Positions 1-64,000 of a DNA stretch of 64,000 nt are shown in pieces. The translations under genes were made by a program, and so were the position numbers. Source of the DNA: an uncultured Bacilli bacterium (lineage in GTDB: Bacteria; Bacillota_I; Bacilli_A; RF39; UBA660); NCBI GenBank assembly GCA_947626095.1, contig CANQQV010000004.1, positions 65,934 through 129,933 of the forward strand, read 5' to 3'. The notes under the pieces are model-generated. The model was given only the letters and a program-made list of their open reading frames with translations. It did no database searches and had not been told where the DNA came from. Numbering within the stretch: the first letter of the stretch is position 1; each line of letters begins with the position of its first letter.

Positions 1-684
1 GAACGCGCTTATTTATTCTTAGGTGACCCTAACGATATCTACCAAAGAATCGAAGGGTTGTTGCTACATTTAAATGGTGTCATATGCTTAGAAACTAGAG
101 ATAAAGAAGATCGTCAAATCGCCTATAAACGTGCAATTGAACTACTTAAAATGAAAAAGAACTTATTAATTTTTCCCGAAGGTGCCTGGAATGTTTCAGC
201 AAATTTACCTGTTATGAAATTATTCAATGGTACAACTCGTATGGCCCTTGAAACGGGTGCCGAGATTGTTCCAATGGCTTTAGAGCAATATGATAAAACT
301 TTCTACGTAAATATTGGCGAAAATTTATCGTTCTCCCAATCTTCAGCAATCACAGTAAACGATTATACATCAATTCTTCGTGATGCTCTAGCTACTTTAA
401 AATGGGAAATATGGGAAAAATATGGTCAATGTCATCGTGAAGATATTCCTGAGCATTATGAAGATTCATTTGTTACAAGTATAATGAACCGTTCTGATTA
501 TGCATACGATGTTAACGATATTTATGAAACATTATATGTTGATAAAAAAATAACTCGTCCTGAAGATGTATGGTCTGGCATTTCAGAAATCGAAAAAATC
601 ACTAAAGATAACGCCGACGCCGTAGCTTATGCACATCATTTAGTTAAAGAAAGAACATCAGGTATCTATAAATATAAATTTTAG
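1..684 (+). CDS. PlsC-type lysophospholipid acyltransferase, 5'-truncated by the window edge
   Basis: Frame is open from base 1; motifs LLIFPEG, GTTRMALETGAEIVPM. Confidence 0.8.
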   Translation, partial: ERAYLFLGDPNDIYQRIEGLLLHLNGVICLETRDKEDRQIAYKRAIELLKMKKNLLIFPEGAWNVSANLPVMKLFNGTTRMALETGAEIVPMALEQYDKTFYVNIGENLSFSQSSAITVNDYTSILRDALATLKWEIWEKYGQCHREDIPEHYEDSFVTSIMNRSDYAYDVNDIYETLYVDKKITRPEDVWSGISEIEKITKDNADAVAYAHHLVKERTSGIYKYKF

Positions 685-705
685 AACATTTCTTATGTTC
701 TTTTT
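683..705 (+). terminator. Intrinsic terminator
   Basis: AGAACAT/ATGTTCT stem followed by T-tract right after the stop codon. Confidence 0.6.
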
Positions 706-756
706 AATTGAAAAAAAAAACTATTAGTGATAACCTTATAATAGAGGTGAAATGCA

Positions 757-2658
757 ATGAGCGATATCCTATTAACCTTTGCATCACTAGCAATAACAAT
801 AGTTCTCATTACAATTTTTATTGTTAAAAAGAGTAGTAACAATATCGAAACAAAAATTTACATTCGTATGCTAATACTAAATGTAATATTTTGCCTAACT
901 TGTATTGCAACATTTTATATTGCAAAGTTAAATAAAGATGTTTTTTTAATCGCAATCTTTCAAAAAACATTTATGGTTGAATTGATATTTTTAACTATTT
1001 GCATGCTCATATACAATATTTATTTATTAAAAATTAAAGAAAATACCAAAAAAATATTTTCTTATGCCTTATTTTTATTTGGAACATTTATCGCAGTTGC
1101 TACATATATTGCTCCATTGACAGTTATAAATACCAAAGATCTTTTAGATGGATATGGCGTATCCTACGATATTGTATATACAGCAATCATTATTCTCTTT
1201 TTAATAATCGTTTTTACTTGTATCAAACGAATAATTGAAGAAAAAAAGCTAATAAAAAATATTCCATCATTTGTTTTAATAACTTTATTTGTAATAGGCT
1301 TTTTCATTAGAGAAATGTTCCCATCTGTTATGTTTGAATGTTTCTTCTATTCATATGTTCTTCTAATTATGTATTTCACCATTGAAAATCCTGATATAAA
1401 AATGCTCGAACAAATATCTTTAGCTAAAGATCAGGCCGAAAAAGCAAACGCAGCAAAAACTGACTTTTTATCAAGCATGTCTCATGAAATAAGAACTCCA
1501 TTAAATGCTATAGTTGGTTTTAGTGAAGCGATTAAAGAAGAAGATACATTAGAAGCTGCTAAGCAAGATGCTAGCGATATCATCCTAGCTTCCCAAAATT
1601 TGCTAGAAATAGTTAATGGTATTCTTGATATATCTAAGATCGAAGCAAATAAAATGGAAATTGTTAATTCTGAATATAATCTTGCTGAAGAATGCAAGCT
1701 CCTAGCAAAATTAGTTAAACCTCGTATTGGTGAGAAACCAATTGAATTAATATCAAATATCGCCAAAGACATTCCTAAAACTCTATATGGTGATAAATCC
1801 AAGATAAGAGAAATATTAAGTAATTTACTTACTAATGCCGTAAAATATACTGAAACTGGGACAATTGAATTCAATGTAAGTTGTATTAATAAAAATGATG
1901 AATGTTCACTTGTTTTTTCAGTCGAAGATACAGGTCGTGGTATTAAACCAGAAAAAATAGATAAATTATTTACTAAATTTGAAAGATTAGATGAAGATCG
2001 TAATACAACAATTGAAGGAGCAGGATTAGGTCTTGCTATAACTAAAAGTCTAGTTGAAATGATGGGTGGTAAAATAATTGTTCAATCAGTCTTTGGTAGC
2101 GGTTCTAAATTTACTGTTTATTTAAAGCAAAAAATTGTTCCTGAAAAGAGATATCATCTAAACAATGATTTTACCAAAGAATCATTAAATCTTTCCGGTA
2201 AACGTGTTTTAATCGTTGATGATAATAATTTAAATATTAAAGTAGCTGATCGGTTACTAAAAAAATATAATCTTATCGTTGATTCATGTGAGAGTGGTCG
2301 TGAATGTCTTGAAAGAATTCAAGAAGGTGAAATATATGATTTAATTCTCATGGATGATATGATGCCTAAAATGAGTGGTACTGAAACCCTTCACTTATTA
2401 AAAGAAATTCCATCTTTTAAAGCAAGAGTAGTCGCCTTAACTGCTAATGCTATAGAAGGTATGAAAGAAAAATATATTACTGCTGGTTTTGACGATTATC
2501 TATCAAAGCCTATGGATAATAAAGAATTAGAACGAGTACTAAGAAAGTTCTTAAACAAAGAATATAATAATTCATCTTTTGAACCATTACCAGATGACTT
2601 CTACGAAATAAGTGAAACAGCTATTATTAACATTAATAATATTGATAAAGAAAAATAA
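757..2658 (+). CDS. Membrane-bound hybrid histidine kinase with C-terminal receiver domain
   Basis: About 7 N-terminal TM segments; H-box FLSSMSHEIRTPLNAI; N box NLLTNAVKYT; G boxes DTGRGI and GAGLGL; receiver motifs VDDN, MDDMMP, TANA, SKP. Confidence 0.93.
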   Translation: MSDILLTFASLAITIVLITIFIVKKSSNNIETKIYIRMLILNVIFCLTCIATFYIAKLNKDVFLIAIFQKTFMVELIFLTICMLIYNIYLLKIKENTKKIFSYALFLFGTFIAVATYIAPLTVINTKDLLDGYGVSYDIVYTAIIILFLIIVFTCIKRIIEEKKLIKNIPSFVLITLFVIGFFIREMFPSVMFECFFYSYVLLIMYFTIENPDIKMLEQISLAKDQAEKANAAKTDFLSSMSHEIRTPLNAIVGFSEAIKEEDTLEAAKQDASDIILASQNLLEIVNGILDISKIEANKMEIVNSEYNLAEECKLLAKLVKPRIGEKPIELISNIAKDIPKTLYGDKSKIREILSNLLTNAVKYTETGTIEFNVSCINKNDECSLVFSVEDTGRGIKPEKIDKLFTKFERLDEDRNTTIEGAGLGLAITKSLVEMMGGKIIVQSVFGSGSKFTVYLKQKIVPEKRYHLNNDFTKESLNLSGKRVLIVDDNNLNIKVADRLLKKYNLIVDSCESGRECLERIQEGEIYDLILMDDMMPKMSGTETLHLLKEIPSFKARVVALTANAIEGMKEKYITAGFDDYLSKPMDNKELERVLRKFLNKEYNNSSFEPLPDDFYEISETAIININNIDKEK

Positions 2659-2685
2659 AACATGCTCGGTAAAAGCATGTTTTTA
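2656..2685. terminator. Bidirectional intrinsic terminator between convergent genes
   Basis: AAAACATGCT...AGCATGTTTT inverted repeat. Confidence 0.75.
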
Positions 2686-3597
2686 TATATTCTCCAAATA
2701 TTTTTTATTTATATATTTGTTAATAAAATCATCTTTAATTTCAATATATTCAATCGATAACATATAATAATCATTATTTAGATTATCTTTCGTCTTATTA
2801 AATTTATTTTCTAAAATATCTAGCTTTTTGCTGATTTTCTTATAAGTGTTTTTTCCTAATACTTTATCAAATTCTTTTTCTAAAATATTATGCGTAAACA
2901 AAATATTCTTTTTAAGTAATTCTTGTATTTCAGAATAGTTATATAAAGGTCTGAATAAATTCACTAAAATATCTAAACCTTCAATTTTATATGTATCCAA
3001 ATCAATATTTTTAAATTTTTGTAAAATATTATTAAACTTTTTATTTTTAATATTTAATTCTCTTAATCTTAATATATTTTTAATTATATCTTCAACGAAT
3101 AATAAATTAAATATTTTATCAATTGTATAATTATTGTTATCAATAAGACCAGTTTTATAATAATCGTATCTAATTTTTATTTTATCAGTTAAAGAATATT
3201 TTTTATTTTTATTAAATAAAATTAAATTTAATTCATAAGTTAAATATTCTAATGTTTTAATAAATGAATTATCGATTTTTCTAAATAATAACTCGTTTTG
3301 AATGTTAATTGTCGGAAAATCATAAGATAAATCTAACCACTTCGTTTTATAATTGTTATTTGTCGGATTAATATAATAGTTTAATTTATTAAATGCTCCA
3401 TGATAGTTAAAATTAGTGCAAGTAATAACCGAATATATATCGTCAATAAAATCATCACCATATTTAAGAATCATTCCTGTTGTTATTAAATATAAATAGT
3501 CGTGCAATTCTTGCGGATAATCTTTTTTATCTAGTAAAGCGTCTAAAGTGAAGGTGACATGATTAACTAAAGTATTAATATTTATCTTTTCATTCAT
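2683..3597 (-). CDS. Hypothetical protein, possibly a degenerate HExxH metallopeptidase-like fold
   Basis: 304-aa ORF with GGAG RBS; LEYLTYELNLIL resembles an eroded HELNH motif. Confidence 0.6.
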   Translation of the reverse strand: MNEKININTLVNHVTFTLDALLDKKDYPQELHDYLYLITTGMILKYGDDFIDDIYSVITCTNFNYHGAFNKLNYYINPTNNNYKTKWLDLSYDFPTINIQNELLFRKIDNSFIKTLEYLTYELNLILFNKNKKYSLTDKIKIRYDYYKTGLIDNNNYTIDKIFNLLFVEDIIKNILRLRELNIKNKKFNNILQKFKNIDLDTYKIEGLDILVNLFRPLYNYSEIQELLKKNILFTHNILEKEFDKVLGKNTYKKISKKLDILENKFNKTKDNLNNDYYMLSIEYIEIKDDFINKYINKKYLENI

Positions 3598-3799
3598 GAT
3601 ATTTCCTCCCTGTTGCCGTGTATACTAGCACTCATAATTTAAAAAAGCAAATTTAACTTAAATTTAAAAAATAAAATAATTAACTAAAAAAACATAGAAC
3701 TTAACACATTTATTTAATAAAAATAAATAATATCGAAAAATAATTAAAAATATATGCTATAATATAGAAGAAAATAGATAATAGAAAGATGGTGTAGCC

Positions 3800-5221
3800 A
3801 TGGCAGGATGGGATTTTACGGCTGATAGTGATATTCAAAAAAAACTTGCTAAAAATCTAAATGATGGAGCCGATAATTTTGATACCAGAATAGGAGAAAT
3901 GTATAGTGAGATAGATTCACTAAGTACACATTGGGTAGGCGAGGATTATGACGCCTTTAAAACAGGGACAGAAGGATATAAGACTGCTTTACAAGATTTA
4001 TCTAACGGAATAAGAATGTTTAGTAAACATTTTGATTCGATAGCAGAAGGTACTGAAGCCTTAGCAACAGATTTAATAACTACTATCTTAAATGCAACCA
4101 GTGGTGCTTCATCTGCTGGTAGTGGTACTGGTGCAACCGCAAATACTGGTGCAACACCAACTTCTGCAGGTAATGTCACAGCTGGAGCAAGTGGCAATGA
4201 AGAAACAGCCAATCTCGATCCAACAAGTAACGAGGCACCTGTTTCTCAGATATCTGATCCAGATTCAAATGCGCCAGCAGTAACTGAAAATCCATTATCC
4301 GCCGATAATGGCAATTCCGAAAACTCAAATACTGGAGACTCTGCATTAGAAGATGCTTCTTTAGTTGTTCCTTTAGAAGATTCTAATGCAAGTGCAAATA
4401 TTGAAGCTCCTGGTTCTGAATATAATATAACAACTGATAAAAAGGATATAAATGTTAATAATATCGCAAGTGGTAGTAGAGTTGCTTCCGCTTTAGATAA
4501 TTATTCTGCTGAGTTAGATAATGCTGAATATGCTAAGGTAAATGAAAATATCTTCATGACCATTACACCAACCGAAGTCGAAGGTAATAGTTGTTATCTA
4601 ACTCATGTTGTAGTAAACAATCCTAACCAAATATTTGGTGAACCAGCAAACGGTCAATATGCAAGTGGCCTTGAAACCGCTACAAGTGCCGCAAAAAGAT
4701 TAGGAACAAATACAGCCTTAGTTTTAAATGGTAGTCATTTTTCCTATGCTGATGGTAGTGAAGACTTAAAAGGTGCTAACCACATAGTTATTGTTAATGG
4801 TGAAATCAAAACTAATGGTAATGCCGGTGGTATGGAAATATGTTTAGATCGTAACGGTAATTTATTTAATCCTCCAGCTGGCGCATCAGCTCAAGACTTA
4901 ATTGATAGAGGTGTAGTTTATACTTTCTCAAGTCACGATTCTCATTTAATAACTGATGGTAATAAAACATATGAACACCAAGATGAAGCTTATAATAGTA
5001 CTGTAATCGGCCAAAAATCAGCTTGTGATTATTATATCTTAACTGGACCAACCTCTAATTTTGGGGCGGCTGACTATCTTTATGATAAAGGTTGTACATT
5101 TGCTAAGAGTATGGACCAAGGTGGAAGTGTATCTCTAGTTTATAATGGTCAATTAATAAATACACCAACTGATGATAGTGGTGAAAGAGCAATTGGGGAT
5201 TTCCTTTGTATAACATCTTAA
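3800..5221 (+). CDS. WXG100-like N-terminal domain + low-complexity linker + phosphodiester glycosidase (NAGPA/DUF2233-like) domain
   Basis: About 100-aa helical N-terminus with central W-V-G; Ser/Ala/Gly/Thr/Asn-rich linker; C-terminal LNGSHF, STVIG, MDQGGS...LINTP...ERAIGD. Confidence 0.7.
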   Translation: MAGWDFTADSDIQKKLAKNLNDGADNFDTRIGEMYSEIDSLSTHWVGEDYDAFKTGTEGYKTALQDLSNGIRMFSKHFDSIAEGTEALATDLITTILNATSGASSAGSGTGATANTGATPTSAGNVTAGASGNEETANLDPTSNEAPVSQISDPDSNAPAVTENPLSADNGNSENSNTGDSALEDASLVVPLEDSNASANIEAPGSEYNITTDKKDINVNNIASGSRVASALDNYSAELDNAEYAKVNENIFMTITPTEVEGNSCYLTHVVVNNPNQIFGEPANGQYASGLETATSAAKRLGTNTALVLNGSHFSYADGSEDLKGANHIVIVNGEIKTNGNAGGMEICLDRNGNLFNPPAGASAQDLIDRGVVYTFSSHDSHLITDGNKTYEHQDEAYNSTVIGQKSACDYYILTGPTSNFGAADYLYDKGCTFAKSMDQGGSVSLVYNGQLINTPTDDSGERAIGDFLCITS

Positions 5222-5253
5222 AACTACATGAGACATAAAACATGTAGTTTTTT
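5220..5253 (+). terminator. Intrinsic terminator
   Basis: AAAACTACATG...CATGTAGTTTT plus T-tract. Confidence 0.75.
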
Positions 5254-5364
5254 ATTAAACTAATATTTTGGCTAAATATAAATATAATTCTTGTTTTACA
5301 TACTTTGAATTTATACTAGTCAAAAATCTTGAATATTATAGTATAATTATAATAGGTGATATTA

Positions 5365-6450
5365 ATGAAAATTATCGTCTCAGCTGGAGGAACAGGAGGG
5401 CATATCTATCCTGCCTTAGCTATAATTAATAAATTTCAAGAACATGAAAAAAATCTCGAAGTCTTATATATTGGTACTCATAATCGTATGGAAAAAGATC
5501 TTATTCCTAAACGAGGAATAAAATATGAACCAATTGAAATATATGGTTTTTCCAAAAAAGATTTGTTGTTAGATTTTAAAAATATCTTTTTAATTAAAAA
5601 AGCTGAAAAAAGATGCCTAAAGTTAATGCAAGATTTTAAACCCGATTTAGTACTAGGAATCGGTGGATACGTAACATATCCCGTTATTAAAGCTGCTCAT
5701 AAATTAGGCATTAAAACTTTTATTCATGAACAAAATAGTATTCCTGGTAAATCCAATTTAGCTTTACAAAATAAAGTTGATTTAATTGGTGTTTCCTTTA
5801 AAGAAACTATTAATAAATTTACTAAAGCTCAAGGCAAAGTTTTTTATTCTGGTAATCCTTGTGGTGAAAATGCTTTATCACTAGAACCAATGGATAAAAC
5901 AACTTTAGGTTTTAAAAAGAATAAAAAATTAGTTGTCATAGTTGCAGGAAGCTTAGGATCTGCCACTGTTAATGAGAAAATGACTGAGTTTTTAGCTAAA
6001 GTCGAAAACGAAGATTACGAAGTTTTATATATAACTGGCAAAGATCTATATGATGAATTCGTTAAAGATAAAAATTTTCCTACGAATGTTAAAGTTTTAC
6101 CATATTTAGATAATTTACCAGCTCTTCTTAAAAATACTGATTTAATAGTTACTAGAGCTGGTGCCTCAACAATGAGTGAAATATTATCTTTGAACTTACC
6201 AGCTATCTTTATTCCATCACCATATGTTGCTAATAATCACCAGTATTATAACGCATTGGAAATCAAAAATAATGGTGGTGGCGAAATCATTGAAGAAAAA
6301 GATTTGACTTCTTCTAAATTGCTCAGTACAATTAATGATGTGCTTAAAAACTCAACTAAATATGCTGAGATGCGTCATAATTTAGCTAAAATGAGTATGA
6401 ATAATAGCAGTGATTTAATCTATAAAAAACTAAAGGATTTGATAAAATGA
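5365..6450 (+). CDS. murG: Undecaprenyldiphospho-muramoylpentapeptide beta-N-acetylglucosaminyltransferase
   Basis: GGTGGHIYPALA, GGYV, HEQN, GNP, GSLG, RAGAST, HQYYNA; start moved to ATG 5365 after AGGTGA RBS. Confidence 0.96.
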   Translation: MKIIVSAGGTGGHIYPALAIINKFQEHEKNLEVLYIGTHNRMEKDLIPKRGIKYEPIEIYGFSKKDLLLDFKNIFLIKKAEKRCLKLMQDFKPDLVLGIGGYVTYPVIKAAHKLGIKTFIHEQNSIPGKSNLALQNKVDLIGVSFKETINKFTKAQGKVFYSGNPCGENALSLEPMDKTTLGFKKNKKLVVIVAGSLGSATVNEKMTEFLAKVENEDYEVLYITGKDLYDEFVKDKNFPTNVKVLPYLDNLPALLKNTDLIVTRAGASTMSEILSLNLPAIFIPSPYVANNHQYYNALEIKNNGGGEIIEEKDLTSSKLLSTINDVLKNSTKYAEMRHNLAKMSMNNSSDLIYKKLKDLIK

Positions 6451-7343
6451 TCGAAGAATTAACAAAATATGGTACTGTTGAAGAACATGCTACCTTAAAA
6501 AATTTAAATACTTATCATATTGGCAGTACTACAAGATATCTTATTTCACCTAATTCAGTTCAAGATTTAATAAGTATTTTAAAACTTTTAAAAGAAAACA
6601 ATATTAAATATTTTATTCTTGGTAATGGTTCTAATATCATTCTAAATGATCGTGAATATGCTGGTGCAGTTATTCGTTTAAATAATTTAAATGGTTTAGA
6701 GATTCAAGAGGATAAAAACTTAACATATGCGGAAGCAGGTGTTATGTTACCAACTCTGGTTAAAGAAGTTATTAATCGCTCTTTAACTGGTCTAGAATTT
6801 GCTGCTGGCATCCCCGGTACCATCGGTGGGGCAATATACGGTAATGCTGGAGCTTATAACTCATGCATTATGGATTATGTCGAATCAGTAACAGTTTTAG
6901 ATGAAAACTTTGAAATTCAAACTATTGAACATGAAGATATTACTTATAGTTATCGTACTAGTATGTTTAAAGAAACTAAAAAATATATTATCATCGCTGC
7001 TAAATTCTTCTTAAAAAAGGGTGATAAACAAAGCTCATTAGAATTAGTTGAAGAACGTCAAAAAAGACGTGTTGAAACTCAACCATTAGAATATGCCTCA
7101 GCCGGTTCTGTCTTCCGTAATCCTGAAGGTGACTTTGCTGGTCGTTTAATCGAATCATCTGGTTTAAAAGGTTATAAAATCGGTGGCGCTGAAGTATCAG
7201 AAAAACACGCTAATTTTATTATCAATAAAGGTAATGCTACTAGCAAAGACGTTTATAAACTAATTAATTATGTCCATGATACCGTTTTAGAAAAAACAAA
7301 AGTTGATTTATTAATCGAACAAGAATTTATAGATTGGGAGTAA
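6447..7343 (+). CDS. murB: UDP-N-acetylenolpyruvoylglucosamine reductase
   Basis: GNGSN, GLEFAAGIPGTIGGA, SAGSVFRNP, SEKHANF. Confidence 0.96.
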   Translation: MIEELTKYGTVEEHATLKNLNTYHIGSTTRYLISPNSVQDLISILKLLKENNIKYFILGNGSNIILNDREYAGAVIRLNNLNGLEIQEDKNLTYAEAGVMLPTLVKEVINRSLTGLEFAAGIPGTIGGAIYGNAGAYNSCIMDYVESVTVLDENFEIQTIEHEDITYSYRTSMFKETKKYIIIAAKFFLKKGDKQSSLELVEERQKRRVETQPLEYASAGSVFRNPEGDFAGRLIESSGLKGYKIGGAEVSEKHANFIINKGNATSKDVYKLINYVHDTVLEKTKVDLLIEQEFIDWE

Positions 7344-7347
7344 TAAT

Positions 7348-8151
7348 ATGGGAAAAAAAGTCCAACAACCAAAGCCTAAAAAAAGAAGACGTTTACGTGT
7401 CAAATTCCTTTTAAAGTTATTGGCTTTTATCTGCCTAATTGTTGGAATAATTCTCTATTTAAAAAACTACCATATTACTAATATTTATATAACTGGCAAT
7501 GATACAATTCCTGATGTTAAAATAATTGAAACCTTAGAAATTAAAGACTATCCTAAAATGTCTAAATTAAAAGTCAAAAAAGCTCAAAATAATTTATTAG
7601 AACAGAATCCTATAATTGAAAAAGTTTCGATTAAAAGAGGTTTATTTGGTAAACTAAGTATTAATATTGAAGAATCTAAAATCTTATTTTATTACAAATA
7701 TAATAATAAGTATATAACTACCTCTGGTAAATCAATTGATGATGTCAATAATGAATATTATGGTTATCCATCCTTACTTAATTTTACCCCTGATACGATT
7801 TTTGAAGATCTATTAAAAGGTTTAAACAAGGTTGACTATAATATTATTAAGATGATAAATGAAATTGAATATAATCCCTATAAAGGTAGTGATGGTACAA
7901 TAATCGATAATAATCGTTTTACCTTAAAAATGAATGATGGTAATACTGTAATCATCGATATTGTTAATATTAAAAACTTAAATTCTTATAATAAAATTTA
8001 TGCTTCATTATCCATGGATCAAGAAAAAGGAGTTTTATATCTTGATACCATAACCGAAGATAATATTTATTTTAAAAGTTATGATACAATAGCTAAAGAA
8101 GAAGAGGAAGCTGCGGCTAAAGAACAAGAAGAAAAAACTGAAGAAGAGTAG
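7348..8151 (+). CDS. divIB: Cell division protein FtsQ/DivIB
   Basis: Basic N-terminus, single TM, POTRA-like segment (ITNIYITGN...IEKVSIKR); follows murG-murB. Confidence 0.8.
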   Translation: MGKKVQQPKPKKRRRLRVKFLLKLLAFICLIVGIILYLKNYHITNIYITGNDTIPDVKIIETLEIKDYPKMSKLKVKKAQNNLLEQNPIIEKVSIKRGLFGKLSINIEESKILFYYKYNNKYITTSGKSIDDVNNEYYGYPSLLNFTPDTIFEDLLKGLNKVDYNIIKMINEIEYNPYKGSDGTIIDNNRFTLKMNDGNTVIIDIVNIKNLNSYNKIYASLSMDQEKGVLYLDTITEDNIYFKSYDTIAKEEEEAAAKEQEEKTEEE

Positions 8152-8158
8152 TGATTAT

Positions 8159-8797
8159 ATGAATTATGACAAAATAATGCATGAAACAATTACTAAAATT
8201 AAAGAAGATAAGGTTATCCCTCGTCTTCTTTTGCATAGTTGTTGTGCTCCATGTTCATCTCACGTTATTGATACCTTAACCCCATATTTTAATATAACTA
8301 TTTTTTATTATAATCCTAATATTGAACCATTTGCTGAATATGAAAAAAGAAAAGAGGAAGAAATTCGTTTTCTAAAAGAATATCCAGCTCAAAATAAGCT
8401 AGATATTATCGATTGTGATTATGATAACGACTTATATCATGAAGCCATCAAAGGTTTAGAAAACCTAGGTGAAAGAAGTCCAAGATGTCATAAATGTTAT
8501 TATCTGCGTCTTGAAAAAACTGCTCTTAAAGCGAAAGAACTAGGTTATGATTACTTTGGTACTACTTTAACTGTTAGTCCCTACAAAGATAGTCAAAAAC
8601 TAAATGAAATAGGGGAGTTTCTAAGTACTAAATATCACGTTAACTATTTATATTCCGATTTTAAGAAAAATAATGGTTACTTACATAGTATCGAACTTGC
8701 AAAAAAATATAATTTATATCGTCAAGATTATTGTGGTTGTATCTATTCTAAAGCCGAAAGAGAATTCCAAAAGAAACAAAAAAGTACGGAAACTTAA
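8159..8797 (+). CDS. queH: Epoxyqueuosine reductase QueH
   Basis: LLLHSCCAPCS, YNPNI, RCHKCYYLRL, TTLTVSPYK, YRQDYCGCIYS. Confidence 0.92.
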   Translation: MNYDKIMHETITKIKEDKVIPRLLLHSCCAPCSSHVIDTLTPYFNITIFYYNPNIEPFAEYEKRKEEEIRFLKEYPAQNKLDIIDCDYDNDLYHEAIKGLENLGERSPRCHKCYYLRLEKTALKAKELGYDYFGTTLTVSPYKDSQKLNEIGEFLSTKYHVNYLYSDFKKNNGYLHSIELAKKYNLYRQDYCGCIYSKAEREFQKKQKSTET

Positions 8798-8810
8798 TTT
8801 CGTACTTTTT
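8779..8810. terminator. Bidirectional terminator queH/gatD
   Basis: AAAAAGTACGGAA...TTTCGTACTTTTT. Confidence 0.7.
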
Positions 8811-9525
8811 ACTTTGTATAAAAATTATTTATATATTCTTGATAAGCTTTATAAGCCGGTTCACTTAAATCAGCTTTTTTATAAGTAATTGCTAAATATT
8901 TACATATTTCCTTAACTAAATAATCAGTAAAATATGGATTTCTTACTAATAGTGGTCCAATTAAATAAGTACCATAAAAGTTATTATAATGAATTCCTTC
9001 ATTTTTTTCTTTAGGATTATATCCCGTACCATCAATTACTTGAAATAAACTTTCACTAGCGTTATTTAACACACTATTTCGATTTTGAAAACCAATAATC
9101 TTTTTATCGATAAGTGAACATTCATAATACTGTGGACCAACTGTTCTAAACTCTTCTTCAACCGCCTCATAAGTAAATGCACTAAGACATTTCAATACTT
9201 TATCTCCTTTAGTTAAAGATTGTCCAAATAAATCAATCGCATTACCAGTAATTAAGAAAAATTTATTCTTATTAATTGCTTCAATAACTTTATCTTTATA
9301 TTTTATTAAATTATTTAAGACAATTTCTTGATTTTCTAAACTGCCCATTCCAATATAATAAAAATCATACTTATCAAAATCTATTTTATCTTCAATACTT
9401 AAGAAATGAATTTCTGGTTCAATATCTTGCTGTTCTAATTTCTTCTTTAAAAACCTAATATTTCCATTCTCACCATATAGATTCATTAAATCATAATACA
9501 AATGAGCTATCTTAAACTTTTTCAT
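8809..9525 (-). CDS. gatD: Lipid II isoglutaminyl synthase glutaminase subunit
   Basis: AHLYYDLMNLYGENGN, GTYLIGPLLVRNP; coupled to murT. The usual catalytic Cys/His positions look substituted (ITGNAIDLFG, YLIGP). Confidence 0.82.
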   Translation of the reverse strand: MKKFKIAHLYYDLMNLYGENGNIRFLKKKLEQQDIEPEIHFLSIEDKIDFDKYDFYYIGMGSLENQEIVLNNLIKYKDKVIEAINKNKFFLITGNAIDLFGQSLTKGDKVLKCLSAFTYEAVEEEFRTVGPQYYECSLIDKKIIGFQNRNSVLNNASESLFQVIDGTGYNPKEKNEGIHYNNFYGTYLIGPLLVRNPYFTDYLVKEICKYLAITYKKADLSEPAYKAYQEYINNFYTK

Positions 9526-10861
9526 TTTCATCATCCTCAATTAATTTTAAAATATTAGCAGTCATATCAAAACAAACCATTGTATAAATATCTCCAACAC
9601 TATCTTTTTTAACTAACTTAATCAAATTACTTAAATCATCAACTAAAACAATTTTATCTTTTGGTATATCTGTAAAAGAAAGTCTTGTCATTACATCATA
9701 TCTAAATCGACCAATACAAAATATCTTATCAATATTCTTACTATCTAATAATTCAAAATCAACATCCCAAAGCCATGATACATCATTAAACTTATATCTA
9801 CGTGAGACATTATCAAATCCTAAAATAATTGTTTTTTTACCTTTTTGATTATTTATAAATCTAATTGATTGGTAATAACTTAAATTATTTTCATTTTTAC
9901 TTTCTAGCATTGTTAGATTACGTCCATCTAAATCTAATACTTTAGCTCTTTTAGAAGCTATCTTATCACTATTAATCGCTTTAAGAATAACTTCATCACT
10001 AACCCCAATACTACGACATATTGCATAAGCAGCTACTGTATAATAAACAGCATACAATACATCTTTATTTAAATATACGTCCTGACCATTTATTTTAATA
10101 CTATGTTTACAAAAATCGACATCAGTCGCTTCATAATCGACAACTCCACGTTTATAATCACATTTCTTACAACGATAATTACCGATATGACCATAATGAT
10201 AATAATCATAAGTTAATTTACTTTTACATTTAGGACAATAAGCATAATCCGTTGCTTCAATATTACTTTTTATATAACTATCTTTCGTTCTAGCAACTCC
10301 ATAAGTAACACGATCATTTTTAAATAAATAAGTCATACGATTAACTAATGGATCATCAGCATTAATAATTAATTTCGTTTCTTTACTAACAGCTTTTAAA
10401 ATATCATTAAAAACTAAGTCCGGTTCACCATTACGTGGTGGCTGATCTCTTGTAATATTTGTAATCGCTAAATGAGTAACTTTATTTTTCCCAAATATTC
10501 TCTTTAAGTGTCTCTCATCACATTCTAATAATAAAACATCATGTTTAAATTCACCATTTAAAGAGCAATTATTTAAGATTAAAGTCATCGCTGCTAAAAC
10601 ACCATTACTACCATTTTTGTTATAACAAACATCATACCCCGCATCAGTTAAAACATGATTAACTAATTCTGTAGTTGAACCCTTACCAGAAGATCCACTA
10701 ATCGCTATAACATATTTTGGATATTTAACTTTCTCTAATATTTTTTGTTGTCTTAATATTTCATGAATAAACCATCCAGGATATACTGATCCATTTCTCC
10801 CAAACAATTTACAAACTTTTGTAATTAATCGACATATTATAATCATTATTGTTAAACGCAT
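9512..10861 (-). CDS. murT: Lipid II isoglutaminyl synthase Mur-ligase subunit
   Basis: SGSSGKGST P-loop, TNITRDQ, NADDP, CPKC...CKKC zinc finger, DVSWLWDVDFE. Confidence 0.92.
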   Translation of the reverse strand: MRLTIMIIICRLITKVCKLFGRNGSVYPGWFIHEILRQQKILEKVKYPKYVIAISGSSGKGSTTELVNHVLTDAGYDVCYNKNGSNGVLAAMTLILNNCSLNGEFKHDVLLLECDERHLKRIFGKNKVTHLAITNITRDQPPRNGEPDLVFNDILKAVSKETKLIINADDPLVNRMTYLFKNDRVTYGVARTKDSYIKSNIEATDYAYCPKCKSKLTYDYYHYGHIGNYRCKKCDYKRGVVDYEATDVDFCKHSIKINGQDVYLNKDVLYAVYYTVAAYAICRSIGVSDEVILKAINSDKIASKRAKVLDLDGRNLTMLESKNENNLSYYQSIRFINNQKGKKTIILGFDNVSRRYKFNDVSWLWDVDFELLDSKNIDKIFCIGRFRYDVMTRLSFTDIPKDKIVLVDDLSNLIKLVKKDSVGDIYTMVCFDMTANILKLIEDDENEKV

Positions 10862-10930
10862 TTAAATCACCTAAACAAATTATATCAAATTATAAAAACT
10901 TTATGTCACAAACCCGTATATTTTTACATA

Positions 10931-10941
10931 TTTTGTCGAAC
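10931..10941 (+). promoter_or_regulatory. Putative Spo0A box
   Basis: TTTTGTCGAAC contains the TGTCGAA consensus, in the divergent murT / STAS-like gene spacer. Confidence 0.45.
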
Positions 10942-10988
10942 TTCTAGCTTCCAAATCTTTCTTTTGCTATTATACTAATGGTGATAAT

Positions 10989-11216
10989 ATGGAAATGATT
11001 TATACTAATAATACTTTATATATCAATATCGAAGATCGTATTAATTTTTCTTTAATAAACAACTTGCAAAAGAAGTTATATCGTATCATTGATTCTTACC
11101 ATATCAATAATATTGAAATAAATATTTTAAATGATACTCATTATGATCATAGTTTACTAAATGATTTAGTTAATGACTATCAAGGTAAGTATAATGGCAA
11201 AATAATTGTTAAATAA
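10989..11216 (+). CDS. Small STAS/anti-anti-sigma-like protein (degenerate)
   Basis: 75 aa; pattern TLYINIEDRINF...INNIEINI...THYDHSLL...GKIIV parallels the SpoIIAA fold; GGTGA RBS. Confidence 0.5.
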   Translation: MEMIYTNNTLYINIEDRINFSLINNLQKKLYRIIDSYHINNIEINILNDTHYDHSLLNDLVNDYQGKYNGKIIVK

Positions 11217-11252
11217 ATCAATATTTATTGTATAATAAGTTCATGAAGAGGG

Positions 11253-11765
11253 ATGTATATGGAAATATTTATTAATTATTTAACTTTTATTCCTTGGTTA
11301 TTATATTGTATTGCTTTATCTAAATATGCGATTAAAACAGTTAATACAACCAAGATAAATAAAGAATGGGTCAAAAAGAATATCCTTAATATATTTCGTT
11401 TTGATAGTTTAATTTTAATTGCCATCTTTATTTATTTTACCATTAGTTATAAAACATCTAAGCAAATATGGTTAGTCGAAGTCTTATTATTTTCGGCGAT
11501 TAATTTATACTTATACTTTAATTCTTATTATGATAAAAATAAAAGCAATTACGAAATTGATACTAAAGACTTAAGTACCGTTCTAATTATCTTAATTATC
11601 TTTTTAATTCCTATAATTTATTTTATATCTACTCATAATACTAGTATTACGTATTACATTTTATTCGCTTATAATTTCTTTAATTTTGTCATTGTCTATA
11701 TTTCAAAGCAAATAAATGATTTATTTATTAAGTTAATTCAAAGTAAAAAACATGAAAACAAATAA
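11253..11765 (+). CDS. Hypothetical integral membrane protein
   Basis: 170 aa, about 5 hydrophobic segments. Confidence 0.7.
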   Translation: MYMEIFINYLTFIPWLLYCIALSKYAIKTVNTTKINKEWVKKNILNIFRFDSLILIAIFIYFTISYKTSKQIWLVEVLLFSAINLYLYFNSYYDKNKSNYEIDTKDLSTVLIILIIFLIPIIYFISTHNTSITYYILFAYNFFNFVIVYISKQINDLFIKLIQSKKHENK

Positions 11766-12444
11766 TTATAATATCGAAAAAATCGTTGATTCCTTGCATA
11801 ATCGTGGCTTTACTAACTTTCTTACTCGTAAAGAATTAATGCTTGTTAAAGGAAGAATTAATAAAAACGAATATCAAATATATGAGTTATATCCTGAATG
11901 TAGTAAGATTATTTTATTTAAAAGTCATTTACCAGAGATTAAACTATTTAAAATCGAAAATTCAAGTACCTTAACTCATCGTGATATCCTTGGAGCAATC
12001 TATTCTTTAGGCTTAAACGAAGATACTTTTGGTGATATCATTAAATACCAAGAATCATACTATTTCTTTATCTTATCTCATCTTGAAAACTATTTTAAAA
12101 ACAATTTAACTAATATCAAAAATAGCAATATAAGTTTAATAGAAGTTGATTTAGAACTAAAAAATAACTTTGAACTATCATATTATGCCAAAGAATATAT
12201 TGTCTCATCTTTAAGAATTGATAATATCGTCAGCACCATTACTAATGAAAGCCGTAAATCAGTTCTTGCCAAATTTACTAATAATGAAGTTAATTTAAAT
12301 TATAATGAAAACGTCAAACCAACTAAAATTATCGAAATAGGGGATATCTTTAGTATCAGAAGATATGGTAAATACAAATATAATGGTATTAAAAAAATAA
12401 CTAAAAAAGGTGGCTTCATCATTGAAATATTAGTATATAACTAA
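11752..12444 (+). CDS. ylmH: YlmH-like S4-domain RNA-binding protein
   Basis: LTHRDILGAIYSLGL...FGDI; SSLRIDNIVS; GDIFSIRRYGK. Confidence 0.85.
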   Translation: MKTNNYNIEKIVDSLHNRGFTNFLTRKELMLVKGRINKNEYQIYELYPECSKIILFKSHLPEIKLFKIENSSTLTHRDILGAIYSLGLNEDTFGDIIKYQESYYFFILSHLENYFKNNLTNIKNSNISLIEVDLELKNNFELSYYAKEYIVSSLRIDNIVSTITNESRKSVLAKFTNNEVNLNYNENVKPTKIIEIGDIFSIRRYGKYKYNGIKKITKKGGFIIEILVYN

Positions 12445-12516
12445 AGATAAAATTGACTTATTTGTCCCAATAGTGTACAATCAGTCTCATCATTTATTTA
12501 TGGGGGAAAGAAAAAA

Positions 12517-13212
12517 ATGAGTAGAAGACATCTTGCAGAAGATGAATATAATAAAATTGAAAAAAAAACTAATACTAAAAAGGTTGCTAAAACAGTAGCA
12601 GCCATAATAGTAATTGGTGGTGTCGTTGTCGGTAGTATTGCAATTGCTGCTAATAATGCCCAAACTAAAATAAGTAAAAGAACAGAAAGCTTAATCGACG
12701 AATATACCGTAAGTGATTGCTTAACTTTACCAGAAAATGTTACTATAACTCAAGCTTATGACTTACATTTCTGTGATGGCGAAGAATTATATAAAGGTAT
12801 AACAAAAAACGGTATTAAATACTGTGAAGTATTAGATGAATACTATACTGAAGATGGTCGTGATATTGCTGTTTTAACTATTAATGGTACATATACTGAA
12901 TATATTGAAGCTGACTGTGTTGAAGTAAACGGCGCTAAAATATATATGGCACCAGAAGGTTACGAATTATATGGTGAATATGCTTATCGTATTATTAATA
13001 AATCATATAAGCAAATAATTGAAAAACAAAGCGATTATTCAAACATTCAAATTAAAGATTTAGACAATGTTACAATCGACGTTGAAGAAGTTCATAGTCG
13101 TCCATTTACTGATATCTTATCTGAAACTTTAATTATTGATGTTCCAGATGGAGCTGTTCTTAACGAAAATCAAGAATGTAGTGCATCATTTAGACTAGTT
13201 CCAAAAGAATAA
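12517..13212 (+). CDS. Hypothetical single-TM protein with acidic extracellular domain
   Basis: 231 aa, one N-terminal TM helix, own promoter-like TTGACT...TACAAT upstream. Confidence 0.7.
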   Translation: MSRRHLAEDEYNKIEKKTNTKKVAKTVAAIIVIGGVVVGSIAIAANNAQTKISKRTESLIDEYTVSDCLTLPENVTITQAYDLHFCDGEELYKGITKNGIKYCEVLDEYYTEDGRDIAVLTINGTYTEYIEADCVEVNGAKIYMAPEGYELYGEYAYRIINKSYKQIIEKQSDYSNIQIKDLDNVTIDVEEVHSRPFTDILSETLIIDVPDGAVLNENQECSASFRLVPKE

Positions 13213-13279
13213 AAAAAGTTAAAAAAGTACTTGTTATAAGTATTTTTTTTTGGTACAATATTACCGGCTTTAAAAAGCA

Positions 13280-13350
13280 AATAAACATGTTTGTGGATTT
13301 TATTCTCGAGTGCTTAAAATTAAGTGAGGATATTTAGAAACAAACAGAAG
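13280..13350 (+). promoter_or_regulatory. rpsB (S2) autoregulatory leader RNA
   Basis: TGTTTG/CAAACA long-range stem enclosing GGATT and GTGC elements, as in Firmicute rpsB leaders. Confidence 0.55.
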
Positions 13351-13374
13351 TAAAAACGAAGGAGGGAAATTTTT

Positions 13375-14346
13375 ATGGCCGTAGTTTCTTTAAGTTATTT
13401 ATTAGAAGCTGGAGTTCATTTTGGACATCAAACAAAAAGATGGAATCCTAAAATGAAAGAGTATATTTATACAACAAGAGATGACATTTATATTATCGAT
13501 TTGCAAAAAACCTTAGCAAAAATCGAAGAAGCATATGCAGAAATCAATAAGATAGCTGCAAATGGAGGTACATTCCTATTTGTAGGAACTAAAAAACAAG
13601 CGAATGAGGCCGCTAGAGAAAATGCCGAAAGAACAAATTCATATTATGTAACTGAAAGATGGTTAGGAGGAACATTAACTAACTTCCGTACTATCAGAAG
13701 TAGAGTAAAACGTCTAGAAGAAATCGAAAACATGGAAAAAGATGGAACATTTGATGTTTTACCTAAAAAAGAAGTTATTAATCTTAAAAAAGAATATGAA
13801 AAATTAAACAAATTATTATGTGGTATCCGTGCTATGGATAAATTACCCCAAGCTTTAATTATTGTTGATCCTAAAAAGGAAATCAATGCAATTAGAGAAG
13901 CAAGAAAGTTAAATATACCTATATTTGGTATTGTTGATACAAACTGTGATCCAGACGATGTAGATTATGTTATTCCAGGTAACGATGACGCTGTAAGAGC
14001 CGTTAAAGTTGTTCTTGGTGTTCTAGGTAATGCTATCGCTGAAGCCAATGGTGGTGAAATCATCGATTACGTTACTGAAGATGATAAAAAAGCTAAAAAG
14101 CCAGAAAAAATGGAAGATGTAATGGCTGAAGTAGATAGAGCTAAAGCTGAAGCTGAAAAAGCTAAAACTCATGCTAAAGAAGCTCCAGTTGAAGAACCTG
14201 CTGAAGAAGTAGTTGAAGAAACTACTGAAACTGAAGATTTAAGCTCTAAAACTTTAACTGAATTAAAAGCCATGGCTAAAGCTTCAGGTATCAAAGGATA
14301 CTCTGCAATGAAAAAAGATGAATTAATTGCATCTTTAAGTGAATAA
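13375..14346 (+). CDS. rpsB: 30S ribosomal protein S2 with acidic linker and C-terminal Rho-N-like helical domain
   Basis: [41 protein letters not shown]; tail [30 protein letters not shown]. Confidence 0.98.
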
Positions 14347-14378
14347 TATAATATTTAATTAAGAAAGAAGGGTTACAT

Positions 14379-15251
14379 ATGATAAGCGCAAGCTTAGTTA
14401 AAGAATTACGTGAACAAACAGGAGCCGGAATGATGGATTGTAAAAAAGCATTATCAGAATGCGATGGCAATCTAGAAGCTGCTGTTGATTGGTTAAGAGA
14501 AAAAGGTATTGCTAAAGCCGGTAAAAAAGAATCAAGAATTGCTGCTGAAGGCTTAGCTGATATCTTTGTAAAAGGTAATAAAGCTGTTATGATTGAAATC
14601 AATGCTGAAACAGACTTCGTTACTAAAAATGATGAATTCAAAGAATTAATCAAAACTGTTGGTGAAACTATTTTAAAAAGTAAAGCTGAGACTTTAGAAG
14701 AAGCTTTAGAACTACCTTGTGGTGAAGGCACAATAAGAGACTTAATGGTAGCTAAAACTGCTAAAATTGGTGAAAAACTTGATTTCCGTCGTTTAGCTGT
14801 TATTAAAAAGAAAACAGGCGAAAATTTTGGTACATACCTTCATATGGGTGGAAAAATTGCTGTTGTTACAGTAATTAAAGGTGCTAATGAAGAAGTTGCT
14901 AAAGATGTAGCAATGCAAGCAGCTGCTATGAAACCAAAATATGTTTTCAAAGAAGATGTTCCTGAAGCTGAAATTGCTCGTGAAAGAGAAGTTCTAAAAG
15001 AACAAGCTATGAATGAAGGAAAACCTGCTGATATAGCTGAAAAAATGGTTGATGGAAGATTAAATAAATTCTTTAAAGAAATTTGTCTATCAATGCAAGC
15101 ATTCATTAAAGATGGCGACATTGATGTAAATAAATACGTAACTAACAATGGAGGAGAATTAATTGCTAGTACAAGCTTTGTCGTAGGTGAAGGTATTGAA
15201 AAACGTCAAGATAACTTCGCTGAAGAAGTAATGGCTCAAATTAACAATTAA
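14379..15251 (+). CDS. tsf: Elongation factor Ts
   Basis: VKELREQTGAGMMDCKKAL, AAEG, ETDFV, GKPADIAEKMVDG. Confidence 0.98.
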   Translation: MISASLVKELREQTGAGMMDCKKALSECDGNLEAAVDWLREKGIAKAGKKESRIAAEGLADIFVKGNKAVMIEINAETDFVTKNDEFKELIKTVGETILKSKAETLEEALELPCGEGTIRDLMVAKTAKIGEKLDFRRLAVIKKKTGENFGTYLHMGGKIAVVTVIKGANEEVAKDVAMQAAAMKPKYVFKEDVPEAEIAREREVLKEQAMNEGKPADIAEKMVDGRLNKFFKEICLSMQAFIKDGDIDVNKYVTNNGGELIASTSFVVGEGIEKRQDNFAEEVMAQINN

Positions 15252-15343
15252 TATAAATTAGACACTTTTTAGACAAGTGTCTTTTTTATTGGCCGATAAA
15301 CTCATTCATTCATGATATAATAACAAGTAGGAAGTGAAATTTC

Positions 15344-15934
15344 ATGAATCCCAAAACTAAAAGTATTATAAGAAAAATAATCTATATAATTTTATTTCTC
15401 TTAATGGCTGTGGCTTTTGTTTATTTAAGTGAAAAATATGCTGCTAATAGCGAACGAAAAGTATACACTATTACAGATTATTATACTAATAACACCAATA
15501 AATACTATGAAGTCGTAACTGGTAATAAAATGATCTCTTTAATTCGTAATGGTCATAATATTATCGTCATTGGTAGTAGTAACTCAAAATATAGTCAAAG
15601 ATATATTGAAGAAATCGATAAAATCTTCAATAGCCTTAAAATCGATAAAGTATATTACTATGATTTAAACAATGATAAATCCCAACAAAACTCTAATTAT
15701 TATAAAATCCGTGAATTACTAGAAGGTTATTTAACTTCAACTGATGATAATGATAACAACTTACTAGCTCCAAGCTTGTACATCATTAATAATGGTCAAG
15801 TCGAGTATTATAATACTGAAACTGCCGCTATTAAAAATACTACGGACATTAACTCATATTGGAATGAAGAACAACAACTAATCTTCCAAGGTGAAATAAC
15901 AAACGCTATAAATAAATATTATTTGAATAAATAG
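15344..15934 (+). CDS. Membrane-anchored thioredoxin-like fold protein lacking CxxC
   Basis: N-terminal TM; IIVIGSSNSKYS (SxxS), KVYYYDL, cis-Pro motif APSLYIINNG. Confidence 0.6.
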   Translation: MNPKTKSIIRKIIYIILFLLMAVAFVYLSEKYAANSERKVYTITDYYTNNTNKYYEVVTGNKMISLIRNGHNIIVIGSSNSKYSQRYIEEIDKIFNSLKIDKVYYYDLNNDKSQQNSNYYKIRELLEGYLTSTDDNDNNLLAPSLYIINNGQVEYYNTETAAIKNTTDINSYWNEEQQLIFQGEITNAINKYYLNK

Positions 15935-15977
15935 TAAATATGCATTATAATTTAATCATGAAGGAGAGAATAAAAAA

Positions 15978-16517
15978 ATGATTGATACAGAAGTTGAATT
16001 TAAAATGATGAGTGCTCTTGAAGTAATGGAAAACCGATTTACAACAATTAGAGCTGGCCGTGCTAATTCATCAATGGTTAATGGTATAAATGTTGATTAT
16101 TATGGAACACCAACTCCTATTCAAAGTTTAGCTAACATTACTGTTCCTGAAGCTAAAACCTTAATGATTAAACCATTTGATCGTTCATGCTTAAAAGATA
16201 TCGTTAAAGCCATTCAAGAAGCCAATCTTGGTATAAATCCAACTGATAATGGTGAGTCAGTAATACTAACTATGCCTGAACTTACTGAAGAAAGAAGAAA
16301 AGACTATGTTAAACAAGCTAAACAAATAGCTGAAGAAACAAAAGTTGCTTTAAGAAAAGTTCGTCAAGAAGCGAATGATGATATTAAAAAAGATGAATCA
16401 ATAACTGAAGATGACGAAAAGAGAATGCTTGATGAAGTTCAAAAACTTATTACTGAATACAATAAAAAAGTTGATGAAAAACTAAAAGAAAAAGAAGACG
16501 AATTAATGGCTATCTAA
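15978..16517 (+). CDS. frr: Ribosome recycling factor
   Basis: IRAGRAN, VDYYGTPTP, LGINP, PELTEERRK. Confidence 0.97.
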   Translation: MIDTEVEFKMMSALEVMENRFTTIRAGRANSSMVNGINVDYYGTPTPIQSLANITVPEAKTLMIKPFDRSCLKDIVKAIQEANLGINPTDNGESVILTMPELTEERRKDYVKQAKQIAEETKVALRKVRQEANDDIKKDESITEDDEKRMLDEVQKLITEYNKKVDEKLKEKEDELMAI

Positions 16518-16600
16518 GCAAACTACTAAAGTTTGCTTTTTTCTTTGCATTCAAACCACTTTTAATATATAATAAAGGCTATTAAAAAAAGGTGAGAAAT

Positions 16601-18178
16601 ATGGCAGATCATACAATCGAATATGGAATTATATATAGCAAATCTAACATCGGTCCTAATAAATATCTTTTATTTCCTTTAGATCTAGTTGAAGGCTACC
16701 AAATGGGTGGTACATTTCTAAGTGATCCCATCTATAAAACCGCTGACTCTAAAGAAAATATTAGTAATAGCGACTTCCTAGTCGATAATATCTTTACCTA
16801 TAATGATTTATTAAGACATTACGAATATGATGATATCGACTTTGTCAAAGAATACTACTTAGCTGATGCCAAAGATTATTTCTATTATGTTGAAATAACA
16901 CCTAAAGAAATTATTAAACGCAAACTTAATATGAGTTTATTAAGTTCTTTAAATCCTCGCGAAACTTACGAAGCCCAAAATAAGGAAGCGGCCGTTGCCT
17001 TAAATAGTGATGCCTTGAGTATCTTACTTAGTATTGATGACCTAGATGCTCTTCGTAAAGAAATTCTAAGATATCAAAATTTAGTAAGTAAATTTAAAAA
17101 CGAAGAGATGAAAAAAGGTACTACTAAAATTGTTGTTGAACAAGGTCATGTCGTTGAAATTCAAACAACACGTCAATGTAAAAATAACCAGCAAGTAGTA
17201 ACCGAGCCTGAAGAAGAAACTATTAAAGAATATACAAGTGATGTTAGTTTAAAAGGTTTAGAAAAATACATCAAAGAACGTGTCTTTGGTCATGATGAAG
17301 AAATCAAAATCATTGCTAAAACTCTCCTAATGAACTATCGTGCTAATGCTAAATATGGTACAGAACCAATCTTAATCTTAGGTCCAACAGGAACAGGTAA
17401 GACAGAAACCATTAAAGCCGCTTCTGAATATTTAGGTATTCCTTTTCTTGAAATAAATACCGCCAATTTAGTTCCTCAAGGAATTAAAGGAACGTCAATT
17501 GAAGATTGTTTATATTCTTTACTAGCTTCTTGTAACTATGATATGGATAAAGCTGAAAGAGCTCTTATATTCTTTGATGAATTCGATAAAATAGGAGAAA
17601 GTGACTTAGATATAAAAAGTGCTGTTAAAGAAATAATGCTTAAATTTTTTGAAGGTTCAACCTTCCTTATCGATAAACCAAGTGATGATTATAACTTCAA
17701 TACGCGAATGTTAAACAAAGTTTATGCTGGTGCCTTTCAAAATCTTTTCGATGCGAAAAAAAATATCGGTTTTGGCGCCTCTCCAACTATAACTACCTTA
17801 AATCGTAGTCGTATCTACGAAGATCATTACTTTGGTAAAGAATTAGTAACTCGTATTCCGCATATCTTAACATTTAATCCATTAGACCGTGAAACGCAAA
17901 AAAGAGTCATCTTAGAATCAAAACTAAGTATTTTACTTCGTAAAAAAGAAAGATATGAAGAAGAGTTTCATACTTCTTTAGTTGCCACTGATGCTTATAT
18001 CGAAGCTGTCTTAACTAAATTAGCTGCTTCCGAAAAGAGTATGCGTGATCTAAATAATATAATTCTCGATAGTTTAAATCAAGTTGAGTATGCTTTACTA
18101 GCCAATGAAGGTCATACTAGTGAAGTCATCTTAACTGATGAAACAGTCGAAAATCCTTATAAATTTACTTTAAAATAA
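16601..18178 (+). CDS. ClpX/HslU-clade AAA+ ATPase with novel N-terminal region
   Basis: VFGHDE, Walker A GPTGTGKT, Walker B IFFDEFDKI, IGF loop (NIGF), ELVTRIP, MRDL. Confidence 0.8.
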   Translation: MADHTIEYGIIYSKSNIGPNKYLLFPLDLVEGYQMGGTFLSDPIYKTADSKENISNSDFLVDNIFTYNDLLRHYEYDDIDFVKEYYLADAKDYFYYVEITPKEIIKRKLNMSLLSSLNPRETYEAQNKEAAVALNSDALSILLSIDDLDALRKEILRYQNLVSKFKNEEMKKGTTKIVVEQGHVVEIQTTRQCKNNQQVVTEPEEETIKEYTSDVSLKGLEKYIKERVFGHDEEIKIIAKTLLMNYRANAKYGTEPILILGPTGTGKTETIKAASEYLGIPFLEINTANLVPQGIKGTSIEDCLYSLLASCNYDMDKAERALIFFDEFDKIGESDLDIKSAVKEIMLKFFEGSTFLIDKPSDDYNFNTRMLNKVYAGAFQNLFDAKKNIGFGASPTITTLNRSRIYEDHYFGKELVTRIPHILTFNPLDRETQKRVILESKLSILLRKKERYEEEFHTSLVATDAYIEAVLTKLAASEKSMRDLNNIILDSLNQVEYALLANEGHTSEVILTDETVENPYKFTLK

Positions 18179-18185
18179 CAAAATA

Positions 18186-18212
18186 AAACGTACTTCAATG
18201 AAGTACGTTATT
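18186..18212. terminator. Bidirectional terminator ATPase/tRNA
   Basis: AACGTACTTCA/TGAAGTACGTT inverted repeat. Confidence 0.7.
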
Positions 18213-18218
18213 ATTTTA

Positions 18219-18295
18219 TGGTGTCCCCGAAGTGATTCGAACACTTGACCGATCGCTTAGAAGGCGATTGCTCTATCCAGCTGAGCTACGAGGAC
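18219..18295 (-). tRNA. tRNA-Arg(UCU)
   Basis: Reverse complement GTCCTCGTAGCTCAGCTGGATAGAGCAATCGCCTTCTAAGCGATCGGTCAAGTGTTCGAATCACTTCGGGGACACCA; anticodon TCT, encoded CCA. Confidence 0.97.
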
Positions 18296-18333
18296 ATAAC
18301 TCACAGAACATATTGATTATATAATAAAAAACT

Positions 18334-19263
18334 TTAGTTTTCAAGTCTAAATTCGTCGATTTCTTGTGAATCAACTTCAAATATAACTTGATCAATCCCT
18401 AAAGTATCATGGATAGAGTAGAAGATAGCATATTTTACTTCTTCCTTTAGTTTACCATCGTATACACTCTTAAGTAAAACATCATTAAAATTTAACGCTA
18501 ATGAATTTTCACTTGCTTCATAATTCATTAATTCAACTTGGTAATCTAAATGGCTTAATAAATTACTACTATTTAAACGATTACTCTTTAAACTATTAAT
18601 AATAATTTCAATTTTATCATCACTACTATTAGTTACATAACTAATCGGAACATAATAATAATCATTAGCTTTCTTCAAATAATACACAGTTACCATCTTA
18701 CTATTATTAATTGTAGTTAAATCATAAACTTTATTAATTCCATAACTACGTGTTAAATATAAATCTAATTTTTTCTTTGAATTAGGTAATTCTAATAATC
18801 TTTCTCCTTCTACAAAAACCATTACCTTTTTAATACCATTAATTGATGTTAAAGAAAAAATAAGCGCTTCCATCATCTTTTCTTCTTTATCTTCCTTAAT
18901 AGTTAAAAACTCTTTACTAAAATTAACTTTTAATAAGCCGTTATCTAAATCATAACTTAATACTTTAGTTCCTTTAGGAATAACTGCCTTAAATCCATCT
19001 GGTAATTTAATATTACTATCAGAACCAATAATTAACGCCTTTAAAATATTTCCTATTTGCTCATTAATATCATCACCACTTGAATTAACTTCCGTCATCC
19101 CAATAAAATCATTCTCATCAATTAAATAAATATTAATATTTTTCCCTTTATTATTTGTCTCAACTTCTTCATTAATCTCTTCTGGATAATTATAAAGTAA
19201 AAAAGCTAGTAATAAGAGAAGAGTGGAAATAGCTATTTTATTAAAAGTCAGACTTTTTAACAT
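18334..19263 (-). CDS. gerM: Sporulation/germination protein GerM (two GerMN domains)
   Basis: LPDGFKAVIPKGTKVL...VNFSKEF...EALIFSLT...V.VFVEG; VTVYY...YYYVPIS; downstream of gerE. Confidence 0.85.
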   Translation of the reverse strand: MLKSLTFNKIAISTLLLLLAFLLYNYPEEINEEVETNNKGKNINIYLIDENDFIGMTEVNSSGDDINEQIGNILKALIIGSDSNIKLPDGFKAVIPKGTKVLSYDLDNGLLKVNFSKEFLTIKEDKEEKMMEALIFSLTSINGIKKVMVFVEGERLLELPNSKKKLDLYLTRSYGINKVYDLTTINNSKMVTVYYLKKANDYYYVPISYVTNSSDDKIEIIINSLKSNRLNSSNLLSHLDYQVELMNYEASENSLALNFNDVLLKSVYDGKLKEEVKYAIFYSIHDTLGIDQVIFEVDSQEIDEFRLEN

Positions 19264-19291
19264 CTAATCACCTAATTAATTATATTTAAAA
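19259..19291 (-). repeat. 33-bp sequence identical to 49789..49821 (sigma-E-like -10, leader, RBS and start)
   Basis: AACATCTAATCACCTAATTAATTATATTTAAAA occurs at the starts of both gerM and sigK. Confidence 0.9.
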
Positions 19292-19327
19292 AAATAATTT
19301 TAAGAATAAAAAACCCTTAAAAAGGGT

Positions 19328-19531
19328 TTATAAATTAATTTCATTTAATTTTAATAACTCAATAATCGCTTGACCACGACTACTAACACCTAACTTTTGT
19401 ATAACATTTGATATATGATTTCTTACAGTCTTTTCACTAATGATTAACTTACTAGCTATTTCATCCGTCGTATAGTTAAGTATTAAAAGATCAAACACTT
19501 CTTTTTCTCTTTTTGTTAATATATTCTTCAT
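19328..19531 (-). CDS. gerE: GerE, LuxR-type late sporulation regulator
   Basis: LTKREKEVFDLL...ISEKTVRNHISNVIQKLGVSSRGQAIIELLKL; upstream AACA-N15-CATAAAAT sigma-K-like promoter. Confidence 0.92.
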   Translation of the reverse strand: MKNILTKREKEVFDLLILNYTTDEIASKLIISEKTVRNHISNVIQKLGVSSRGQAIIELLKLNEINL

Positions 19532-19579
19532 ATAAATCTCTTCCTTACTACTATATTTTATGAAGAATACAAAAGAGTG

Positions 19580-20068
19580 TTAATTAAACTTAACTGTAAT
19601 ATACTTATCTTCTTTAAATTCCGTTCTAACCATTCTAATAATATCATTAGCAATTTTATAATCACTCTTATCACTATCTATTACTATTGTTACATTATTA
19701 CCATTAACTTTAATAAACGAATCATACTTAAATTCCTCTTTAACAATCTTTTCTAACTTTTCTTCAATACTCTTATTATTTGAAATAGTAAGTAATTCAT
19801 CATAAGCACTATTTTTACTTTCTAAATCAGTAGTTTCACTAAGTAAGATATTCTGTAAATCATTAATCGTTTCCATTACTTCTTCATCACTTTGTACTCT
19901 TAAAGCTACTAATTCTGTACTTTCATTTACGACTAAACTCGTTTCTTCTTCATCTTCTGGTAACGTAAAATCACTTAAACTGTTTTCATTCATACTTACA
20001 TAAAAAATACTAAGAACTAAAATAATACTAAATAAAAAAGTAAACCAAACACTTTGCTTACTGACCAT
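19580..20068 (-). CDS. spoIIIAH: SpoIIIAH-like protein
   Basis: KQSVWFTFLFSIILVLSIFYV signature; coiled region; E..LE..VKEEFKYDSFI.V...VTIVI; start after GGAGG. Confidence 0.85.
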   Translation of the reverse strand: MVSKQSVWFTFLFSIILVLSIFYVSMNENSLSDFTLPEDEEETSLVVNESTELVALRVQSDEEVMETINDLQNILLSETTDLESKNSAYDELLTISNNKSIEEKLEKIVKEEFKYDSFIKVNGNNVTIVIDSDKSDYKIANDIIRMVRTEFKEDKYITVKFN

Positions 20069-20173
20069 TTCCATTCCTCCAATACTACTATATTTTATTA
20101 ATTGACAGCCAAAATTATACATTTTATTTTACTATTTATTTAATTTATATTATTATATTAGTAGGTGATTAAG

Positions 20174-20626
20174 ATGAAAAACTTCTTAAAGAAATATCAA
20201 TTTGTTATTATTTTAACTTTACTATTAATTGTCTTATGTGTAGGCCCTAAACTAGTCTTTGCCGCTACTTCATCTAAACTTAATTTTTGTCAATATCGCG
20301 GTACTAGAAGAGCTTTTAAAATCTTAGGTTTAGTTATTAATTTTATTAAAATCCTTGTTCCAATAATTTTAATTATCACTGGTATTATGTCCTTAAGTAA
20401 AACTATCTTCTCCGGTAAAAGTGAAGATTTTACAGCCAGTTTAACACTTTTAGTTCGTAAATGTATTGCTGGTATTGTTATCTTCTTACTACCAACTGTT
20501 ATTAATTATGCCTTTGATAGTTTAATTGGTTATAACGATGCCTCCTTTACTGCTTGTACTAGATGTATGTTAACTCCAAATAACTGTCAAATACCTGATG
20601 AAGACCCCGACACTTATACTGATTAA
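20174..20626 (+). CDS. Small 3-TM protein, VirB2/TrbC-pilin-like architecture with Cys residues
   Basis: Signal-like N-terminus ending VFAA, two TM helices separated by a short charged loop, Cys-rich tail. Confidence 0.55.
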   Translation: MKNFLKKYQFVIILTLLLIVLCVGPKLVFAATSSKLNFCQYRGTRRAFKILGLVINFIKILVPIILIITGIMSLSKTIFSGKSEDFTASLTLLVRKCIAGIVIFLLPTVINYAFDSLIGYNDASFTACTRCMLTPNNCQIPDEDPDTYTD

Positions 20627-20687
20627 TAAATGATTCTAACTCTAGAATCATTTTTTTGCTAAAAATTTAAAAAATTAACCAGAAAAA

Positions 20688-20717
20688 AAAGGAAATGACC
20701 CCCTTTATCGCGAATAA
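20688..20717 (+). promoter_or_regulatory. Putative sigma-H-type promoter
   Basis: AAAGGAAAT-N15-GAATAA, 20 nt upstream of the exporter start, after a terminator at 20627-20657. Confidence 0.55.
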
Positions 20718-20737
20718 TTAAAGTGAAGGGAGTAAAT

Positions 20738-22777
20738 ATGAAAAAAGATTATATAGTTAAACAAAATGATATAAAAGATTGTGGCATATGTTCTTTAGAA
20801 TCAATTATCAAGTATTATAATGGCTTTATTCCTTTAGAAACCTTACGTTTAGATACTAATACTAACGTAAATGGTACAACTGCTTACAACTTAATTAAAA
20901 CCGCCAAAAAATATGGTTTTAGTGCCCAAGGTCAAAAAATAAAAGAACTAAATAATAACATTATCTTACCAGCTATAGCTCATATTGTAACTGCTAAAGG
21001 TTTAAATCATTTCTTAGTAATCTATAAAATAACTGATAAATATGTCCTCGTTATGGATCCAGCTTATGGTTATAAAAAGATTAATAAAAATGATTTTATA
21101 AAAGAATGGACAAACATTATTCTAATATTTAAACCATACAAACAAATACCTCTGTTTAAACTAAAAAACAAACTAAAAACAATATTCATAGACATCATAT
21201 CAAAAGAGAAAAAAATCATCTCTAAAATAATCGTTACTAATATCATCATAACCATTTTGTCCATTCTTATAAGTTACTATATCAAAACTATAACTACCAT
21301 AATAGAAACTAATTATATCAATACTGCTTATCTTTTTATCATTATCTTTTTTATAATCAATATCTTAAAACTATATTACGATTATATAAAAAACGAACTG
21401 ACTATCTATCTTAATAAAAATATAAATCTAAGGATTATTCCTGATTTTATCTATCATATTTTTAATCTCCCTTTAGATGTTATCAAATCTAGAACCACTG
21501 GTGAAATACTTACTAGAATTAACGAATTATTTAATATTAAAGAGTTATTCTCTGAAATATTTATAACCATTATTTTAGATTTATTTCTTACTATTGGTTC
21601 AATCTATTTTCTTAATTCATTAAGTAGCGAATTATTTTTAATTCTTTGCATAATCGCTATTCTTTATATTTTAGTAGGACTCTTTACTAGTTCTATCATT
21701 GAGAAAAAGATTAATAATAACATCGATCTAGAAACGGAATTTAATTCTTGTTTGACCGAACATATTAATAGTTTAGAATCAATTTCTAACTTAAGTTTAA
21801 CTGATTATTATGAAAATAAAGTCGAAGAAAGTTATCTTTCTTATGAAAAAGATACATTTAAGTATTCTCTAACTTTAAATAATATTATAACTATTAAAAA
21901 TGTTATAAATGAAATAGGTCTTTTTTTCATAACCAGTTATGGTATTTACTTAATAAGTATAAATAAACTATCTATCTTAGGCTTAATAACCTTTAATAGC
22001 TTATTAACTTATTTTATAAATCCTATTGAAAATGTTATTGATTTATTACCTAAGTATCACTTAATTAAAACATCATTCAATAAAATATCTGAATTCTATA
22101 ATATTGGCAAAATAGTTCAAGGAAATAATGAAAAGTTCAATAATGGTGATATCTCCTTCAAAAACATTACTTATTATTACGATGATTTCCATAAAGTGTT
22201 AAAATCCCTAAACCTTCTTATCAAATGTCATTCTCATATCATGCTAAAAGGTCCTTCTGGATGTGGGAAGAGTACATTATGTAAAATATTAAATAAAACA
22301 ATTAATAATTATAGTGGTGAAGTAAAAATCGATAATATCAACATTAAAGATTATTCATTAAGTACAATTAAGAAAAATATTTTATATGTATCCCAAACTG
22401 AAAGTATTTTCTCTGATACTATTAAAAATAATATTACGTTAAATAGATATGTAAGTCCTAAAGAGTTAAATGAAGTTCTAGAAATTACTAAAGTTAATGA
22501 AATAATTGCTAAAAAATCATTGCGTTTAGATTCGTTTCTATATGATAGCGGCTACAACTTAAGTGGTGGTGAAAGGCAAAGAATAATCTTAGCTAGGTCC
22601 CTTCTTAAGAAACCTAAAATTCTTATTTTAGATGAATCTCTAAGTGAGATGGATACTGATTTAGAAACCGAGATATTATCAAACATCGATCATTATTTAA
22701 AAGATACAACTGTAATCTATATATCCCATACTAATAATAATTATTTTAAGACAGTTTACGAAATGGAGTTAGTATGA
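20738..22777 (+). CDS. Peptidase C39-containing ABC transporter (double-glycine peptide exporter)
   Basis: Q...DCG catalytic Cys, HFLVIY, MDPA; TM domain; GPSGCGKST, LSGGERQR, LILDE. Confidence 0.93.
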   Translation: MKKDYIVKQNDIKDCGICSLESIIKYYNGFIPLETLRLDTNTNVNGTTAYNLIKTAKKYGFSAQGQKIKELNNNIILPAIAHIVTAKGLNHFLVIYKITDKYVLVMDPAYGYKKINKNDFIKEWTNIILIFKPYKQIPLFKLKNKLKTIFIDIISKEKKIISKIIVTNIIITILSILISYYIKTITTIIETNYINTAYLFIIIFFIINILKLYYDYIKNELTIYLNKNINLRIIPDFIYHIFNLPLDVIKSRTTGEILTRINELFNIKELFSEIFITIILDLFLTIGSIYFLNSLSSELFLILCIIAILYILVGLFTSSIIEKKINNNIDLETEFNSCLTEHINSLESISNLSLTDYYENKVEESYLSYEKDTFKYSLTLNNIITIKNVINEIGLFFITSYGIYLISINKLSILGLITFNSLLTYFINPIENVIDLLPKYHLIKTSFNKISEFYNIGKIVQGNNEKFNNGDISFKNITYYYDDFHKVLKSLNLLIKCHSHIMLKGPSGCGKSTLCKILNKTINNYSGEVKIDNINIKDYSLSTIKKNILYVSQTESIFSDTIKNNITLNRYVSPKELNEVLEITKVNEIIAKKSLRLDSFLYDSGYNLSGGERQRIILARSLLKKPKILILDESLSEMDTDLETEILSNIDHYLKDTTVIYISHTNNNYFKTVYEMELV

Positions 22778-23187
22778 TTAATAAAATAATATTCCTTAAC
22801 CTTACGCCCAAAAAGCATTTATTTATCTATTCTATATCTATTACTTGCATATTCATAATAGGACTCCTTTCTTCAAAATTAAAAACATACGATTCCTACT
22901 ATGTAACTGGCTTAGTATCTTGTGATAAAAATTGTAGTATTACGGTATCTTTTCCCTATGATAAAGTTGATATTTTAAAAGAAAATCCTCACATTGAATA
23001 TCTAAACAAAGAATACGAAATAACTTCTATTATTTATAGTGAACCATATTTAAACGATCAAATCCCTTACGAAGATATCAAGCTAATAACTGATCTTCAA
23101 AGTGCAGATCCAATAATTAACTTTAAAATTTTATATAATAAGCAAAGAATAATATCCAAAATAAAAAATATAGTCAAAGGAGAATAA
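22774..23187 (+). CDS. Single-TM accessory protein of the peptide export cluster
   Basis: Overlaps the exporter stop; one TM plus a short beta-rich domain; role (secretion accessory or immunity) unresolved. Confidence 0.55.
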   Translation: MINKIIFLNLTPKKHLFIYSISITCIFIIGLLSSKLKTYDSYYVTGLVSCDKNCSITVSFPYDKVDILKENPHIEYLNKEYEITSIIYSEPYLNDQIPYEDIKLITDLQSADPIINFKILYNKQRIISKIKNIVKGE

Positions 23188-23188
23188 A

Positions 23189-23347
23189 ATGGAACTAACA
23201 AACGAAGAATTAAAAGCAGTTGACGGTGGCAGTTTAAAAGTAACTGTTGGTGGTGTCTTATTAGCTGTTGGAAGCGCCGCAGTTTTTGCCTTAGGTCTAT
23301 TAAAAGGAGTAATGGGTAGTCCAACATGCTCATTAAAAGGAAAGTAG
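23189..23347 (+). CDS. Double-glycine leader bacteriocin-like peptide A (52 aa; absent from ORF track)
   Basis: MELTNEELKAVDGG|SLKVTVGGVLLAVGSAAVFALGLLKGVMGSPTCSLKGK; AAGGAG RBS. Confidence 0.88.
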   Translation: MELTNEELKAVDGGSLKVTVGGVLLAVGSAAVFALGLLKGVMGSPTCSLKGK

Positions 23348-23354
23348 GTGAATT

Positions 23355-23507
23355 ATGACTAACGAAGAGTTATTAAATGTTCAAGGTGGTAGCATTAGTG
23401 CATCACTTCTAAATGCTATTGCTAGAGGTGCAGAAGTACTATATAACATCGGCTCATCACTAGGTAAATGTATTAGATTATTTATTAGTGGCAAAAAATG
23501 TAACTAG
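23355..23507 (+). CDS. Double-glycine leader bacteriocin-like peptide B (50 aa; absent from ORF track)
   Basis: MTNEELLNVQGG|SISASLLNAIARGAEVLYNIGSSLGKCIRLFISGKKCN; AGGTGA RBS. Confidence 0.88.
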   Translation: MTNEELLNVQGGSISASLLNAIARGAEVLYNIGSSLGKCIRLFISGKKCN

Positions 23508-23509
23508 TA

Positions 23510-23534
23510 AAGGAAGAGAGTAATCTCTTCTTTT
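23510..23534 (+). terminator. Terminator closing the peptide cluster
   Basis: AAGGAAGAGA-GTAA-TCTCTTCTTTT. Confidence 0.75.
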
Positions 23535-23643
23535 ATTATTTAGTAAAAAATGTCGAAAATATAACGAATAATACTCTTTTTTCCCTTGTCAAGGCATTTA
23601 TGAAGTGTTATAATCATTTATAGTTATGAAGGGAGGGAAATTT

Positions 23644-23835
23644 ATGACTAAAGTAGTAGTACAAAACGGTAACATTGATGCAGCTCTTAAAAAATTTAAA
23701 GTAAAAGTTGCAAAAAGTGGAGTCCCTTCAAAACTAAAAGAAAAAAAATGCTATGATAAACCTGGCGTTAAAAGACGTAAGGCTAAAGAGGAAATGATTA
23801 GAAACTCTCGTAGACGTAGAAGAAATGATAGATAG
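23644..23835 (+). CDS. rpsU: 30S ribosomal protein S21
   Basis: NIDAALKKFK...K..YDKPGVKRRK; GGAGG RBS; precedes yqeY. Confidence 0.93.
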   Translation: MTKVVVQNGNIDAALKKFKVKVAKSGVPSKLKEKKCYDKPGVKRRKAKEEMIRNSRRRRRNDR

Positions 23836-23846
23836 GAAGTGCTAAT

Positions 23847-24290
23847 ATGGCCTTAACGGATAATGTAGTTAAAGATATGACTGCTGCAATGAAAGCTCAA
23901 GATAAATTTAATTTATCAGTACTTCGTATGCTAAAAACAGCTTTACAAAATGAAAAAATCAATTTAAAACATGATTTATCTGATGATGAAGCTATTACCG
24001 TTATTAAAAGACAAGTAAAGCAAAGAAAAGATAGTATAACTGAATATGCTAAATATGGTAAACAAGAAGAAGTCGATAAATTAAATAAAGAAATCGAATG
24101 TCTATCAAAATATTTACCAGAAGAACTAAGTGAAGAACAAATCAATAAAGTTCTTGATGAAGTATTTGCTGAACTTAAACCTGAAAGTATTAAAGAAATG
24201 GGTAAAGTTATGAAAGAAGCTACTGCAAGACTAGGTAGCGCAGCTGATATGTCATTAGTAAGTTTTTTAGTAAAACAAAGATTAAGTTAA
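23847..24290 (+). CDS. yqeY: GatB/YqeY domain protein
   Basis: DMTAAMKAQDK..LSVLRM, KQRKDSI, YLPEELSEE, KEMGKVM. Confidence 0.92.
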   Translation: MALTDNVVKDMTAAMKAQDKFNLSVLRMLKTALQNEKINLKHDLSDDEAITVIKRQVKQRKDSITEYAKYGKQEEVDKLNKEIECLSKYLPEELSEEQINKVLDEVFAELKPESIKEMGKVMKEATARLGSAADMSLVSFLVKQRLS

Positions 24291-24421
24291 TTAGATGATG
24301 CAAATCATCTTTTTTTATTGAAAAATTAGCAAATTATTTGCCATGTTTTTTCAAAATGAACCCTCCTTAATTGCAAAGGCAACATATAATTGTTATAATT
24401 AAAAAAGAATGGAGTGGAATT

Positions 24422-25954
24422 ATGTACACAATTACCAATATATTTTGGGAAAGAGTAAATTTACACATTATCCTAAATAAAGAAATAGAAGAAAAAGTAT
24501 ATTTATGCAGTAAAACTGAGAGTATTTTACTCAACTCAAAATCAAATGAAATTGTAATAAATGTAACCAATACTCCAGAAGGAACTATGCTAGATGCGAA
24601 AACCTGGACTTTAAGCATAGAAGATTCACAAATAACATTAGATCCTTCGTTACTTCAAACTTTAGATGATAAATCAAGAAATTTTTTATATCGAGGAAAA
24701 AAATATGCATATTTAGTAAACCTTTATGCAACTGAAGAACTAAATTTGACAATTACAACTAAATTTATGATCGAAAATACCAAGCCAAAAGCCTTTTACA
24801 ATCTATCTGAAACAAAAAGATTATCTAGTAAAATAAAAATTATTGCCAAAAGAACATTAGTATCATTATGTAATATTTATTATAAAATATTAAATTTTGT
24901 TAAACCTGGTTCTAAAAATATTTTATTTTTAACGGAAAATAGTGATAGTTTAACCTGGAATTTAAAATACTTATATGAATATCTACCAAAGGACAAATAT
25001 AAGATTAGAATTTACTCTCAAAATAAATATGTTAATAAAAAGAACTACATAAGCCGAATAAAAGAAACTACAGCAATTGCTCTAAGTGATATCATATTTG
25101 TTGATAATTATACTTCAATTCTATCATTCTTAAAACTATCAAAAAATGTTAAATTAATTCAACTATGGCACGCTGGAATTGGCTTTAAATCAGTTGGTTA
25201 TGCTAGATTCGGTCTAGATGGATCACCACATCCATACATTTCTTGTCATCGAAAATATACAGATGTAATAGTTGATCAACCAAATTTAATAGAAGTTTAT
25301 TCAGAAGTTTTTGGTGTCCCAAAATCAAGATTTAAAAGTTATGGTATTCCAAGATTAGACAACTATCTAGACAAAGCAAAGATTAATGAGACTACTGAAA
25401 AATTATATAAAATAAACAAACAGATTGAATCATCAAAAGTAATTCTATTCTCTCCAACATATAGAGGAACAGGAAGTAACACGGCGTATTATGACTTCTC
25501 ATTAATTGACTTAAATAAAATCTATTCTTTTTGCGAAGATAACAATTTTATTTTTATTATAAAAATGCATCCATTTGTAACAGAAAAAATAAATATTCCA
25601 AGTAAATATCAAAATAAAATATATGATTATTCAAATTTAGATATTAATGATTTGATTTATATAAGTGATATTATGATAACAGATTACTCATCATGTGCAT
25701 ATGAATTTTCGTTATTTAATCGTCCATTAATTTTTTATCGTTTTGATAAAGAATTATATGAATATCAAAGACCAATGCATACAGTCGATAGTTTCACTAA
25801 AAAACAATATGAAGTTAAAACACTTGCCGAACTAATGAAAATATTAGATAAAAATAAAGATATAGAAATTAAAGATCGCTTTAAAAACATCAAAAAAGAC
25901 GAAAAAGAATCTTCTTGCGAAAAAATACTAAAAGATATAATAGGTGATGAATAA
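24422..25954 (+). CDS. TarL/TarK-like CDP-polyol phosphotransferase (TagF family)
   Basis: N-terminal IFWERV as in TarL; IQLWHAGIGFKSVGYAR, GIPRLD, FSPTYRG, IKMHP, ITDYSS. Confidence 0.82.
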   Translation: MYTITNIFWERVNLHIILNKEIEEKVYLCSKTESILLNSKSNEIVINVTNTPEGTMLDAKTWTLSIEDSQITLDPSLLQTLDDKSRNFLYRGKKYAYLVNLYATEELNLTITTKFMIENTKPKAFYNLSETKRLSSKIKIIAKRTLVSLCNIYYKILNFVKPGSKNILFLTENSDSLTWNLKYLYEYLPKDKYKIRIYSQNKYVNKKNYISRIKETTAIALSDIIFVDNYTSILSFLKLSKNVKLIQLWHAGIGFKSVGYARFGLDGSPHPYISCHRKYTDVIVDQPNLIEVYSEVFGVPKSRFKSYGIPRLDNYLDKAKINETTEKLYKINKQIESSKVILFSPTYRGTGSNTAYYDFSLIDLNKIYSFCEDNNFIFIIKMHPFVTEKINIPSKYQNKIYDYSNLDINDLIYISDIMITDYSSCAYEFSLFNRPLIFYRFDKELYEYQRPMHTVDSFTKKQYEVKTLAELMKILDKNKDIEIKDRFKNIKKDEKESSCEKILKDIIGDE

Positions 25955-25955
25955 T

Positions 25956-27074
25956 ATGGTATTAATTTTAAGAATCGCAATTATTTTTTTAAACATAATA
26001 TATTTTTTTCTAAAACTATTACCAACACAAAACAAAATAGTTTTTATGAGTAGACAATCAAACAATCCAAGTCTAGATTTCAACTTACTACAAAATAAAT
26101 TAAAAAATAAATACAAAGTTGTTATCCTATGTAAAACTTTAGATGGTAAAGACAAAGCAAAAATTAAATCAATAATAAGTTATGGTTTTCATATGTTAAG
26201 GCAGATGTACGAGCTAGCAACTTCTAAAGTATGCATATTAGATAGTTATATTCCAACAATAAGTATTCTAAAACACAAAAAAAGTCTAACCATCATTCAA
26301 ATGTGGCATTCTAATGGTACTATGAAAAAGTTTGGTTATACCGCCTTAAAAAAAGCTGAAGGTAACAACAGTAAATACGTTAAAATTCTAAAAATGCACA
26401 AAAACTATGATATTGTTTTTGCTTCTGGCAGTGCATATAAAAGTCATTTAGCCAAGGGCTTTAATATATCCGAAGATAAAATTCTAACGTATTCATTACC
26501 AAGAATCGATTTGTTATCAGATAAAGAATATGAGCAAAAAACAAAAAGAAAAATATTCAAGGAATATCCAGAATTAGACTCAAAGAAGAAAAACATTGTC
26601 TATGCTCCAACTTTTAGAAAAAATGAAGAATCTTTTAATGAAAAATTTAAAGAATTAATAAAAAATATCGATATAACTAAATACAATGTCATTGTTAAAC
26701 TTCATCCGTTATCAAAAGTTACAATTGAAAATAGCGATGTAATAATTGATAATAAATTTTCTACATTTGACATGTTATTCATTGCCGATGCTCTAATAAG
26801 TGATTACTCATGTGTAATCTATGAAGCAGGAGTAAGAAACATCCCTCTATATTTTTATGCTTATGATTTAGAAGAATATGAAAAAAATAGAGGTCTTGCC
26901 CTTGATTATAATGAACTACCAGGATATACAGAAAGAAGTGGCAAAAAATTAGCATTATCTTTAGAAAAAGAATATGATAAAACATATTTAAAAAAGTTTA
27001 TTAAAAAATATGTTGAAAACACAAAAAATTGTACTGAAAAAATAGTTGAATTAATTGAAACAAAAATGAAATAG
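25956..27074 (+). CDS. TagB/TarB-like teichoic acid primase (TagF family)
   Basis: IQMWHSNGTMKKFG, LPRID, YAPTFRK, VKLHP, ISDYS. Confidence 0.8.
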   Translation: MVLILRIAIIFLNIIYFFLKLLPTQNKIVFMSRQSNNPSLDFNLLQNKLKNKYKVVILCKTLDGKDKAKIKSIISYGFHMLRQMYELATSKVCILDSYIPTISILKHKKSLTIIQMWHSNGTMKKFGYTALKKAEGNNSKYVKILKMHKNYDIVFASGSAYKSHLAKGFNISEDKILTYSLPRIDLLSDKEYEQKTKRKIFKEYPELDSKKKNIVYAPTFRKNEESFNEKFKELIKNIDITKYNVIVKLHPLSKVTIENSDVIIDNKFSTFDMLFIADALISDYSCVIYEAGVRNIPLYFYAYDLEEYEKNRGLALDYNELPGYTERSGKKLALSLEKEYDKTYLKKFIKKYVENTKNCTEKIVELIETKMK

Positions 27075-27082
27075 GTGATTAT

Positions 27083-28144
27083 ATGGAAAAACACAACGGT
27101 ATTATCAGTTTTTGGAAATTTATTTTTTGTTTAGTTATAATAATATTTCATGCTGGTGAATATTTTATCGGAAAACAAGAAATATTATTTAGATATGGTT
27201 CAATAGCCGTTGAATTTTTCTTTATAGTTTCTGGCTTTTTAATGTGTAAAAAAGCCTGTAGTACCAAAACAAGTTCAAATACTTCAATCGGTCAGGAGAC
27301 TTTTCAGTTTGTCATATCCAAATTTGCAAAATTATTTCCCTATATTTTAATTGCCTTTATTGTTGATTGTTTATTAAGATGTTTAGCCGACATAAGTAGT
27401 ATTAAATATTATATAAATGGTTTATTTGATCTATTTATGTTAAAAATGGCTGGTTTTAAAACAACCGGCTTTATTGGACATACATGGTATATATCTGCTA
27501 TGTTAATCTCCATGGCTTTAATATATCCGCAAATAAAAAAATTTGACAAAAATTATTTCTATTTAATTGCTCCTTTATCAATTATATTAATCGGTGGCTG
27601 GTTTAATCAAAGCTATGGAAATTTAAGAGAACCGACTATATGGACTGGCTTTGCCTACAAAGGTTTAATTAGAGCATATATTGAAGTAATGATTGGCAGT
27701 CTTCTATATCCATTGGCAGTAAAACTAAAAAGAGTCAATTTCACAAACACAGCAAAATTATTAAGCACATTTTTCGAGTGGGGGGGGTACATCTTTGTAA
27801 TATTAGTTAGTCATTTTATTAAAGATACAAGTCTAGACTATATTCTCGTAGTCGTTCTTGCTTTATCTATATTAATATCATTCTCAGAACAAACACTAGA
27901 ACTAAAAATAATGAGTAACAAATTTGTATTCTTTTTAGAAAAATTAAGCTTAACAATGTACCTAATTCACATTCCATTTAGGTCATATTTTAAAATAATC
28001 AATAGTCCCATAACATATAGACAAGAACTTATTTTTTTATTAACTATATCACTTATTTTAGGGACAATTATGATATACTTTGTTGAATACTTAAAAAAGA
28101 AAGAATACTTTATTCCTCAAATTAAAAAGCTAATAATTAAATAA
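27083..28144 (+). CDS. Acyltransferase-3 (OafA-like) membrane O-acyltransferase
   Basis: About 10 TM; IIFH, AVEFFFIVSGF, HTWYIS, SLTMYLIH. Confidence 0.85.
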   Translation: MEKHNGIISFWKFIFCLVIIIFHAGEYFIGKQEILFRYGSIAVEFFFIVSGFLMCKKACSTKTSSNTSIGQETFQFVISKFAKLFPYILIAFIVDCLLRCLADISSIKYYINGLFDLFMLKMAGFKTTGFIGHTWYISAMLISMALIYPQIKKFDKNYFYLIAPLSIILIGGWFNQSYGNLREPTIWTGFAYKGLIRAYIEVMIGSLLYPLAVKLKRVNFTNTAKLLSTFFEWGGYIFVILVSHFIKDTSLDYILVVVLALSILISFSEQTLELKIMSNKFVFFLEKLSLTMYLIHIPFRSYFKIINSPITYRQELIFLLTISLILGTIMIYFVEYLKKKEYFIPQIKKLIIK

Positions 28145-28157
28145 TCAGAATAAGGAA

Positions 28158-31100
28158 GTGAAAAGTATGAAAAATACTTTACAATCAAAGTTAAAAAGAA
28201 TCAAAAATAAACTAATTACATACTATAAAAATGAAAATGCAGGTAAATACCTTTTTGATAATCAAAGAGTAATAATTAATGAAGACGACAAACGAAAAGT
28301 TTGGGCATTTTGTTCTGGTCAAAACAGCCAAGATTTTCGTGGTAATCCTAAATACTTATTCTTATACATAAATACTTATCGTAAAGATATAACAGCATAC
28401 TGGCTATGTGATAATGATGACACAATAAGATTTGTTAGGAAATTAGGTTATAAAGCTTATAAGATTGGTACAAAACAATCTGAAGAAGCCATAAGTAAAA
28501 CAGGTGTTTTAGTAACAGAACAAGTTAAAGAATACATTCCTGAAGGCCTAGAAAATGCTATATATGTTAATTTATGGCATGGAGTAGGTGGTGTAAAAAA
28601 CGTTGAGCGTTGTATATATGATGGAATCCTAGGCGAACCAATTATAAAAAAATATATAAAGAATAACTACATATTTTTAAGAAACGAACTATATTTAGCT
28701 CCATCTAAATTCATCGAAGAAATTGCTATTGATCAACTAGGATTAGAAAAAAACAAAATAATAAGAGCCGGCTATCCCAGATGTATATACCAAAAAGAAT
28801 ATAATTTTAAACCAACATTTGATACCAATTTAATTCAAAAAAATAATCTTCCTGAAGATACAAGAATAGTTGCTTATACCCCAACATGGCGTAGTGAAAG
28901 TGATGGTGATTTTTTTACTAAAGCAATTCCCGACATTAATAGTTTGATTGAAGTATGTGAAAAAAATCATCTATTATTTATTTTTAAAATGCATCCAATC
29001 CTAGAAAATGAGAAAGGCTTTCTTGAAGCTAAAGAACATTATAAAAACAATCCTTGGTTAATATTTTGGGATAATAAATACGACTTTTATGAAGTTATGC
29101 CGCAAGTTGATTTATGTATCATGGATTTTTCATCAATCTATACCGACTTTATATTAATGGGAACAAAACACTACATAAGATACTTGTTTGATAATGATAG
29201 TTTAACTATGGATTTTCCAATGAATTATGATGATACAACACTAGGGAAAAAATGTTATACATTCACTGATTTACTTAAAACTTTAAGCAACTATCAAAAC
29301 GAAAATTTAGATAAAGAAATTCAAAAAATAACGGAACTATATTGGGAATACTCTACACCAAATGATATGGATAATATCATTCAATCAGTGTTAGAATTTA
29401 AACCTGAAGAAAAGCCACTAAACATCTTATATAGTTATGATATATTTGATACTTTAATTTCGCGAAAAGTTTTAGAACCAACAGGAATCTTTTATTATGT
29501 TAAAGAGAAAATGATTGCTTCAAATATGAATTTCCCTGAATATCTAATAGTTGACTATCCGAATATTAGAAAAAATGCCGAATTAGATGTTAGAGAATAT
29601 TATACTAGGACAAAAGAAGAAAGAAAAAGTGATAAATGTGAAATTCAATTTGACGAAATCTTTGAACATATTCAATCAGTTTTTAAAATATCCAAAGAAC
29701 AAACAAATAAATTAAAAGAGTGGGAACTAGAAGCTGAACTAGAAAATGTAATTCCAATAAGTGAAAATATTTCAAAGGTAAAACAATTATTAAAAGATAA
29801 ACAAAAAGTAATGTTGATAAGTGATATGTATCTACCAAAAGATTTTATCATTAAATTACTGAAAAAAGTTGATCCCGAACTTGCTAAATTAGATATGTAT
29901 TTATCTTCTGAATATGGATACATGAAAGCCGACAAAACTTTATTTATGGAAGTATACCGAAAATATGGGAAAAAATATTTCTTTGACAAATGGATTCATG
30001 TTGGTGATAATCCTAAATCAGACGATATAATGCCTAAAAAATTATTCATAACAACATCACCAGTAACAAAACTAGAATTTAATCAATACGAAAAAGATTT
30101 AATAAATTGTATTAATAATTATGATGCTTATTTAGTAGCTGCTTCTTTAGCAAGATTTAGAAATGAACATCCAAGTTTAAAAGAACAATTTGTTTATTCG
30201 TACGTATCATTACTATTTGTTCCATATGTTTTATGGGCTTTAACAAATGCTAAATCCGATAAAGATAAAGTAGTATATTTTGTATCTAGAGATGGTCATA
30301 ACTTAAAGAAAATAGGGGACGTCATAAACGAAAAGCTAAAACTTGATTTAGAACTAAAATATATTTACGCCTCTAGAAAAACATGGCGTATACCTTCATT
30401 TATTGATCAAATTGATGATGATTTCTGGGGTGAAGGACACGGTAACTTCAATGAAGTATCGACATTTAATAAACTTTTACTAGCTCTTGATATAACTAAA
30501 GAAAAATTTAATGAAATCTTTCCGGAATTAATAAAATATGAAAAAGTTGAAAAAATAACCCCTAAAGATATGAAAAACATGATAAGTATATTTCGTTCAT
30601 CCAAAAAATACAATGAATATCTACTAAATAAAGCCAAAGAAGAAAGAGAATCTGTTTGCGGATATTTAAAACAAGAAATTGATTCTAAAAAACAATTCTC
30701 AATTGTCGAATATTGGGGAAGAGGGTATACTCAAGAAAACTTTACAAGACTATGGAATGAAATTACTGGCCAAAAAGAACCAACAAAGTTTTATTATTCA
30801 CGAAGCACGTTACCAAGTAATGAAATGAATATTAGATATAATTTCATTATCAATAATCAAGCTCAACAATTTATCGAATCAGTATTTGCTTGTATAAACT
30901 ATAAATCTATTGCCGAATATAAAAAAGAAAATGATAAATGGGAACCAGTTATCAAAGAGCAATATTGTGATTTAGTTCTATTTAAAGCATTAGAAACTTT
31001 GTTGCCGCAATTTGCTGAAGAATACTGTTCAATTAATTTTATAAATAGGAATGATATTGGCCGAGCACTTGCAGAGTTTGCTTTAAAATATTATCAAAAC

Positions 31101-32513
31101 AAACCTACATGGGAAGGATTTGTCAATATTTTGGCTGAACAAGTCGATTCTGTTCAAGTATATGGTCAAAAGACAAAATATGCCCCTAAATTAACCGTCA
31201 AAGATATTTTAGAAGTTAGATTTAATAAAACTAAATTAAATTTAATCACTAAGAATCCAACAATATCAATTAATAAATCATCACCTAAAGTTCAAAAAAT
31301 GTTTACGGAACTATATCAAGTAAAAGACATAAACAATATAATTGAGACTCAAAAATACAAAAAATATGAAATAATTGAAAGCAACAAACAACAGAAATTA
31401 CTAACAAAATATGAAACAGCAAGTAAGAAACTAAATAATTTCTACGAAAAATATGCTAAAGAAATAAAAATAACTAACAAAATAGTAATATTAATGTTAG
31501 ACAACAATTTTAAAAATTACTATCAAACATTATGTGATAAATTAGCAACGCAGAACAAATACAAGGTTGAATATATTAAAATAAATAGAATAAGTAAAAA
31601 GAATTTAGCCAAAAAATTATTAGAATCTAAATATATCATTTTAAGCGAACCACATTATTTATTTAGTGATTTAGACTTAAAACAAGAGACAAGTGTTGTT
31701 ATTTTAGGCAAGTATGCATTCTCGTATTTACCAGAAGGTTTATCTAAAATAAACAAAGTAGATTCATATAATCGCCTAAATGACTATATTTATAAAACAA
31801 ATATATCAATATTACAATGTGCCTCTAATGAAAACTCTTTAATAAAAAAGAAAATTTACAATACCAATCTTACTACTAATATCTTAAAAAACGGTTCAAC
31901 TATCACAGATATTTACTTTGATGAGCAACAAAAAGCTAATATTAAGAATGCTATTTATCGAAAATATTCTATTCCTAAAAATAAAAAAATTATTGCTTAT
32001 ATAACATATGCCAGATATCGAAATAATAAAAGTCAATTTATAGAATTACTTAATATAAATGACTTAAATAGAAAATTAGGCAATGAATACGTCTTATTAA
32101 TAAAATACATTTCTAATGAAAAAGTAGATTATATTGGTAATAATTTTAATCTTAAAGGTTTTGCAAAAGATATATCAAAAGATCTTTCAACCCGCGAATT
32201 AATGATTGCTGCAGATATAATCGTTGGAGATTATGCTAACGAATTATTTGAATCGCCACTATTACATAAACCAGTATTTATAACTGGCTGGGATAAAGAT
32301 GCATTCGAATCTATATATAACACCTTTATAAGTATTAGTAATGAACCATATGGTCAAATTATCTATAATACCGAAGAATTGATTAATAGTATCAATGACA
32401 TCACCAATTATAATTACGAGATTCAAGAAAAATTCAAAGATAAATATTTGGAAAATTGCGATGGTCACAGCGCAGAAAGATTAGTAGAATTCTTAACTAA
32501 TGAAAAAAAGTAA
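28158..32513 (+). CDS. Multidomain polymerase: TagF-like polyol-phosphate transferase + HAD phosphatase + glycan phosphoribosyltransferase-like + degenerate TagF-like domain (Bcs3-like)
   Basis: GNPKYLF, NLWHGVG, GYPR, YTPTWR, FKMHP, DFSSI; YDIFDTLISR, SDMYL, HVGDN..SD; YFVSRDG, YASRKTWR, VEYWGRGYTQ; C-terminal ADIIVGDY...DGHSAERLV. Confidence 0.85.
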   Translation: MKSMKNTLQSKLKRIKNKLITYYKNENAGKYLFDNQRVIINEDDKRKVWAFCSGQNSQDFRGNPKYLFLYINTYRKDITAYWLCDNDDTIRFVRKLGYKAYKIGTKQSEEAISKTGVLVTEQVKEYIPEGLENAIYVNLWHGVGGVKNVERCIYDGILGEPIIKKYIKNNYIFLRNELYLAPSKFIEEIAIDQLGLEKNKIIRAGYPRCIYQKEYNFKPTFDTNLIQKNNLPEDTRIVAYTPTWRSESDGDFFTKAIPDINSLIEVCEKNHLLFIFKMHPILENEKGFLEAKEHYKNNPWLIFWDNKYDFYEVMPQVDLCIMDFSSIYTDFILMGTKHYIRYLFDNDSLTMDFPMNYDDTTLGKKCYTFTDLLKTLSNYQNENLDKEIQKITELYWEYSTPNDMDNIIQSVLEFKPEEKPLNILYSYDIFDTLISRKVLEPTGIFYYVKEKMIASNMNFPEYLIVDYPNIRKNAELDVREYYTRTKEERKSDKCEIQFDEIFEHIQSVFKISKEQTNKLKEWELEAELENVIPISENISKVKQLLKDKQKVMLISDMYLPKDFIIKLLKKVDPELAKLDMYLSSEYGYMKADKTLFMEVYRKYGKKYFFDKWIHVGDNPKSDDIMPKKLFITTSPVTKLEFNQYEKDLINCINNYDAYLVAASLARFRNEHPSLKEQFVYSYVSLLFVPYVLWALTNAKSDKDKVVYFVSRDGHNLKKIGDVINEKLKLDLELKYIYASRKTWRIPSFIDQIDDDFWGEGHGNFNEVSTFNKLLLALDITKEKFNEIFPELIKYEKVEKITPKDMKNMISIFRSSKKYNEYLLNKAKEERESVCGYLKQEIDSKKQFSIVEYWGRGYTQENFTRLWNEITGQKEPTKFYYSRSTLPSNEMNIRYNFIINNQAQQFIESVFACINYKSIAEYKKENDKWEPVIKEQYCDLVLFKALETLLPQFAEEYCSINFINRNDIGRALAEFALKYYQNKPTWEGFVNILAEQVDSVQVYGQKTKYAPKLTVKDILEVRFNKTKLNLITKNPTISINKSSPKVQKMFTELYQVKDINNIIETQKYKKYEIIESNKQQKLLTKYETASKKLNNFYEKYAKEIKITNKIVILMLDNNFKNYYQTLCDKLATQNKYKVEYIKINRISKKNLAKKLLESKYIILSEPHYLFSDLDLKQETSVVILGKYAFSYLPEGLSKINKVDSYNRLNDYIYKTNISILQCASNENSLIKKKIYNTNLTTNILKNGSTITDIYFDEQQKANIKNAIYRKYSIPKNKKIIAYITYARYRNNKSQFIELLNINDLNRKLGNEYVLLIKYISNEKVDYIGNNFNLKGFAKDISKDLSTRELMIAADIIVGDYANELFESPLLHKPVFITGWDKDAFESIYNTFISISNEPYGQIIYNTEELINSINDITNYNYEIQEKFKDKYLENCDGHSAERLVEFLTNEKK

Positions 32514-32602
32514 AAATTCTACATACTATACCATGAATATATTTTATGCTATAATAAGCATATAAAAAAATTCAAAGAAAAAAGCATTTTTATGGAGGTT
32601 TT

Positions 32603-33355
32603 ATGAAAAAAATTGCAATAATCTTTGCTGGCGGAGCAGGAAAAAGAATGGGTGGTGAAATACCAAAACAATTTTTAAAAGTATGTGGTAAAGATATCAT
32701 CATTCATACGCTTGAATTATTTGAAAATAATCCAGATGTTGATGAAATTGTTGTTGCTTGTATTGAAAGTTGGATACCTTATTTAAAGAAACTAATCAAA
32801 AAATTTGAAATAAATAAAGTAGTTAAAGTAATACCAGGTGGGGCTACAGGTCAAGATACAATTTTCTTAGGTCTTAAAGAAGCTAAAAAGAATAATGAAG
32901 ATGCAATCGTTCTAATTCATGATGGAGTAAGACCATTAGTATCACAAGAAACGATAAGCAATTGTATTAATAGTGTTAAAAAATATGGCAGTGCAATTAC
33001 TGTAACACCATGTTTTGAAACACCGATAATTAGCTATGATGGTAAAGTCGTAAATGAAATGCCTCAAAGAGCAATAATGTATACAGCCCAAGCTCCTCAA
33101 TGTTATCATTTAAAAGATATTTATGACGCGCATATTAAAGAACGAAAAGTCAATCCTAATTATGAGGGAATTGTCGATTCATGTGGCTTAATGTTTAAAA
33201 ATGGTTTAAATCCTCATCTTGTAATAGGTAATCGTGGTAACATCAAAGTAACAACTCCAGAAGATTATTGTACATTAATAGGTAATTTAAATGCTCGAGA
33301 TTACCAAGAATTCTTAAATTTAGAGTCAAATATTGAAACAAAAGGAGAAAAATAA
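32603..33355 (+). CDS. tarI: IspD/TarI-family polyol-phosphate cytidylyltransferase
   Basis: FAGGAGKRM, PKQFL, IHDGVRP, QAPQ, NIKVTTPED; lies in the teichoic acid locus. Confidence 0.82.
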   Translation: MKKIAIIFAGGAGKRMGGEIPKQFLKVCGKDIIIHTLELFENNPDVDEIVVACIESWIPYLKKLIKKFEINKVVKVIPGGATGQDTIFLGLKEAKKNNEDAIVLIHDGVRPLVSQETISNCINSVKKYGSAITVTPCFETPIISYDGKVVNEMPQRAIMYTAQAPQCYHLKDIYDAHIKERKVNPNYEGIVDSCGLMFKNGLNPHLVIGNRGNIKVTTPEDYCTLIGNLNARDYQEFLNLESNIETKGEK

Positions 33356-34426
33356 ATGAAATATACAAAAATAGTTGACGAAGATGCTAAGTATATTATC
33401 AAATCTTGTCAGCCTGAAATCCTATTATCTAAATTAAAGAACAAAGTTTTTTTAGTAACAGGTGCTTCAGGAATGATTGGTTCATACATAATTTATACAT
33501 TGCTAAAATTAAACGAAGAATACAAAGCTGATATTAAAATAAAAGCTGTTGTAAGAAACATAAATAAATTAGATGAATATATAAAAAATAATAAAAAAGT
33601 TGAAGTTATAGTTCAAGATATAATTAAACCATTAGAAATTAAAGATGAGATTAATTACATTGTTCATGCTGCTTCTCCAGCTAGTCCTAAAATTATGAAA
33701 GATCAACCAGTCGAAACTAACTTTGCTAATACAATCGGAACTGCTAATACTTTAAACTTAGCAAAAGAAAAAAACGCAGATGGTTATTTATTCATTTCAT
33801 CAAGAGAAATATATGGTGAACCAGCTGATGGTCAAGAGCTATTTACCGAAGACGGACCATTGGGTCAAGTTAATCCATTAGTTCCCCGAAACGGATATGC
33901 CGAAGGTAAAAAAGCTGCTGAAAATATGTGCTCTGGTTTTAAAGAAGAGTATGGATTAAATACTAAAATAGTAAGACTCGCTCATACCTACGGTCCTGGA
34001 ATGTCAATATATGATGGTAGAGTCCAAGCTGATTTTCTTAATAATATATTACATAATCAAAATATTATTCTTAAAAGTGATGGCTCATCAGTAAGAACAT
34101 ATACCTATATTGCTGATGCTGTAGTTGCCATGTTTTTAGTATTGCTAAATTCAGAAGATATGGTTTATAACATTGCCGATGAAAATTCAAAGACAACAAT
34201 TAAAGAGTTGGCAGAAACTCTTATAAAAATTAAAGCAGAAAAACATTTAGAATTAATATTTGATATACCAAAAGAAAAAGATAAAGGCGCCGCTTCATTT
34301 AAGAACGGTATTCTATCAACTGATAAAATAAGGAAAGAATTATCATGGAATCCTAAATTTAGTATCTATGATGGTTTTGCAAGAACAGTTAAACATTTAG
34401 AAGAAGAACTAAAAGACGAATTATAA
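33356..34426 (+). CDS. Extended SDR (NAD-dependent epimerase/dehydratase family), probable CDP-pentulose reductase
   Basis: TGASGMIG, HAASPASP, SSREIYG, YAEGK (YxxxK), YGPG; immediately follows tarI. Confidence 0.75.
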   Translation: MKYTKIVDEDAKYIIKSCQPEILLSKLKNKVFLVTGASGMIGSYIIYTLLKLNEEYKADIKIKAVVRNINKLDEYIKNNKKVEVIVQDIIKPLEIKDEINYIVHAASPASPKIMKDQPVETNFANTIGTANTLNLAKEKNADGYLFISSREIYGEPADGQELFTEDGPLGQVNPLVPRNGYAEGKKAAENMCSGFKEEYGLNTKIVRLAHTYGPGMSIYDGRVQADFLNNILHNQNIILKSDGSSVRTYTYIADAVVAMFLVLLNSEDMVYNIADENSKTTIKELAETLIKIKAEKHLELIFDIPKEKDKGAASFKNGILSTDKIRKELSWNPKFSIYDGFARTVKHLEEELKDEL

Positions 34427-34460
34427 CAATTAATTCACTAACATTTTGGAGAGTGATTCA

Positions 34461-35243
34461 ATGAAAAGATTTTTCAATAATATTAAAAAGTATTATAAAT
34501 ATGCTATAAGATCAGCCAAAGCTGAACTAAAAAGCGAAGTTGCTGATTCCTATTTAAATTGGTTATGGTGGGTAATTGAACCATTGTGCTTTATGCTAAT
34601 TTATACCTTTGTTTTTGGTATGATATTTGGTAATAAAGAACCATACTTTGCTTCATTTATAATGATAGGAGTTGCCTTATGGGATTTTGCTAATAGAATG
34701 ATCACAGGAAGTGTCAGACTGATTATCAATAATCGCGATTTAGTTACGAAAGTTTATATTCCTAAATATATATTGCTATTTTCTAAATCAATTACTTATC
34801 TCTTTAAAATGTGTATATCTTTAGGATTAGCCTTTGGTTTAATGCTAGTTCAACATGTTCCACTAACATGGCACATTATTCTATTAATACCAGTAATATT
34901 AGTTTTATATATTGTTTGTTTTGGCATTGGGCTTATTCTTATGCATCATGGTGTTACCTTTGATGACTTAAGTAATTTAACCAATATCGCCCTAAAAATG
35001 ATTTTCTACGTTTCTGGTGTTTTCTATAATATTAAAACAAGATTAAAAGGCAAAGCTGGATATCTTCTTCTTCGTGTAAATCCCTTAGCTTTCCTAATGG
35101 ACGAAGCGAGAAAAGTAACAGTATATGGTCAAATGTTCAGTATCCAAGGATTATTATTTTGGTTAGCAATTGGCATTCTTCTATGTGTATACGGTATACA
35201 TGTAATACATAAATACGAAAATAGCTATGCGAAGGTGATATAA
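34461..35243 (+). CDS. tagG: Teichoic acid/polysaccharide ABC exporter permease (TagG/Wzm)
   Basis: SYLNWLWWVIEPL, KVYIP, FYVSGVFY, NPL; 6 TM. Confidence 0.88.
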   Translation: MKRFFNNIKKYYKYAIRSAKAELKSEVADSYLNWLWWVIEPLCFMLIYTFVFGMIFGNKEPYFASFIMIGVALWDFANRMITGSVRLIINNRDLVTKVYIPKYILLFSKSITYLFKMCISLGLAFGLMLVQHVPLTWHIILLIPVILVLYIVCFGIGLILMHHGVTFDDLSNLTNIALKMIFYVSGVFYNIKTRLKGKAGYLLLRVNPLAFLMDEARKVTVYGQMFSIQGLLFWLAIGILLCVYGIHVIHKYENSYAKVI

Positions 35244-35989
35244 TGGCAACAGAAAATAAAAAAGATATAGCAATAACTGTTAAAAATCTTCATATAACAT
35301 ATCGTGGTTTGAAAAAAACTTCTATAAGAGCATCGTGGAAAAATTTTGGTAACAAAATAGAAACTTTTCATGCTTTAAAAGGTGTAAGCTTTGAACTAGA
35401 AGAAGGTAAAATACTTGGCATAATTGGAAAAAATGGTTCAGGAAAATCAACTATGTTAAGAGCAATAGCTGGTATTTTCTCACCTGATAAAGGTGAAATT
35501 GATCTTCATGGCCGAACAATATCTCTTCTTTCTATTGGTGTTGGCTTTAATAAAAAATTAACTGGTCGCGAAAATATTTATCTATCAGGAATGTTATTAG
35601 GCTTTTCTGAAGAGGAAATTGCTGCTAAAGAAAAAGAGATAATAAAATTCGCTGATATTGGTGACTTCATCAATAAAAGAGTAAAAACATACTCATCAGG
35701 AATGTATTCAAAATTAGCTTTTGCTATCACAGCTATCTTAGAAACAGACATAACCTTAATTGACGAAGTATTATCAGTTGGTGATGCAAAATTCAAGGAA
35801 AAAAGCTATAACAAAATGAAAGAATTAATTTCTGATGAAAAAAGAACTGTTTTAATAGTTTCTCACAGTTTAGGAACCATCAGAGAATTATGTGATGAAG
35901 TACTATGGTTAAATGATGGCAAAATAATGGAAATTGGTAAACCAGATGTCGTTATACCTAAATATGAAGAATTTATGAAAGAAAACTAA
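35243..35989 (+). CDS. tagH: Teichoic acid/polysaccharide ABC exporter ATPase (TagH/Wzt)
   Basis: ALKGVSF, GKNGSGKST, LTGRENI, YSSGM, IDEVLSVGD. Confidence 0.9.
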   Translation: MATENKKDIAITVKNLHITYRGLKKTSIRASWKNFGNKIETFHALKGVSFELEEGKILGIIGKNGSGKSTMLRAIAGIFSPDKGEIDLHGRTISLLSIGVGFNKKLTGRENIYLSGMLLGFSEEEIAAKEKEIIKFADIGDFINKRVKTYSSGMYSKLAFAITAILETDITLIDEVLSVGDAKFKEKSYNKMKELISDEKRTVLIVSHSLGTIRELCDEVLWLNDGKIMEIGKPDVVIPKYEEFMKEN

Positions 35990-36013
35990 GAATACTAAAA
36001 AGTATTCTTTTTT

Positions 36014-36021
36014 CATACAAT
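36014..36021 (+). promoter_or_regulatory. Sigma-E-type -10 element for yqfCD
   Basis: CATACAAT matches the sigma-E -10 consensus; the promoter overlaps the tagH terminator AAGAATACT/AGTATTCTT. Confidence 0.6.
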
Positions 36022-36036
36022 TATATAGGTGATTAA

Positions 36037-36279
36037 ATGATAATAGATAATTTTAAAAATATCTTTATAAATGAAGCCTATTCAATTAATTTAACTAATA
36101 ATAAAATATATATTCAAAACTACGATAAACTATTATCAATAACTGATAAACAAATCTTACTTAAATTAAAAGATTTTAATCTTAAAATAAAAGGGCTAGA
36201 TTTTAAAATTGTGAAAATGCTAGACAAAGAAATCTTATTTAATGGTCATATTGAAAGTATGGAATACATCTATAACTAA
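36037..36279 (+). CDS. yqfC: Sporulation protein YqfC (YabP family)
   Basis: IYIQNY..LLS.T...I.L...IKG....EI.FNG.I; precedes yqfD. Confidence 0.8.
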   Translation: MIIDNFKNIFINEAYSINLTNNKIYIQNYDKLLSITDKQILLKLKDFNLKIKGLDFKIVKMLDKEILFNGHIESMEYIYN

Positions 36280-37411
36280 TTTAATAGATATAAGTATTAA
36301 TACTAAATCACCTAATAAGACCATTAAATATTTAAGAAATTTAAATATAAATATCTATAATATTAAATATAATAAAGATTATATAATCGTTAAAATAAAA
36401 GAAAATGAACTAGAAAAAGTCGCTAAATACTATAATTATGAAATTATAAATTATTATGGTAAAACCAAGTTAATTAACTATTTAAAAATAAATAAATTAT
36501 CTTTAACTATGTTATTTATTATTCTAATAATTATTTTCATTTTAACTAGATTTATTATAAATATTAACGTTATTACTGAAGATAGTGAATTAAAAAGTCT
36601 ACTTTTAAATGAACTAGATAAAAATGAAATAAAAAAGTATACCATTGCTAAATCCAATCAAAAAATAAACGAGATTAAAAAAAACATTTTGAATAATAAT
36701 AAAAATACTATCGAATGGCTTAATATTGAAAGAAAAGGTATGAAATACATCATTAATGTTGAACCTAAAGTAAATAAAGAGAAACAAGAAGAACCACCAT
36801 ATTGTAATGTTATCTCCCTAAAAGATAGTATGGTAACTCGTATTATTACCAGTAAAGGCATGGAAGTTGTTGATGTAAATGATTCAGTTAAAAAAGGGGA
36901 TATTTTAATTTCTGGTGATATTAAATTCAATGAAGAAACAAAAGAACAAGTATGTGCTAGTGGTCAAGTATATGGTCATACCTGGTATACAGTTAATATC
37001 ACTATTCCTCGTAATTACGAAGAAATAACCAAATTAAGTAAAAAAAGATATAACTTAGAAATAAGCTTTAATAATAAAAAATATCGTTTATTTAAAGATC
37101 GTTTAACTAAATATCAAACACAGAGTAAAGAAATTGTTAATCTTTTAGGCTTTAAATTATCTTTACTAAAAGATACTGAAATAGAGAGTAATACCAAAGA
37201 ATACACTGATCATGAATTAGAAAATAATATCAAAAAACAAATCGAAGATAAAATGAAAAATATCTTAAAAGGGGAATATAAGATAATTACGCAAAAAGTT
37301 TTGAAAAAAGAACTAAATGATAGTAAAATAGATATGGAAGTATTTATAGTAGCCGAAGAAGAAATAAGTACAACCAGTACGGAATCACTAAATACTGAAG
37401 AAAATGAATAA
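36242..37411 (+). CDS. yqfD: Sporulation protein YqfD (start codon uncertain)
   Basis: IEWLNIERKG, PYCNVIS.KD.MV, VKKGDILISG, ASGQVYGHTWY. Confidence 0.87.
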   Translation: MVILKVWNTSITNLIDISINTKSPNKTIKYLRNLNINIYNIKYNKDYIIVKIKENELEKVAKYYNYEIINYYGKTKLINYLKINKLSLTMLFIILIIIFILTRFIININVITEDSELKSLLLNELDKNEIKKYTIAKSNQKINEIKKNILNNNKNTIEWLNIERKGMKYIINVEPKVNKEKQEEPPYCNVISLKDSMVTRIITSKGMEVVDVNDSVKKGDILISGDIKFNEETKEQVCASGQVYGHTWYTVNITIPRNYEEITKLSKKRYNLEISFNNKKYRLFKDRLTKYQTQSKEIVNLLGFKLSLLKDTEIESNTKEYTDHELENNIKKQIEDKMKNILKGEYKIITQKVLKKELNDSKIDMEVFIVAEEEISTTSTESLNTEENE

Positions 37412-37422
37412 GGAGTGAGCTT

Positions 37423-38049
37423 ATGGGGAATTTGTCGCCATTTTATGATACATTTTATTGGGCTATTAGTGAAACATGGCCTATGCTTACTTTATTCATT
37501 GTTATAATGACTGTTTTAAAAATAACTAGAGTTATTATTAATAACGACAAATTCGTCTTTTATAAAGAATTTTACTCATTATTATTTATTGTATATATCT
37601 TATTACTGTACTTCCTTTTATTAAGTACTGAAAATGCTTCAAACGGCATAAACTTAGTTCCATTCCACGAAATGACTAGGTATTCAATAGGTTCAAAAGC
37701 CTTCTTTTACAATGTAATAGGTAATATTGTCTTATTTATACCATTTGGTTACTTTGTCTCAGATTACTTAAAAGCTAAAAAAATACCACATATTTTAGTC
37801 GTTTCAATCATCATAAGTTTGACAGCTGAGCTAATTCAGCTTAAAATAGGCCGTGCTTTTGATATTGATGACATTATTTTAAATGTAATCGGCTCAATAA
37901 TCGGCTTTATGGGTTATATAAGCGTTAGAGCTATTAAATTACATTTACCTAAATTCTTACAAAATAATGTTTTCTATAATATTTTAGCTATTTTAGTTAT
38001 TATTGTAATAATATTATTATTTGGTAGTATATGGGGGCTTAGAGTTTAA
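37423..38049 (+). CDS. VanZ family membrane protein
   Basis: NLVPF, GNIVLFIPFG, ELIQ...RAFDIDDIILNVIG. Confidence 0.88.
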   Translation: MGNLSPFYDTFYWAISETWPMLTLFIVIMTVLKITRVIINNDKFVFYKEFYSLLFIVYILLLYFLLLSTENASNGINLVPFHEMTRYSIGSKAFFYNVIGNIVLFIPFGYFVSDYLKAKKIPHILVVSIIISLTAELIQLKIGRAFDIDDIILNVIGSIIGFMGYISVRAIKLHLPKFLQNNVFYNILAILVIIVIILLFGSIWGLRV

Positions 38050-38492
38050 TGAATAACGAATATAGTATAATAGATAATGATTTATATAAAGATTATGACT
38101 ATTTATATAGTTTGTTAAATCATACGTTAGAACATGAAAAAGTAAATAATGCAATTTTTTCCATTATTTTTGTGGAAGATGAAGAAATTCATCGTATAAA
38201 TAAGGAATATCGTCATGTTGATCGTGTAACTGATGTTATATCTTTTGCATTTGAAGATAGTGATGATATATTGTATAATGATATACGAGTGCTAGGAGAC
38301 ATATATATATGTATTCCACAAATGAAAAGACAAGCCATAAGTTATGGTCATAGTGAGAAAAGAGAATTATCATTTCTGGCCGTTCATGGTTTATTACATT
38401 TACTAGGTTATGATCATATGAACGAACAAGATGAAAAAGTAATGTTTGAATTACAGGAGTTGATGTTAGATGACGAAAATATCAAGAGATGA
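38049..38492 (+). CDS. ybeY: rRNA maturation RNase YbeY
   Basis: NKEYR...TDVISF, LGDIYI, HGLLHLLGYDH. Confidence 0.97.
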   Translation: MNNEYSIIDNDLYKDYDYLYSLLNHTLEHEKVNNAIFSIIFVEDEEIHRINKEYRHVDRVTDVISFAFEDSDDILYNDIRVLGDIYICIPQMKRQAISYGHSEKRELSFLAVHGLLHLLGYDHMNEQDEKVMFELQELMLDDENIKR

Positions 38493-38871
38493 TATCAAAA
38501 GACATGGTTTAAAAAGATTTTATAAAAGTTTTACTTATTCAATAGATGGTTTAAAATATGCTTATCGTTATGAGCAAAGTATGTTGATACATGTTATAGC
38601 AACTGTTTGTGTAATTGCCGCTAATATTTTTTTTGGCGTAACTGCCTTTGAATGGTTAATTACAATGTTAGCTATCGGCATGGTTCTATCATCAGAACTA
38701 ATGAATACCGCTATTGAAGCTGCCGTAGACTTAGTAACTTTAGAAATTAATCCTTTAGCCAAAATAGCTAAAGATTGTGGTAGTGCTGCAACCTTTGTTT
38801 TAGCTATTATGGCCGCTGTAATAGGATGTATAATATATATTCCTTATATTATACAATTGTTAGGTTTATAA
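38470..38871 (+). CDS. dgkA: Diacylglycerol/undecaprenol kinase
   Basis: ELMNTAIEAAVDL, AKIAKD..SAA. Confidence 0.92.
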   Translation: MTKISRDDIKRHGLKRFYKSFTYSIDGLKYAYRYEQSMLIHVIATVCVIAANIFFGVTAFEWLITMLAIGMVLSSELMNTAIEAAVDLVTLEINPLAKIAKDCGSAATFVLAIMAAVIGCIIYIPYIIQLLGL

Positions 38872-39761
38872 TGAAAAGCGGTTTTGTAAGTTTAATTGGT
38901 CGCCCTAATGTTGGTAAATCAACATTACTGAACTCAATTATCAATGAAAAAATAGCTATAACATCTAACAAACCTCAAACAACAAGAAACATCATTCAAG
39001 GTGTTTATAATGAAGATGGCTACCAAATAGTTTTTGTCGATACTCCAGGTATCCATAAACCAATAAATAAACTTGGTAAAGTCTTAAATAAAGAAGCTCA
39101 AAGTCTAACTAAAGATGTTGATGTAATATTATTGGTTGTTGATGCTAAAGAAGGTTTAGGCGCTGGTGATAAACGAATAATTAGTTCTCTAAATGGTACT
39201 GATTCTAAAGTAATCCTCGTTTTAAATAAAATAGACAAAATGACCGAAGAAGAATTATATGAAGCTATAAACTCATATAAAGATTTATTCGATTTTGCTG
39301 AAATAGTTCCAATCTCAGCTTTACAAAATAATAATGTTCAAACCTTAATAAATGTTATCAAAAAATATCTAACAGATGATATTCGTTACTTTGATGAAGA
39401 TACGATTACAACTAATCCTCTAAGTTTCATAGTTAGTGAATATGTTCGTGAAAAAATATTTAGAATGACTGAAGAAGAAGTACCTCATAGTATAACTTGT
39501 ATTACATCAAAATATGAAGAAAAAAAGAATATCGTAAATATCACTGTTGATATAATAGTTGATCGCGATTCAATCAAAAAAATAGTAATAGGAAAACAAG
39601 GTTCTTTACTTAAAGCTGTTGGAACAGAAGCTAGAAAAGATATCGAACGCTTAATAGGAAAACAAGTATATCTAGAATTATACGTTAAAACTATCCGTAA
39701 TTGGCGTGATAAAGAAAGATATTTAAATGAATTAGGCTTCAACGAAAAAGATTATATATAA
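38871..39761 (+). CDS. era: GTPase Era
   Basis: GRPNVGKST, PQTTR, DTPG, NKID, KH domain VIGKQG. Confidence 0.97.
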   Translation: MKSGFVSLIGRPNVGKSTLLNSIINEKIAITSNKPQTTRNIIQGVYNEDGYQIVFVDTPGIHKPINKLGKVLNKEAQSLTKDVDVILLVVDAKEGLGAGDKRIISSLNGTDSKVILVLNKIDKMTEEELYEAINSYKDLFDFAEIVPISALQNNNVQTLINVIKKYLTDDIRYFDEDTITTNPLSFIVSEYVREKIFRMTEEEVPHSITCITSKYEEKKNIVNITVDIIVDRDSIKKIVIGKQGSLLKAVGTEARKDIERLIGKQVYLELYVKTIRNWRDKERYLNELGFNEKDYI

Positions 39762-39818
39762 TTGAATAAAAAAATTTAAAAGAACCCATTATAATAGTAG
39801 AAAGGATGGGTTCTTTTC

Positions 39819-39899
39819 ATGAATAAAAAGGAAGCTTGGGAATTATTTAAAAAAACCGGCAAAATAGAATACTATCTTAAATACAAAGGGAAAAAATAG
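39819..39899 (+). CDS. yqzL: YqzL-like small protein (26 aa; absent from ORF track)
   Basis: MNKKEAWELFKKTGKIEYYLKYKGKK with W..F..TG.I..YL motif; era-yqzL-recO order as in Bacillus. Confidence 0.75.
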   Translation: MNKKEAWELFKKTGKIEYYLKYKGKK

Positions 39900-39910
39900 A
39901 AGTGATTAAT

Positions 39911-40645
39911 ATGATAAGTAAATTCGAAGGAATAATAATAACTGAAACACCATATGGTGATAATTCTAAAATAATCAATGTTTTAACCAAAGAAAAAGGT
40001 TTAATCGGCATTATGTGTCATAATGCTAAAAGTTTAAAAAACCCAATTCGCTCAAAAACAATGAAATTTACTTATGCTTATTTTCACGTTAAATATAGTG
40101 AAAAAAAACTATCAACTTTATTAGATGTTGATTTAATAAATAATCTATCTAATATTAAAGAAGATATTGAACTAATTAGTTATATGTCCTATATTACCGA
40201 TTTAACTTATCAAGTTATCAAACAAAATAATGACAAAGAAATATATAACATTTTTATTAATACAGTCTTAAAACTAAATGAAAAGCAAAATCCTCTAATT
40301 CTAACTAATATTTTAGAACTAAAATATTTAGATTTCTTAGGAGTAGGGTTAAACTTAGATTCATGTATTAAATGTGGTAATAAAACTAAAATAGTTACCT
40401 TAGATCCTGATGAAGGCGGATTTATCTGTCAAGACTGCTATACTAACGAAAAAATTATTTCGCCAAAAGCGATAAAATTAATTAGAATGTATTATTTAAT
40501 TGATATATCTAGTATTTCCGATATCAAAATCACTAAAGAAATAGCTAACGAAATAAACTATTTCTTAGATAAATACTATGACCGATATACTGGTCTATAT
40601 TTAAAAAGTAAAGAATTCTTACGTAAAATTAATAGTTTAGCTTAG
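39911..40645 (+). CDS. recO: DNA repair protein RecO
   Basis: YGDNSKII..LT...G.I; CIKC...GGFICQDC zinc finger; downstream of era. Confidence 0.93.
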   Translation: MISKFEGIIITETPYGDNSKIINVLTKEKGLIGIMCHNAKSLKNPIRSKTMKFTYAYFHVKYSEKKLSTLLDVDLINNLSNIKEDIELISYMSYITDLTYQVIKQNNDKEIYNIFINTVLKLNEKQNPLILTNILELKYLDFLGVGLNLDSCIKCGNKTKIVTLDPDEGGFICQDCYTNEKIISPKAIKLIRMYYLIDISSISDIKITKEIANEINYFLDKYYDRYTGLYLKSKEFLRKINSLA

Positions 40646-40658
40646 CTAAACTTTTTTT
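40634..40658 (+). terminator. recO terminator
   Basis: AGTTTAGC-TTA-GCTAAACT plus T-tract. Confidence 0.7.
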
Positions 40659-40695
40659 ATCTTATAGGAAAGTTCTTAAAAACATTGAAAAAATA

Positions 40696-40725
40696 TTGAC
40701 GAACACTAGTTCGTTATTGTATAAT
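40696..40725 (+). promoter_or_regulatory. Sigma-A promoter of tnpB overlapped by a LexA (Cheo) box
   Basis: TTGACG-N18-TATAAT with CGAAC-ACTA-GTTCG at 40700-40713. Confidence 0.65.
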
Positions 40726-40748
40726 TGTCTTACAAGGGGAAGATGGTT

Positions 40749-41885
40749 ATGATTATCAATAAAGCTTATAAATTTAGATTGTATCCTAATGACAAGCAAA
40801 GAGAATTAATTAATAAAACTTTTGGTTGTACTAGGTTTATATATAACTATATGCTAGATAAGAAAAATAATAATATTTTCTTATCTAATTTTGATTTAAT
40901 TAAACAGATTCCTTCTTTAATTGTTAATTATCCATTCTTAAAAGAAGTAGATAATAGTGCTTTAAGATGTTCTTTGTTTGATTTAGATAATGGTTTTCAA
41001 AAGTATTTTACTAAGAAGGGTGGATATCCTAGATTTAAAGCTAAAGGAGTAAAAGATAGCTATCGTACTAATTATATAAAAAATAAATATAAAGATAAAA
41101 TATATGAAAATATAAAATTAGATTTAGTAAATAAACAAATAACTTTGCCTAAACTAAAAGAAGTAAAAATAAGAGGCTATAGGCATTTAAATAAAATAAA
41201 TGGAAGAATATTAAATGCTACTATTTCTAAAGTAGCTAATAAATACTATGTATCAGTATGTGTTGAAGAGTATTTAGATATAAAAGAAATAATACCTTCA
41301 AGTGTTGTAGGAATAGATGTAGGTATAAAAAGTTTAGTAACTACAAGTGATGGTATTTCTTATGGTAATCCTAATTATCTAAATAAATATGAAAGAAGAA
41401 TAAAAAGATTACAAAGAAATTTATCGAGAAAAATAAAAGGAAGTAATAACTTCTATAAAACTAAAAGCAAATTAGAAAAAATATATAGAAAATTAAAAAA
41501 TGCTCGTATTAAAATAAATGAAGAAATTGTAAGTAAAATAACCAAAGATTATGACATTATAATAAGTGAAGATTTAAGTATTAAAAAAATGATAGAAGAA
41601 TCAAAAAAATATCTAAGAAAATCTATTACTAATTCTACAATGGGCGACATTATAAATAGACTCAAGTATAAATGTAAATGGCTAGGTAAGAAATTCTATC
41701 AAGTAAATAGATACTATGCCAGTAGCCAGATATGTTCAAGATGTAATCATAAAGAAGTAGAAATGAAAAACTTAAATAAAAGGAAATATAAATGTAGAAA
41801 TTGTGGATTAGAAATAGATAGAGATATAAATGCGAGTATAAATATAATGATTGAGGGATTATTTAGAAGTTATCAAACTAGTTAA
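40749..41885 (+). CDS. tnpB: RNA-guided endonuclease TnpB (IS200/IS605 family), no TnpA nearby
   Basis: KAYKFRLYP..Q...I.KTFG HTH; RuvC GIDVG, SEDL, DRDINAS all intact; SSQICSRC...CRNC zinc finger. Confidence 0.95.
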   Translation: MIINKAYKFRLYPNDKQRELINKTFGCTRFIYNYMLDKKNNNIFLSNFDLIKQIPSLIVNYPFLKEVDNSALRCSLFDLDNGFQKYFTKKGGYPRFKAKGVKDSYRTNYIKNKYKDKIYENIKLDLVNKQITLPKLKEVKIRGYRHLNKINGRILNATISKVANKYYVSVCVEEYLDIKEIIPSSVVGIDVGIKSLVTTSDGISYGNPNYLNKYERRIKRLQRNLSRKIKGSNNFYKTKSKLEKIYRKLKNARIKINEEIVSKITKDYDIIISEDLSIKKMIEESKKYLRKSITNSTMGDIINRLKYKCKWLGKKFYQVNRYYASSQICSRCNHKEVEMKNLNKRKYKCRNCGLEIDRDINASINIMIEGLFRSYQTS

Positions 41886-41915
41886 AGAATAAAAGAAAGA
41901 ATAAATAAAAGTATT

Positions 41916-42068
41916 GTACGGTGGCGACCATCGGAAGTTAGGCTTGTGGAGGAGGAGACTCCTATGAAACAAGAAAAAGAAATCGTGAGGTTTCTTAATG
42001 TAAAATAATTTTAATTATTTATTTTACTTTTGTTCTTTTATAGACTACACAATCGTAAAGTGTTAAAA
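41916..42068 (+). ncRNA. Putative TnpB omega-RNA (scaffold to about 42048, guide about 42049-42068)
   Basis: CGGTGG-CGA-CCATCG hairpin, GCTTGTGGAG...ATGAAACAAGAA core, GAGA and GTGA tetraloop hairpins; boundaries inferred. Confidence 0.65.
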
Positions 42069-42121
42069 TATACTTAATGCTCAAAAATAGCTAATAAAAT
42101 AGGGCAACTGGAGGAATTACT

Positions 42122-44914
42122 ATGAAAAAATTATTTGCTAAAGAAAAAATATGGCGAGCCTTTTTAATATATACAATAATTTTCGGCTTATTATCAATAA
42201 CCATCTATTTATGTTTTGATTATGGCGGAAGGACATTTGTAAGTAGCGTAGATGGTATCAATCAACATTTAGTCACCTTAAAGACATGGCGTAGTTTACT
42301 AATTAATTTTTTCCATACCGGTCAATTTAACACCTTTACTTGGAATCTCGGTAATGGTATCGATTTATTTGCTGATTTCGGTTACTATATCATCGGCGAT
42401 TTTGTTAGCTACTTAAGTATTTTATGTCCCGAATCTAAATTATATTACTTTTACGTTATTGCAATATTTTTAAGACTATATTTTTCCGGAATAAGTTTTA
42501 TAATTTATTCCAAATATAAAAAATATAATAATTACGCAACAATCATTGGGGCAATATGTTATTCATTTATGATTTTTTCTTTATTTGCAACATTCCGTCA
42601 TCCATATTTCGCCAATGCCTTTGCCATATTTCCATTATTAATGATTGGCATGGATAAAATAGTGTTAGAAAACAAAAAAACATTTTATATATTTATTATC
42701 TTTATATCATACTTATCGAGCTTTTATTTTGCCTATATTATGTCATTCTGTTTATTAATATATGGCACAATATTAATAATAAGCACATATAAAAAAGAAG
42801 GTTTTAAAAGAATTATTAAAGAATTTTTTAAAGTTTTCATTTGTTCCTTAATTGGTATAGCTTTATCATCATTTGTATTAATTCCAATATTGAATCAATT
42901 CTTGCATTCAAACCGCGATACAAATTTATCAATTTTCGATTATCGTTATGGTTATGAATTTCTATCAAGTTTAACTCGTTCACTTGCTAGTTTCTCTGCC
43001 AACCAATGGGGTGCACTTGGTATAAATGCTATTGTTTTCGTAGCTTTACCAATTGCAATTAAAAATTATAAAAAGAATTTTCAATTACTTTTATTTGCGT
43101 TAATCCTATTGATTACTTTATTATTTCCATTTATATCAAGTATTATATCCGGTTTTTCATTTCCAACTAATCGCCATACCTTCGTAATACCATTTATTAT
43201 GTCCATTTTAATTATGGAATTCTTAAACAACTACAACGAATTAAATAAAAAAGATATAATAATAATCGTTTTATTTAATTTAATATATTATATTATAGCT
43301 TTTCATTTTGGTGATTTAAATAAAGTCATAGTATTAACAATTATGTGTACTGTATTATTAACTTTAATTTTTCTATATAAGAAAAACATTAATAATTTCT
43401 TTAATAAATATCAATTATTAAAACAATATAATTGCTTTAATATTTTAATAACAATAATAGTAGTTGGCATCACTGCTAATTATGTAACATTATTCTATGA
43501 CTATAATAATTATCTAGATGAATTCATCGGTTCTGGTAAGATCAAAAACATTTATGATACCAATTATAATACCACGCCTTTATTTTCATCAAAGATTACC
43601 GAAATAGTCGACCAAGACAAAGACTACTATAAAATTGGTAAGACTCAAAGTAGTATTCAAAATGATGCTTTATATTTAGGCTACAATTCAACAGATTATT
43701 ACTACAGTATTGTTCCTAACATCATTCAACAACTAGGATATGATTTATCTAATTTCACTTATTATACCAGTAGTGAAATAAAACAATTTGATTATCGAAC
43801 TAGAATCAATACGTTACTTGGTAAAAAATATTATGTAATGGAAGATGATAAAAATTTACCATATGGTTATGAAATAATTGAAGAAGATAAATCAAATATT
43901 TATCAAAATAAATATTATGTACCATTTGCTCAGTATTACGATAAATATATCACAAATGAAGAATATGAAAAATTATCCAATATTGAAAAAGAAAATAGCT
44001 TACTTAATAATGTTGTTTTAGATAAAACAAATAATAATGATTTAACCCATAATGATAATTACCAAGAAAAAATAGATAAGAACATAAAACCATTATTATT
44101 TACTATGTCAGATTATAGTAAAAAAATAGTCGTAACTAATAATGAGGAAAACGATAAGAAAAATAATGAAATAGAAATTACTATCGATCCAAATCAAGAA
44201 TTTCATGGCGAAATATATTTAAAAATCAACAATTTAAATTATCAACCATACACCAAAAGTGAATTATACGACTTAAAAACTACTAAAGACAAATATTCTA
44301 AACGTGGCTTTAATAAAAAGTACGAGCATTACGAAGAGCGATATTCATATAATTTAGAAATTGATTTTAACGAAGAAACATATGAAAAACCAACACGTGA
44401 TAATCGTTACGACTCATATTCAAGTGGTAGCAATAACGTATTACTAAATCTTGGATATTTCGATAATTTGGCTGACCTTGAAGACAACAAAATAACATTA
44501 ACTTTATCAGCTCTTGGTACCTATACATATGATAACTTAGAAGTCCTACTAGTTACATTTGATGATTACGAAGAAGATGTCGCCAACTTAAATAAATCAA
44601 ATTACGAAACAATTGAATATAAAAATGGTTACATGAAAGGTACGGTTGATTTAGAAGAACCAGGTATCATCCAATTTGCTACTGCTTATGTTGATGGCTG
44701 GGATTTATATATCGATGGTAAAAAATCAGAAATCTTAAACGTAAACAAATACTTCCTAGGTACTTATATGGATAAAGGGAAACATACCATTGAACTTAAA
44801 TACCATACTCCTTTAATTAAAGAAGGAACTATAATATCTCTTATAAGTTTAATAATATACATAATAGTTATTATATTTGATTATAGGAAAAATAAAGTTG
44901 ACTTAAAAAAATAA
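42122..44914 (+). CDS. YfhO family membrane glycosyltransferase (GT-C)
   Basis: DGINQH, WNLGNG, many TM, C-terminal AYVDGWDLYIDGK...GKHTIELKYHTP. Confidence 0.88.
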   Translation: MKKLFAKEKIWRAFLIYTIIFGLLSITIYLCFDYGGRTFVSSVDGINQHLVTLKTWRSLLINFFHTGQFNTFTWNLGNGIDLFADFGYYIIGDFVSYLSILCPESKLYYFYVIAIFLRLYFSGISFIIYSKYKKYNNYATIIGAICYSFMIFSLFATFRHPYFANAFAIFPLLMIGMDKIVLENKKTFYIFIIFISYLSSFYFAYIMSFCLLIYGTILIISTYKKEGFKRIIKEFFKVFICSLIGIALSSFVLIPILNQFLHSNRDTNLSIFDYRYGYEFLSSLTRSLASFSANQWGALGINAIVFVALPIAIKNYKKNFQLLLFALILLITLLFPFISSIISGFSFPTNRHTFVIPFIMSILIMEFLNNYNELNKKDIIIIVLFNLIYYIIAFHFGDLNKVIVLTIMCTVLLTLIFLYKKNINNFFNKYQLLKQYNCFNILITIIVVGITANYVTLFYDYNNYLDEFIGSGKIKNIYDTNYNTTPLFSSKITEIVDQDKDYYKIGKTQSSIQNDALYLGYNSTDYYYSIVPNIIQQLGYDLSNFTYYTSSEIKQFDYRTRINTLLGKKYYVMEDDKNLPYGYEIIEEDKSNIYQNKYYVPFAQYYDKYITNEEYEKLSNIEKENSLLNNVVLDKTNNNDLTHNDNYQEKIDKNIKPLLFTMSDYSKKIVVTNNEENDKKNNEIEITIDPNQEFHGEIYLKINNLNYQPYTKSELYDLKTTKDKYSKRGFNKKYEHYEERYSYNLEIDFNEETYEKPTRDNRYDSYSSGSNNVLLNLGYFDNLADLEDNKITLTLSALGTYTYDNLEVLLVTFDDYEEDVANLNKSNYETIEYKNGYMKGTVDLEEPGIIQFATAYVDGWDLYIDGKKSEILNVNKYFLGTYMDKGKHTIELKYHTPLIKEGTIISLISLIIYIIVIIFDYRKNKVDLKK

Positions 44915-44930
44915 TTTGTTATAATTAGTT

Positions 44931-45050
44931 CATACAAGCGATGAGTGGGTTGGCAACCATGAGCTATATAAAATAAGGTGATTTCTTCTAGAAATAAGTA
45001 GGATGGAACCGCGGGTTATACTCGTTCCTACAATTTCTAGAAGTTTTTTT
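44931..45050 (+). promoter_or_regulatory. T-box riboswitch (Gly), unusually short
   Basis: Antiterminator GTAGGA-TGGAACC-GCGGG-TTATA-CTCGT-TCCTAC; GGC at 44952-44954; promoter TTGACT...TGTTATAAT at 44898-44925. Confidence 0.8.
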
Positions 45051-45089
45051 ATTAAAAAATCATTAATAAATGAAAGTGAGGAATTGATT

Positions 45090-46469
45090 ATGAAAGAAAT
45101 TAAAATGGATGATATTGTCAATTATTGCAAACAATATGGTTTCATCTTCCAAGGAAGTGAAATATATGGTGGTTTATCAAATACTTGGGATTACGGACCA
45201 TTAGGAAGAGAATTAAAAGAAAATGTTCGCCGTGCATGGTGGAAAAAATTTATACAAGAAAATCCTTATAACTATGGCTTAGACGCTGCTATTCTTATGA
45301 ATCCAGAAGTTTGGGTAGCTAGTGGCCACGTTACAAACTTTAATGACCCTTTAATCGATTGTAAAAAATGTAAAAGTCGTCATCGTGCTGACAAATTAAT
45401 CGAAGAATTTACTAAAGGTAAAGAAACCGGCGATGGTTGGGATAATGAAAAGATTGAAAACTTTATTAAAGACAATCATATTACTTGTCCAAAATGTGGT
45501 GCTGAAGATTTTACCCCAATTAGAAAATTCAACTTATTATTTGAAACTCACCAAGGTGTAACAGAAGATACTAAATCTAAAGTATATCTACGTGGAGAAA
45601 CAGCACAAGGAATATTCGTTAACTTCTTAAATGTTCAAAGAAGTATGCGTGCTAAAATCCCATTTGGTATAGGTCAAACTGGTAAAAGTTTCCGTAATGA
45701 AATAACTCCAGGTAACTTTACTTTTAGAACACGTGAATTTGAACAAATGGAACTAGAATTCTTCTGTAAACCAGATACCGACTTAGAGTGGTTCGGTTAT
45801 TGGAAAAATTACTGCATCGATTGGTTAAAATCATTAGGCATGAAAAAAGAAAAACTTAGATATCGTGATCATTCTAAAGAAGAATTATCCTTCTATAGTA
45901 AAGCTACAACTGATATTGAATTCCTATTCCCAATGGGTTGGGGTGAATTATGGGGTATAGCTGATCGTACAGACTATGACTTAGGTGTTCATATGGAACA
46001 TTCAAAACAAGATTTAAGATACTTAGATCCTGAAACAAATGAGAAATATGTTCCATATGTCGTTGAACCATCACTAGGTTTAGATCGTGCTATCTTAGCT
46101 TTTATTTGTAATGCATATGAAGTAGAAGAACTAGATAATAATGATTCTCGCGAAGTATTAAAAATTCATCCAGCTTTAGCACCAATAAAAGCTACAATCT
46201 TACCATTAATTAAAAAAGTTCATAAAGATAAAGCTATGGAAATATATTCATTATTATGTAAAGATTTCTATGTTACATATGATGAATCTGGTTCAATTGG
46301 TAAACGTTATCGTCGTAATGATGCCGTTGGAACACCATTTAGTATTACCGTTGATGACGAAACCTTAGAAAATAACATTGTAACAGTTAGAGATCGTGAT
46401 ACTATGGAACAAATTAAACTTAATATCGACGAATTAGCTGATTATATCAAAAGTAAAATTGAATTTTAA
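45090..46469 (+). CDS. glyQS: Glycine-tRNA ligase (alpha2 type)
   Basis: [57 protein letters not shown]; start set at ATG 45090 after the T-box. Confidence 0.97.
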
Positions 46470-46483
46470 TGTCAAATTCCAGT

Positions 46484-46508
46484 AAAGGCAGAAAAACTTC
46501 TGCCTTTT
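46484..46508 (+). terminator. glyQS terminator
   Basis: AAAGGCAGAA/TTCTGCCTTT stem. Confidence 0.75.
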
Positions 46509-46572
46509 CGTTTGGTCAACTAAAAAAAATATTATATAATAGACAAAGTATTTTAAAAAGGGCGTGATTAAA

Positions 46573-48129
46573 ATGGAATTAATAAAATTTAAAGAATATC
46601 TAATGACAATAGTAAATGAATTAAGCATCAAACTAAATGAAATTGAAACCGAAATTTCTTCACTGCCGCCGATTAAAGAATTTGACATAACTAAATATGG
46701 ATCAAAAGAATATTTTATAAAATTGTATTTGTCAAAACAACCAAGACATCTTTTTAATATTCATTTAAAGCCATCAGAAAACATACTAAGACAATTTGTT
46801 TATACTCGTGTTAAAAACGATTTGGTAGCAACTAAAAACGAATTATATAAACAAATTAGTGAATTAAAAAATACAATATCATCCATCGATAAAAATGGCG
46901 AAATAGTAGGGGAAGTATATCCTCTTGATAATACTATCAAAGAACTAATTAACTATAGCATTAAAAACCAAATTCCTAATGAAGTATTCTTTAACCTTCT
47001 AGCTAAATTAGTTCACTATATTAATAAGAATCCACATAATATCAAAAGAACAATCTTAAGCGATATCAATGTCTATTTATCAAATGGTAACTTAGTAAAT
47101 TTCGATGCTCCTAAAGATAATTTCCTTTTTTCGTTAAAAAAACTATTTTTAATCATTAACGTTGATCAAAGTAATCAACAAATTAAAGAGTTTCTAACTA
47201 ATCTATATAATGATTTAACTAAAGAACCAAATAAACAAGAGAAAAAAGGTCAAATAAGTCAAATTGAAGAATATATTAAAGATGGCAAAATAATCAAATT
47301 ACCAGTTGATCAAAAGAAATTTTATCGACTTCTAAAAGATTCTGAACTTCCAGAAGAAACCAAAAAAGAGTACGAAGAAAAAATGAAGCAAGCTATGTCT
47401 AGGGTAGAAAAGCAAAAAAAACGCAAACAAAATTTAAAAGTCCTTCATAAATATCTTTTAGAAGAAGACCTTAATACAATGAATGAAGCCGAAAAACTTC
47501 TTCTAAACTTAGAAGATATAACTCTTGCATCAATTATTTCTCGTCATTATGAAGAAATAATATCATTATGCAACTATATTGAATTAATAGCTGGTTCCTA
47601 TGAAGAACAGATATCATTAGAAATATTAACGCAAAAATTATCCTCATTAAAAATTATAATAAATAATATTAAAAATCCTCAAAAACCAACTTCAAAAAGT
47701 TTCTACTTTATCACTAACAAATTCAATATACCTATTATTCTTTCTCAATTAGAGTTAATAGATATTACTCAATATGAAGAAATTTATGTCTTACTATATA
47801 ATTTAGCTAATGACATGATAAAAGGAACAAAAGTAAAAGAAATAAATGGTATTGAGATATATCATTTATATGGTGAAAATATTCAAATAACATATACAAA
47901 GCATCGAGACGAAATAATAATAGCTTCTATAAAAACAACCTCAGAAATTTATAGTTCATCAAATAAAGATCTTAGTGCTAAAGAAATAGAAAAAGTAGTA
48001 AGACTACATCAAACACCAAAAAATGAAAAAATCAAAAGTCTTCATTCAATATATGAATGTTTAATCGCCAACCAACTTGATTTACGTAAAAATAGCCCTA
48101 AATTAACTTTTCATTTACCAACTGAATAA
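46573..48129 (+). CDS. Hypothetical helical protein, possible degenerate RelE-like C-terminal domain
   Basis: About 520-aa ORF; C-terminal IYHLYGENIQITY...IIIASIK pattern. Confidence 0.6.
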   Translation: MELIKFKEYLMTIVNELSIKLNEIETEISSLPPIKEFDITKYGSKEYFIKLYLSKQPRHLFNIHLKPSENILRQFVYTRVKNDLVATKNELYKQISELKNTISSIDKNGEIVGEVYPLDNTIKELINYSIKNQIPNEVFFNLLAKLVHYINKNPHNIKRTILSDINVYLSNGNLVNFDAPKDNFLFSLKKLFLIINVDQSNQQIKEFLTNLYNDLTKEPNKQEKKGQISQIEEYIKDGKIIKLPVDQKKFYRLLKDSELPEETKKEYEEKMKQAMSRVEKQKKRKQNLKVLHKYLLEEDLNTMNEAEKLLLNLEDITLASIISRHYEEIISLCNYIELIAGSYEEQISLEILTQKLSSLKIIINNIKNPQKPTSKSFYFITNKFNIPIILSQLELIDITQYEEIYVLLYNLANDMIKGTKVKEINGIEIYHLYGENIQITYTKHRDEIIIASIKTTSEIYSSSNKDLSAKEIEKVVRLHQTPKNEKIKSLHSIYECLIANQLDLRKNSPKLTFHLPTE

Positions 48130-48219
48130 AAAATATAGTTCTTTTAAAATAATCATATTGAAAAAATAATCAATATCATATATAATTAAAAGGGTAATAA
48201 AGTGTAGGAGGCATATTAT

Positions 48220-48621
48220 ATGGCATTTAGTATAAAGAAGATATTTGAACCAGTTGATGAAGATGAAAGAAGTTTAAATGGAACAGAAGATAACTACTAT
48301 GAAACAGATAGTAAAGAAGTAGATAATAGCTCTAATAAGATGATTTTACTTGAGCCCCGTGCTTATTCAGAATCTCAACAAATCGCTGATCATCTAAAAA
48401 ATCGTAATAGTGTTGTCGTAAATTTAAAACGTGTAACATCTGATCAAGCAAAAAGAATTATTGACTTTTTGAGCGGTTGCATTTATGCTATAGGCGGAAC
48501 TATGCAAAAAGTTGGTGTTGGAATTTATCTTTGTACACCAAATAATGTTAATGTTCAAGGTAAAATAAGTGATGATAGTGCCAAAGAACAAGAAAAAAGC
48601 GAAGAAGAAATAGAATGGTAA
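48220..48621 (+). CDS. sepF: Cell division protein SepF
   Basis: [22 protein letters not shown]...[16 protein letters not shown]...YLCTP.NV. Confidence 0.95.
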
Positions 48622-48649
48622 TATCATACTCTTTATAAGAGGGTGAGTC

Positions 48650-49090
48650 ATGAAAAACTTTAACATAGTAACTAATGGCTATGACAAAAACGAAGTAAAT
48701 AATTTTGTTAATGAAGTAACAACCGAATATGAAAGCATGCTAAACAAATTAAAAAGTAAAGATGAAGAAATAGCCATGCTTAAAAATGAACTAAACCGTT
48801 ATAAAGATATTGAAACAACAATGAATAAAGCGGTTTTAGTTGCTGAAGACTCATCAAATCAAATAAGAAAAATAGCCAAAGAAGAAGCAAATTTAATTAT
48901 TGCAAATGCCAAAAAAGACGCATCACAAATTGTTAACGATGCCTTAATTAAAGCTGAAAAAACGGAAATAGAAGTGGATAATCTCCGTCGTAGTATTAAA
49001 CTTTATAAAGCTCGTATTAAAGAAGTTGTTTCTGAACAACTTACTATGGTTGATGACGTTGATAATATTAATTTAGACGAAAGAGAGTAA
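48650..49090 (+). CDS. divIVA: DivIVA
   Basis: F....GYDKNEVNNFVNEV...YE; coiled coil with AVLVAE...AKEEA. Confidence 0.9.
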   Translation: MKNFNIVTNGYDKNEVNNFVNEVTTEYESMLNKLKSKDEEIAMLKNELNRYKDIETTMNKAVLVAEDSSNQIRKIAKEEANLIIANAKKDASQIVNDALIKAEKTEIEVDNLRRSIKLYKARIKEVVSEQLTMVDDVDNINLDERE

Positions 49091-49100
49091 TCTCTTTTTT

Positions 49101-49793
49101 TTAATTGCGATTATTCTTAAAAAATTCTTTATACAATTTGGTTAAAGCTCGTTTCTCAATTCTTGAGACATAACTTCTTGATATATGTAATTCTTTAGCT
49201 ATTTCTTTTTGCGTATAAATATCTGTATTATATAAGCCATATCTTTTAACAATTATCTCTTTTTCTCTTTTACTTAATACTTCTAAATACTTATGTAATA
49301 ACTCAATATTAATATTATTAAAGATTAATGTCGGTAAATCATCCTCAGTATTAGGTAATACGTCCATTAATGATATTTCATTACCATCCTTATCAATTCC
49401 TATATAATCATTTAAACTAATATCATTACCATACTTCTTATTACTTCTAAAATACATTAAGATTTCATTCTCCGCACATTTAGCTATATAAGTCGTTATT
49501 TTAATCTTCTTATTAGGATTATAACTATCAATTCCTTTAATAAGACCAATCGTTCCAATACTAATTAAATCATCACTAGATATATTTTTATCTTCATATC
49601 TTTTACATAAATGGGCCACTAAACGCAAATTATGTTCAATTAACTTATTACGTGCCTCAATATCTCCATTCATCATTAGTTTAATGCATTCATCCTCCTC
49701 ATCACTACTTAGTGGTTCCGGAAATACATTATTCGAATAACTCCCAGTAAAAGCAAATAAACCTTTAAATAGATTTAATAATCTTAAAAACAT
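49101..49793 (-). CDS. sigK: Sporulation sigma factor K (pro-form, uninterrupted)
   Basis: Pro-sequence then NNVFPEPLS; LIEHNLRLVAH, DLISIGTIGLIK, ENEILM, GIDKDGNEISL, TQKEIA..L.ISRSYVSRIEKRAL. Confidence 0.93.
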   Translation of the reverse strand: MFLRLLNLFKGLFAFTGSYSNNVFPEPLSSDEEDECIKLMMNGDIEARNKLIEHNLRLVAHLCKRYEDKNISSDDLISIGTIGLIKGIDSYNPNKKIKITTYIAKCAENEILMYFRSNKKYGNDISLNDYIGIDKDGNEISLMDVLPNTEDDLPTLIFNNINIELLHKYLEVLSKREKEIIVKRYGLYNTDIYTQKEIAKELHISRSYVSRIEKRALTKLYKEFFKNNRN

Positions 49794-49821
49794 CTAATCA
49801 CCTAATTAATTATATTTAAAA
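49789..49821 (-). repeat. Second copy of the 33-bp gerM/sigK leader; sigma-E-like promoter
   Basis: Minus strand TCATTTT-N14-AATATAAT then TAATTAGGTGATTAG-ATG. Confidence 0.85.
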
Positions 49822-49862
49822 TAAAAGGTAAAAATGATATAATCAATTCAAGGAATGATAAT

Positions 49863-50762
49863 ATGAAAAGATTACTTAGAATAACTATCTTACTGCTATT
49901 TTGTTTAATAATACCAGCTTGTAAATCTGAATATAAATATGAAGTAGTAGAAATAACCAGTCATGATCTATTAGCCAATATTAACGAAAACAAATCATTT
50001 GTCTTTGCCTTTGTTAATAGTAAGAATAATAATTATGATGCCTTTATGAATGATTTAAAGACTTTTTCTGAAAAAAACCATTCCAAAATATATTATGTCG
50101 ATTATAATCACATGGATTATAAAACTTTCGCATACTTTGTTGATAACATAGATTTAACTTATAATAAATGTAGTTACTATGTTTACAAAAATAAAGCATA
50201 TGTTGTACAAAGTGAATATACAAATTATCAAAATCTCTACAAAGATCTTAAAAATTATACTTTATTAGACAATCTAAACCTTTCTAGTGAAGATGAATTA
50301 AAAGAATATTATAATAAAGCTGTAACTGAATATAATAATGGTAATATTGGTATTGCTAACGATAATTTGAATTTGGCTTGGACTTTAGATGAAGCTAAGG
50401 AATTCTATAAAAATAATGAATACTTCAAACTAATTCAACTATGGGAAAACTATGAATTTAGAGATCCTAAAAAATTAGATTATACAACATATCATAGTCT
50501 TTTCTTTTCTAACCATACTAATTACTATGTTGAAGCAATTAAAAGTGGCGACTATGCTACATTTGTCAAACCAAATACAATAGATGAACATGAATTTATC
50601 TATTATTACATAAAAGATGATATAATATATACAGCTGAAAAAGATAATATTGATCATGATAAATATAAAGCAACGTATAGATTAATCGATGTTTCTGATG
50701 ACTTAATGCATTTAATTGATTTAAAAAATGATAAAGAATATGAATATATAAGAGGTGTATAA
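49863..50762 (+). CDS. Lipoprotein with thioredoxin-like N-terminal domain
   Basis: Lipobox IIPAC; SFVFAFV...KIYYVDY pattern, no CxxC. Confidence 0.6.
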   Translation: MKRLLRITILLLFCLIIPACKSEYKYEVVEITSHDLLANINENKSFVFAFVNSKNNNYDAFMNDLKTFSEKNHSKIYYVDYNHMDYKTFAYFVDNIDLTYNKCSYYVYKNKAYVVQSEYTNYQNLYKDLKNYTLLDNLNLSSEDELKEYYNKAVTEYNNGNIGIANDNLNLAWTLDEAKEFYKNNEYFKLIQLWENYEFRDPKKLDYTTYHSLFFSNHTNYYVEAIKSGDYATFVKPNTIDEHEFIYYYIKDDIIYTAEKDNIDHDKYKATYRLIDVSDDLMHLIDLKNDKEYEYIRGV

Positions 50763-50764
50763 AA

Positions 50765-51481
50765 GTGGAAATAGTTAGAGTAGAAAAAAGAGTTAAACAA
50801 CCAAAAACAAACAAACCAAAAACAAAACAAACGCCAAAGAAACAAAAAGAAATGACAAGTAATAAAAAATTTTTACTTGTTATCGTTATCATTGGCTTAT
50901 TTCTTATTATTTGTGCCTCAATCTATCGTTGGCAAAGTAATAAAAAATATCAAGGCTACTGGTGTAGTTATACTGAACATTCTCTAGTCGTTGTTCAACT
51001 TAAAGATGGTCATACCGAAAAGCAAGATCAAGAGTTAGAAAAACTAGCTGAAACTTTTGAAAACGTTATATCAGTTAATCCAGCCCCAAAAGAAGGATAT
51101 GAAGACGGTCTAGGACCAAATCCTGATATTAACGATGCATATGTTATTAGCTTCTCAACCTTAGATAATGTTGGTACTTATATCGAAGAAATTGAAAAAC
51201 TTGACTTTGTCGTTAATGTCAATCAACAATCAGCCAAAAGTAACATGTCCTTATATAATTTAAAAAGTTTTAATAATTATACTTTTTCTGATTCCGATGA
51301 AGCTTTAGAAGAAGATATCGAAACTGGTAAATATAAAATTAAAAATGGGGTAATAACATTTACTCCTAAAAATAAAGATGAACAAACTAAATTGTTATAT
51401 ATCAAAGATAAACATTTATGTTCTGATCCAGAATGTACAAGAATCTTTGCTTCAACTAATGAAACATGCAATACTGATTAA
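50765..51481 (+). CDS. Single-TM protein containing an FtsX-extracellular-like domain
   Basis: VVVQLKDGHTEKQDQELEK...ENVISV...DAYVISF...IEKLDFVVNV. Confidence 0.6.
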   Translation: MEIVRVEKRVKQPKTNKPKTKQTPKKQKEMTSNKKFLLVIVIIGLFLIICASIYRWQSNKKYQGYWCSYTEHSLVVVQLKDGHTEKQDQELEKLAETFENVISVNPAPKEGYEDGLGPNPDINDAYVISFSTLDNVGTYIEEIEKLDFVVNVNQQSAKSNMSLYNLKSFNNYTFSDSDEALEEDIETGKYKIKNGVITFTPKNKDEQTKLLYIKDKHLCSDPECTRIFASTNETCNTD

Positions 51482-51496
51482 TTAAGGAGGCAACAA

Positions 51497-52495
51497 ATGA
51501 AAATATTAGTAACTGGTGGTTGTGGTTACATAGGTAGCCATACCTGTGTTGAATTACTCGAAAACGGCTATGAAGTTGTAATCATCGATAATCTATGTAA
51601 TTCCAAAAAAGATGTTATTGATAAAATTAAACAAATAACTAATAAAGACGTAACATTCTATGAAAATGATGTTTGTGATAAAAATGCCTTAGAAACAATT
51701 TTTAATGCAGAGAATATCGATGCGGTCATCCATTTTGCTGGACTAAAAGCGGTTGGTGAATCAGTATCTAAACCTCTAATGTATTATCGCAACAACTTAG
51801 ATTCAACTTTATCTTTATTAGAAGTAATGAATAAATATAATTGTAAAAAACTAGTCTTTTCATCTAGTGCTACCGTTTATGGTAAACCACATCAATTACC
51901 AATAACCGAAGATTTTCCTCTACAAACAACTAATCCATATGGCTCAACTAAATTAATGATTGAAAATATCTTAAATGATTTATATACTTCCGATAATACT
52001 TGGAGTATTGCCATTCTTCGATACTTTAATCCAATTGGTGCTCATAAAAGTGGTTTAATTGGGGAAAATCCTAATGGCATTCCAAATAATTTAATGCCAT
52101 ATATCGTTAAAGTAGCTACTGGGGAATTAAAAGAATTAAATGTCTTTGGTAATGACTATAATACTAAAGATGGAACTGGTGTAAGAGATTACATTCACGT
52201 TGTTGATCTAGCTAAAGGTCATATCAAAGCTATCGAAAAAGTTATAAAAGACGAAGGCCTTGATACATATAATCTAGGTACTGGTAAAGGTTATAGTGTT
52301 CTAGAAATAGTTAATACCTTTGAAAAAGTTAATGGTATCAAAATTCCTTATAAAATTGTCAATCGCCGTCCAGGTGATATCGATGCTTGTTATGCTGCTA
52401 CCGATAAAGCTGCTAGATTACTTAATTGGCATGCTGAATTAGAAATCGAAGAAATGTGTAAAGACGCTTACAACTTTGTTAAAAACAATCAATAA
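51497..52495 (+). CDS. galE: UDP-glucose 4-epimerase
   Basis: TGGCGYIGSH, HFAGLKAVGES, SSSATVYG, PYGSTK, LRYFNPIGAH, RDYIHV. Confidence 0.97.
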   Translation: MKILVTGGCGYIGSHTCVELLENGYEVVIIDNLCNSKKDVIDKIKQITNKDVTFYENDVCDKNALETIFNAENIDAVIHFAGLKAVGESVSKPLMYYRNNLDSTLSLLEVMNKYNCKKLVFSSSATVYGKPHQLPITEDFPLQTTNPYGSTKLMIENILNDLYTSDNTWSIAILRYFNPIGAHKSGLIGENPNGIPNNLMPYIVKVATGELKELNVFGNDYNTKDGTGVRDYIHVVDLAKGHIKAIEKVIKDEGLDTYNLGTGKGYSVLEIVNTFEKVNGIKIPYKIVNRRPGDIDACYAATDKAARLLNWHAELEIEEMCKDAYNFVKNNQ

Positions 52496-52560
52496 AGAAA
52501 CTACGAAAGTAGTTTTTTTAAATTGAATAATAAGTTATAATATAGATGAGGTTTTTGTTT

Positions 52561-53076
52561 ATGACTAGTATTTATCAACCAAAAATGTATTATCAAAATA
52601 TCTTTACTATTAATTACGACTTATTAAAGAAGCAAAACATTAAATACTTAATCTTTGATTTAGATAATACTATTGCTGATTGTCGTACTATAACTCCATC
52701 TAAAGAAGTAATAACCTTATTTAATAAACTTCAAAAACAAGGTTTTCAAATATATATTTTATCAAACGCTTTAAAAAGACGTGTTAAACAATTTGGTAGT
52801 GCTCTTAAAGTTCCGTACTATTACTTATCTTTAAAGCCATTAACTATTACTTTTAAGCGCTTAATAAAAAATAATAACCTTGATATAACTAAAATAGCGA
52901 TGATTGGTGATGAACTATATACTGATATTAAAGGTTCAAATAAACTAAAAATCCTAAGTATTTTAGTTGATCCTTTAACTAAACACGACTATATTTTTTC
53001 TAAGATAAGTCGTCTACGTGAAAAACACTTAATTAAAAAAACTAACATTATTAAAAGAGGTGAATATTATGAATAA
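52561..53076 (+). CDS. yqeG: YqeG family HAD-IIIA phosphatase
   Basis: FDLDNT, LSN, KP, MIGDELYTDI. Confidence 0.9.
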   Translation: MTSIYQPKMYYQNIFTINYDLLKKQNIKYLIFDLDNTIADCRTITPSKEVITLFNKLQKQGFQIYILSNALKRRVKQFGSALKVPYYYLSLKPLTITFKRLIKNNNLDITKIAMIGDELYTDIKGSNKLKILSILVDPLTKHDYIFSKISRLREKHLIKKTNIIKRGEYYE

Positions 53077-54061
53077 ATGTATCGGCTGTGGTAGTGTTTT
53101 ACAAAATCAATATCAAGATAAAATCGGTTATACGCCCAAAAAAGATCTTAATGAAGTAAAATACTGTGAAAGATGCTTTAAAATCAATAACTATAACGAT
53201 AAATTTATTACTAAACTAGATAATATTAATGAATATCTCATAAAAGAAGTAAATAAAAAGGCGGAATACGTTTATTTCATGATTGACTTTCTAAATATTA
53301 ACACTGAAACTTTAGCATCATATAATAAAATTAAAGTTCCTAAATCTTTAATAATTAGTAAACTAGATATTATTCCTAAATCAATTAATAAAGCTAAACT
53401 TACTAATTATTTAAAAGAAACATATCAAATAACTGATAATATCTATTATCAAAGTACTAAGAAAAACTTAAATACTAAAGATTTAATAAGTAACTTAGAA
53501 AAGCATCATCTTAAAGAATGTTATATACTAGGCTATGCTAATAGTGGTAAATCTAATCTTATTAATAAAATAAATACAATGTATAATGAAAATATAAATA
53601 AAATAACTACGAGTTCAATACCTAACACAACTATTGATTTTATTAAAATTCCGATAAACGATAATCTTACTTTAATCGATTCACCTGGTTTTACTTTAAA
53701 TAATGTTATATATGAAAATAACGAATACGATTTAATTGAAAGAGTAAATCCTAAAAAGTATCTTAAACCAATAACATATCAAACCAAAAATATTACTTCA
53801 TTAGTCATCGAAGATAAATTAAGAATTGATGTTAATAGTATTAATAGCTTAACATTCTATATTAGTAATGAACTTAATATTAAACGTATCTTTAATGATA
53901 ATCCTGAATTAACTACCTTACAAAGTATTGAATTAGATATTCCCGATAACTCTGATTTAATAATTAAATCATTAGGTTTTATTAATATCAAAAAAGCTTG
54001 TCATTTAAAGATTTATACTGTAAATGATAATTTATTCGAAATAAGAAAATCATTATTCTAG
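53069..54061 (+). CDS. yqeH: Ribosome biogenesis GTPase YqeH
   Basis: KCIGCG...YCERC; GYANSGKS, PNTT, DSPG; follows yqeG. Confidence 0.88.
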   Translation: MNKCIGCGSVLQNQYQDKIGYTPKKDLNEVKYCERCFKINNYNDKFITKLDNINEYLIKEVNKKAEYVYFMIDFLNINTETLASYNKIKVPKSLIISKLDIIPKSINKAKLTNYLKETYQITDNIYYQSTKKNLNTKDLISNLEKHHLKECYILGYANSGKSNLINKINTMYNENINKITTSSIPNTTIDFIKIPINDNLTLIDSPGFTLNNVIYENNEYDLIERVNPKKYLKPITYQTKNITSLVIEDKLRIDVNSINSLTFYISNELNIKRIFNDNPELTTLQSIELDIPDNSDLIIKSLGFINIKKACHLKIYTVNDNLFEIRKSLF

Positions 54062-54071
54062 GAGGTTAAAA

Positions 54072-55844
54072 ATGGCTAAAATAAAAGTAATGAGTGAAAA
54101 CTTAGCAAATAAAATTGCTGCTGGTGAAGTAGTTGAAAAATGTGCATCAGTTGTTAAAGAATTAGTTGAAAATAGTATTGATGCTCATGCTACTAGTATT
54201 AAAGTCGATTTAATTGATGGTGGCTTAAAAGAAATAAAAGTAACAGATGATGGAATAGGGATGGAACATGATGATGCCTTATTATCATTTCAAAGACATG
54301 CTACTAGTAAATTAACTAAAGAAGATGACTTATTCTTTATTAATACCCTAGGTTTCCGTGGTGAAGCTCTACCATCTATCGCTTCCGTATCAGACGTTGA
54401 TTTAATTACTTGTGCTACCCAAATAGGTACTCACTTACATATTAAAGGTGGTAAATTAGAAATTGACGAACCATCTGATAGTCGTAAAGGTACTATCATA
54501 AGCGTATATAACTTATTTTATAATACTCCAGCTCGTTTAAAATATCTAAAAAGTGAACAATACGAACTAGCTAATACCGTATCGTATATTGAAAAATTAG
54601 CTTTATCATATCCTAATATTCAATTTGAACTTACTAATAACGATAAAACTCTTACTAAAACTAGTGGTTCTAATAGTCTTCTTAAAACTATTCACGAAAT
54701 ATATGGCTTAAGTGTATCTAGTAATATGTTAGAAGTTAAAGCTAGTATTGATGATTATGATATGGAAGGTTATATTTGTAAACCAGCTATCTTAAAATCT
54801 AATCGTAATCACATGATAACTATTGTTAATGGTCGTGTTGTTAAAAATAATGATTTAAATCGAGCAATTAACGACGCTTATTATACCTATAAACCAGATA
54901 TAAAATATCCAATTGTTGTCTTAAAATTTGAAACAGATCCAACTTTAATAGATGTTAATATTCACCCAACTAAACAAGATATTAAACTAAGTAAAGTTGA
55001 AGAACTATATAAAATGATAGTTGATACAATCAAAACTAAACTATATCAAGAACTATTAATACCCAATGCTTTAAAAGAAGAACAAAAAAGCCAAATATCA
55101 TTACCAACCTCAATGGTTAAAAACGAAATAGTCGAAAAGAAAGTAGTTGAAAAAGAACCAAAAAGAGAAGAGTACCAAGCTGAATTAGATTTAAGTGTCC
55201 AAGAAGAAGATACACCATACGATGAACCAAAAGATATAATCATTAATAACGAATTTAAAAAACTTGTTTTATATCCTGTTGGCTTAGCTTTAGGGACATA
55301 TATTATCGCTCAAAACGAAGAAGGAATTTATTTAATCGATCAACATGCAGCTCAAGAACGTATTAATTATGATAAGTACTTAAAAGCTTTAAAAGAAAAA
55401 GAAATAACGACAGTCGCCCCATTATTTCCCATTAATATCGAACTAAATACTAGTGATTTCTTAACTATCAAAGAACATCTAGATATCTTAACTAATATGG
55501 GCTTTGTTATTGAAGAATTTGGTCTTAATACTTATACTATTAAAGAACATCCAACTTGGTTAAAAGAAGGTTACGAAGAAGAATCAATTCATAAAATCTT
55601 TGATACTATTATCAGTATCGGTTCTCGTTTTGATCCTGTTAAATTTAATGAACATATCGCTATTACTTTAGCTTGTAAAATGTCTATTAAAGCTAATACT
55701 AGAATAAGTACTGAAGCACAAGAAGAAATCTTAAATGAACTAGTTAATACTGACAATCCTTATAATTGTCCTCATGGTAGACCTACCATTATTAAATTTA
55801 GCGTCTACGACCTAGAAAAAATGTTTAAACGTGCTATGAATTAA
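54072..55844 (+). CDS. mutL: DNA mismatch repair endonuclease MutL
   Basis: IAAGEVVE, HATSK, GFRGEAL, DVNIHPTK, DQHAAQER, ACK, CPHGRP. Confidence 0.98.
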   Translation: MAKIKVMSENLANKIAAGEVVEKCASVVKELVENSIDAHATSIKVDLIDGGLKEIKVTDDGIGMEHDDALLSFQRHATSKLTKEDDLFFINTLGFRGEALPSIASVSDVDLITCATQIGTHLHIKGGKLEIDEPSDSRKGTIISVYNLFYNTPARLKYLKSEQYELANTVSYIEKLALSYPNIQFELTNNDKTLTKTSGSNSLLKTIHEIYGLSVSSNMLEVKASIDDYDMEGYICKPAILKSNRNHMITIVNGRVVKNNDLNRAINDAYYTYKPDIKYPIVVLKFETDPTLIDVNIHPTKQDIKLSKVEELYKMIVDTIKTKLYQELLIPNALKEEQKSQISLPTSMVKNEIVEKKVVEKEPKREEYQAELDLSVQEEDTPYDEPKDIIINNEFKKLVLYPVGLALGTYIIAQNEEGIYLIDQHAAQERINYDKYLKALKEKEITTVAPLFPINIELNTSDFLTIKEHLDILTNMGFVIEEFGLNTYTIKEHPTWLKEGYEEESIHKIFDTIISIGSRFDPVKFNEHIAITLACKMSIKANTRISTEAQEEILNELVNTDNPYNCPHGRPTIIKFSVYDLEKMFKRAMN

Positions 55845-55856
55845 AAAAAGAATCAA

Positions 55857-57602
55857 TTAATTTTGATTCTTTTTAAGTTCCATATCATATAACTTCTTAT
55901 ATTCTTTATTATTCTTAAGTAATTCTTCATGTGTACCAGTTGCTACAATCTTTCCTTTATCAACCATCATAATCTTATCACTATTAATAACTGTTGATAA
56001 ACGATGGGCGATAATTAAGATTGTATAATCATCTTTCATATTATTAATTGCATCCTGAATACCTTTTTGTGTTTCATTATCCAAGGCTGAAGTCGCTTCA
56101 TCAAATAAGATAATCTTTGTCTTTTGCACTAAAGCTCTTGCAATTGCTAGTCTTTGTCTTTGTCCACCTGATAAACTTAAACCACCTTCACCAACCAAAG
56201 TATCATATTTATCTGGTAAACTTTCAATAAATTCATCAAGCATTGCTGTTTTACAAGCTTCAACTATCTCTTCATCAGTTAAACCTTCTTTAACTATCTT
56301 AAGATTATCTTTAATCGTCATATTAAAGATATATGGATTTTGTGTAATAATACTTATATTACCTCTAATTGAATCACGATCTAATTCTTCGATATCAACA
56401 CCATCAATTAGTATTTGACCTTCTTTAATATTATACATTTTAGCTAGTAAATTAAAGATGGTTGTTTTACCAGCCCCTGATTTTCCGACAAAAGATACTG
56501 TTTCATTATGTTTAATCTTAAAACTAATATTATCTAAGACTTTCTGTTTATCATCATAACTAAATGAAACATTTTTAAATTCAAAGTCACCTTTAACTTT
56601 ATCCAGATGCTTAGTTCCAAATTTTTCTTTCGCAAACACATCACTATCAATTATTTCAAAAACACGAGAAGCCGATAAATTAAAATCTTTATACCATTCC
56701 ATCATTTGTGAAGCCAAAGTAAGTAAATTAAATACTCTGCCACGATACATATAAATAATAACAACACTAGCTATTGTAATATCTCCATGACTTATCATAA
56801 AAATTGCTAGTAATATTAAACCAAAATCTAAGATATCTCTAACACTACCAGTAATTAATGAATATCGACGCATCACTTCGCTCATTTTATATCTTTCTTG
56901 ATTTAATTCCGTTATTTTTTCACTAGTTGAATTCATAAATGATTCACTAGCATTTAATACTTTAATGTCTCTAATACCTCTAATTAATTCACTAGCTAAA
57001 CCAGTTGTTTTCTCTGCATGACGACGATATTCCTTATCCATTGCATTATATTTTTTTATACGTATCTTTTCTAAGATAAAAATCAAAATAATTCCTACAA
57101 TATAATAGACAAATATCACTTTATTTATAACAAATATCGCAATTAATATGCCAATATTAGTTATTACATCGGTAACCGACATATTAAGTTGTAAGAATAT
57201 ATCAGATATTCTCGAAGTATCTTTTACTAGACGATCAATAAAAACCCCACTTGACTTCTTATCTAAATCTGCCGTTTCAATTTTTAATACTTCGTTAGCC
57301 ATATCAATTTGAATATCTTTTAAGACTTCTCGAGCAAATATTTGTGAATATTTACGTGCCAAAGCATGACATATATTACGAGACAATTCAACCATTAATA
57401 TTATAAGACTTAAATAAAATAAATTCTTTAATAAGCCATCTGTTAAAAAAAGCAATTCACGAGCTGAAAGTAGGGGAACAACCGCTCCAATGACAGCCAA
57501 ACAAATATTAGCTAAAAAATAAAAGATAAAAACTTTCTTTTGTTTTTTAGCATATTTAAAAGCATTCTTTAAATTACTATTTTTCACTACTATCAACTCC
57601 AT
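55857..57602 (-). CDS. ABC exporter, fused permease/ATPase (MsbA/multidrug type)
   Basis: 6 TM; GKSGAGKT, LSGGQRQR, FDEATSALD, IAHRLST. Confidence 0.93.
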   Translation of the reverse strand: MELIVVKNSNLKNAFKYAKKQKKVFIFYFLANICLAVIGAVVPLLSARELLFLTDGLLKNLFYLSLIILMVELSRNICHALARKYSQIFAREVLKDIQIDMANEVLKIETADLDKKSSGVFIDRLVKDTSRISDIFLQLNMSVTDVITNIGILIAIFVINKVIFVYYIVGIILIFILEKIRIKKYNAMDKEYRRHAEKTTGLASELIRGIRDIKVLNASESFMNSTSEKITELNQERYKMSEVMRRYSLITGSVRDILDFGLILLAIFMISHGDITIASVVIIYMYRGRVFNLLTLASQMMEWYKDFNLSASRVFEIIDSDVFAKEKFGTKHLDKVKGDFEFKNVSFSYDDKQKVLDNISFKIKHNETVSFVGKSGAGKTTIFNLLAKMYNIKEGQILIDGVDIEELDRDSIRGNISIITQNPYIFNMTIKDNLKIVKEGLTDEEIVEACKTAMLDEFIESLPDKYDTLVGEGGLSLSGGQRQRLAIARALVQKTKIILFDEATSALDNETQKGIQDAINNMKDDYTILIIAHRLSTVINSDKIMMVDKGKIVATGTHEELLKNNKEYKKLYDMELKKNQN

Positions 57603-57700
57603 ATATCACTATTTTATCATATTAATCTTATTTAAAAGGTAAATATCTTTTTACTTTACTAATTATCATGTTATAATAGCAAAGAAAAAGGGTGATTATC

Positions 57701-58588
57701 ATGATTATAGTTATAACAGGACCTACAGGTGTCGGCAAAACTAAACTAAGTATCGAACTAGCTAAAATATATAATGGCGAAATAATTAATGCTGATTCCA
57801 TGCAGGTATACAAAGAGTTAGATATTGGAACCGCTAAAGCCACATTAAAAGAAAGAGAAGGTATACCTCATTATCTTTTAGATATTAAATCACTAACAGA
57901 AGATTATAATATCTATAATTACCAACTTGATTGCCGTTCCAAAATTACCGAAATAAAAAATAAAAACAAAATTCCTATTATTGTCGGTGGCACAGGTTTA
58001 TATATTAAAGGTGCCTTATATGATTACCAATTATCATACGAAGAAACTAAAGATGAAGAATTTAACGACTTATCCAATGACGAAATCTATGAAGAACTTA
58101 TAGCATATGATCCAGATTTAAATATTGATAAAAATAATCGTCGTCGTTTAGTAAGATACCTAAATAAAAAACGCAAAGAAACTTTAATAACTAAAACTAA
58201 ACCAGAACTATTATATAATGACGTTATCTTTATTGGTTTAACTACTGATACCGAAAAACTATATAGTATAATTGATAAAAGAGTCGATAAAATGATTTTA
58301 GATGGCTTAGTTGATGAAGTAAAAGCCCTTCATAAAAAGTATCCCGAAAGTCGCGCCTTAAATACAGCCATCGGTTATAAAGAATTAATCGATTTCTTCG
58401 AAGATCAAAGTACTTTTAACAATAGTATTGATTTAATCAAAAAGAATTCAAGAAACTATGCTAAAAGACAATACACCTTCTTTAATAATCAATTAAACTT
58501 ACATTGGTTTAACGTTAATTACGAAAATTTCCAAGAAACAATAAATGAAGTAATAAATTATATTGAAGAAAAACAAAAAGAGCAATAA
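57701..58588 (+). CDS. miaA: tRNA dimethylallyltransferase
   Basis: GPTGVGKT, NADSMQVY, IGTAK, GGTGLY, IGYKE, YAKRQ. Confidence 0.97.
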   Translation: MIIVITGPTGVGKTKLSIELAKIYNGEIINADSMQVYKELDIGTAKATLKEREGIPHYLLDIKSLTEDYNIYNYQLDCRSKITEIKNKNKIPIIVGGTGLYIKGALYDYQLSYEETKDEEFNDLSNDEIYEELIAYDPDLNIDKNNRRRLVRYLNKKRKETLITKTKPELLYNDVIFIGLTTDTEKLYSIIDKRVDKMILDGLVDEVKALHKKYPESRALNTAIGYKELIDFFEDQSTFNNSIDLIKKNSRNYAKRQYTFFNNQLNLHWFNVNYENFQETINEVINYIEEKQKEQ

Positions 58589-58595
58589 TGCTCTT

Positions 58596-59546
58596 TTAAT
58601 TTGTCTTAAATTCTAAATAGATATTTTCATCGAAATAATGATTATTTTGATCATCATTTGAATTATTATTTTTAAGATCTTGATTTCTTAATTCTTCCGT
58701 ACTTATTAAGAAATAGCTATGTTCTAGTAAGTCTTTACCAGTCGTCGTAACTGGATCATCCCAAGTTAAATCTAAATGATACCATTTATTATCTAAATAA
58801 ACGGCATTCCAAACATGATTAGAAGAAGAAACTTTAAAATTCGGAATCTCAAGCTTATCTAAAATAACTGCCATCGTATCAGCATATCCACTACATATAC
58901 CATAATGATCAAATAAGACCCCATTTATTCTTGCTGAATCATAAGGACTATCATCTTCATTAGCTTTCTTACTATCATATTTTGTATTATTAACGATATA
59001 ATCATGTAATACTTTTATTTTTTCTCGATTATCCATCTTATCATTAACATTTTCTTGGATTATTCTATCAAGTTCAGTTTCAATGTCTTTAATTTCTTTA
59101 CTATTATATAAATGGGTTACTTTAACTGTTATCTCCCCAGATTCATCATATGAAGTTTTAATTGCTTTATAACTATTATATGGATTAATAAAATCATTAA
59201 TATTACTAAGTAAATCATTATCATTACTTAATTTACCTACATCATCCAAACAATCATCATAATCTTCACTACAATAAAAAGTAAATTCATCCCAACCATT
59301 ATTTAATACAGTATAATATATATTAACTAAATCAGTATAACTATCAGGTTCAAAATAACTAACATCTTTCACAAACATATAATCATAATTACGTTCATAT
59401 ATATTACTATCTTTAATAACTGGTTCTCTTTTATTAGTAAAGAATTCATTTATTCTACTATATATTTTTTCATAGTTCATGCCAATTACTACAATAACAA
59501 CTATCCAAACTATAATAAAGACAATTCTTTTAAGCTTTATCATCAT
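58596..59546 (-). CDS. Membrane-anchored transglutaminase-like (Cys-His-Asp) protein
   Basis: GICSGYA, HVWNAV, WYHLDLTWDD. Confidence 0.85.
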   Translation of the reverse strand: MMIKLKRIVFIIVWIVVIVVIGMNYEKIYSRINEFFTNKREPVIKDSNIYERNYDYMFVKDVSYFEPDSYTDLVNIYYTVLNNGWDEFTFYCSEDYDDCLDDVGKLSNDNDLLSNINDFINPYNSYKAIKTSYDESGEITVKVTHLYNSKEIKDIETELDRIIQENVNDKMDNREKIKVLHDYIVNNTKYDSKKANEDDSPYDSARINGVLFDHYGICSGYADTMAVILDKLEIPNFKVSSSNHVWNAVYLDNKWYHLDLTWDDPVTTTGKDLLEHSYFLISTEELRNQDLKNNNSNDDQNNHYFDENIYLEFKTN

Positions 59547-59626
59547 ATCACCATTACTATTATATCATAAGCACCATCTAAGTCCTTAACTTTTTCATAT
59601 AGTAGACACAAAAAAATGAAGTATTA

Positions 59627-59890
59627 TTACTTCATATCTTTTACTTTATTATTTAATCTTGATTTTTCTCTATCAGCAGTATTCTTTTTCATAATACCTT
59701 TGCTAACAGCTTTATCAATGTTCTTTTGTACTTTGTTTAAAGCTTCAGTAGCAGCGTCAACTTCTTTAGCAGCAATAGCATTTTCACATTCTTTAATAGA
59801 GTTTTTAACTCTAGCACTATAATCATGATTTGCTAAAGTTTTCTTAGCTATAACTTTAATTGCTTTTTTAGAACTTTTAATATTAGCCAT
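59627..59890 (-). CDS. rpsT: 30S ribosomal protein S20
   Basis: MANIKSSKK...IDKAVSKGIMKKNTADREKSRL. Confidence 0.96.
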   Translation of the reverse strand: MANIKSSKKAIKVIAKKTLANHDYSARVKNSIKECENAIAAKEVDAATEALNKVQKNIDKAVSKGIMKKNTADREKSRLNNKVKDMK

Positions 59891-60020
59891 ATCTTCGTCG
59901 CTCCTTCCTTTAAATACAAATAGAATTATACTAAAGATTAGGATTAATTGCAAGGTAAAAGAACAAAAAACGTAATTTTTTTATCATTATATCTCTTATA
60001 CTTAAACTGGTGAAAAGATT

Positions 60021-60935
60021 ATGGCTAAAAATTTTAAACCCCGTAAACGTCTAAAACGTAAAATTATTAAAGTTTTATTTATTTTATTTCTAACATTTAC
60101 ATCATTTAATATTACATATCAATTAATATATAAAAATTATCTAAGTAAATTAACTAATGAAGAGATAATAACGCACATTATTAATAGTACCAAAAACAAT
60201 AAAACCTCTAATAAATTCTTAGAAACTTACCAAAATCCCCAATATATCTTACAAAATAACTTTAAATTACTCGGAGATTCAACTCCCACCATTGAAGTAA
60301 ATAATGAAGTAAAACCCCATCAAAACTTGGATATTTATATCTATAGTACTCATGAAACAGAAGGCTACTCAGATAAATACATAGAATTATATAATATAAA
60401 ACCCACCGTTAAAACCATGAACTATATCTTAAAAGATTATTTAACTGATTACGGCTTAAATACATATATTGAAGAAGGTAGTGTTACCGACGTTTTAAAA
60501 GAGAATAACTGGTCATATCGCTATAGCTATGATGCATCTAAAATTCTTATTGAAAATAAAATAAAGGAAAACCCTTCATTAAAGCTTATTATCGATCTCC
60601 ACCGTGATTCATCTTCTAAAACTGCCACAACATATACGAAAGACAATACCTCCTATGCTAAAATCCTCTTTGTAGTCGGTATGGAACATGAAAACTGCGA
60701 AACAAACTTAGCTTTAGCTACTAAGCTAAAAGACTTATTAGACGAAGAACTACCTGGTATAACTAGAGGTATTAGTAAAAAAAGTGGTGAAGGGGTAAAT
60801 GGAATCTATAACCAAGATTTATCACCTAAATCAGTTCTAATTGAACTAGGTGGACAATATAATGAAATAGAAGAATTAAATAATAGTTTAAAAATTCTTG
60901 CTAAAGTAATCTTAAAATACATAGAAGGTGCATAA
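60021..60935 (+). CDS. spoIIP: Stage II sporulation protein P (engulfment autolysin)
   Basis: IYIYSTHETE, SYDAS, IDLHRDS, GIYNQDLSP.SVLIELGG..N. Confidence 0.92.
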   Translation: MAKNFKPRKRLKRKIIKVLFILFLTFTSFNITYQLIYKNYLSKLTNEEIITHIINSTKNNKTSNKFLETYQNPQYILQNNFKLLGDSTPTIEVNNEVKPHQNLDIYIYSTHETEGYSDKYIELYNIKPTVKTMNYILKDYLTDYGLNTYIEEGSVTDVLKENNWSYRYSYDASKILIENKIKENPSLKLIIDLHRDSSSKTATTYTKDNTSYAKILFVVGMEHENCETNLALATKLKDLLDEELPGITRGISKKSGEGVNGIYNQDLSPKSVLIELGGQYNEIEELNNSLKILAKVILKYIEGA

Positions 60936-61267
60936 TGAAAAATAGTCGCCGCGCGTGGATTATCTTCCGTACCATTTTAACTATCTTATTTATCTACTTT
61001 TTAATCAGTTACTACCAAGTAGAAAGTGGAAACTATCAAAATGAATTAACTAAAAAAACCATTATCACGGAAGAAAAAATTAAAGAATTCGAACAAGACG
61101 TCAAAGATGGTAACTACGTTGATATCAAAAACTATACCGAAAATAACTATGTTGATACTCGTACTCCTGTATCTAAGATTGGCAACAAAGTAGGTAGTAG
61201 TATTGATTCATTTATTAACGAAGAAGCAGAAGACTTTTTCAAACTCATCAAAAAATATTTCTTCTAA
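60935..61267 (+). CDS. Single-TM protein coupled to spoIIP, possibly YqxA-like
   Basis: 110 aa, same size and position as Bacillus yqxA; only weak motif resemblance. Confidence 0.5.
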   Translation: MKNSRRAWIIFRTILTILFIYFLISYYQVESGNYQNELTKKTIITEEKIKEFEQDVKDGNYVDIKNYTENNYVDTRTPVSKIGNKVGSSIDSFINEEAEDFFKLIKKYFF

Positions 61268-61324
61268 CTTATTGACTTCCTAAATCCATCTATGATATAA
61301 TCCCTCTCTTAAAGAGGTGGTTAG

Positions 61325-61900
61325 ATGACAAATATAGAACCAAATAAATATCTTCTAGCAATCAAAAGAGGTAACAATGATTACCTCCCATTAGAGTGGA
61401 ACTTAACTTCTTTTTACAATAACGAAAACTTAAATACTTTAGAAGGTATTGATGAATTTACCAAAAAAGTTACTAAAGAAGAACTTTTACTTGAAACAAT
61501 CAAATTAAATATGATTAGCTTAGATGAACGTTTTATTGATTTTACTATCATCTATCCCTCTAAAGATCGTTTTAACGAATTAAAAGAAGGTTGTATCTTT
61601 AAAAACGACAATACTATTTTAGATGAAAATACGATAATTAGTTACATTATTGCCAACAAAAATAATAAAAGTGTTTTAAATAAAATAACTAATCTTTGTA
61701 CTGGTAAAACAAGCGATAGCAAAGTAGAGGAGTTTAAATACTTAATTAAAAACTTAAAACTCTTTATTGACGCTAATCCTGAAGAAACAATTAAAGCTTT
61801 ACAAAGATTTAAAACTATCAACTATGCTAATCGCCGTAGTATTCAAATAAAACTATCTAAAAGAGTAATTATTCCTGAATTAAATAAAGAATATAGTTAA
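61325..61900 (+). CDS. Hypothetical protein
   Basis: 191-aa ORF with GAGGTG RBS, TTGACT...TATAAT promoter-like sequence and terminator at 61900-61922. Confidence 0.7.
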   Translation: MTNIEPNKYLLAIKRGNNDYLPLEWNLTSFYNNENLNTLEGIDEFTKKVTKEELLLETIKLNMISLDERFIDFTIIYPSKDRFNELKEGCIFKNDNTILDENTIISYIIANKNNKSVLNKITNLCTGKTSDSKVEEFKYLIKNLKLFIDANPEETIKALQRFKTINYANRRSIQIKLSKRVIIPELNKEYS

Positions 61901-61991
61901 AGACTACACTAGTAGTCTTTTTATTATAAATATTAAGATAAATTTGCATTATTATCTAAAATAACTTATATTTAATGTAGGAGTGATAATA

Positions 61992-62690
61992 ATGGCTGAT
62001 GAATTTAATCGCGAATTTATGATAGATTACATTTTAAGAGTAACAGACTATACAATGTCTGATATTGATAGATCTGCTAAAAATTTTGGTCAATTATGTC
62101 AAATGTATCGTCGTATCAGTAAATGTATGAGTGAATATCCCGAAGAAATATATAATTATTATATAATTAATAATATACCTCCTGAATATACTTTAGAAGA
62201 ATTATATGAAATGAAATATCAAGAATTATCAGATATTCGTAAAGATTTGGGTATAGTTAAAAAAGGGAAAAAAGTTACAGCTGTTGAACCTGCAGAAGGC
62301 TTAGCTGAAAATGCCCAAATGACGATTGCTGATTTATTAATAGATATAGAAAAACAACCAAAACCACCAATAGAGCCTGAATATGAACCACAAGAACAAT
62401 TCTTAACTCAATCAGAAATTGAAAGCATGTATGGTCCTGACTATAGTAATCATGAATTAGTAAAAATGGGTATCCATCCTGAAGGATATGAACCAGATGC
62501 TGAAAAACAAAAAGAAGAAGAAATATATCTAATGATTGGAACAATTGTTGATTTACATGTTACTATTGCTGGTCACGAACTAACTTATGAAGAATGTTAT
62601 AAAATGCAGGAATATCAAATCAAAGCTTTATATGATATAGCTCTTCGTTTTATACCAAGCGATGAACAAAAATTTATTAAAAGGCCTTAA
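61992..62690 (+). CDS. Hypothetical acidic protein
   Basis: About 232-aa ORF with AGGAG RBS. Confidence 0.7.
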   Translation: MADEFNREFMIDYILRVTDYTMSDIDRSAKNFGQLCQMYRRISKCMSEYPEEIYNYYIINNIPPEYTLEELYEMKYQELSDIRKDLGIVKKGKKVTAVEPAEGLAENAQMTIADLLIDIEKQPKPPIEPEYEPQEQFLTQSEIESMYGPDYSNHELVKMGIHPEGYEPDAEKQKEEEIYLMIGTIVDLHVTIAGHELTYEECYKMQEYQIKALYDIALRFIPSDEQKFIKRP

Positions 62691-62744
62691 GCCTTTTTTC
62701 TTTGCCTAAAATATGATATATTAAAAAGGTAAAGAAGGTCGAAT

Positions 62745-63659
62745 ATGACAGATGATCTAACTAAAAATATCAATAATTTTATTAAATATCTAACTAATGA
62801 AAAAAGATATCCTAATACAACTATTACTAGCTATACTAAAGACTTAGATAACTATTATGGTTTTATTACCGCCAAAAAGATAAATTATAAAATAATAACT
62901 AAAGAAGAAATAAGAAGCTATTTAAAATACTTAGATGAACTTAAATACTCTAAAAGTACTATCTCTCGTATCTTAAGTGCTTTAAGACATTTTTATACCT
63001 ACTTAGTAATTCATAACATTGTCACAATAAACCAATTTAAATTAATTAAAAATCCTAAAAAAGATAAAAAACTACCAAACTTCTTACAAAGCGATGAACT
63101 AGATAAAATCTTTTCTTCTATAGATACCAGCACCCCATTAGGTTTTCGTAATCGTCTTATTATTGAGTTATTATATGCTACCGGCTTACGTGTTTCTGAA
63201 ATTACTAGTCTTAGGCTAGATGATATTGATATCAATAATCGTGAAATAAGAGTAATAGGTAAAGGTAATAAAGAACGTATCGTTTTCTTTGGTGATTATG
63301 CCAAAAAATACTTACAAGAATATCTATCTGGTCCTCGAGAAGAATTATTAAACGGCAACCATTCTAAATTCTTATTAATCAATCACAATGGTGAAGAACT
63401 AACTAGTCGTGGTGTTGAATACATAATTGATGAAATCGTTAAAGAATGTGCTTTAAAACATCATATTTCACCTCACGTATTAAGGCATACTTTTGCTACT
63501 GATATGTTAAATAATGGCGCCGATTTAAAAAGTGTTCAAGAACTTCTCGGTCATTCTTCACTATCTACTACCCAGATCTATACCCATATTACAAACGAAC
63601 GACTACATAGTGTTTATTTAAAAAGTTTTCCACGTCAAGACAAAAAAGTTGACAAATAA
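62745..63659 (+). CDS. xerC: XerC/XerD-family tyrosine recombinase
   Basis: LYATGLRVSE, GKGNKER, HISPHVLRHTFAT, VQELLGH, TTQIY. Confidence 0.85.
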   Translation: MTDDLTKNINNFIKYLTNEKRYPNTTITSYTKDLDNYYGFITAKKINYKIITKEEIRSYLKYLDELKYSKSTISRILSALRHFYTYLVIHNIVTINQFKLIKNPKKDKKLPNFLQSDELDKIFSSIDTSTPLGFRNRLIIELLYATGLRVSEITSLRLDDIDINNREIRVIGKGNKERIVFFGDYAKKYLQEYLSGPREELLNGNHSKFLLINHNGEELTSRGVEYIIDEIVKECALKHHISPHVLRHTFATDMLNNGADLKSVQELLGHSSLSTTQIYTHITNERLHSVYLKSFPRQDKKVDK

Positions 63660-63776
63660 AAATAAATGTGGTAACTTTCTAATCAAGTGAGAGCACATAA
63701 ACATATTGCGAGCTGTGCTGAGTGAAGAGCTTACACGAGAAATCGGAGTCACGAATTATTTATTCGTGGCTTTTTT
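63649..63776 (+). promoter_or_regulatory. Promoter plus short structured leader ending in an intrinsic terminator
   Basis: TTGACA-N17-TAACTT with TGn; AGCACA/TGTGCT stem; GAGTCACGAAT/ATTCGTGGCTT terminator with T-tract. Confidence 0.6.
63732..63752 (+). repeat. 21-nt direct repeat, copy 1
   Basis: TACACGAGAAATCGGAGTCAC. Confidence 0.92.
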
Positions 63777-63818
63777 ATATCTTTTAAACTACGAATAATA
63801 AGAAAGGAAGGTGATTTT

Positions 63819-63953
63819 ATGAAATCATTATATACTTGGCTAGTCATGCTAATAAAAGAAATACAATTTAATGTGCAAAGAAAAATAGGTGAGGTCTATC
63901 TTGGTTTAGATAAAATCACTTATTTCCTTTGTACTCTGTGTGAGTATGTATAG
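63819..63953 (+). CDS. 44-aa small ORF, possible leader peptide
   Basis: AAGGAAGGTGA RBS; MKSLYTWLVMLIKEIQFNVQRKIGEVYLGLDKITYFLCTLCEYV. Confidence 0.5.
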   Translation: MKSLYTWLVMLIKEIQFNVQRKIGEVYLGLDKITYFLCTLCEYV

Positions 63954-63979
63954 TAAATAGCTACATAGGGATTGTTTCC

Positions 63980-64000
63980 TACACGAGAAATCGGAGTCAC
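63980..64000 (+). repeat. 21-nt direct repeat, copy 2 (runs into window edge)
   Basis: TACACGAGAAATCGGAGTCAC. Confidence 0.92.

Follow-up and report, generated by a model that had tools for sequence, protein, structure and literature searches.

Analysis of a 64,000-nucleotide window of DNA from an uncultured Bacilli bacterium (a MAG that is 91% complete, with 7.9% estimated contamination) raised the question of whether a Gram-positive wall-polymer locus contains a polymerase like Bcs3 of Haemophilus influenzae type b (Hib), and which polymer such an enzyme would make. The open reading frame concerned extends over 28158-32513 of the forward strand and has 1451 codons counted from the GTG at 28158. 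The ATG at 28167 stands behind AAGGAAGTG, and an identical database protein (P0002) has 1448 aa, which equals the length from this ATG, so the true start is probably ATG 28167 (residue numbers given here are counted from GTG 28158). The original prediction had ended the gene at 31460, which wrongly truncates it, as the frame continues to 32513, and had overlooked a second TagF-like domain in the last ~350 residues. All eleven motifs it had listed were found in the predicted order and in a single frame (GNPKYLF at 62, WHGVG at 140, GYPR at 205, PTWR at 242 and KMHP at 277 for CroT; DIFDT at 428, SDMYL at 555 and GDN at 616 for CrpP; SRDG at 710, YASRKTWR at 737 and VEYWGRGYTQ at 850 for CriT). 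The CroT domain (residues 4-415, 28167..29402) aligned with Bcs3 CroT, the CrpP HAD-like phosphatase domain (residues 416-635, 29403..30062) with Bcs3 374-591, and the CriT PRPP-dependent ribofuranosyltransferase domain (residues 636-1071, 30063..31370) with Bcs3 592-1036. These domains are followed by a linker (31371..31454) at the position of the Bcs3 SH3b domain, which is helical in the models (H1066-1096 in the polymerase model and H2-15 in that of the C-terminal domain), and by a C-terminal TagF/TarL-fold domain without catalytic His (residues 1100-1451 and the stop codon, 31455..32513).

A phmmer search against PDB matched the protein to Bcs3 (8a0c/8a0m, 9h50/9h5i; E 8.5e-175, 587 bits) over about 1040 residues (query 57-1096, Bcs3 chain 11-1064), a sequence similarity far above chance level. 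The AF2 model of the polymerase (pLDDT 85.8) matched 8a0c/8a0m at E 2e-80, TM 0.76-0.78 and 33% identity, with the ribofuranosyltransferase 7shg of Thermobacillus composti as runner-up (E 2.5e-18, TM 0.22-0.41). Alignment to Hib Bcs3, which had been proposed as a check, was thus positive in both sequence and structure, and the middle region does have the CriT/gPRT fold, superposing on 8a0c/8a0m. Conservation was counted over 96 family members of 1400-1570 aa. CroT H141, G142, G145, K147 and H279, CrpP D428 (Bcs3 D386), D431, S555, D556, K590, D617 and D622, and CriT D712, E851 and E907 were each present in 96/96. Furthermore, S710/R711/D712 and S739/R740/R744 of CriT correspond to Bcs3 S678/R679/D680 and S707/R708/R712, and E851, T858, E907 and S917 to Bcs3 E818, T825, E874 and S884. 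The Bcs3 residues that the text of Cifuente et al. (2023, PMC10299916) gives as shown or proposed to be catalytic (H96, G99, H233, D386, D680, E818 and E874), together with the S/R/T residues through which PRPP is bound, are all preserved in the window protein. The assignment as a Bcs3-like CroT-CrpP-CriT enzyme is therefore upheld by sequence, residue-level checks, fold and context.

The C-terminal part of the protein differs from Bcs3. No PF19087/SH3b match was detected at E <= 0.1 in the window protein. In Foldseek, the AF2 model of the C-terminal domain (pLDDT 86.6, pTM 0.87) matched TagF (E 3.5e-19) and TarL (TM 0.75-0.76), and hhalign aligned the domain with 14 intact TagF-like domains (prob 100, E 2.3e-42). 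Such a domain could still work as a transferase, using catalytic residues other than the canonical ones to add a third component or prime the chain: its fold is complete and confidently modelled, and D1353, G1357, D1358, Y1359, E1365, R1286 and R1346 are conserved. The two catalytic His of the intact domains align with K1185 and I1318, and loss of the first is no proof of inactivity, because Cps7A is an active primase with Tyr at this position (PMC11666461); the window protein has Tyr1186 (in 'GKYAF') adjoining Lys1185. However, Tyr1186 is not conserved (the family consensus is Ser), and the second His, replaced here by Ile1318, is essential in TagF, TarL, TagB and Cps7A. No His column is conserved anywhere in the domain across the 96 sequences (a His lies near the second catalytic position in 26/96), substitutions affect 9 of the 14 columns in which intact TagF-like domains never vary, and the DYSS donor motif has lost its Ser, with Arg at this place in 77/96 sequences and Ala in the window protein. 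Longer family members (1833-2462 aa) likewise have a single WHG/KxHP set each. Activity of the domain is accordingly judged improbable, and we propose that it serves instead of SH3b as a non-catalytic module for acceptor binding, polymer binding or scaffolding. Catalytically dead mutants of Cps7A, a TagB-family protein, still stimulate long-chain synthesis by Cps7D (PMC11666461), and the supplement of PMC10299916 considers that another binding module may stand in for SH3b in homologues without it.

The polymerase gene is part of a nine-gene cassette (24371-35989) between two conserved flanks, yqeY on the left (23847..24290; Pfam YqeY, E 7.9e-45) and yqfD on the right (36242..37411; Pfam YqfD, 4.5e-57); these flanks and the cassette genes described here are all on the forward strand. 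The same site in sister genomes is empty or occupied by other islands, and yqeY directly adjoins yqfD in two of them (G023 and G018). Upstream of the polymerase gene are genes for a TarL-like polyol-phosphate transferase of 527 aa with both catalytic His (24371..25954; Pfam Glyphos_transf, 2.1e-50), a TagB/TarB-like primase-type transferase of 376 aa (25944..27074; Glyphos_transf, 2.4e-53) and a membrane acyltransferase (27083..28144; Acyl_transf_3, PF01757, 2.2e-21), a candidate polymer O-acetylase whose gene is retained at the same place in genome G010. The best PDB match of the 527-aa enzyme is S. aureus TarL 8va1 (E 1e-53; TagF 4.5e-16), and its motifs are KMHP and WHAGIGFK, the latter in a loop as long as that of TarL and lacking the Pro-Leu motif of glycerol-type enzymes (a rule taken from PMC10901376 and, likewise, the text of PMC10299916). 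The 376-aa enzyme has the motifs WHSNGTMK and KLHP, and its top NCBIfam match is TarB (138.6 bits, cut-off 500). Downstream, a TagG/Wzm-like ABC-2 permease (34446..35243; PF01061, 3.3e-11) precedes a TagH/Wzt-like ATPase of short form (35243..35989; 248 aa), for which TagH models are the top NCBIfam matches (215 and 199.9 bits, cut-offs 538 and 320); the TagH, TarB and TarL matches are all under the equivalog cut-offs. The gene context agrees with the predicted Gram-positive wall-polymer locus with TagGH-type export. Elsewhere, the genome encodes an LCP ligase and has a second gene of the GT4 (TagO/MraY) family, and its best TagA/WecG match reaches 22.2 bits (family cut-off 27.4), so the canonical WTA linkage unit is only putative.

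The TarL-like enzyme in the same operon, with both of its His, might itself build a poly(pentitol-phosphate) main chain, on which the Bcs3-like protein would place ribofuranosyl-pentitol-phosphate only as a cap, a branch or a short block; the absence of SH3b, a domain described in PMC10299916 as essential for Bcs3 activity, points in the same direction. However, the three catalytic centres that cooperate in Bcs3 polymerisation are preserved in the same spatial arrangement, and no TarL-like neighbour was found among the scanned ORFs at four related loci (L011, L015, L038 and L048). Additionally, short primers come before the polymerase in S. aureus (PMC11666461), which fits priming by the two upstream enzymes. 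We regard this division of labour as quite improbable, and take the Bcs3-like protein as the probable main-chain polymerase. Among 16 related Bcs3-like loci, TagG/H-type ABC genes were found in 9, and additional intact TagF-like genes also in 9.

The CDP-polyol pathway predicted directly downstream is present as a pair of genes, for an IspD/TarI-like cytidylyltransferase (32603..33355) and an extended SDR of 356 aa (33356..34426; Pfam Epimerase, 3.4e-38), a candidate CDP-ketose or ketose-phosphate reductase whose start codon abuts the cytidylyltransferase stop with zero gap. The sequences suggest that the locus uses a larger polyol than glycerol, because no glycerol-3-phosphate cytidylyltransferase was found in the 91% complete genome, the operon contains the lone IspD gene (the single PF01128 match in the genome), the Pro-Leu motif occurs in 0/3 intact Glyphos_transf domains (all four detected in the genome belong to this operon), and the 527-aa enzyme is TarL-like. 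Ribitol is a probable rather than a certain polyol, because the reductase is an extended SDR, unlike the Zn-ADH of the TarJ type and the short SDR of the Bcs1 type. Among solved structures it is closest to UDP-glucuronate decarboxylase (1.2e-37) and to a CDP-fructose reductase (8v4g, CDP-6-D-glucitol synthase; 1.4e-35), so arabinitol or a hexitol is possible. As in the Campylobacter CDP-6-D-glucitol and pneumococcal CDP-D-arabinitol pathways, the cytidylyltransferase would then act on a ketose phosphate and the SDR would reduce the CDP-ketose, and the same polymerisation chemistry would give a ribofuranosyl-arabinitol-phosphate or hexitol polymer, unlike Hib PRP. Consistent with this, the 8v4g match runs from residue 24 and takes in the segment ahead of the Rossmann fold, PMC13576159 names CDP-D-xylulose as the compound from which S. 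pneumoniae forms CDP-D-arabinitol, the combination of IspD with a Zn-ADH and a GatZ/KbaZ-like protein at related locus L042 may point to a hexitol at that locus, and the two SDR lineages found adjoining Bcs3-like genes share only 32-35% identity. However, the 8v4g match is unspecific, because UDP-glucuronate decarboxylase resembles the SDR just as closely. The cytidylyltransferase passes, though barely, the NCBIfam cut-off for ribitol-5-phosphate cytidylyltransferase (NF001183, 168.8 vs 166 bits), its best solved relative is TarI (6xhp, E 4.8e-34), and the adjacent 527-aa enzyme resembles TarL. TarJ-type Zn-ADH and IspD genes adjoin the Bcs3-like gene in six of the 16 related loci, once with ribulose-phosphate 3-epimerase (Rpe), and IspD with an extended SDR in five. 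Another polyol thus seems unlikely, and the CDP-pentitol donor is probably CDP-ribitol.

Homology and the conserved catalytic residues, together with the folds and the gene context, lead us to infer the substrates, product and step order, as well as the role of the C-terminal domain. There is good reason to believe that this protein of 1448 residues is a multi-enzyme polymerase of the Bcs3 type, which most likely makes a [ribofuranosyl-pentitol-phosphate]n wall polymer for export from PRPP and CDP-pentitol. CriT would transfer ribofuranose-5-phosphate from PRPP to the terminal polyol of the growing chain, CrpP would cleave off the 5-phosphate, and CroT would add polyol-phosphate from CDP-polyol, with repetition of this cycle extending the chain; the donor is most likely CDP-ribitol, for which the neighbouring genes would provide the cytidylyltransferase and the extended SDR. 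Upstream, the TagB-like and TarL-like enzymes probably prime an acceptor linked to lipid, the chain may be O-acetylated through the acyltransferase, and the TagG/TagH-like proteins would export it, after which an LCP enzyme encoded elsewhere would join it to peptidoglycan; on account of such priming, export and attachment we propose a complex wall teichoic acid. Resemblance to Hib PRP, with mimicry and anti-PRP cross-reaction, is offered as a hypothesis.

Compared with known systems, the window protein shares the CroT-CrpP-CriT order, catalytic residues, overall fold and domain arrangement of Hib Bcs3 (8A0C/8A0M), and probably the donors PRPP and CDP-ribitol. Unlike Bcs3, it has neither SH3b nor C-terminal amphipathic helices, their place being taken by the ~350-residue degenerate TagF-fold domain. 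Its host is Gram-positive-type, and its teichoic-acid-like operon has TagG/H-type ABC export, an internal acyltransferase gene and separate CDP-polyol genes with an extended SDR, while Hib has a group 2 capsule locus and fused Bcs1. The C-terminal domain has the GT-B fold of S. aureus TarL and S. epidermidis TagF (8VA1, 3L7I-M; TM 0.72-0.76), and CroT and the two upstream transferases also belong to PF04464, but equivalents of TarL H300/H433 (TagF H444/H584) and of the DYSS Ser are absent from the C-terminal domain. T. composti 7SHG and related O-antigen/capsule enzymes similarly combine a HAD-type phosphatase with a PRPP-dependent glycan ribofuranosyltransferase, but they add one ribofuranose and are not fused to a polyol-phosphate transferase, and the fold match to 7SHG is far weaker than that to Bcs3. 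In Campylobacter jejuni HS:5, a cytidylyltransferase gene (HS5.18) is likewise paired with an extended SDR whose Rossmann fold is preceded by an N-terminal extension, namely HS5.17, a CDP-6-D-glucitol synthase (8V4G/8V4H; PMC10918830); the window SDR, a candidate reductase, is no closer to HS5.17 than to UDP-glucuronate decarboxylase and has Arg-Glu in place of Met139-Glu140. Full-length Bcs3 homologues in Gram-positives are reported in PMC10299916, with SH3b (Lactococcus, Enterococcus, Weissella and Mammaliicoccus) or without it (S. epidermidis and C. botulinum), so the system is not undescribed in that respect, but the text of that paper describes no C-terminal TagF-like domain and leaves membership in teichoic-acid clusters to what 'future studies will show'. 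What is new here is the gene context and the probably inactive TagF-like domain of a Bcs3-type polymerase.

The Bcs3-like gene of the window is an open reading frame of 1451 codons at 28158-32513 (+ strand), read from a GTG that lies within the ribosome-binding-site-like sequence AAGGAAGTG. Started at the next ATG, at 28167, the protein has 1448 residues, as many as the identical protein in the public collection (P0002); all residue numbers of the window protein are counted from the GTG. The eleven sequence motifs listed in the original prediction were all found in the order stated there. The gene end proposed with them, 31460, corresponds to residue 1101, where the Bcs3-like part ends, and had to be moved, as the gene continues to 32513. 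The G+C content of the window is 27%.

A phmmer search against all PDB chains returned Bcs3, the capsule polymerase of Haemophilus influenzae type b (Hib), as the best match (8a0c/8a0m and 9h50/9h5i, E = 8.5e-175, 587 bits), with one alignment joining residues 57-1096 of the query to 11-1064 of the chain; TagF and TarL followed at about E = 1e-13 to 1e-11. Pfam recognized only Glyphos_transf, in two stretches. Bcs3 is composed of the polyol-phosphate transferase CroT (1-373), the HAD-like phosphatase CrpP (374-591), the PRPP-dependent ribofuranosyltransferase CriT (592-1036), SH3b (1037-1115) and a predicted helical tail (1116-1215), and its key residues are H96, G99 and H233 in CroT, D386 in CrpP and D680, E818 and E874 in CriT, with S678, R679, S707, R708, R712, T825 and S884 binding PRPP (Cifuente et al., 2023, PMC10299916). 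According to the phmmer alignment (chain offset +3, verified at four motifs), these residues are kept in the window protein as H141, G144/G145 and H279 in CroT, as the CrpP nucleophile D428 in YDIFDT, as D712, E851 and E907 in CriT, and as S710, R711, S739, R740, R744, T858 and S917 for PRPP binding, respectively. The conservation was followed in a family alignment of 96 sequences of 1400-1570 aa, formed by the window protein and 95 of 120 listed homologues (the duplicate P0002, four shorter sequences of 998-1267 aa and 20 longer ones of 1813-2462 aa were left out). H141, G142, G145, K147, H279, D428, D431, R711, D712, S739, R740, E851 and E907 are invariant (96/96), and R744 and S917 are kept in 95/96. 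Ribitol-phosphate transfer has as its signature a Gly, in place of Pro, at the third position behind the catalytic His, as in G99 of Bcs3 (PMC10299916, PMC10901376); the CroT motif of the window protein is WHGVGG, in which the Gly column is occupied in 96/96 sequences and the additional Gly in 43/96.

The AlphaFold2 model of residues 4-1100 (21 sequences, pLDDT 85.8, pTM 0.75) also had Bcs3 as its best PDB match (8a0c/8a0m, E = 2e-80, TM 0.76-0.78, about 1040 columns, 33% identity), followed by the ribofuranosyltransferase 7shg from T. composti (E = 2.5e-18). The original prediction was to fall if the middle region lacked the CriT/gPRT fold, and the fold match to Bcs3 answers this point, the fold being present in the model. 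The window protein has all the catalytic and fold features of the Bcs3 family and lacks its SH3b domain. Judged from sequence and model, it is a candidate polymerase of ribosyl-ribitol-phosphate from PRPP and CDP-ribitol, the reaction of Bcs3, which forms a head-to-tail dimer.

A second TagF-like domain, missed in the original prediction, occupies residues ~1100-1451. Pfam and NCBIfam detect its second lobe only. With the AlphaFold2 model of residues 1085-1451 (14 sequences, pLDDT 86.6, pTM 0.87), Foldseek matches to TagF (E = 3.5e-19, TM 0.72) and TarL (TM 0.75-0.76) cover both lobes, and hhalign of the domain family against a set of 14 intact TagF-like domains (window and related loci) gave a probability of 100 (E = 2.3e-42, 352 columns); by both methods the domain has the two-lobed TagF/TarL GT-B fold. 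The intact domains (n = 14) share 14 invariant columns. In the C-terminal domain the catalytic base His (TagF H444, TarL H300) is lost to K1185, where the family consensus is Glu and no His column exists, the Arg of 'PR' is replaced by I1249, the Pro-Thr of 'PTxR' corresponds to T1283-Y1284, the second His (TagF H584, TarL H433) and its Pro are lost to I1318-S1319, and the Ser of 'DYS' in the DYSS donor motif is lost to A1360 (Arg in 77/96 family members). The Arg of 'PTxR' (R1286), the Asp-Tyr of 'DYS' (D1358-Y1359) and a later invariant Asp (D1379) are kept. His reaches at most 26/96 sequences in any column of the domain, in a column near the second-His position, and 95% conservation is seen in only 15 columns (65 in CroT, 43 in CrpP, 54 in CriT). 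Five longer family members that were checked (1833-2462 aa) have a single WHG/KxHP pair, which is N-terminal.

No PF19087 or SH3 match was found in the window protein at E <= 0.1; the stretch between CriT and the C-terminal domain is helical in both AlphaFold2 models, and the TagF-fold domain then follows. Given the TagF fold, the replaced catalytic columns and the missing SH3b match, we read the C-terminal domain as a catalytically degenerate TagF-fold module occupying the place of SH3b in Bcs3. By itself, the absence of the first His is no proof of inactivity, because the active TagB-family protein Cps7A of Actinobacillus has Tyr at this position (PMC11666461) and Tyr1186 adjoins Lys1185 in the window protein; the missing second His and donor-site Ser carry more weight. 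The SH3b of Bcs3 binds polymer and is reported to be essential for activity (PMC10299916). A non-catalytic role of the degenerate module is plausible, because for homologues without SH3b (E. coli K18, S. epidermidis and C. botulinum) the supplement of PMC10299916 remarks that it could be 'substituted by another binding module', and because inactive mutants of Cps7A still boost long-chain synthesis by the polymerase (PMC11666461). A degenerate TagF-fold domain of this kind would be a natural experiment on how multi-enzyme machines hold a growing chain.

The gene belongs to a cassette of nine genes arranged head to tail on the + strand (24371-35989). It also includes a 527-aa transferase that resembles TarL, the ribitol-phosphate polymerase (E = 1e-53), far more than TagF (4.5e-16), a TagB/TarB-like enzyme of 376 aa, a membrane protein of the Acyl_transf_3 family, an IspD/TarI-like cytidylyltransferase, an extended SDR (356 aa) belonging to the epimerase/dehydratase family, a TagG-like ABC-2 permease and a short ATPase with best matches to TagH models, below their equivalog cut-offs. 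The permease and ATPase genes provide the TagG/TagH exporter of the ABC-dependent wall teichoic acid pathway. For attachment to peptidoglycan, the genome (1.6 Mb, 34 contigs, 91% complete, 7.9% contamination) has one LCP ligase gene (LytR_cpsA_psr, 147 bits), and the peptidoglycan genes murG, murB, murT and gatD are present in the window. The genome carries two GT4-family genes, of which one is on contig 27, ~5 kb away from the LCP gene; no WecG/TagA above cut-off was detected in this 91% complete assembly. Scans of 23000-36500 were uninformative for the operon limits (101 promoter-like sites vs 97.5 expected; 3 terminator-like sites vs 3.0 expected).

All four Glyphos_transf domains of the genome and its only IspD-family gene are within the cassette, and no glycerol-3-phosphate cytidylyltransferase was found in the 91% of the genome covered. 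The Pro-Leu of glycerol-phosphate transferases is absent from all three intact TagF-like domains of the cassette, whose loops have the length of those in TarL; both features are used to tell glycerol- from ribitol-phosphate transferases (PMC10901376, PMC10299916). The simplest reading is that the entire operon uses one CDP-polyol larger than glycerol.

This polyol is probably ribitol. The cytidylyltransferase qualifies as a ribitol-5-phosphate cytidylyltransferase by barely passing the cut-off of NF001183 (168.8 bits vs 166), and TarI (6xhp, E = 4.8e-34) is its best solved relative. These TarI-like and TarL-like matches, the Gly signature and related loci with IspD and a TarJ-type Zn-ADH favour ribitol; in one such locus (L039) the Bcs3-like gene lies beside IspD, a TarJ-type Zn-ADH and ribulose-phosphate 3-epimerase. 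Neither a TarJ-type Zn-dependent reductase nor a Bcs1-type SDR is the partner in the cassette, where the extended SDR takes this place, and this counts against certainty. The Bcs1 reductase is a short SDR. The best solved relatives of the window SDR are UDP-glucuronate decarboxylase (1.2e-37) and CDP-6-D-glucitol synthase (1.4e-35). In CDP-6-D-glucitol synthesis, cytidylyl transfer comes first and the synthase then reduces the CDP-ketose (PMC10918830). By this route xylulose-5-P would yield CDP-arabinitol, as is stated for S. pneumoniae (PMC13576159). The pneumococcal CDP-arabinitol enzymes are named AbpA and AbpB. In a tree of 11 cytidylyltransferases, the split between SDR-paired and Zn-ADH-paired enzymes was weakly supported (77/78) and does not settle the substrate. 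The active-site motifs of the SDR do not discriminate between functions either, as the window SDR, which carries Ser-Ser-Arg-Glu, UDP-glucuronate decarboxylase and CDP-glucitol synthase all keep Tyr-x3-Lys and Glu.

A role of the SDR as UDP-xylose synthase is compatible with its sequence, and was judged unlikely because the SDR gene abuts the cytidylyltransferase gene in the window and in four other Bcs3-like loci. In another locus (L042:2-2943), a CDP-polyol module beside a 1468-aa Bcs3-like gene consists of a Zn-ADH, a GatZ/KbaZ-like protein and IspD, and may supply a hexitol donor (tagatose- or fructose-derived) in that organism.

The protein search gave 147 matches among 8000 candidates scored, and most of the 120 matches listed cover 97-100% of the query, including the C-terminal domain. 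Named relatives among the matches listed are few, come from MAGs of Bacilli, Eubacteriales, Blautia and Lachnospiraceae and are all annotated 'CDP-glycerol glycerophosphotransferase family protein'. A metagenome scan detected 245 stretches encoding relatives, of which 80 were kept, in 56 loci; eight of the contigs have human gut in their names. Three forms were observed: one of ~1440-1490 aa resembling the window protein, one of ~1020-1075 aa without the C-terminal domain, and one of 1877-1890 aa in which two degenerate domains follow in tandem (complete in 22 of the 56 loci). One 1880-aa cluster comprises 1774 member sequences. This longest form recurs in many gut-metagenome contigs (L012-L040, L051; e.g. 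L015:9755-15427); its neighbours in L015 are two acyltransferase genes and the gene of a 2833-aa surface protein, with no CDP-polyol genes among the ORFs scanned. On a 1.26-Mb metagenome contig (L047:9770-15454), at least four ORFs share the pieces of one Bcs3-like frame with up to 56% identity; decay of the copy or a fault in the assembly could explain the split.

Gene context was surveyed in 16 loci: the window, one locus each of the genomes G010 and G426, and 13 loci from the metagenomes, chosen to be non-redundant and to have adequate flanks. L049, short contigs and near-duplicates of L015, L059 and L062 were omitted, and the nearer ORFs were scanned (51 and 45 of 175 listed). Next to the Bcs3-like gene, IspD with Zn-ADH was found in 6/16 loci (L039, L042, L044, L046, L053, L059), IspD with extended SDR in 5/16 (window, L010, L009, L045, L062) and neither pair among the ORFs scanned in the remaining 5/16 (L011, L015, L038, L048, L066). 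TagG/H-type ABC genes and further intact TagF-like genes each occurred in 9/16 loci, and YfhO in 7/16. From these counts, a teichoic-acid-type context is the rule for Bcs3-like genes, and is not universal.

The YfhO-family gene of the window encodes 930 aa at 42122-44914 (+), 6 kb downstream of the cassette. In six further loci (L009, L038, L042, L045, L048, L059) YfhO genes adjoin Bcs3-like genes, often together with a GT2 gene, and this recurrence suggests extracytoplasmic glycosylation of the same polymer.

Within the genus, full-length matches were obtained in 2/25 genomes (the window's own and G010, at 73% identity), and in the phylum draw in 2/399 genomes scored (the window's own and G426, at 58%), two more being left unscored. 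The cassette is located between yqeY and yqfD, which are directly adjacent in the sister genomes G023 and G018. In G001 (L078 = G001:C2, about 2300-14800) the same site holds a different island of ~13 kb, with TagG/TagH at 77-87% identity, two TagF-like genes, an acyltransferase and ~7 kb of further genes, and no Bcs3-like gene was found in it; in G005, TagF-like genes adjoin yqfD before the contig ends. The differing contents in sister genomes reveal that the yqeY-yqfD site is a hot spot of exchangeable wall-polymer cassettes. Other species of the genus without the full polymerase encode proteins of 650-1040 aa matching the CrpP-CriT part only, at ~30% identity (G022:C8:10800-12071, G017:C296, G018:C3:56243-61699, G011:C16, G008:C9, G023:C4), from which PRPP-dependent ribofuranosylation seems to be common in the genus.

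Several other genes of the window were also recorded. Just left of yqeY, a peptidase-C39 ABC exporter of the bacteriocin-export type (20723-22777, +) is accompanied by small ORFs at 20165-20626 and 22774-23187, and is kept at the same place in G023, G018 and G001. Between recO and the YfhO gene, an IS605-family TnpB-like gene (40725-41885, +) encodes HTH_OrfB_IS605, OrfB_IS605 and Cas12f1-like TNB domains, and no TnpA was noticed beside it. Adjoining murG and murB, the gene at 3800-5221 (+) encodes a 473-aa protein with a phosphodiester glycosidase (NAGPA) domain at its C-terminus; this protein may trim wall glycans joined by phosphodiester bonds. ORFs of 190-520 aa at 46564-48129, 49863-51481 and 61325-62690 (all +) had no Pfam family at the thresholds used.

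Full-length Bcs3 homologues in Gram-positive bacteria have already been reported by Cifuente et al. (PMC10299916), who leave open whether they are located in teichoic acid clusters and state that polymerases for complex wall teichoic acids are not yet identified. Our literature search found no paper characterizing a Gram-positive Bcs3 homologue, its locus or a degenerate TagF-like domain at the C-terminus; more could be contained in papers behind subscription and in Supplementary Data 1 and 2 of PMC10299916. The locus described here is a compact nine-gene candidate pathway for a complex wall teichoic acid, and most related loci examined share this kind of context, so that the question of teichoic acid clusters becomes directly testable in vitro.

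The window comes from an uncultured commensal of the gut, and the family is frequent in gut metagenomes; a ribose-ribitol-phosphate polymer made by commensals would bear on Hib immunity and susceptibility, and on enzymatic routes to antigens resembling PRP, the Hib capsule polymer. Cross-reactive gut bacteria such as E. coli K100 have long been tied to Hib immunity and susceptibility in PMC9239265, which cites Argaman et al. (1974) on the poly-ribitol-phosphate of four Gram-positive bacteria. We consider it rather improbable that, all together, many gut Firmicutes, including the common human-gut form, display a ribosyl-ribitol-phosphate wall polymer so close to Hib PRP that it binds anti-PRP antibody, that these bacteria, being much more common than E. 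coli K100, would be a major natural source of 'natural' anti-Hib antibody, and that the dead TagF-fold domain is a new polymer-binding or processivity module replacing SH3b. Mimicry of Hib PRP by the window polymer, raised in the original prediction, is kept as a hypothesis: the polymer may match PRP in composition, and the acyltransferase of the cassette suggests that it is O-acetylated. Hib PRP is not O-acetylated, and the K100 polysaccharide of E. coli has the components of PRP in a different linkage.
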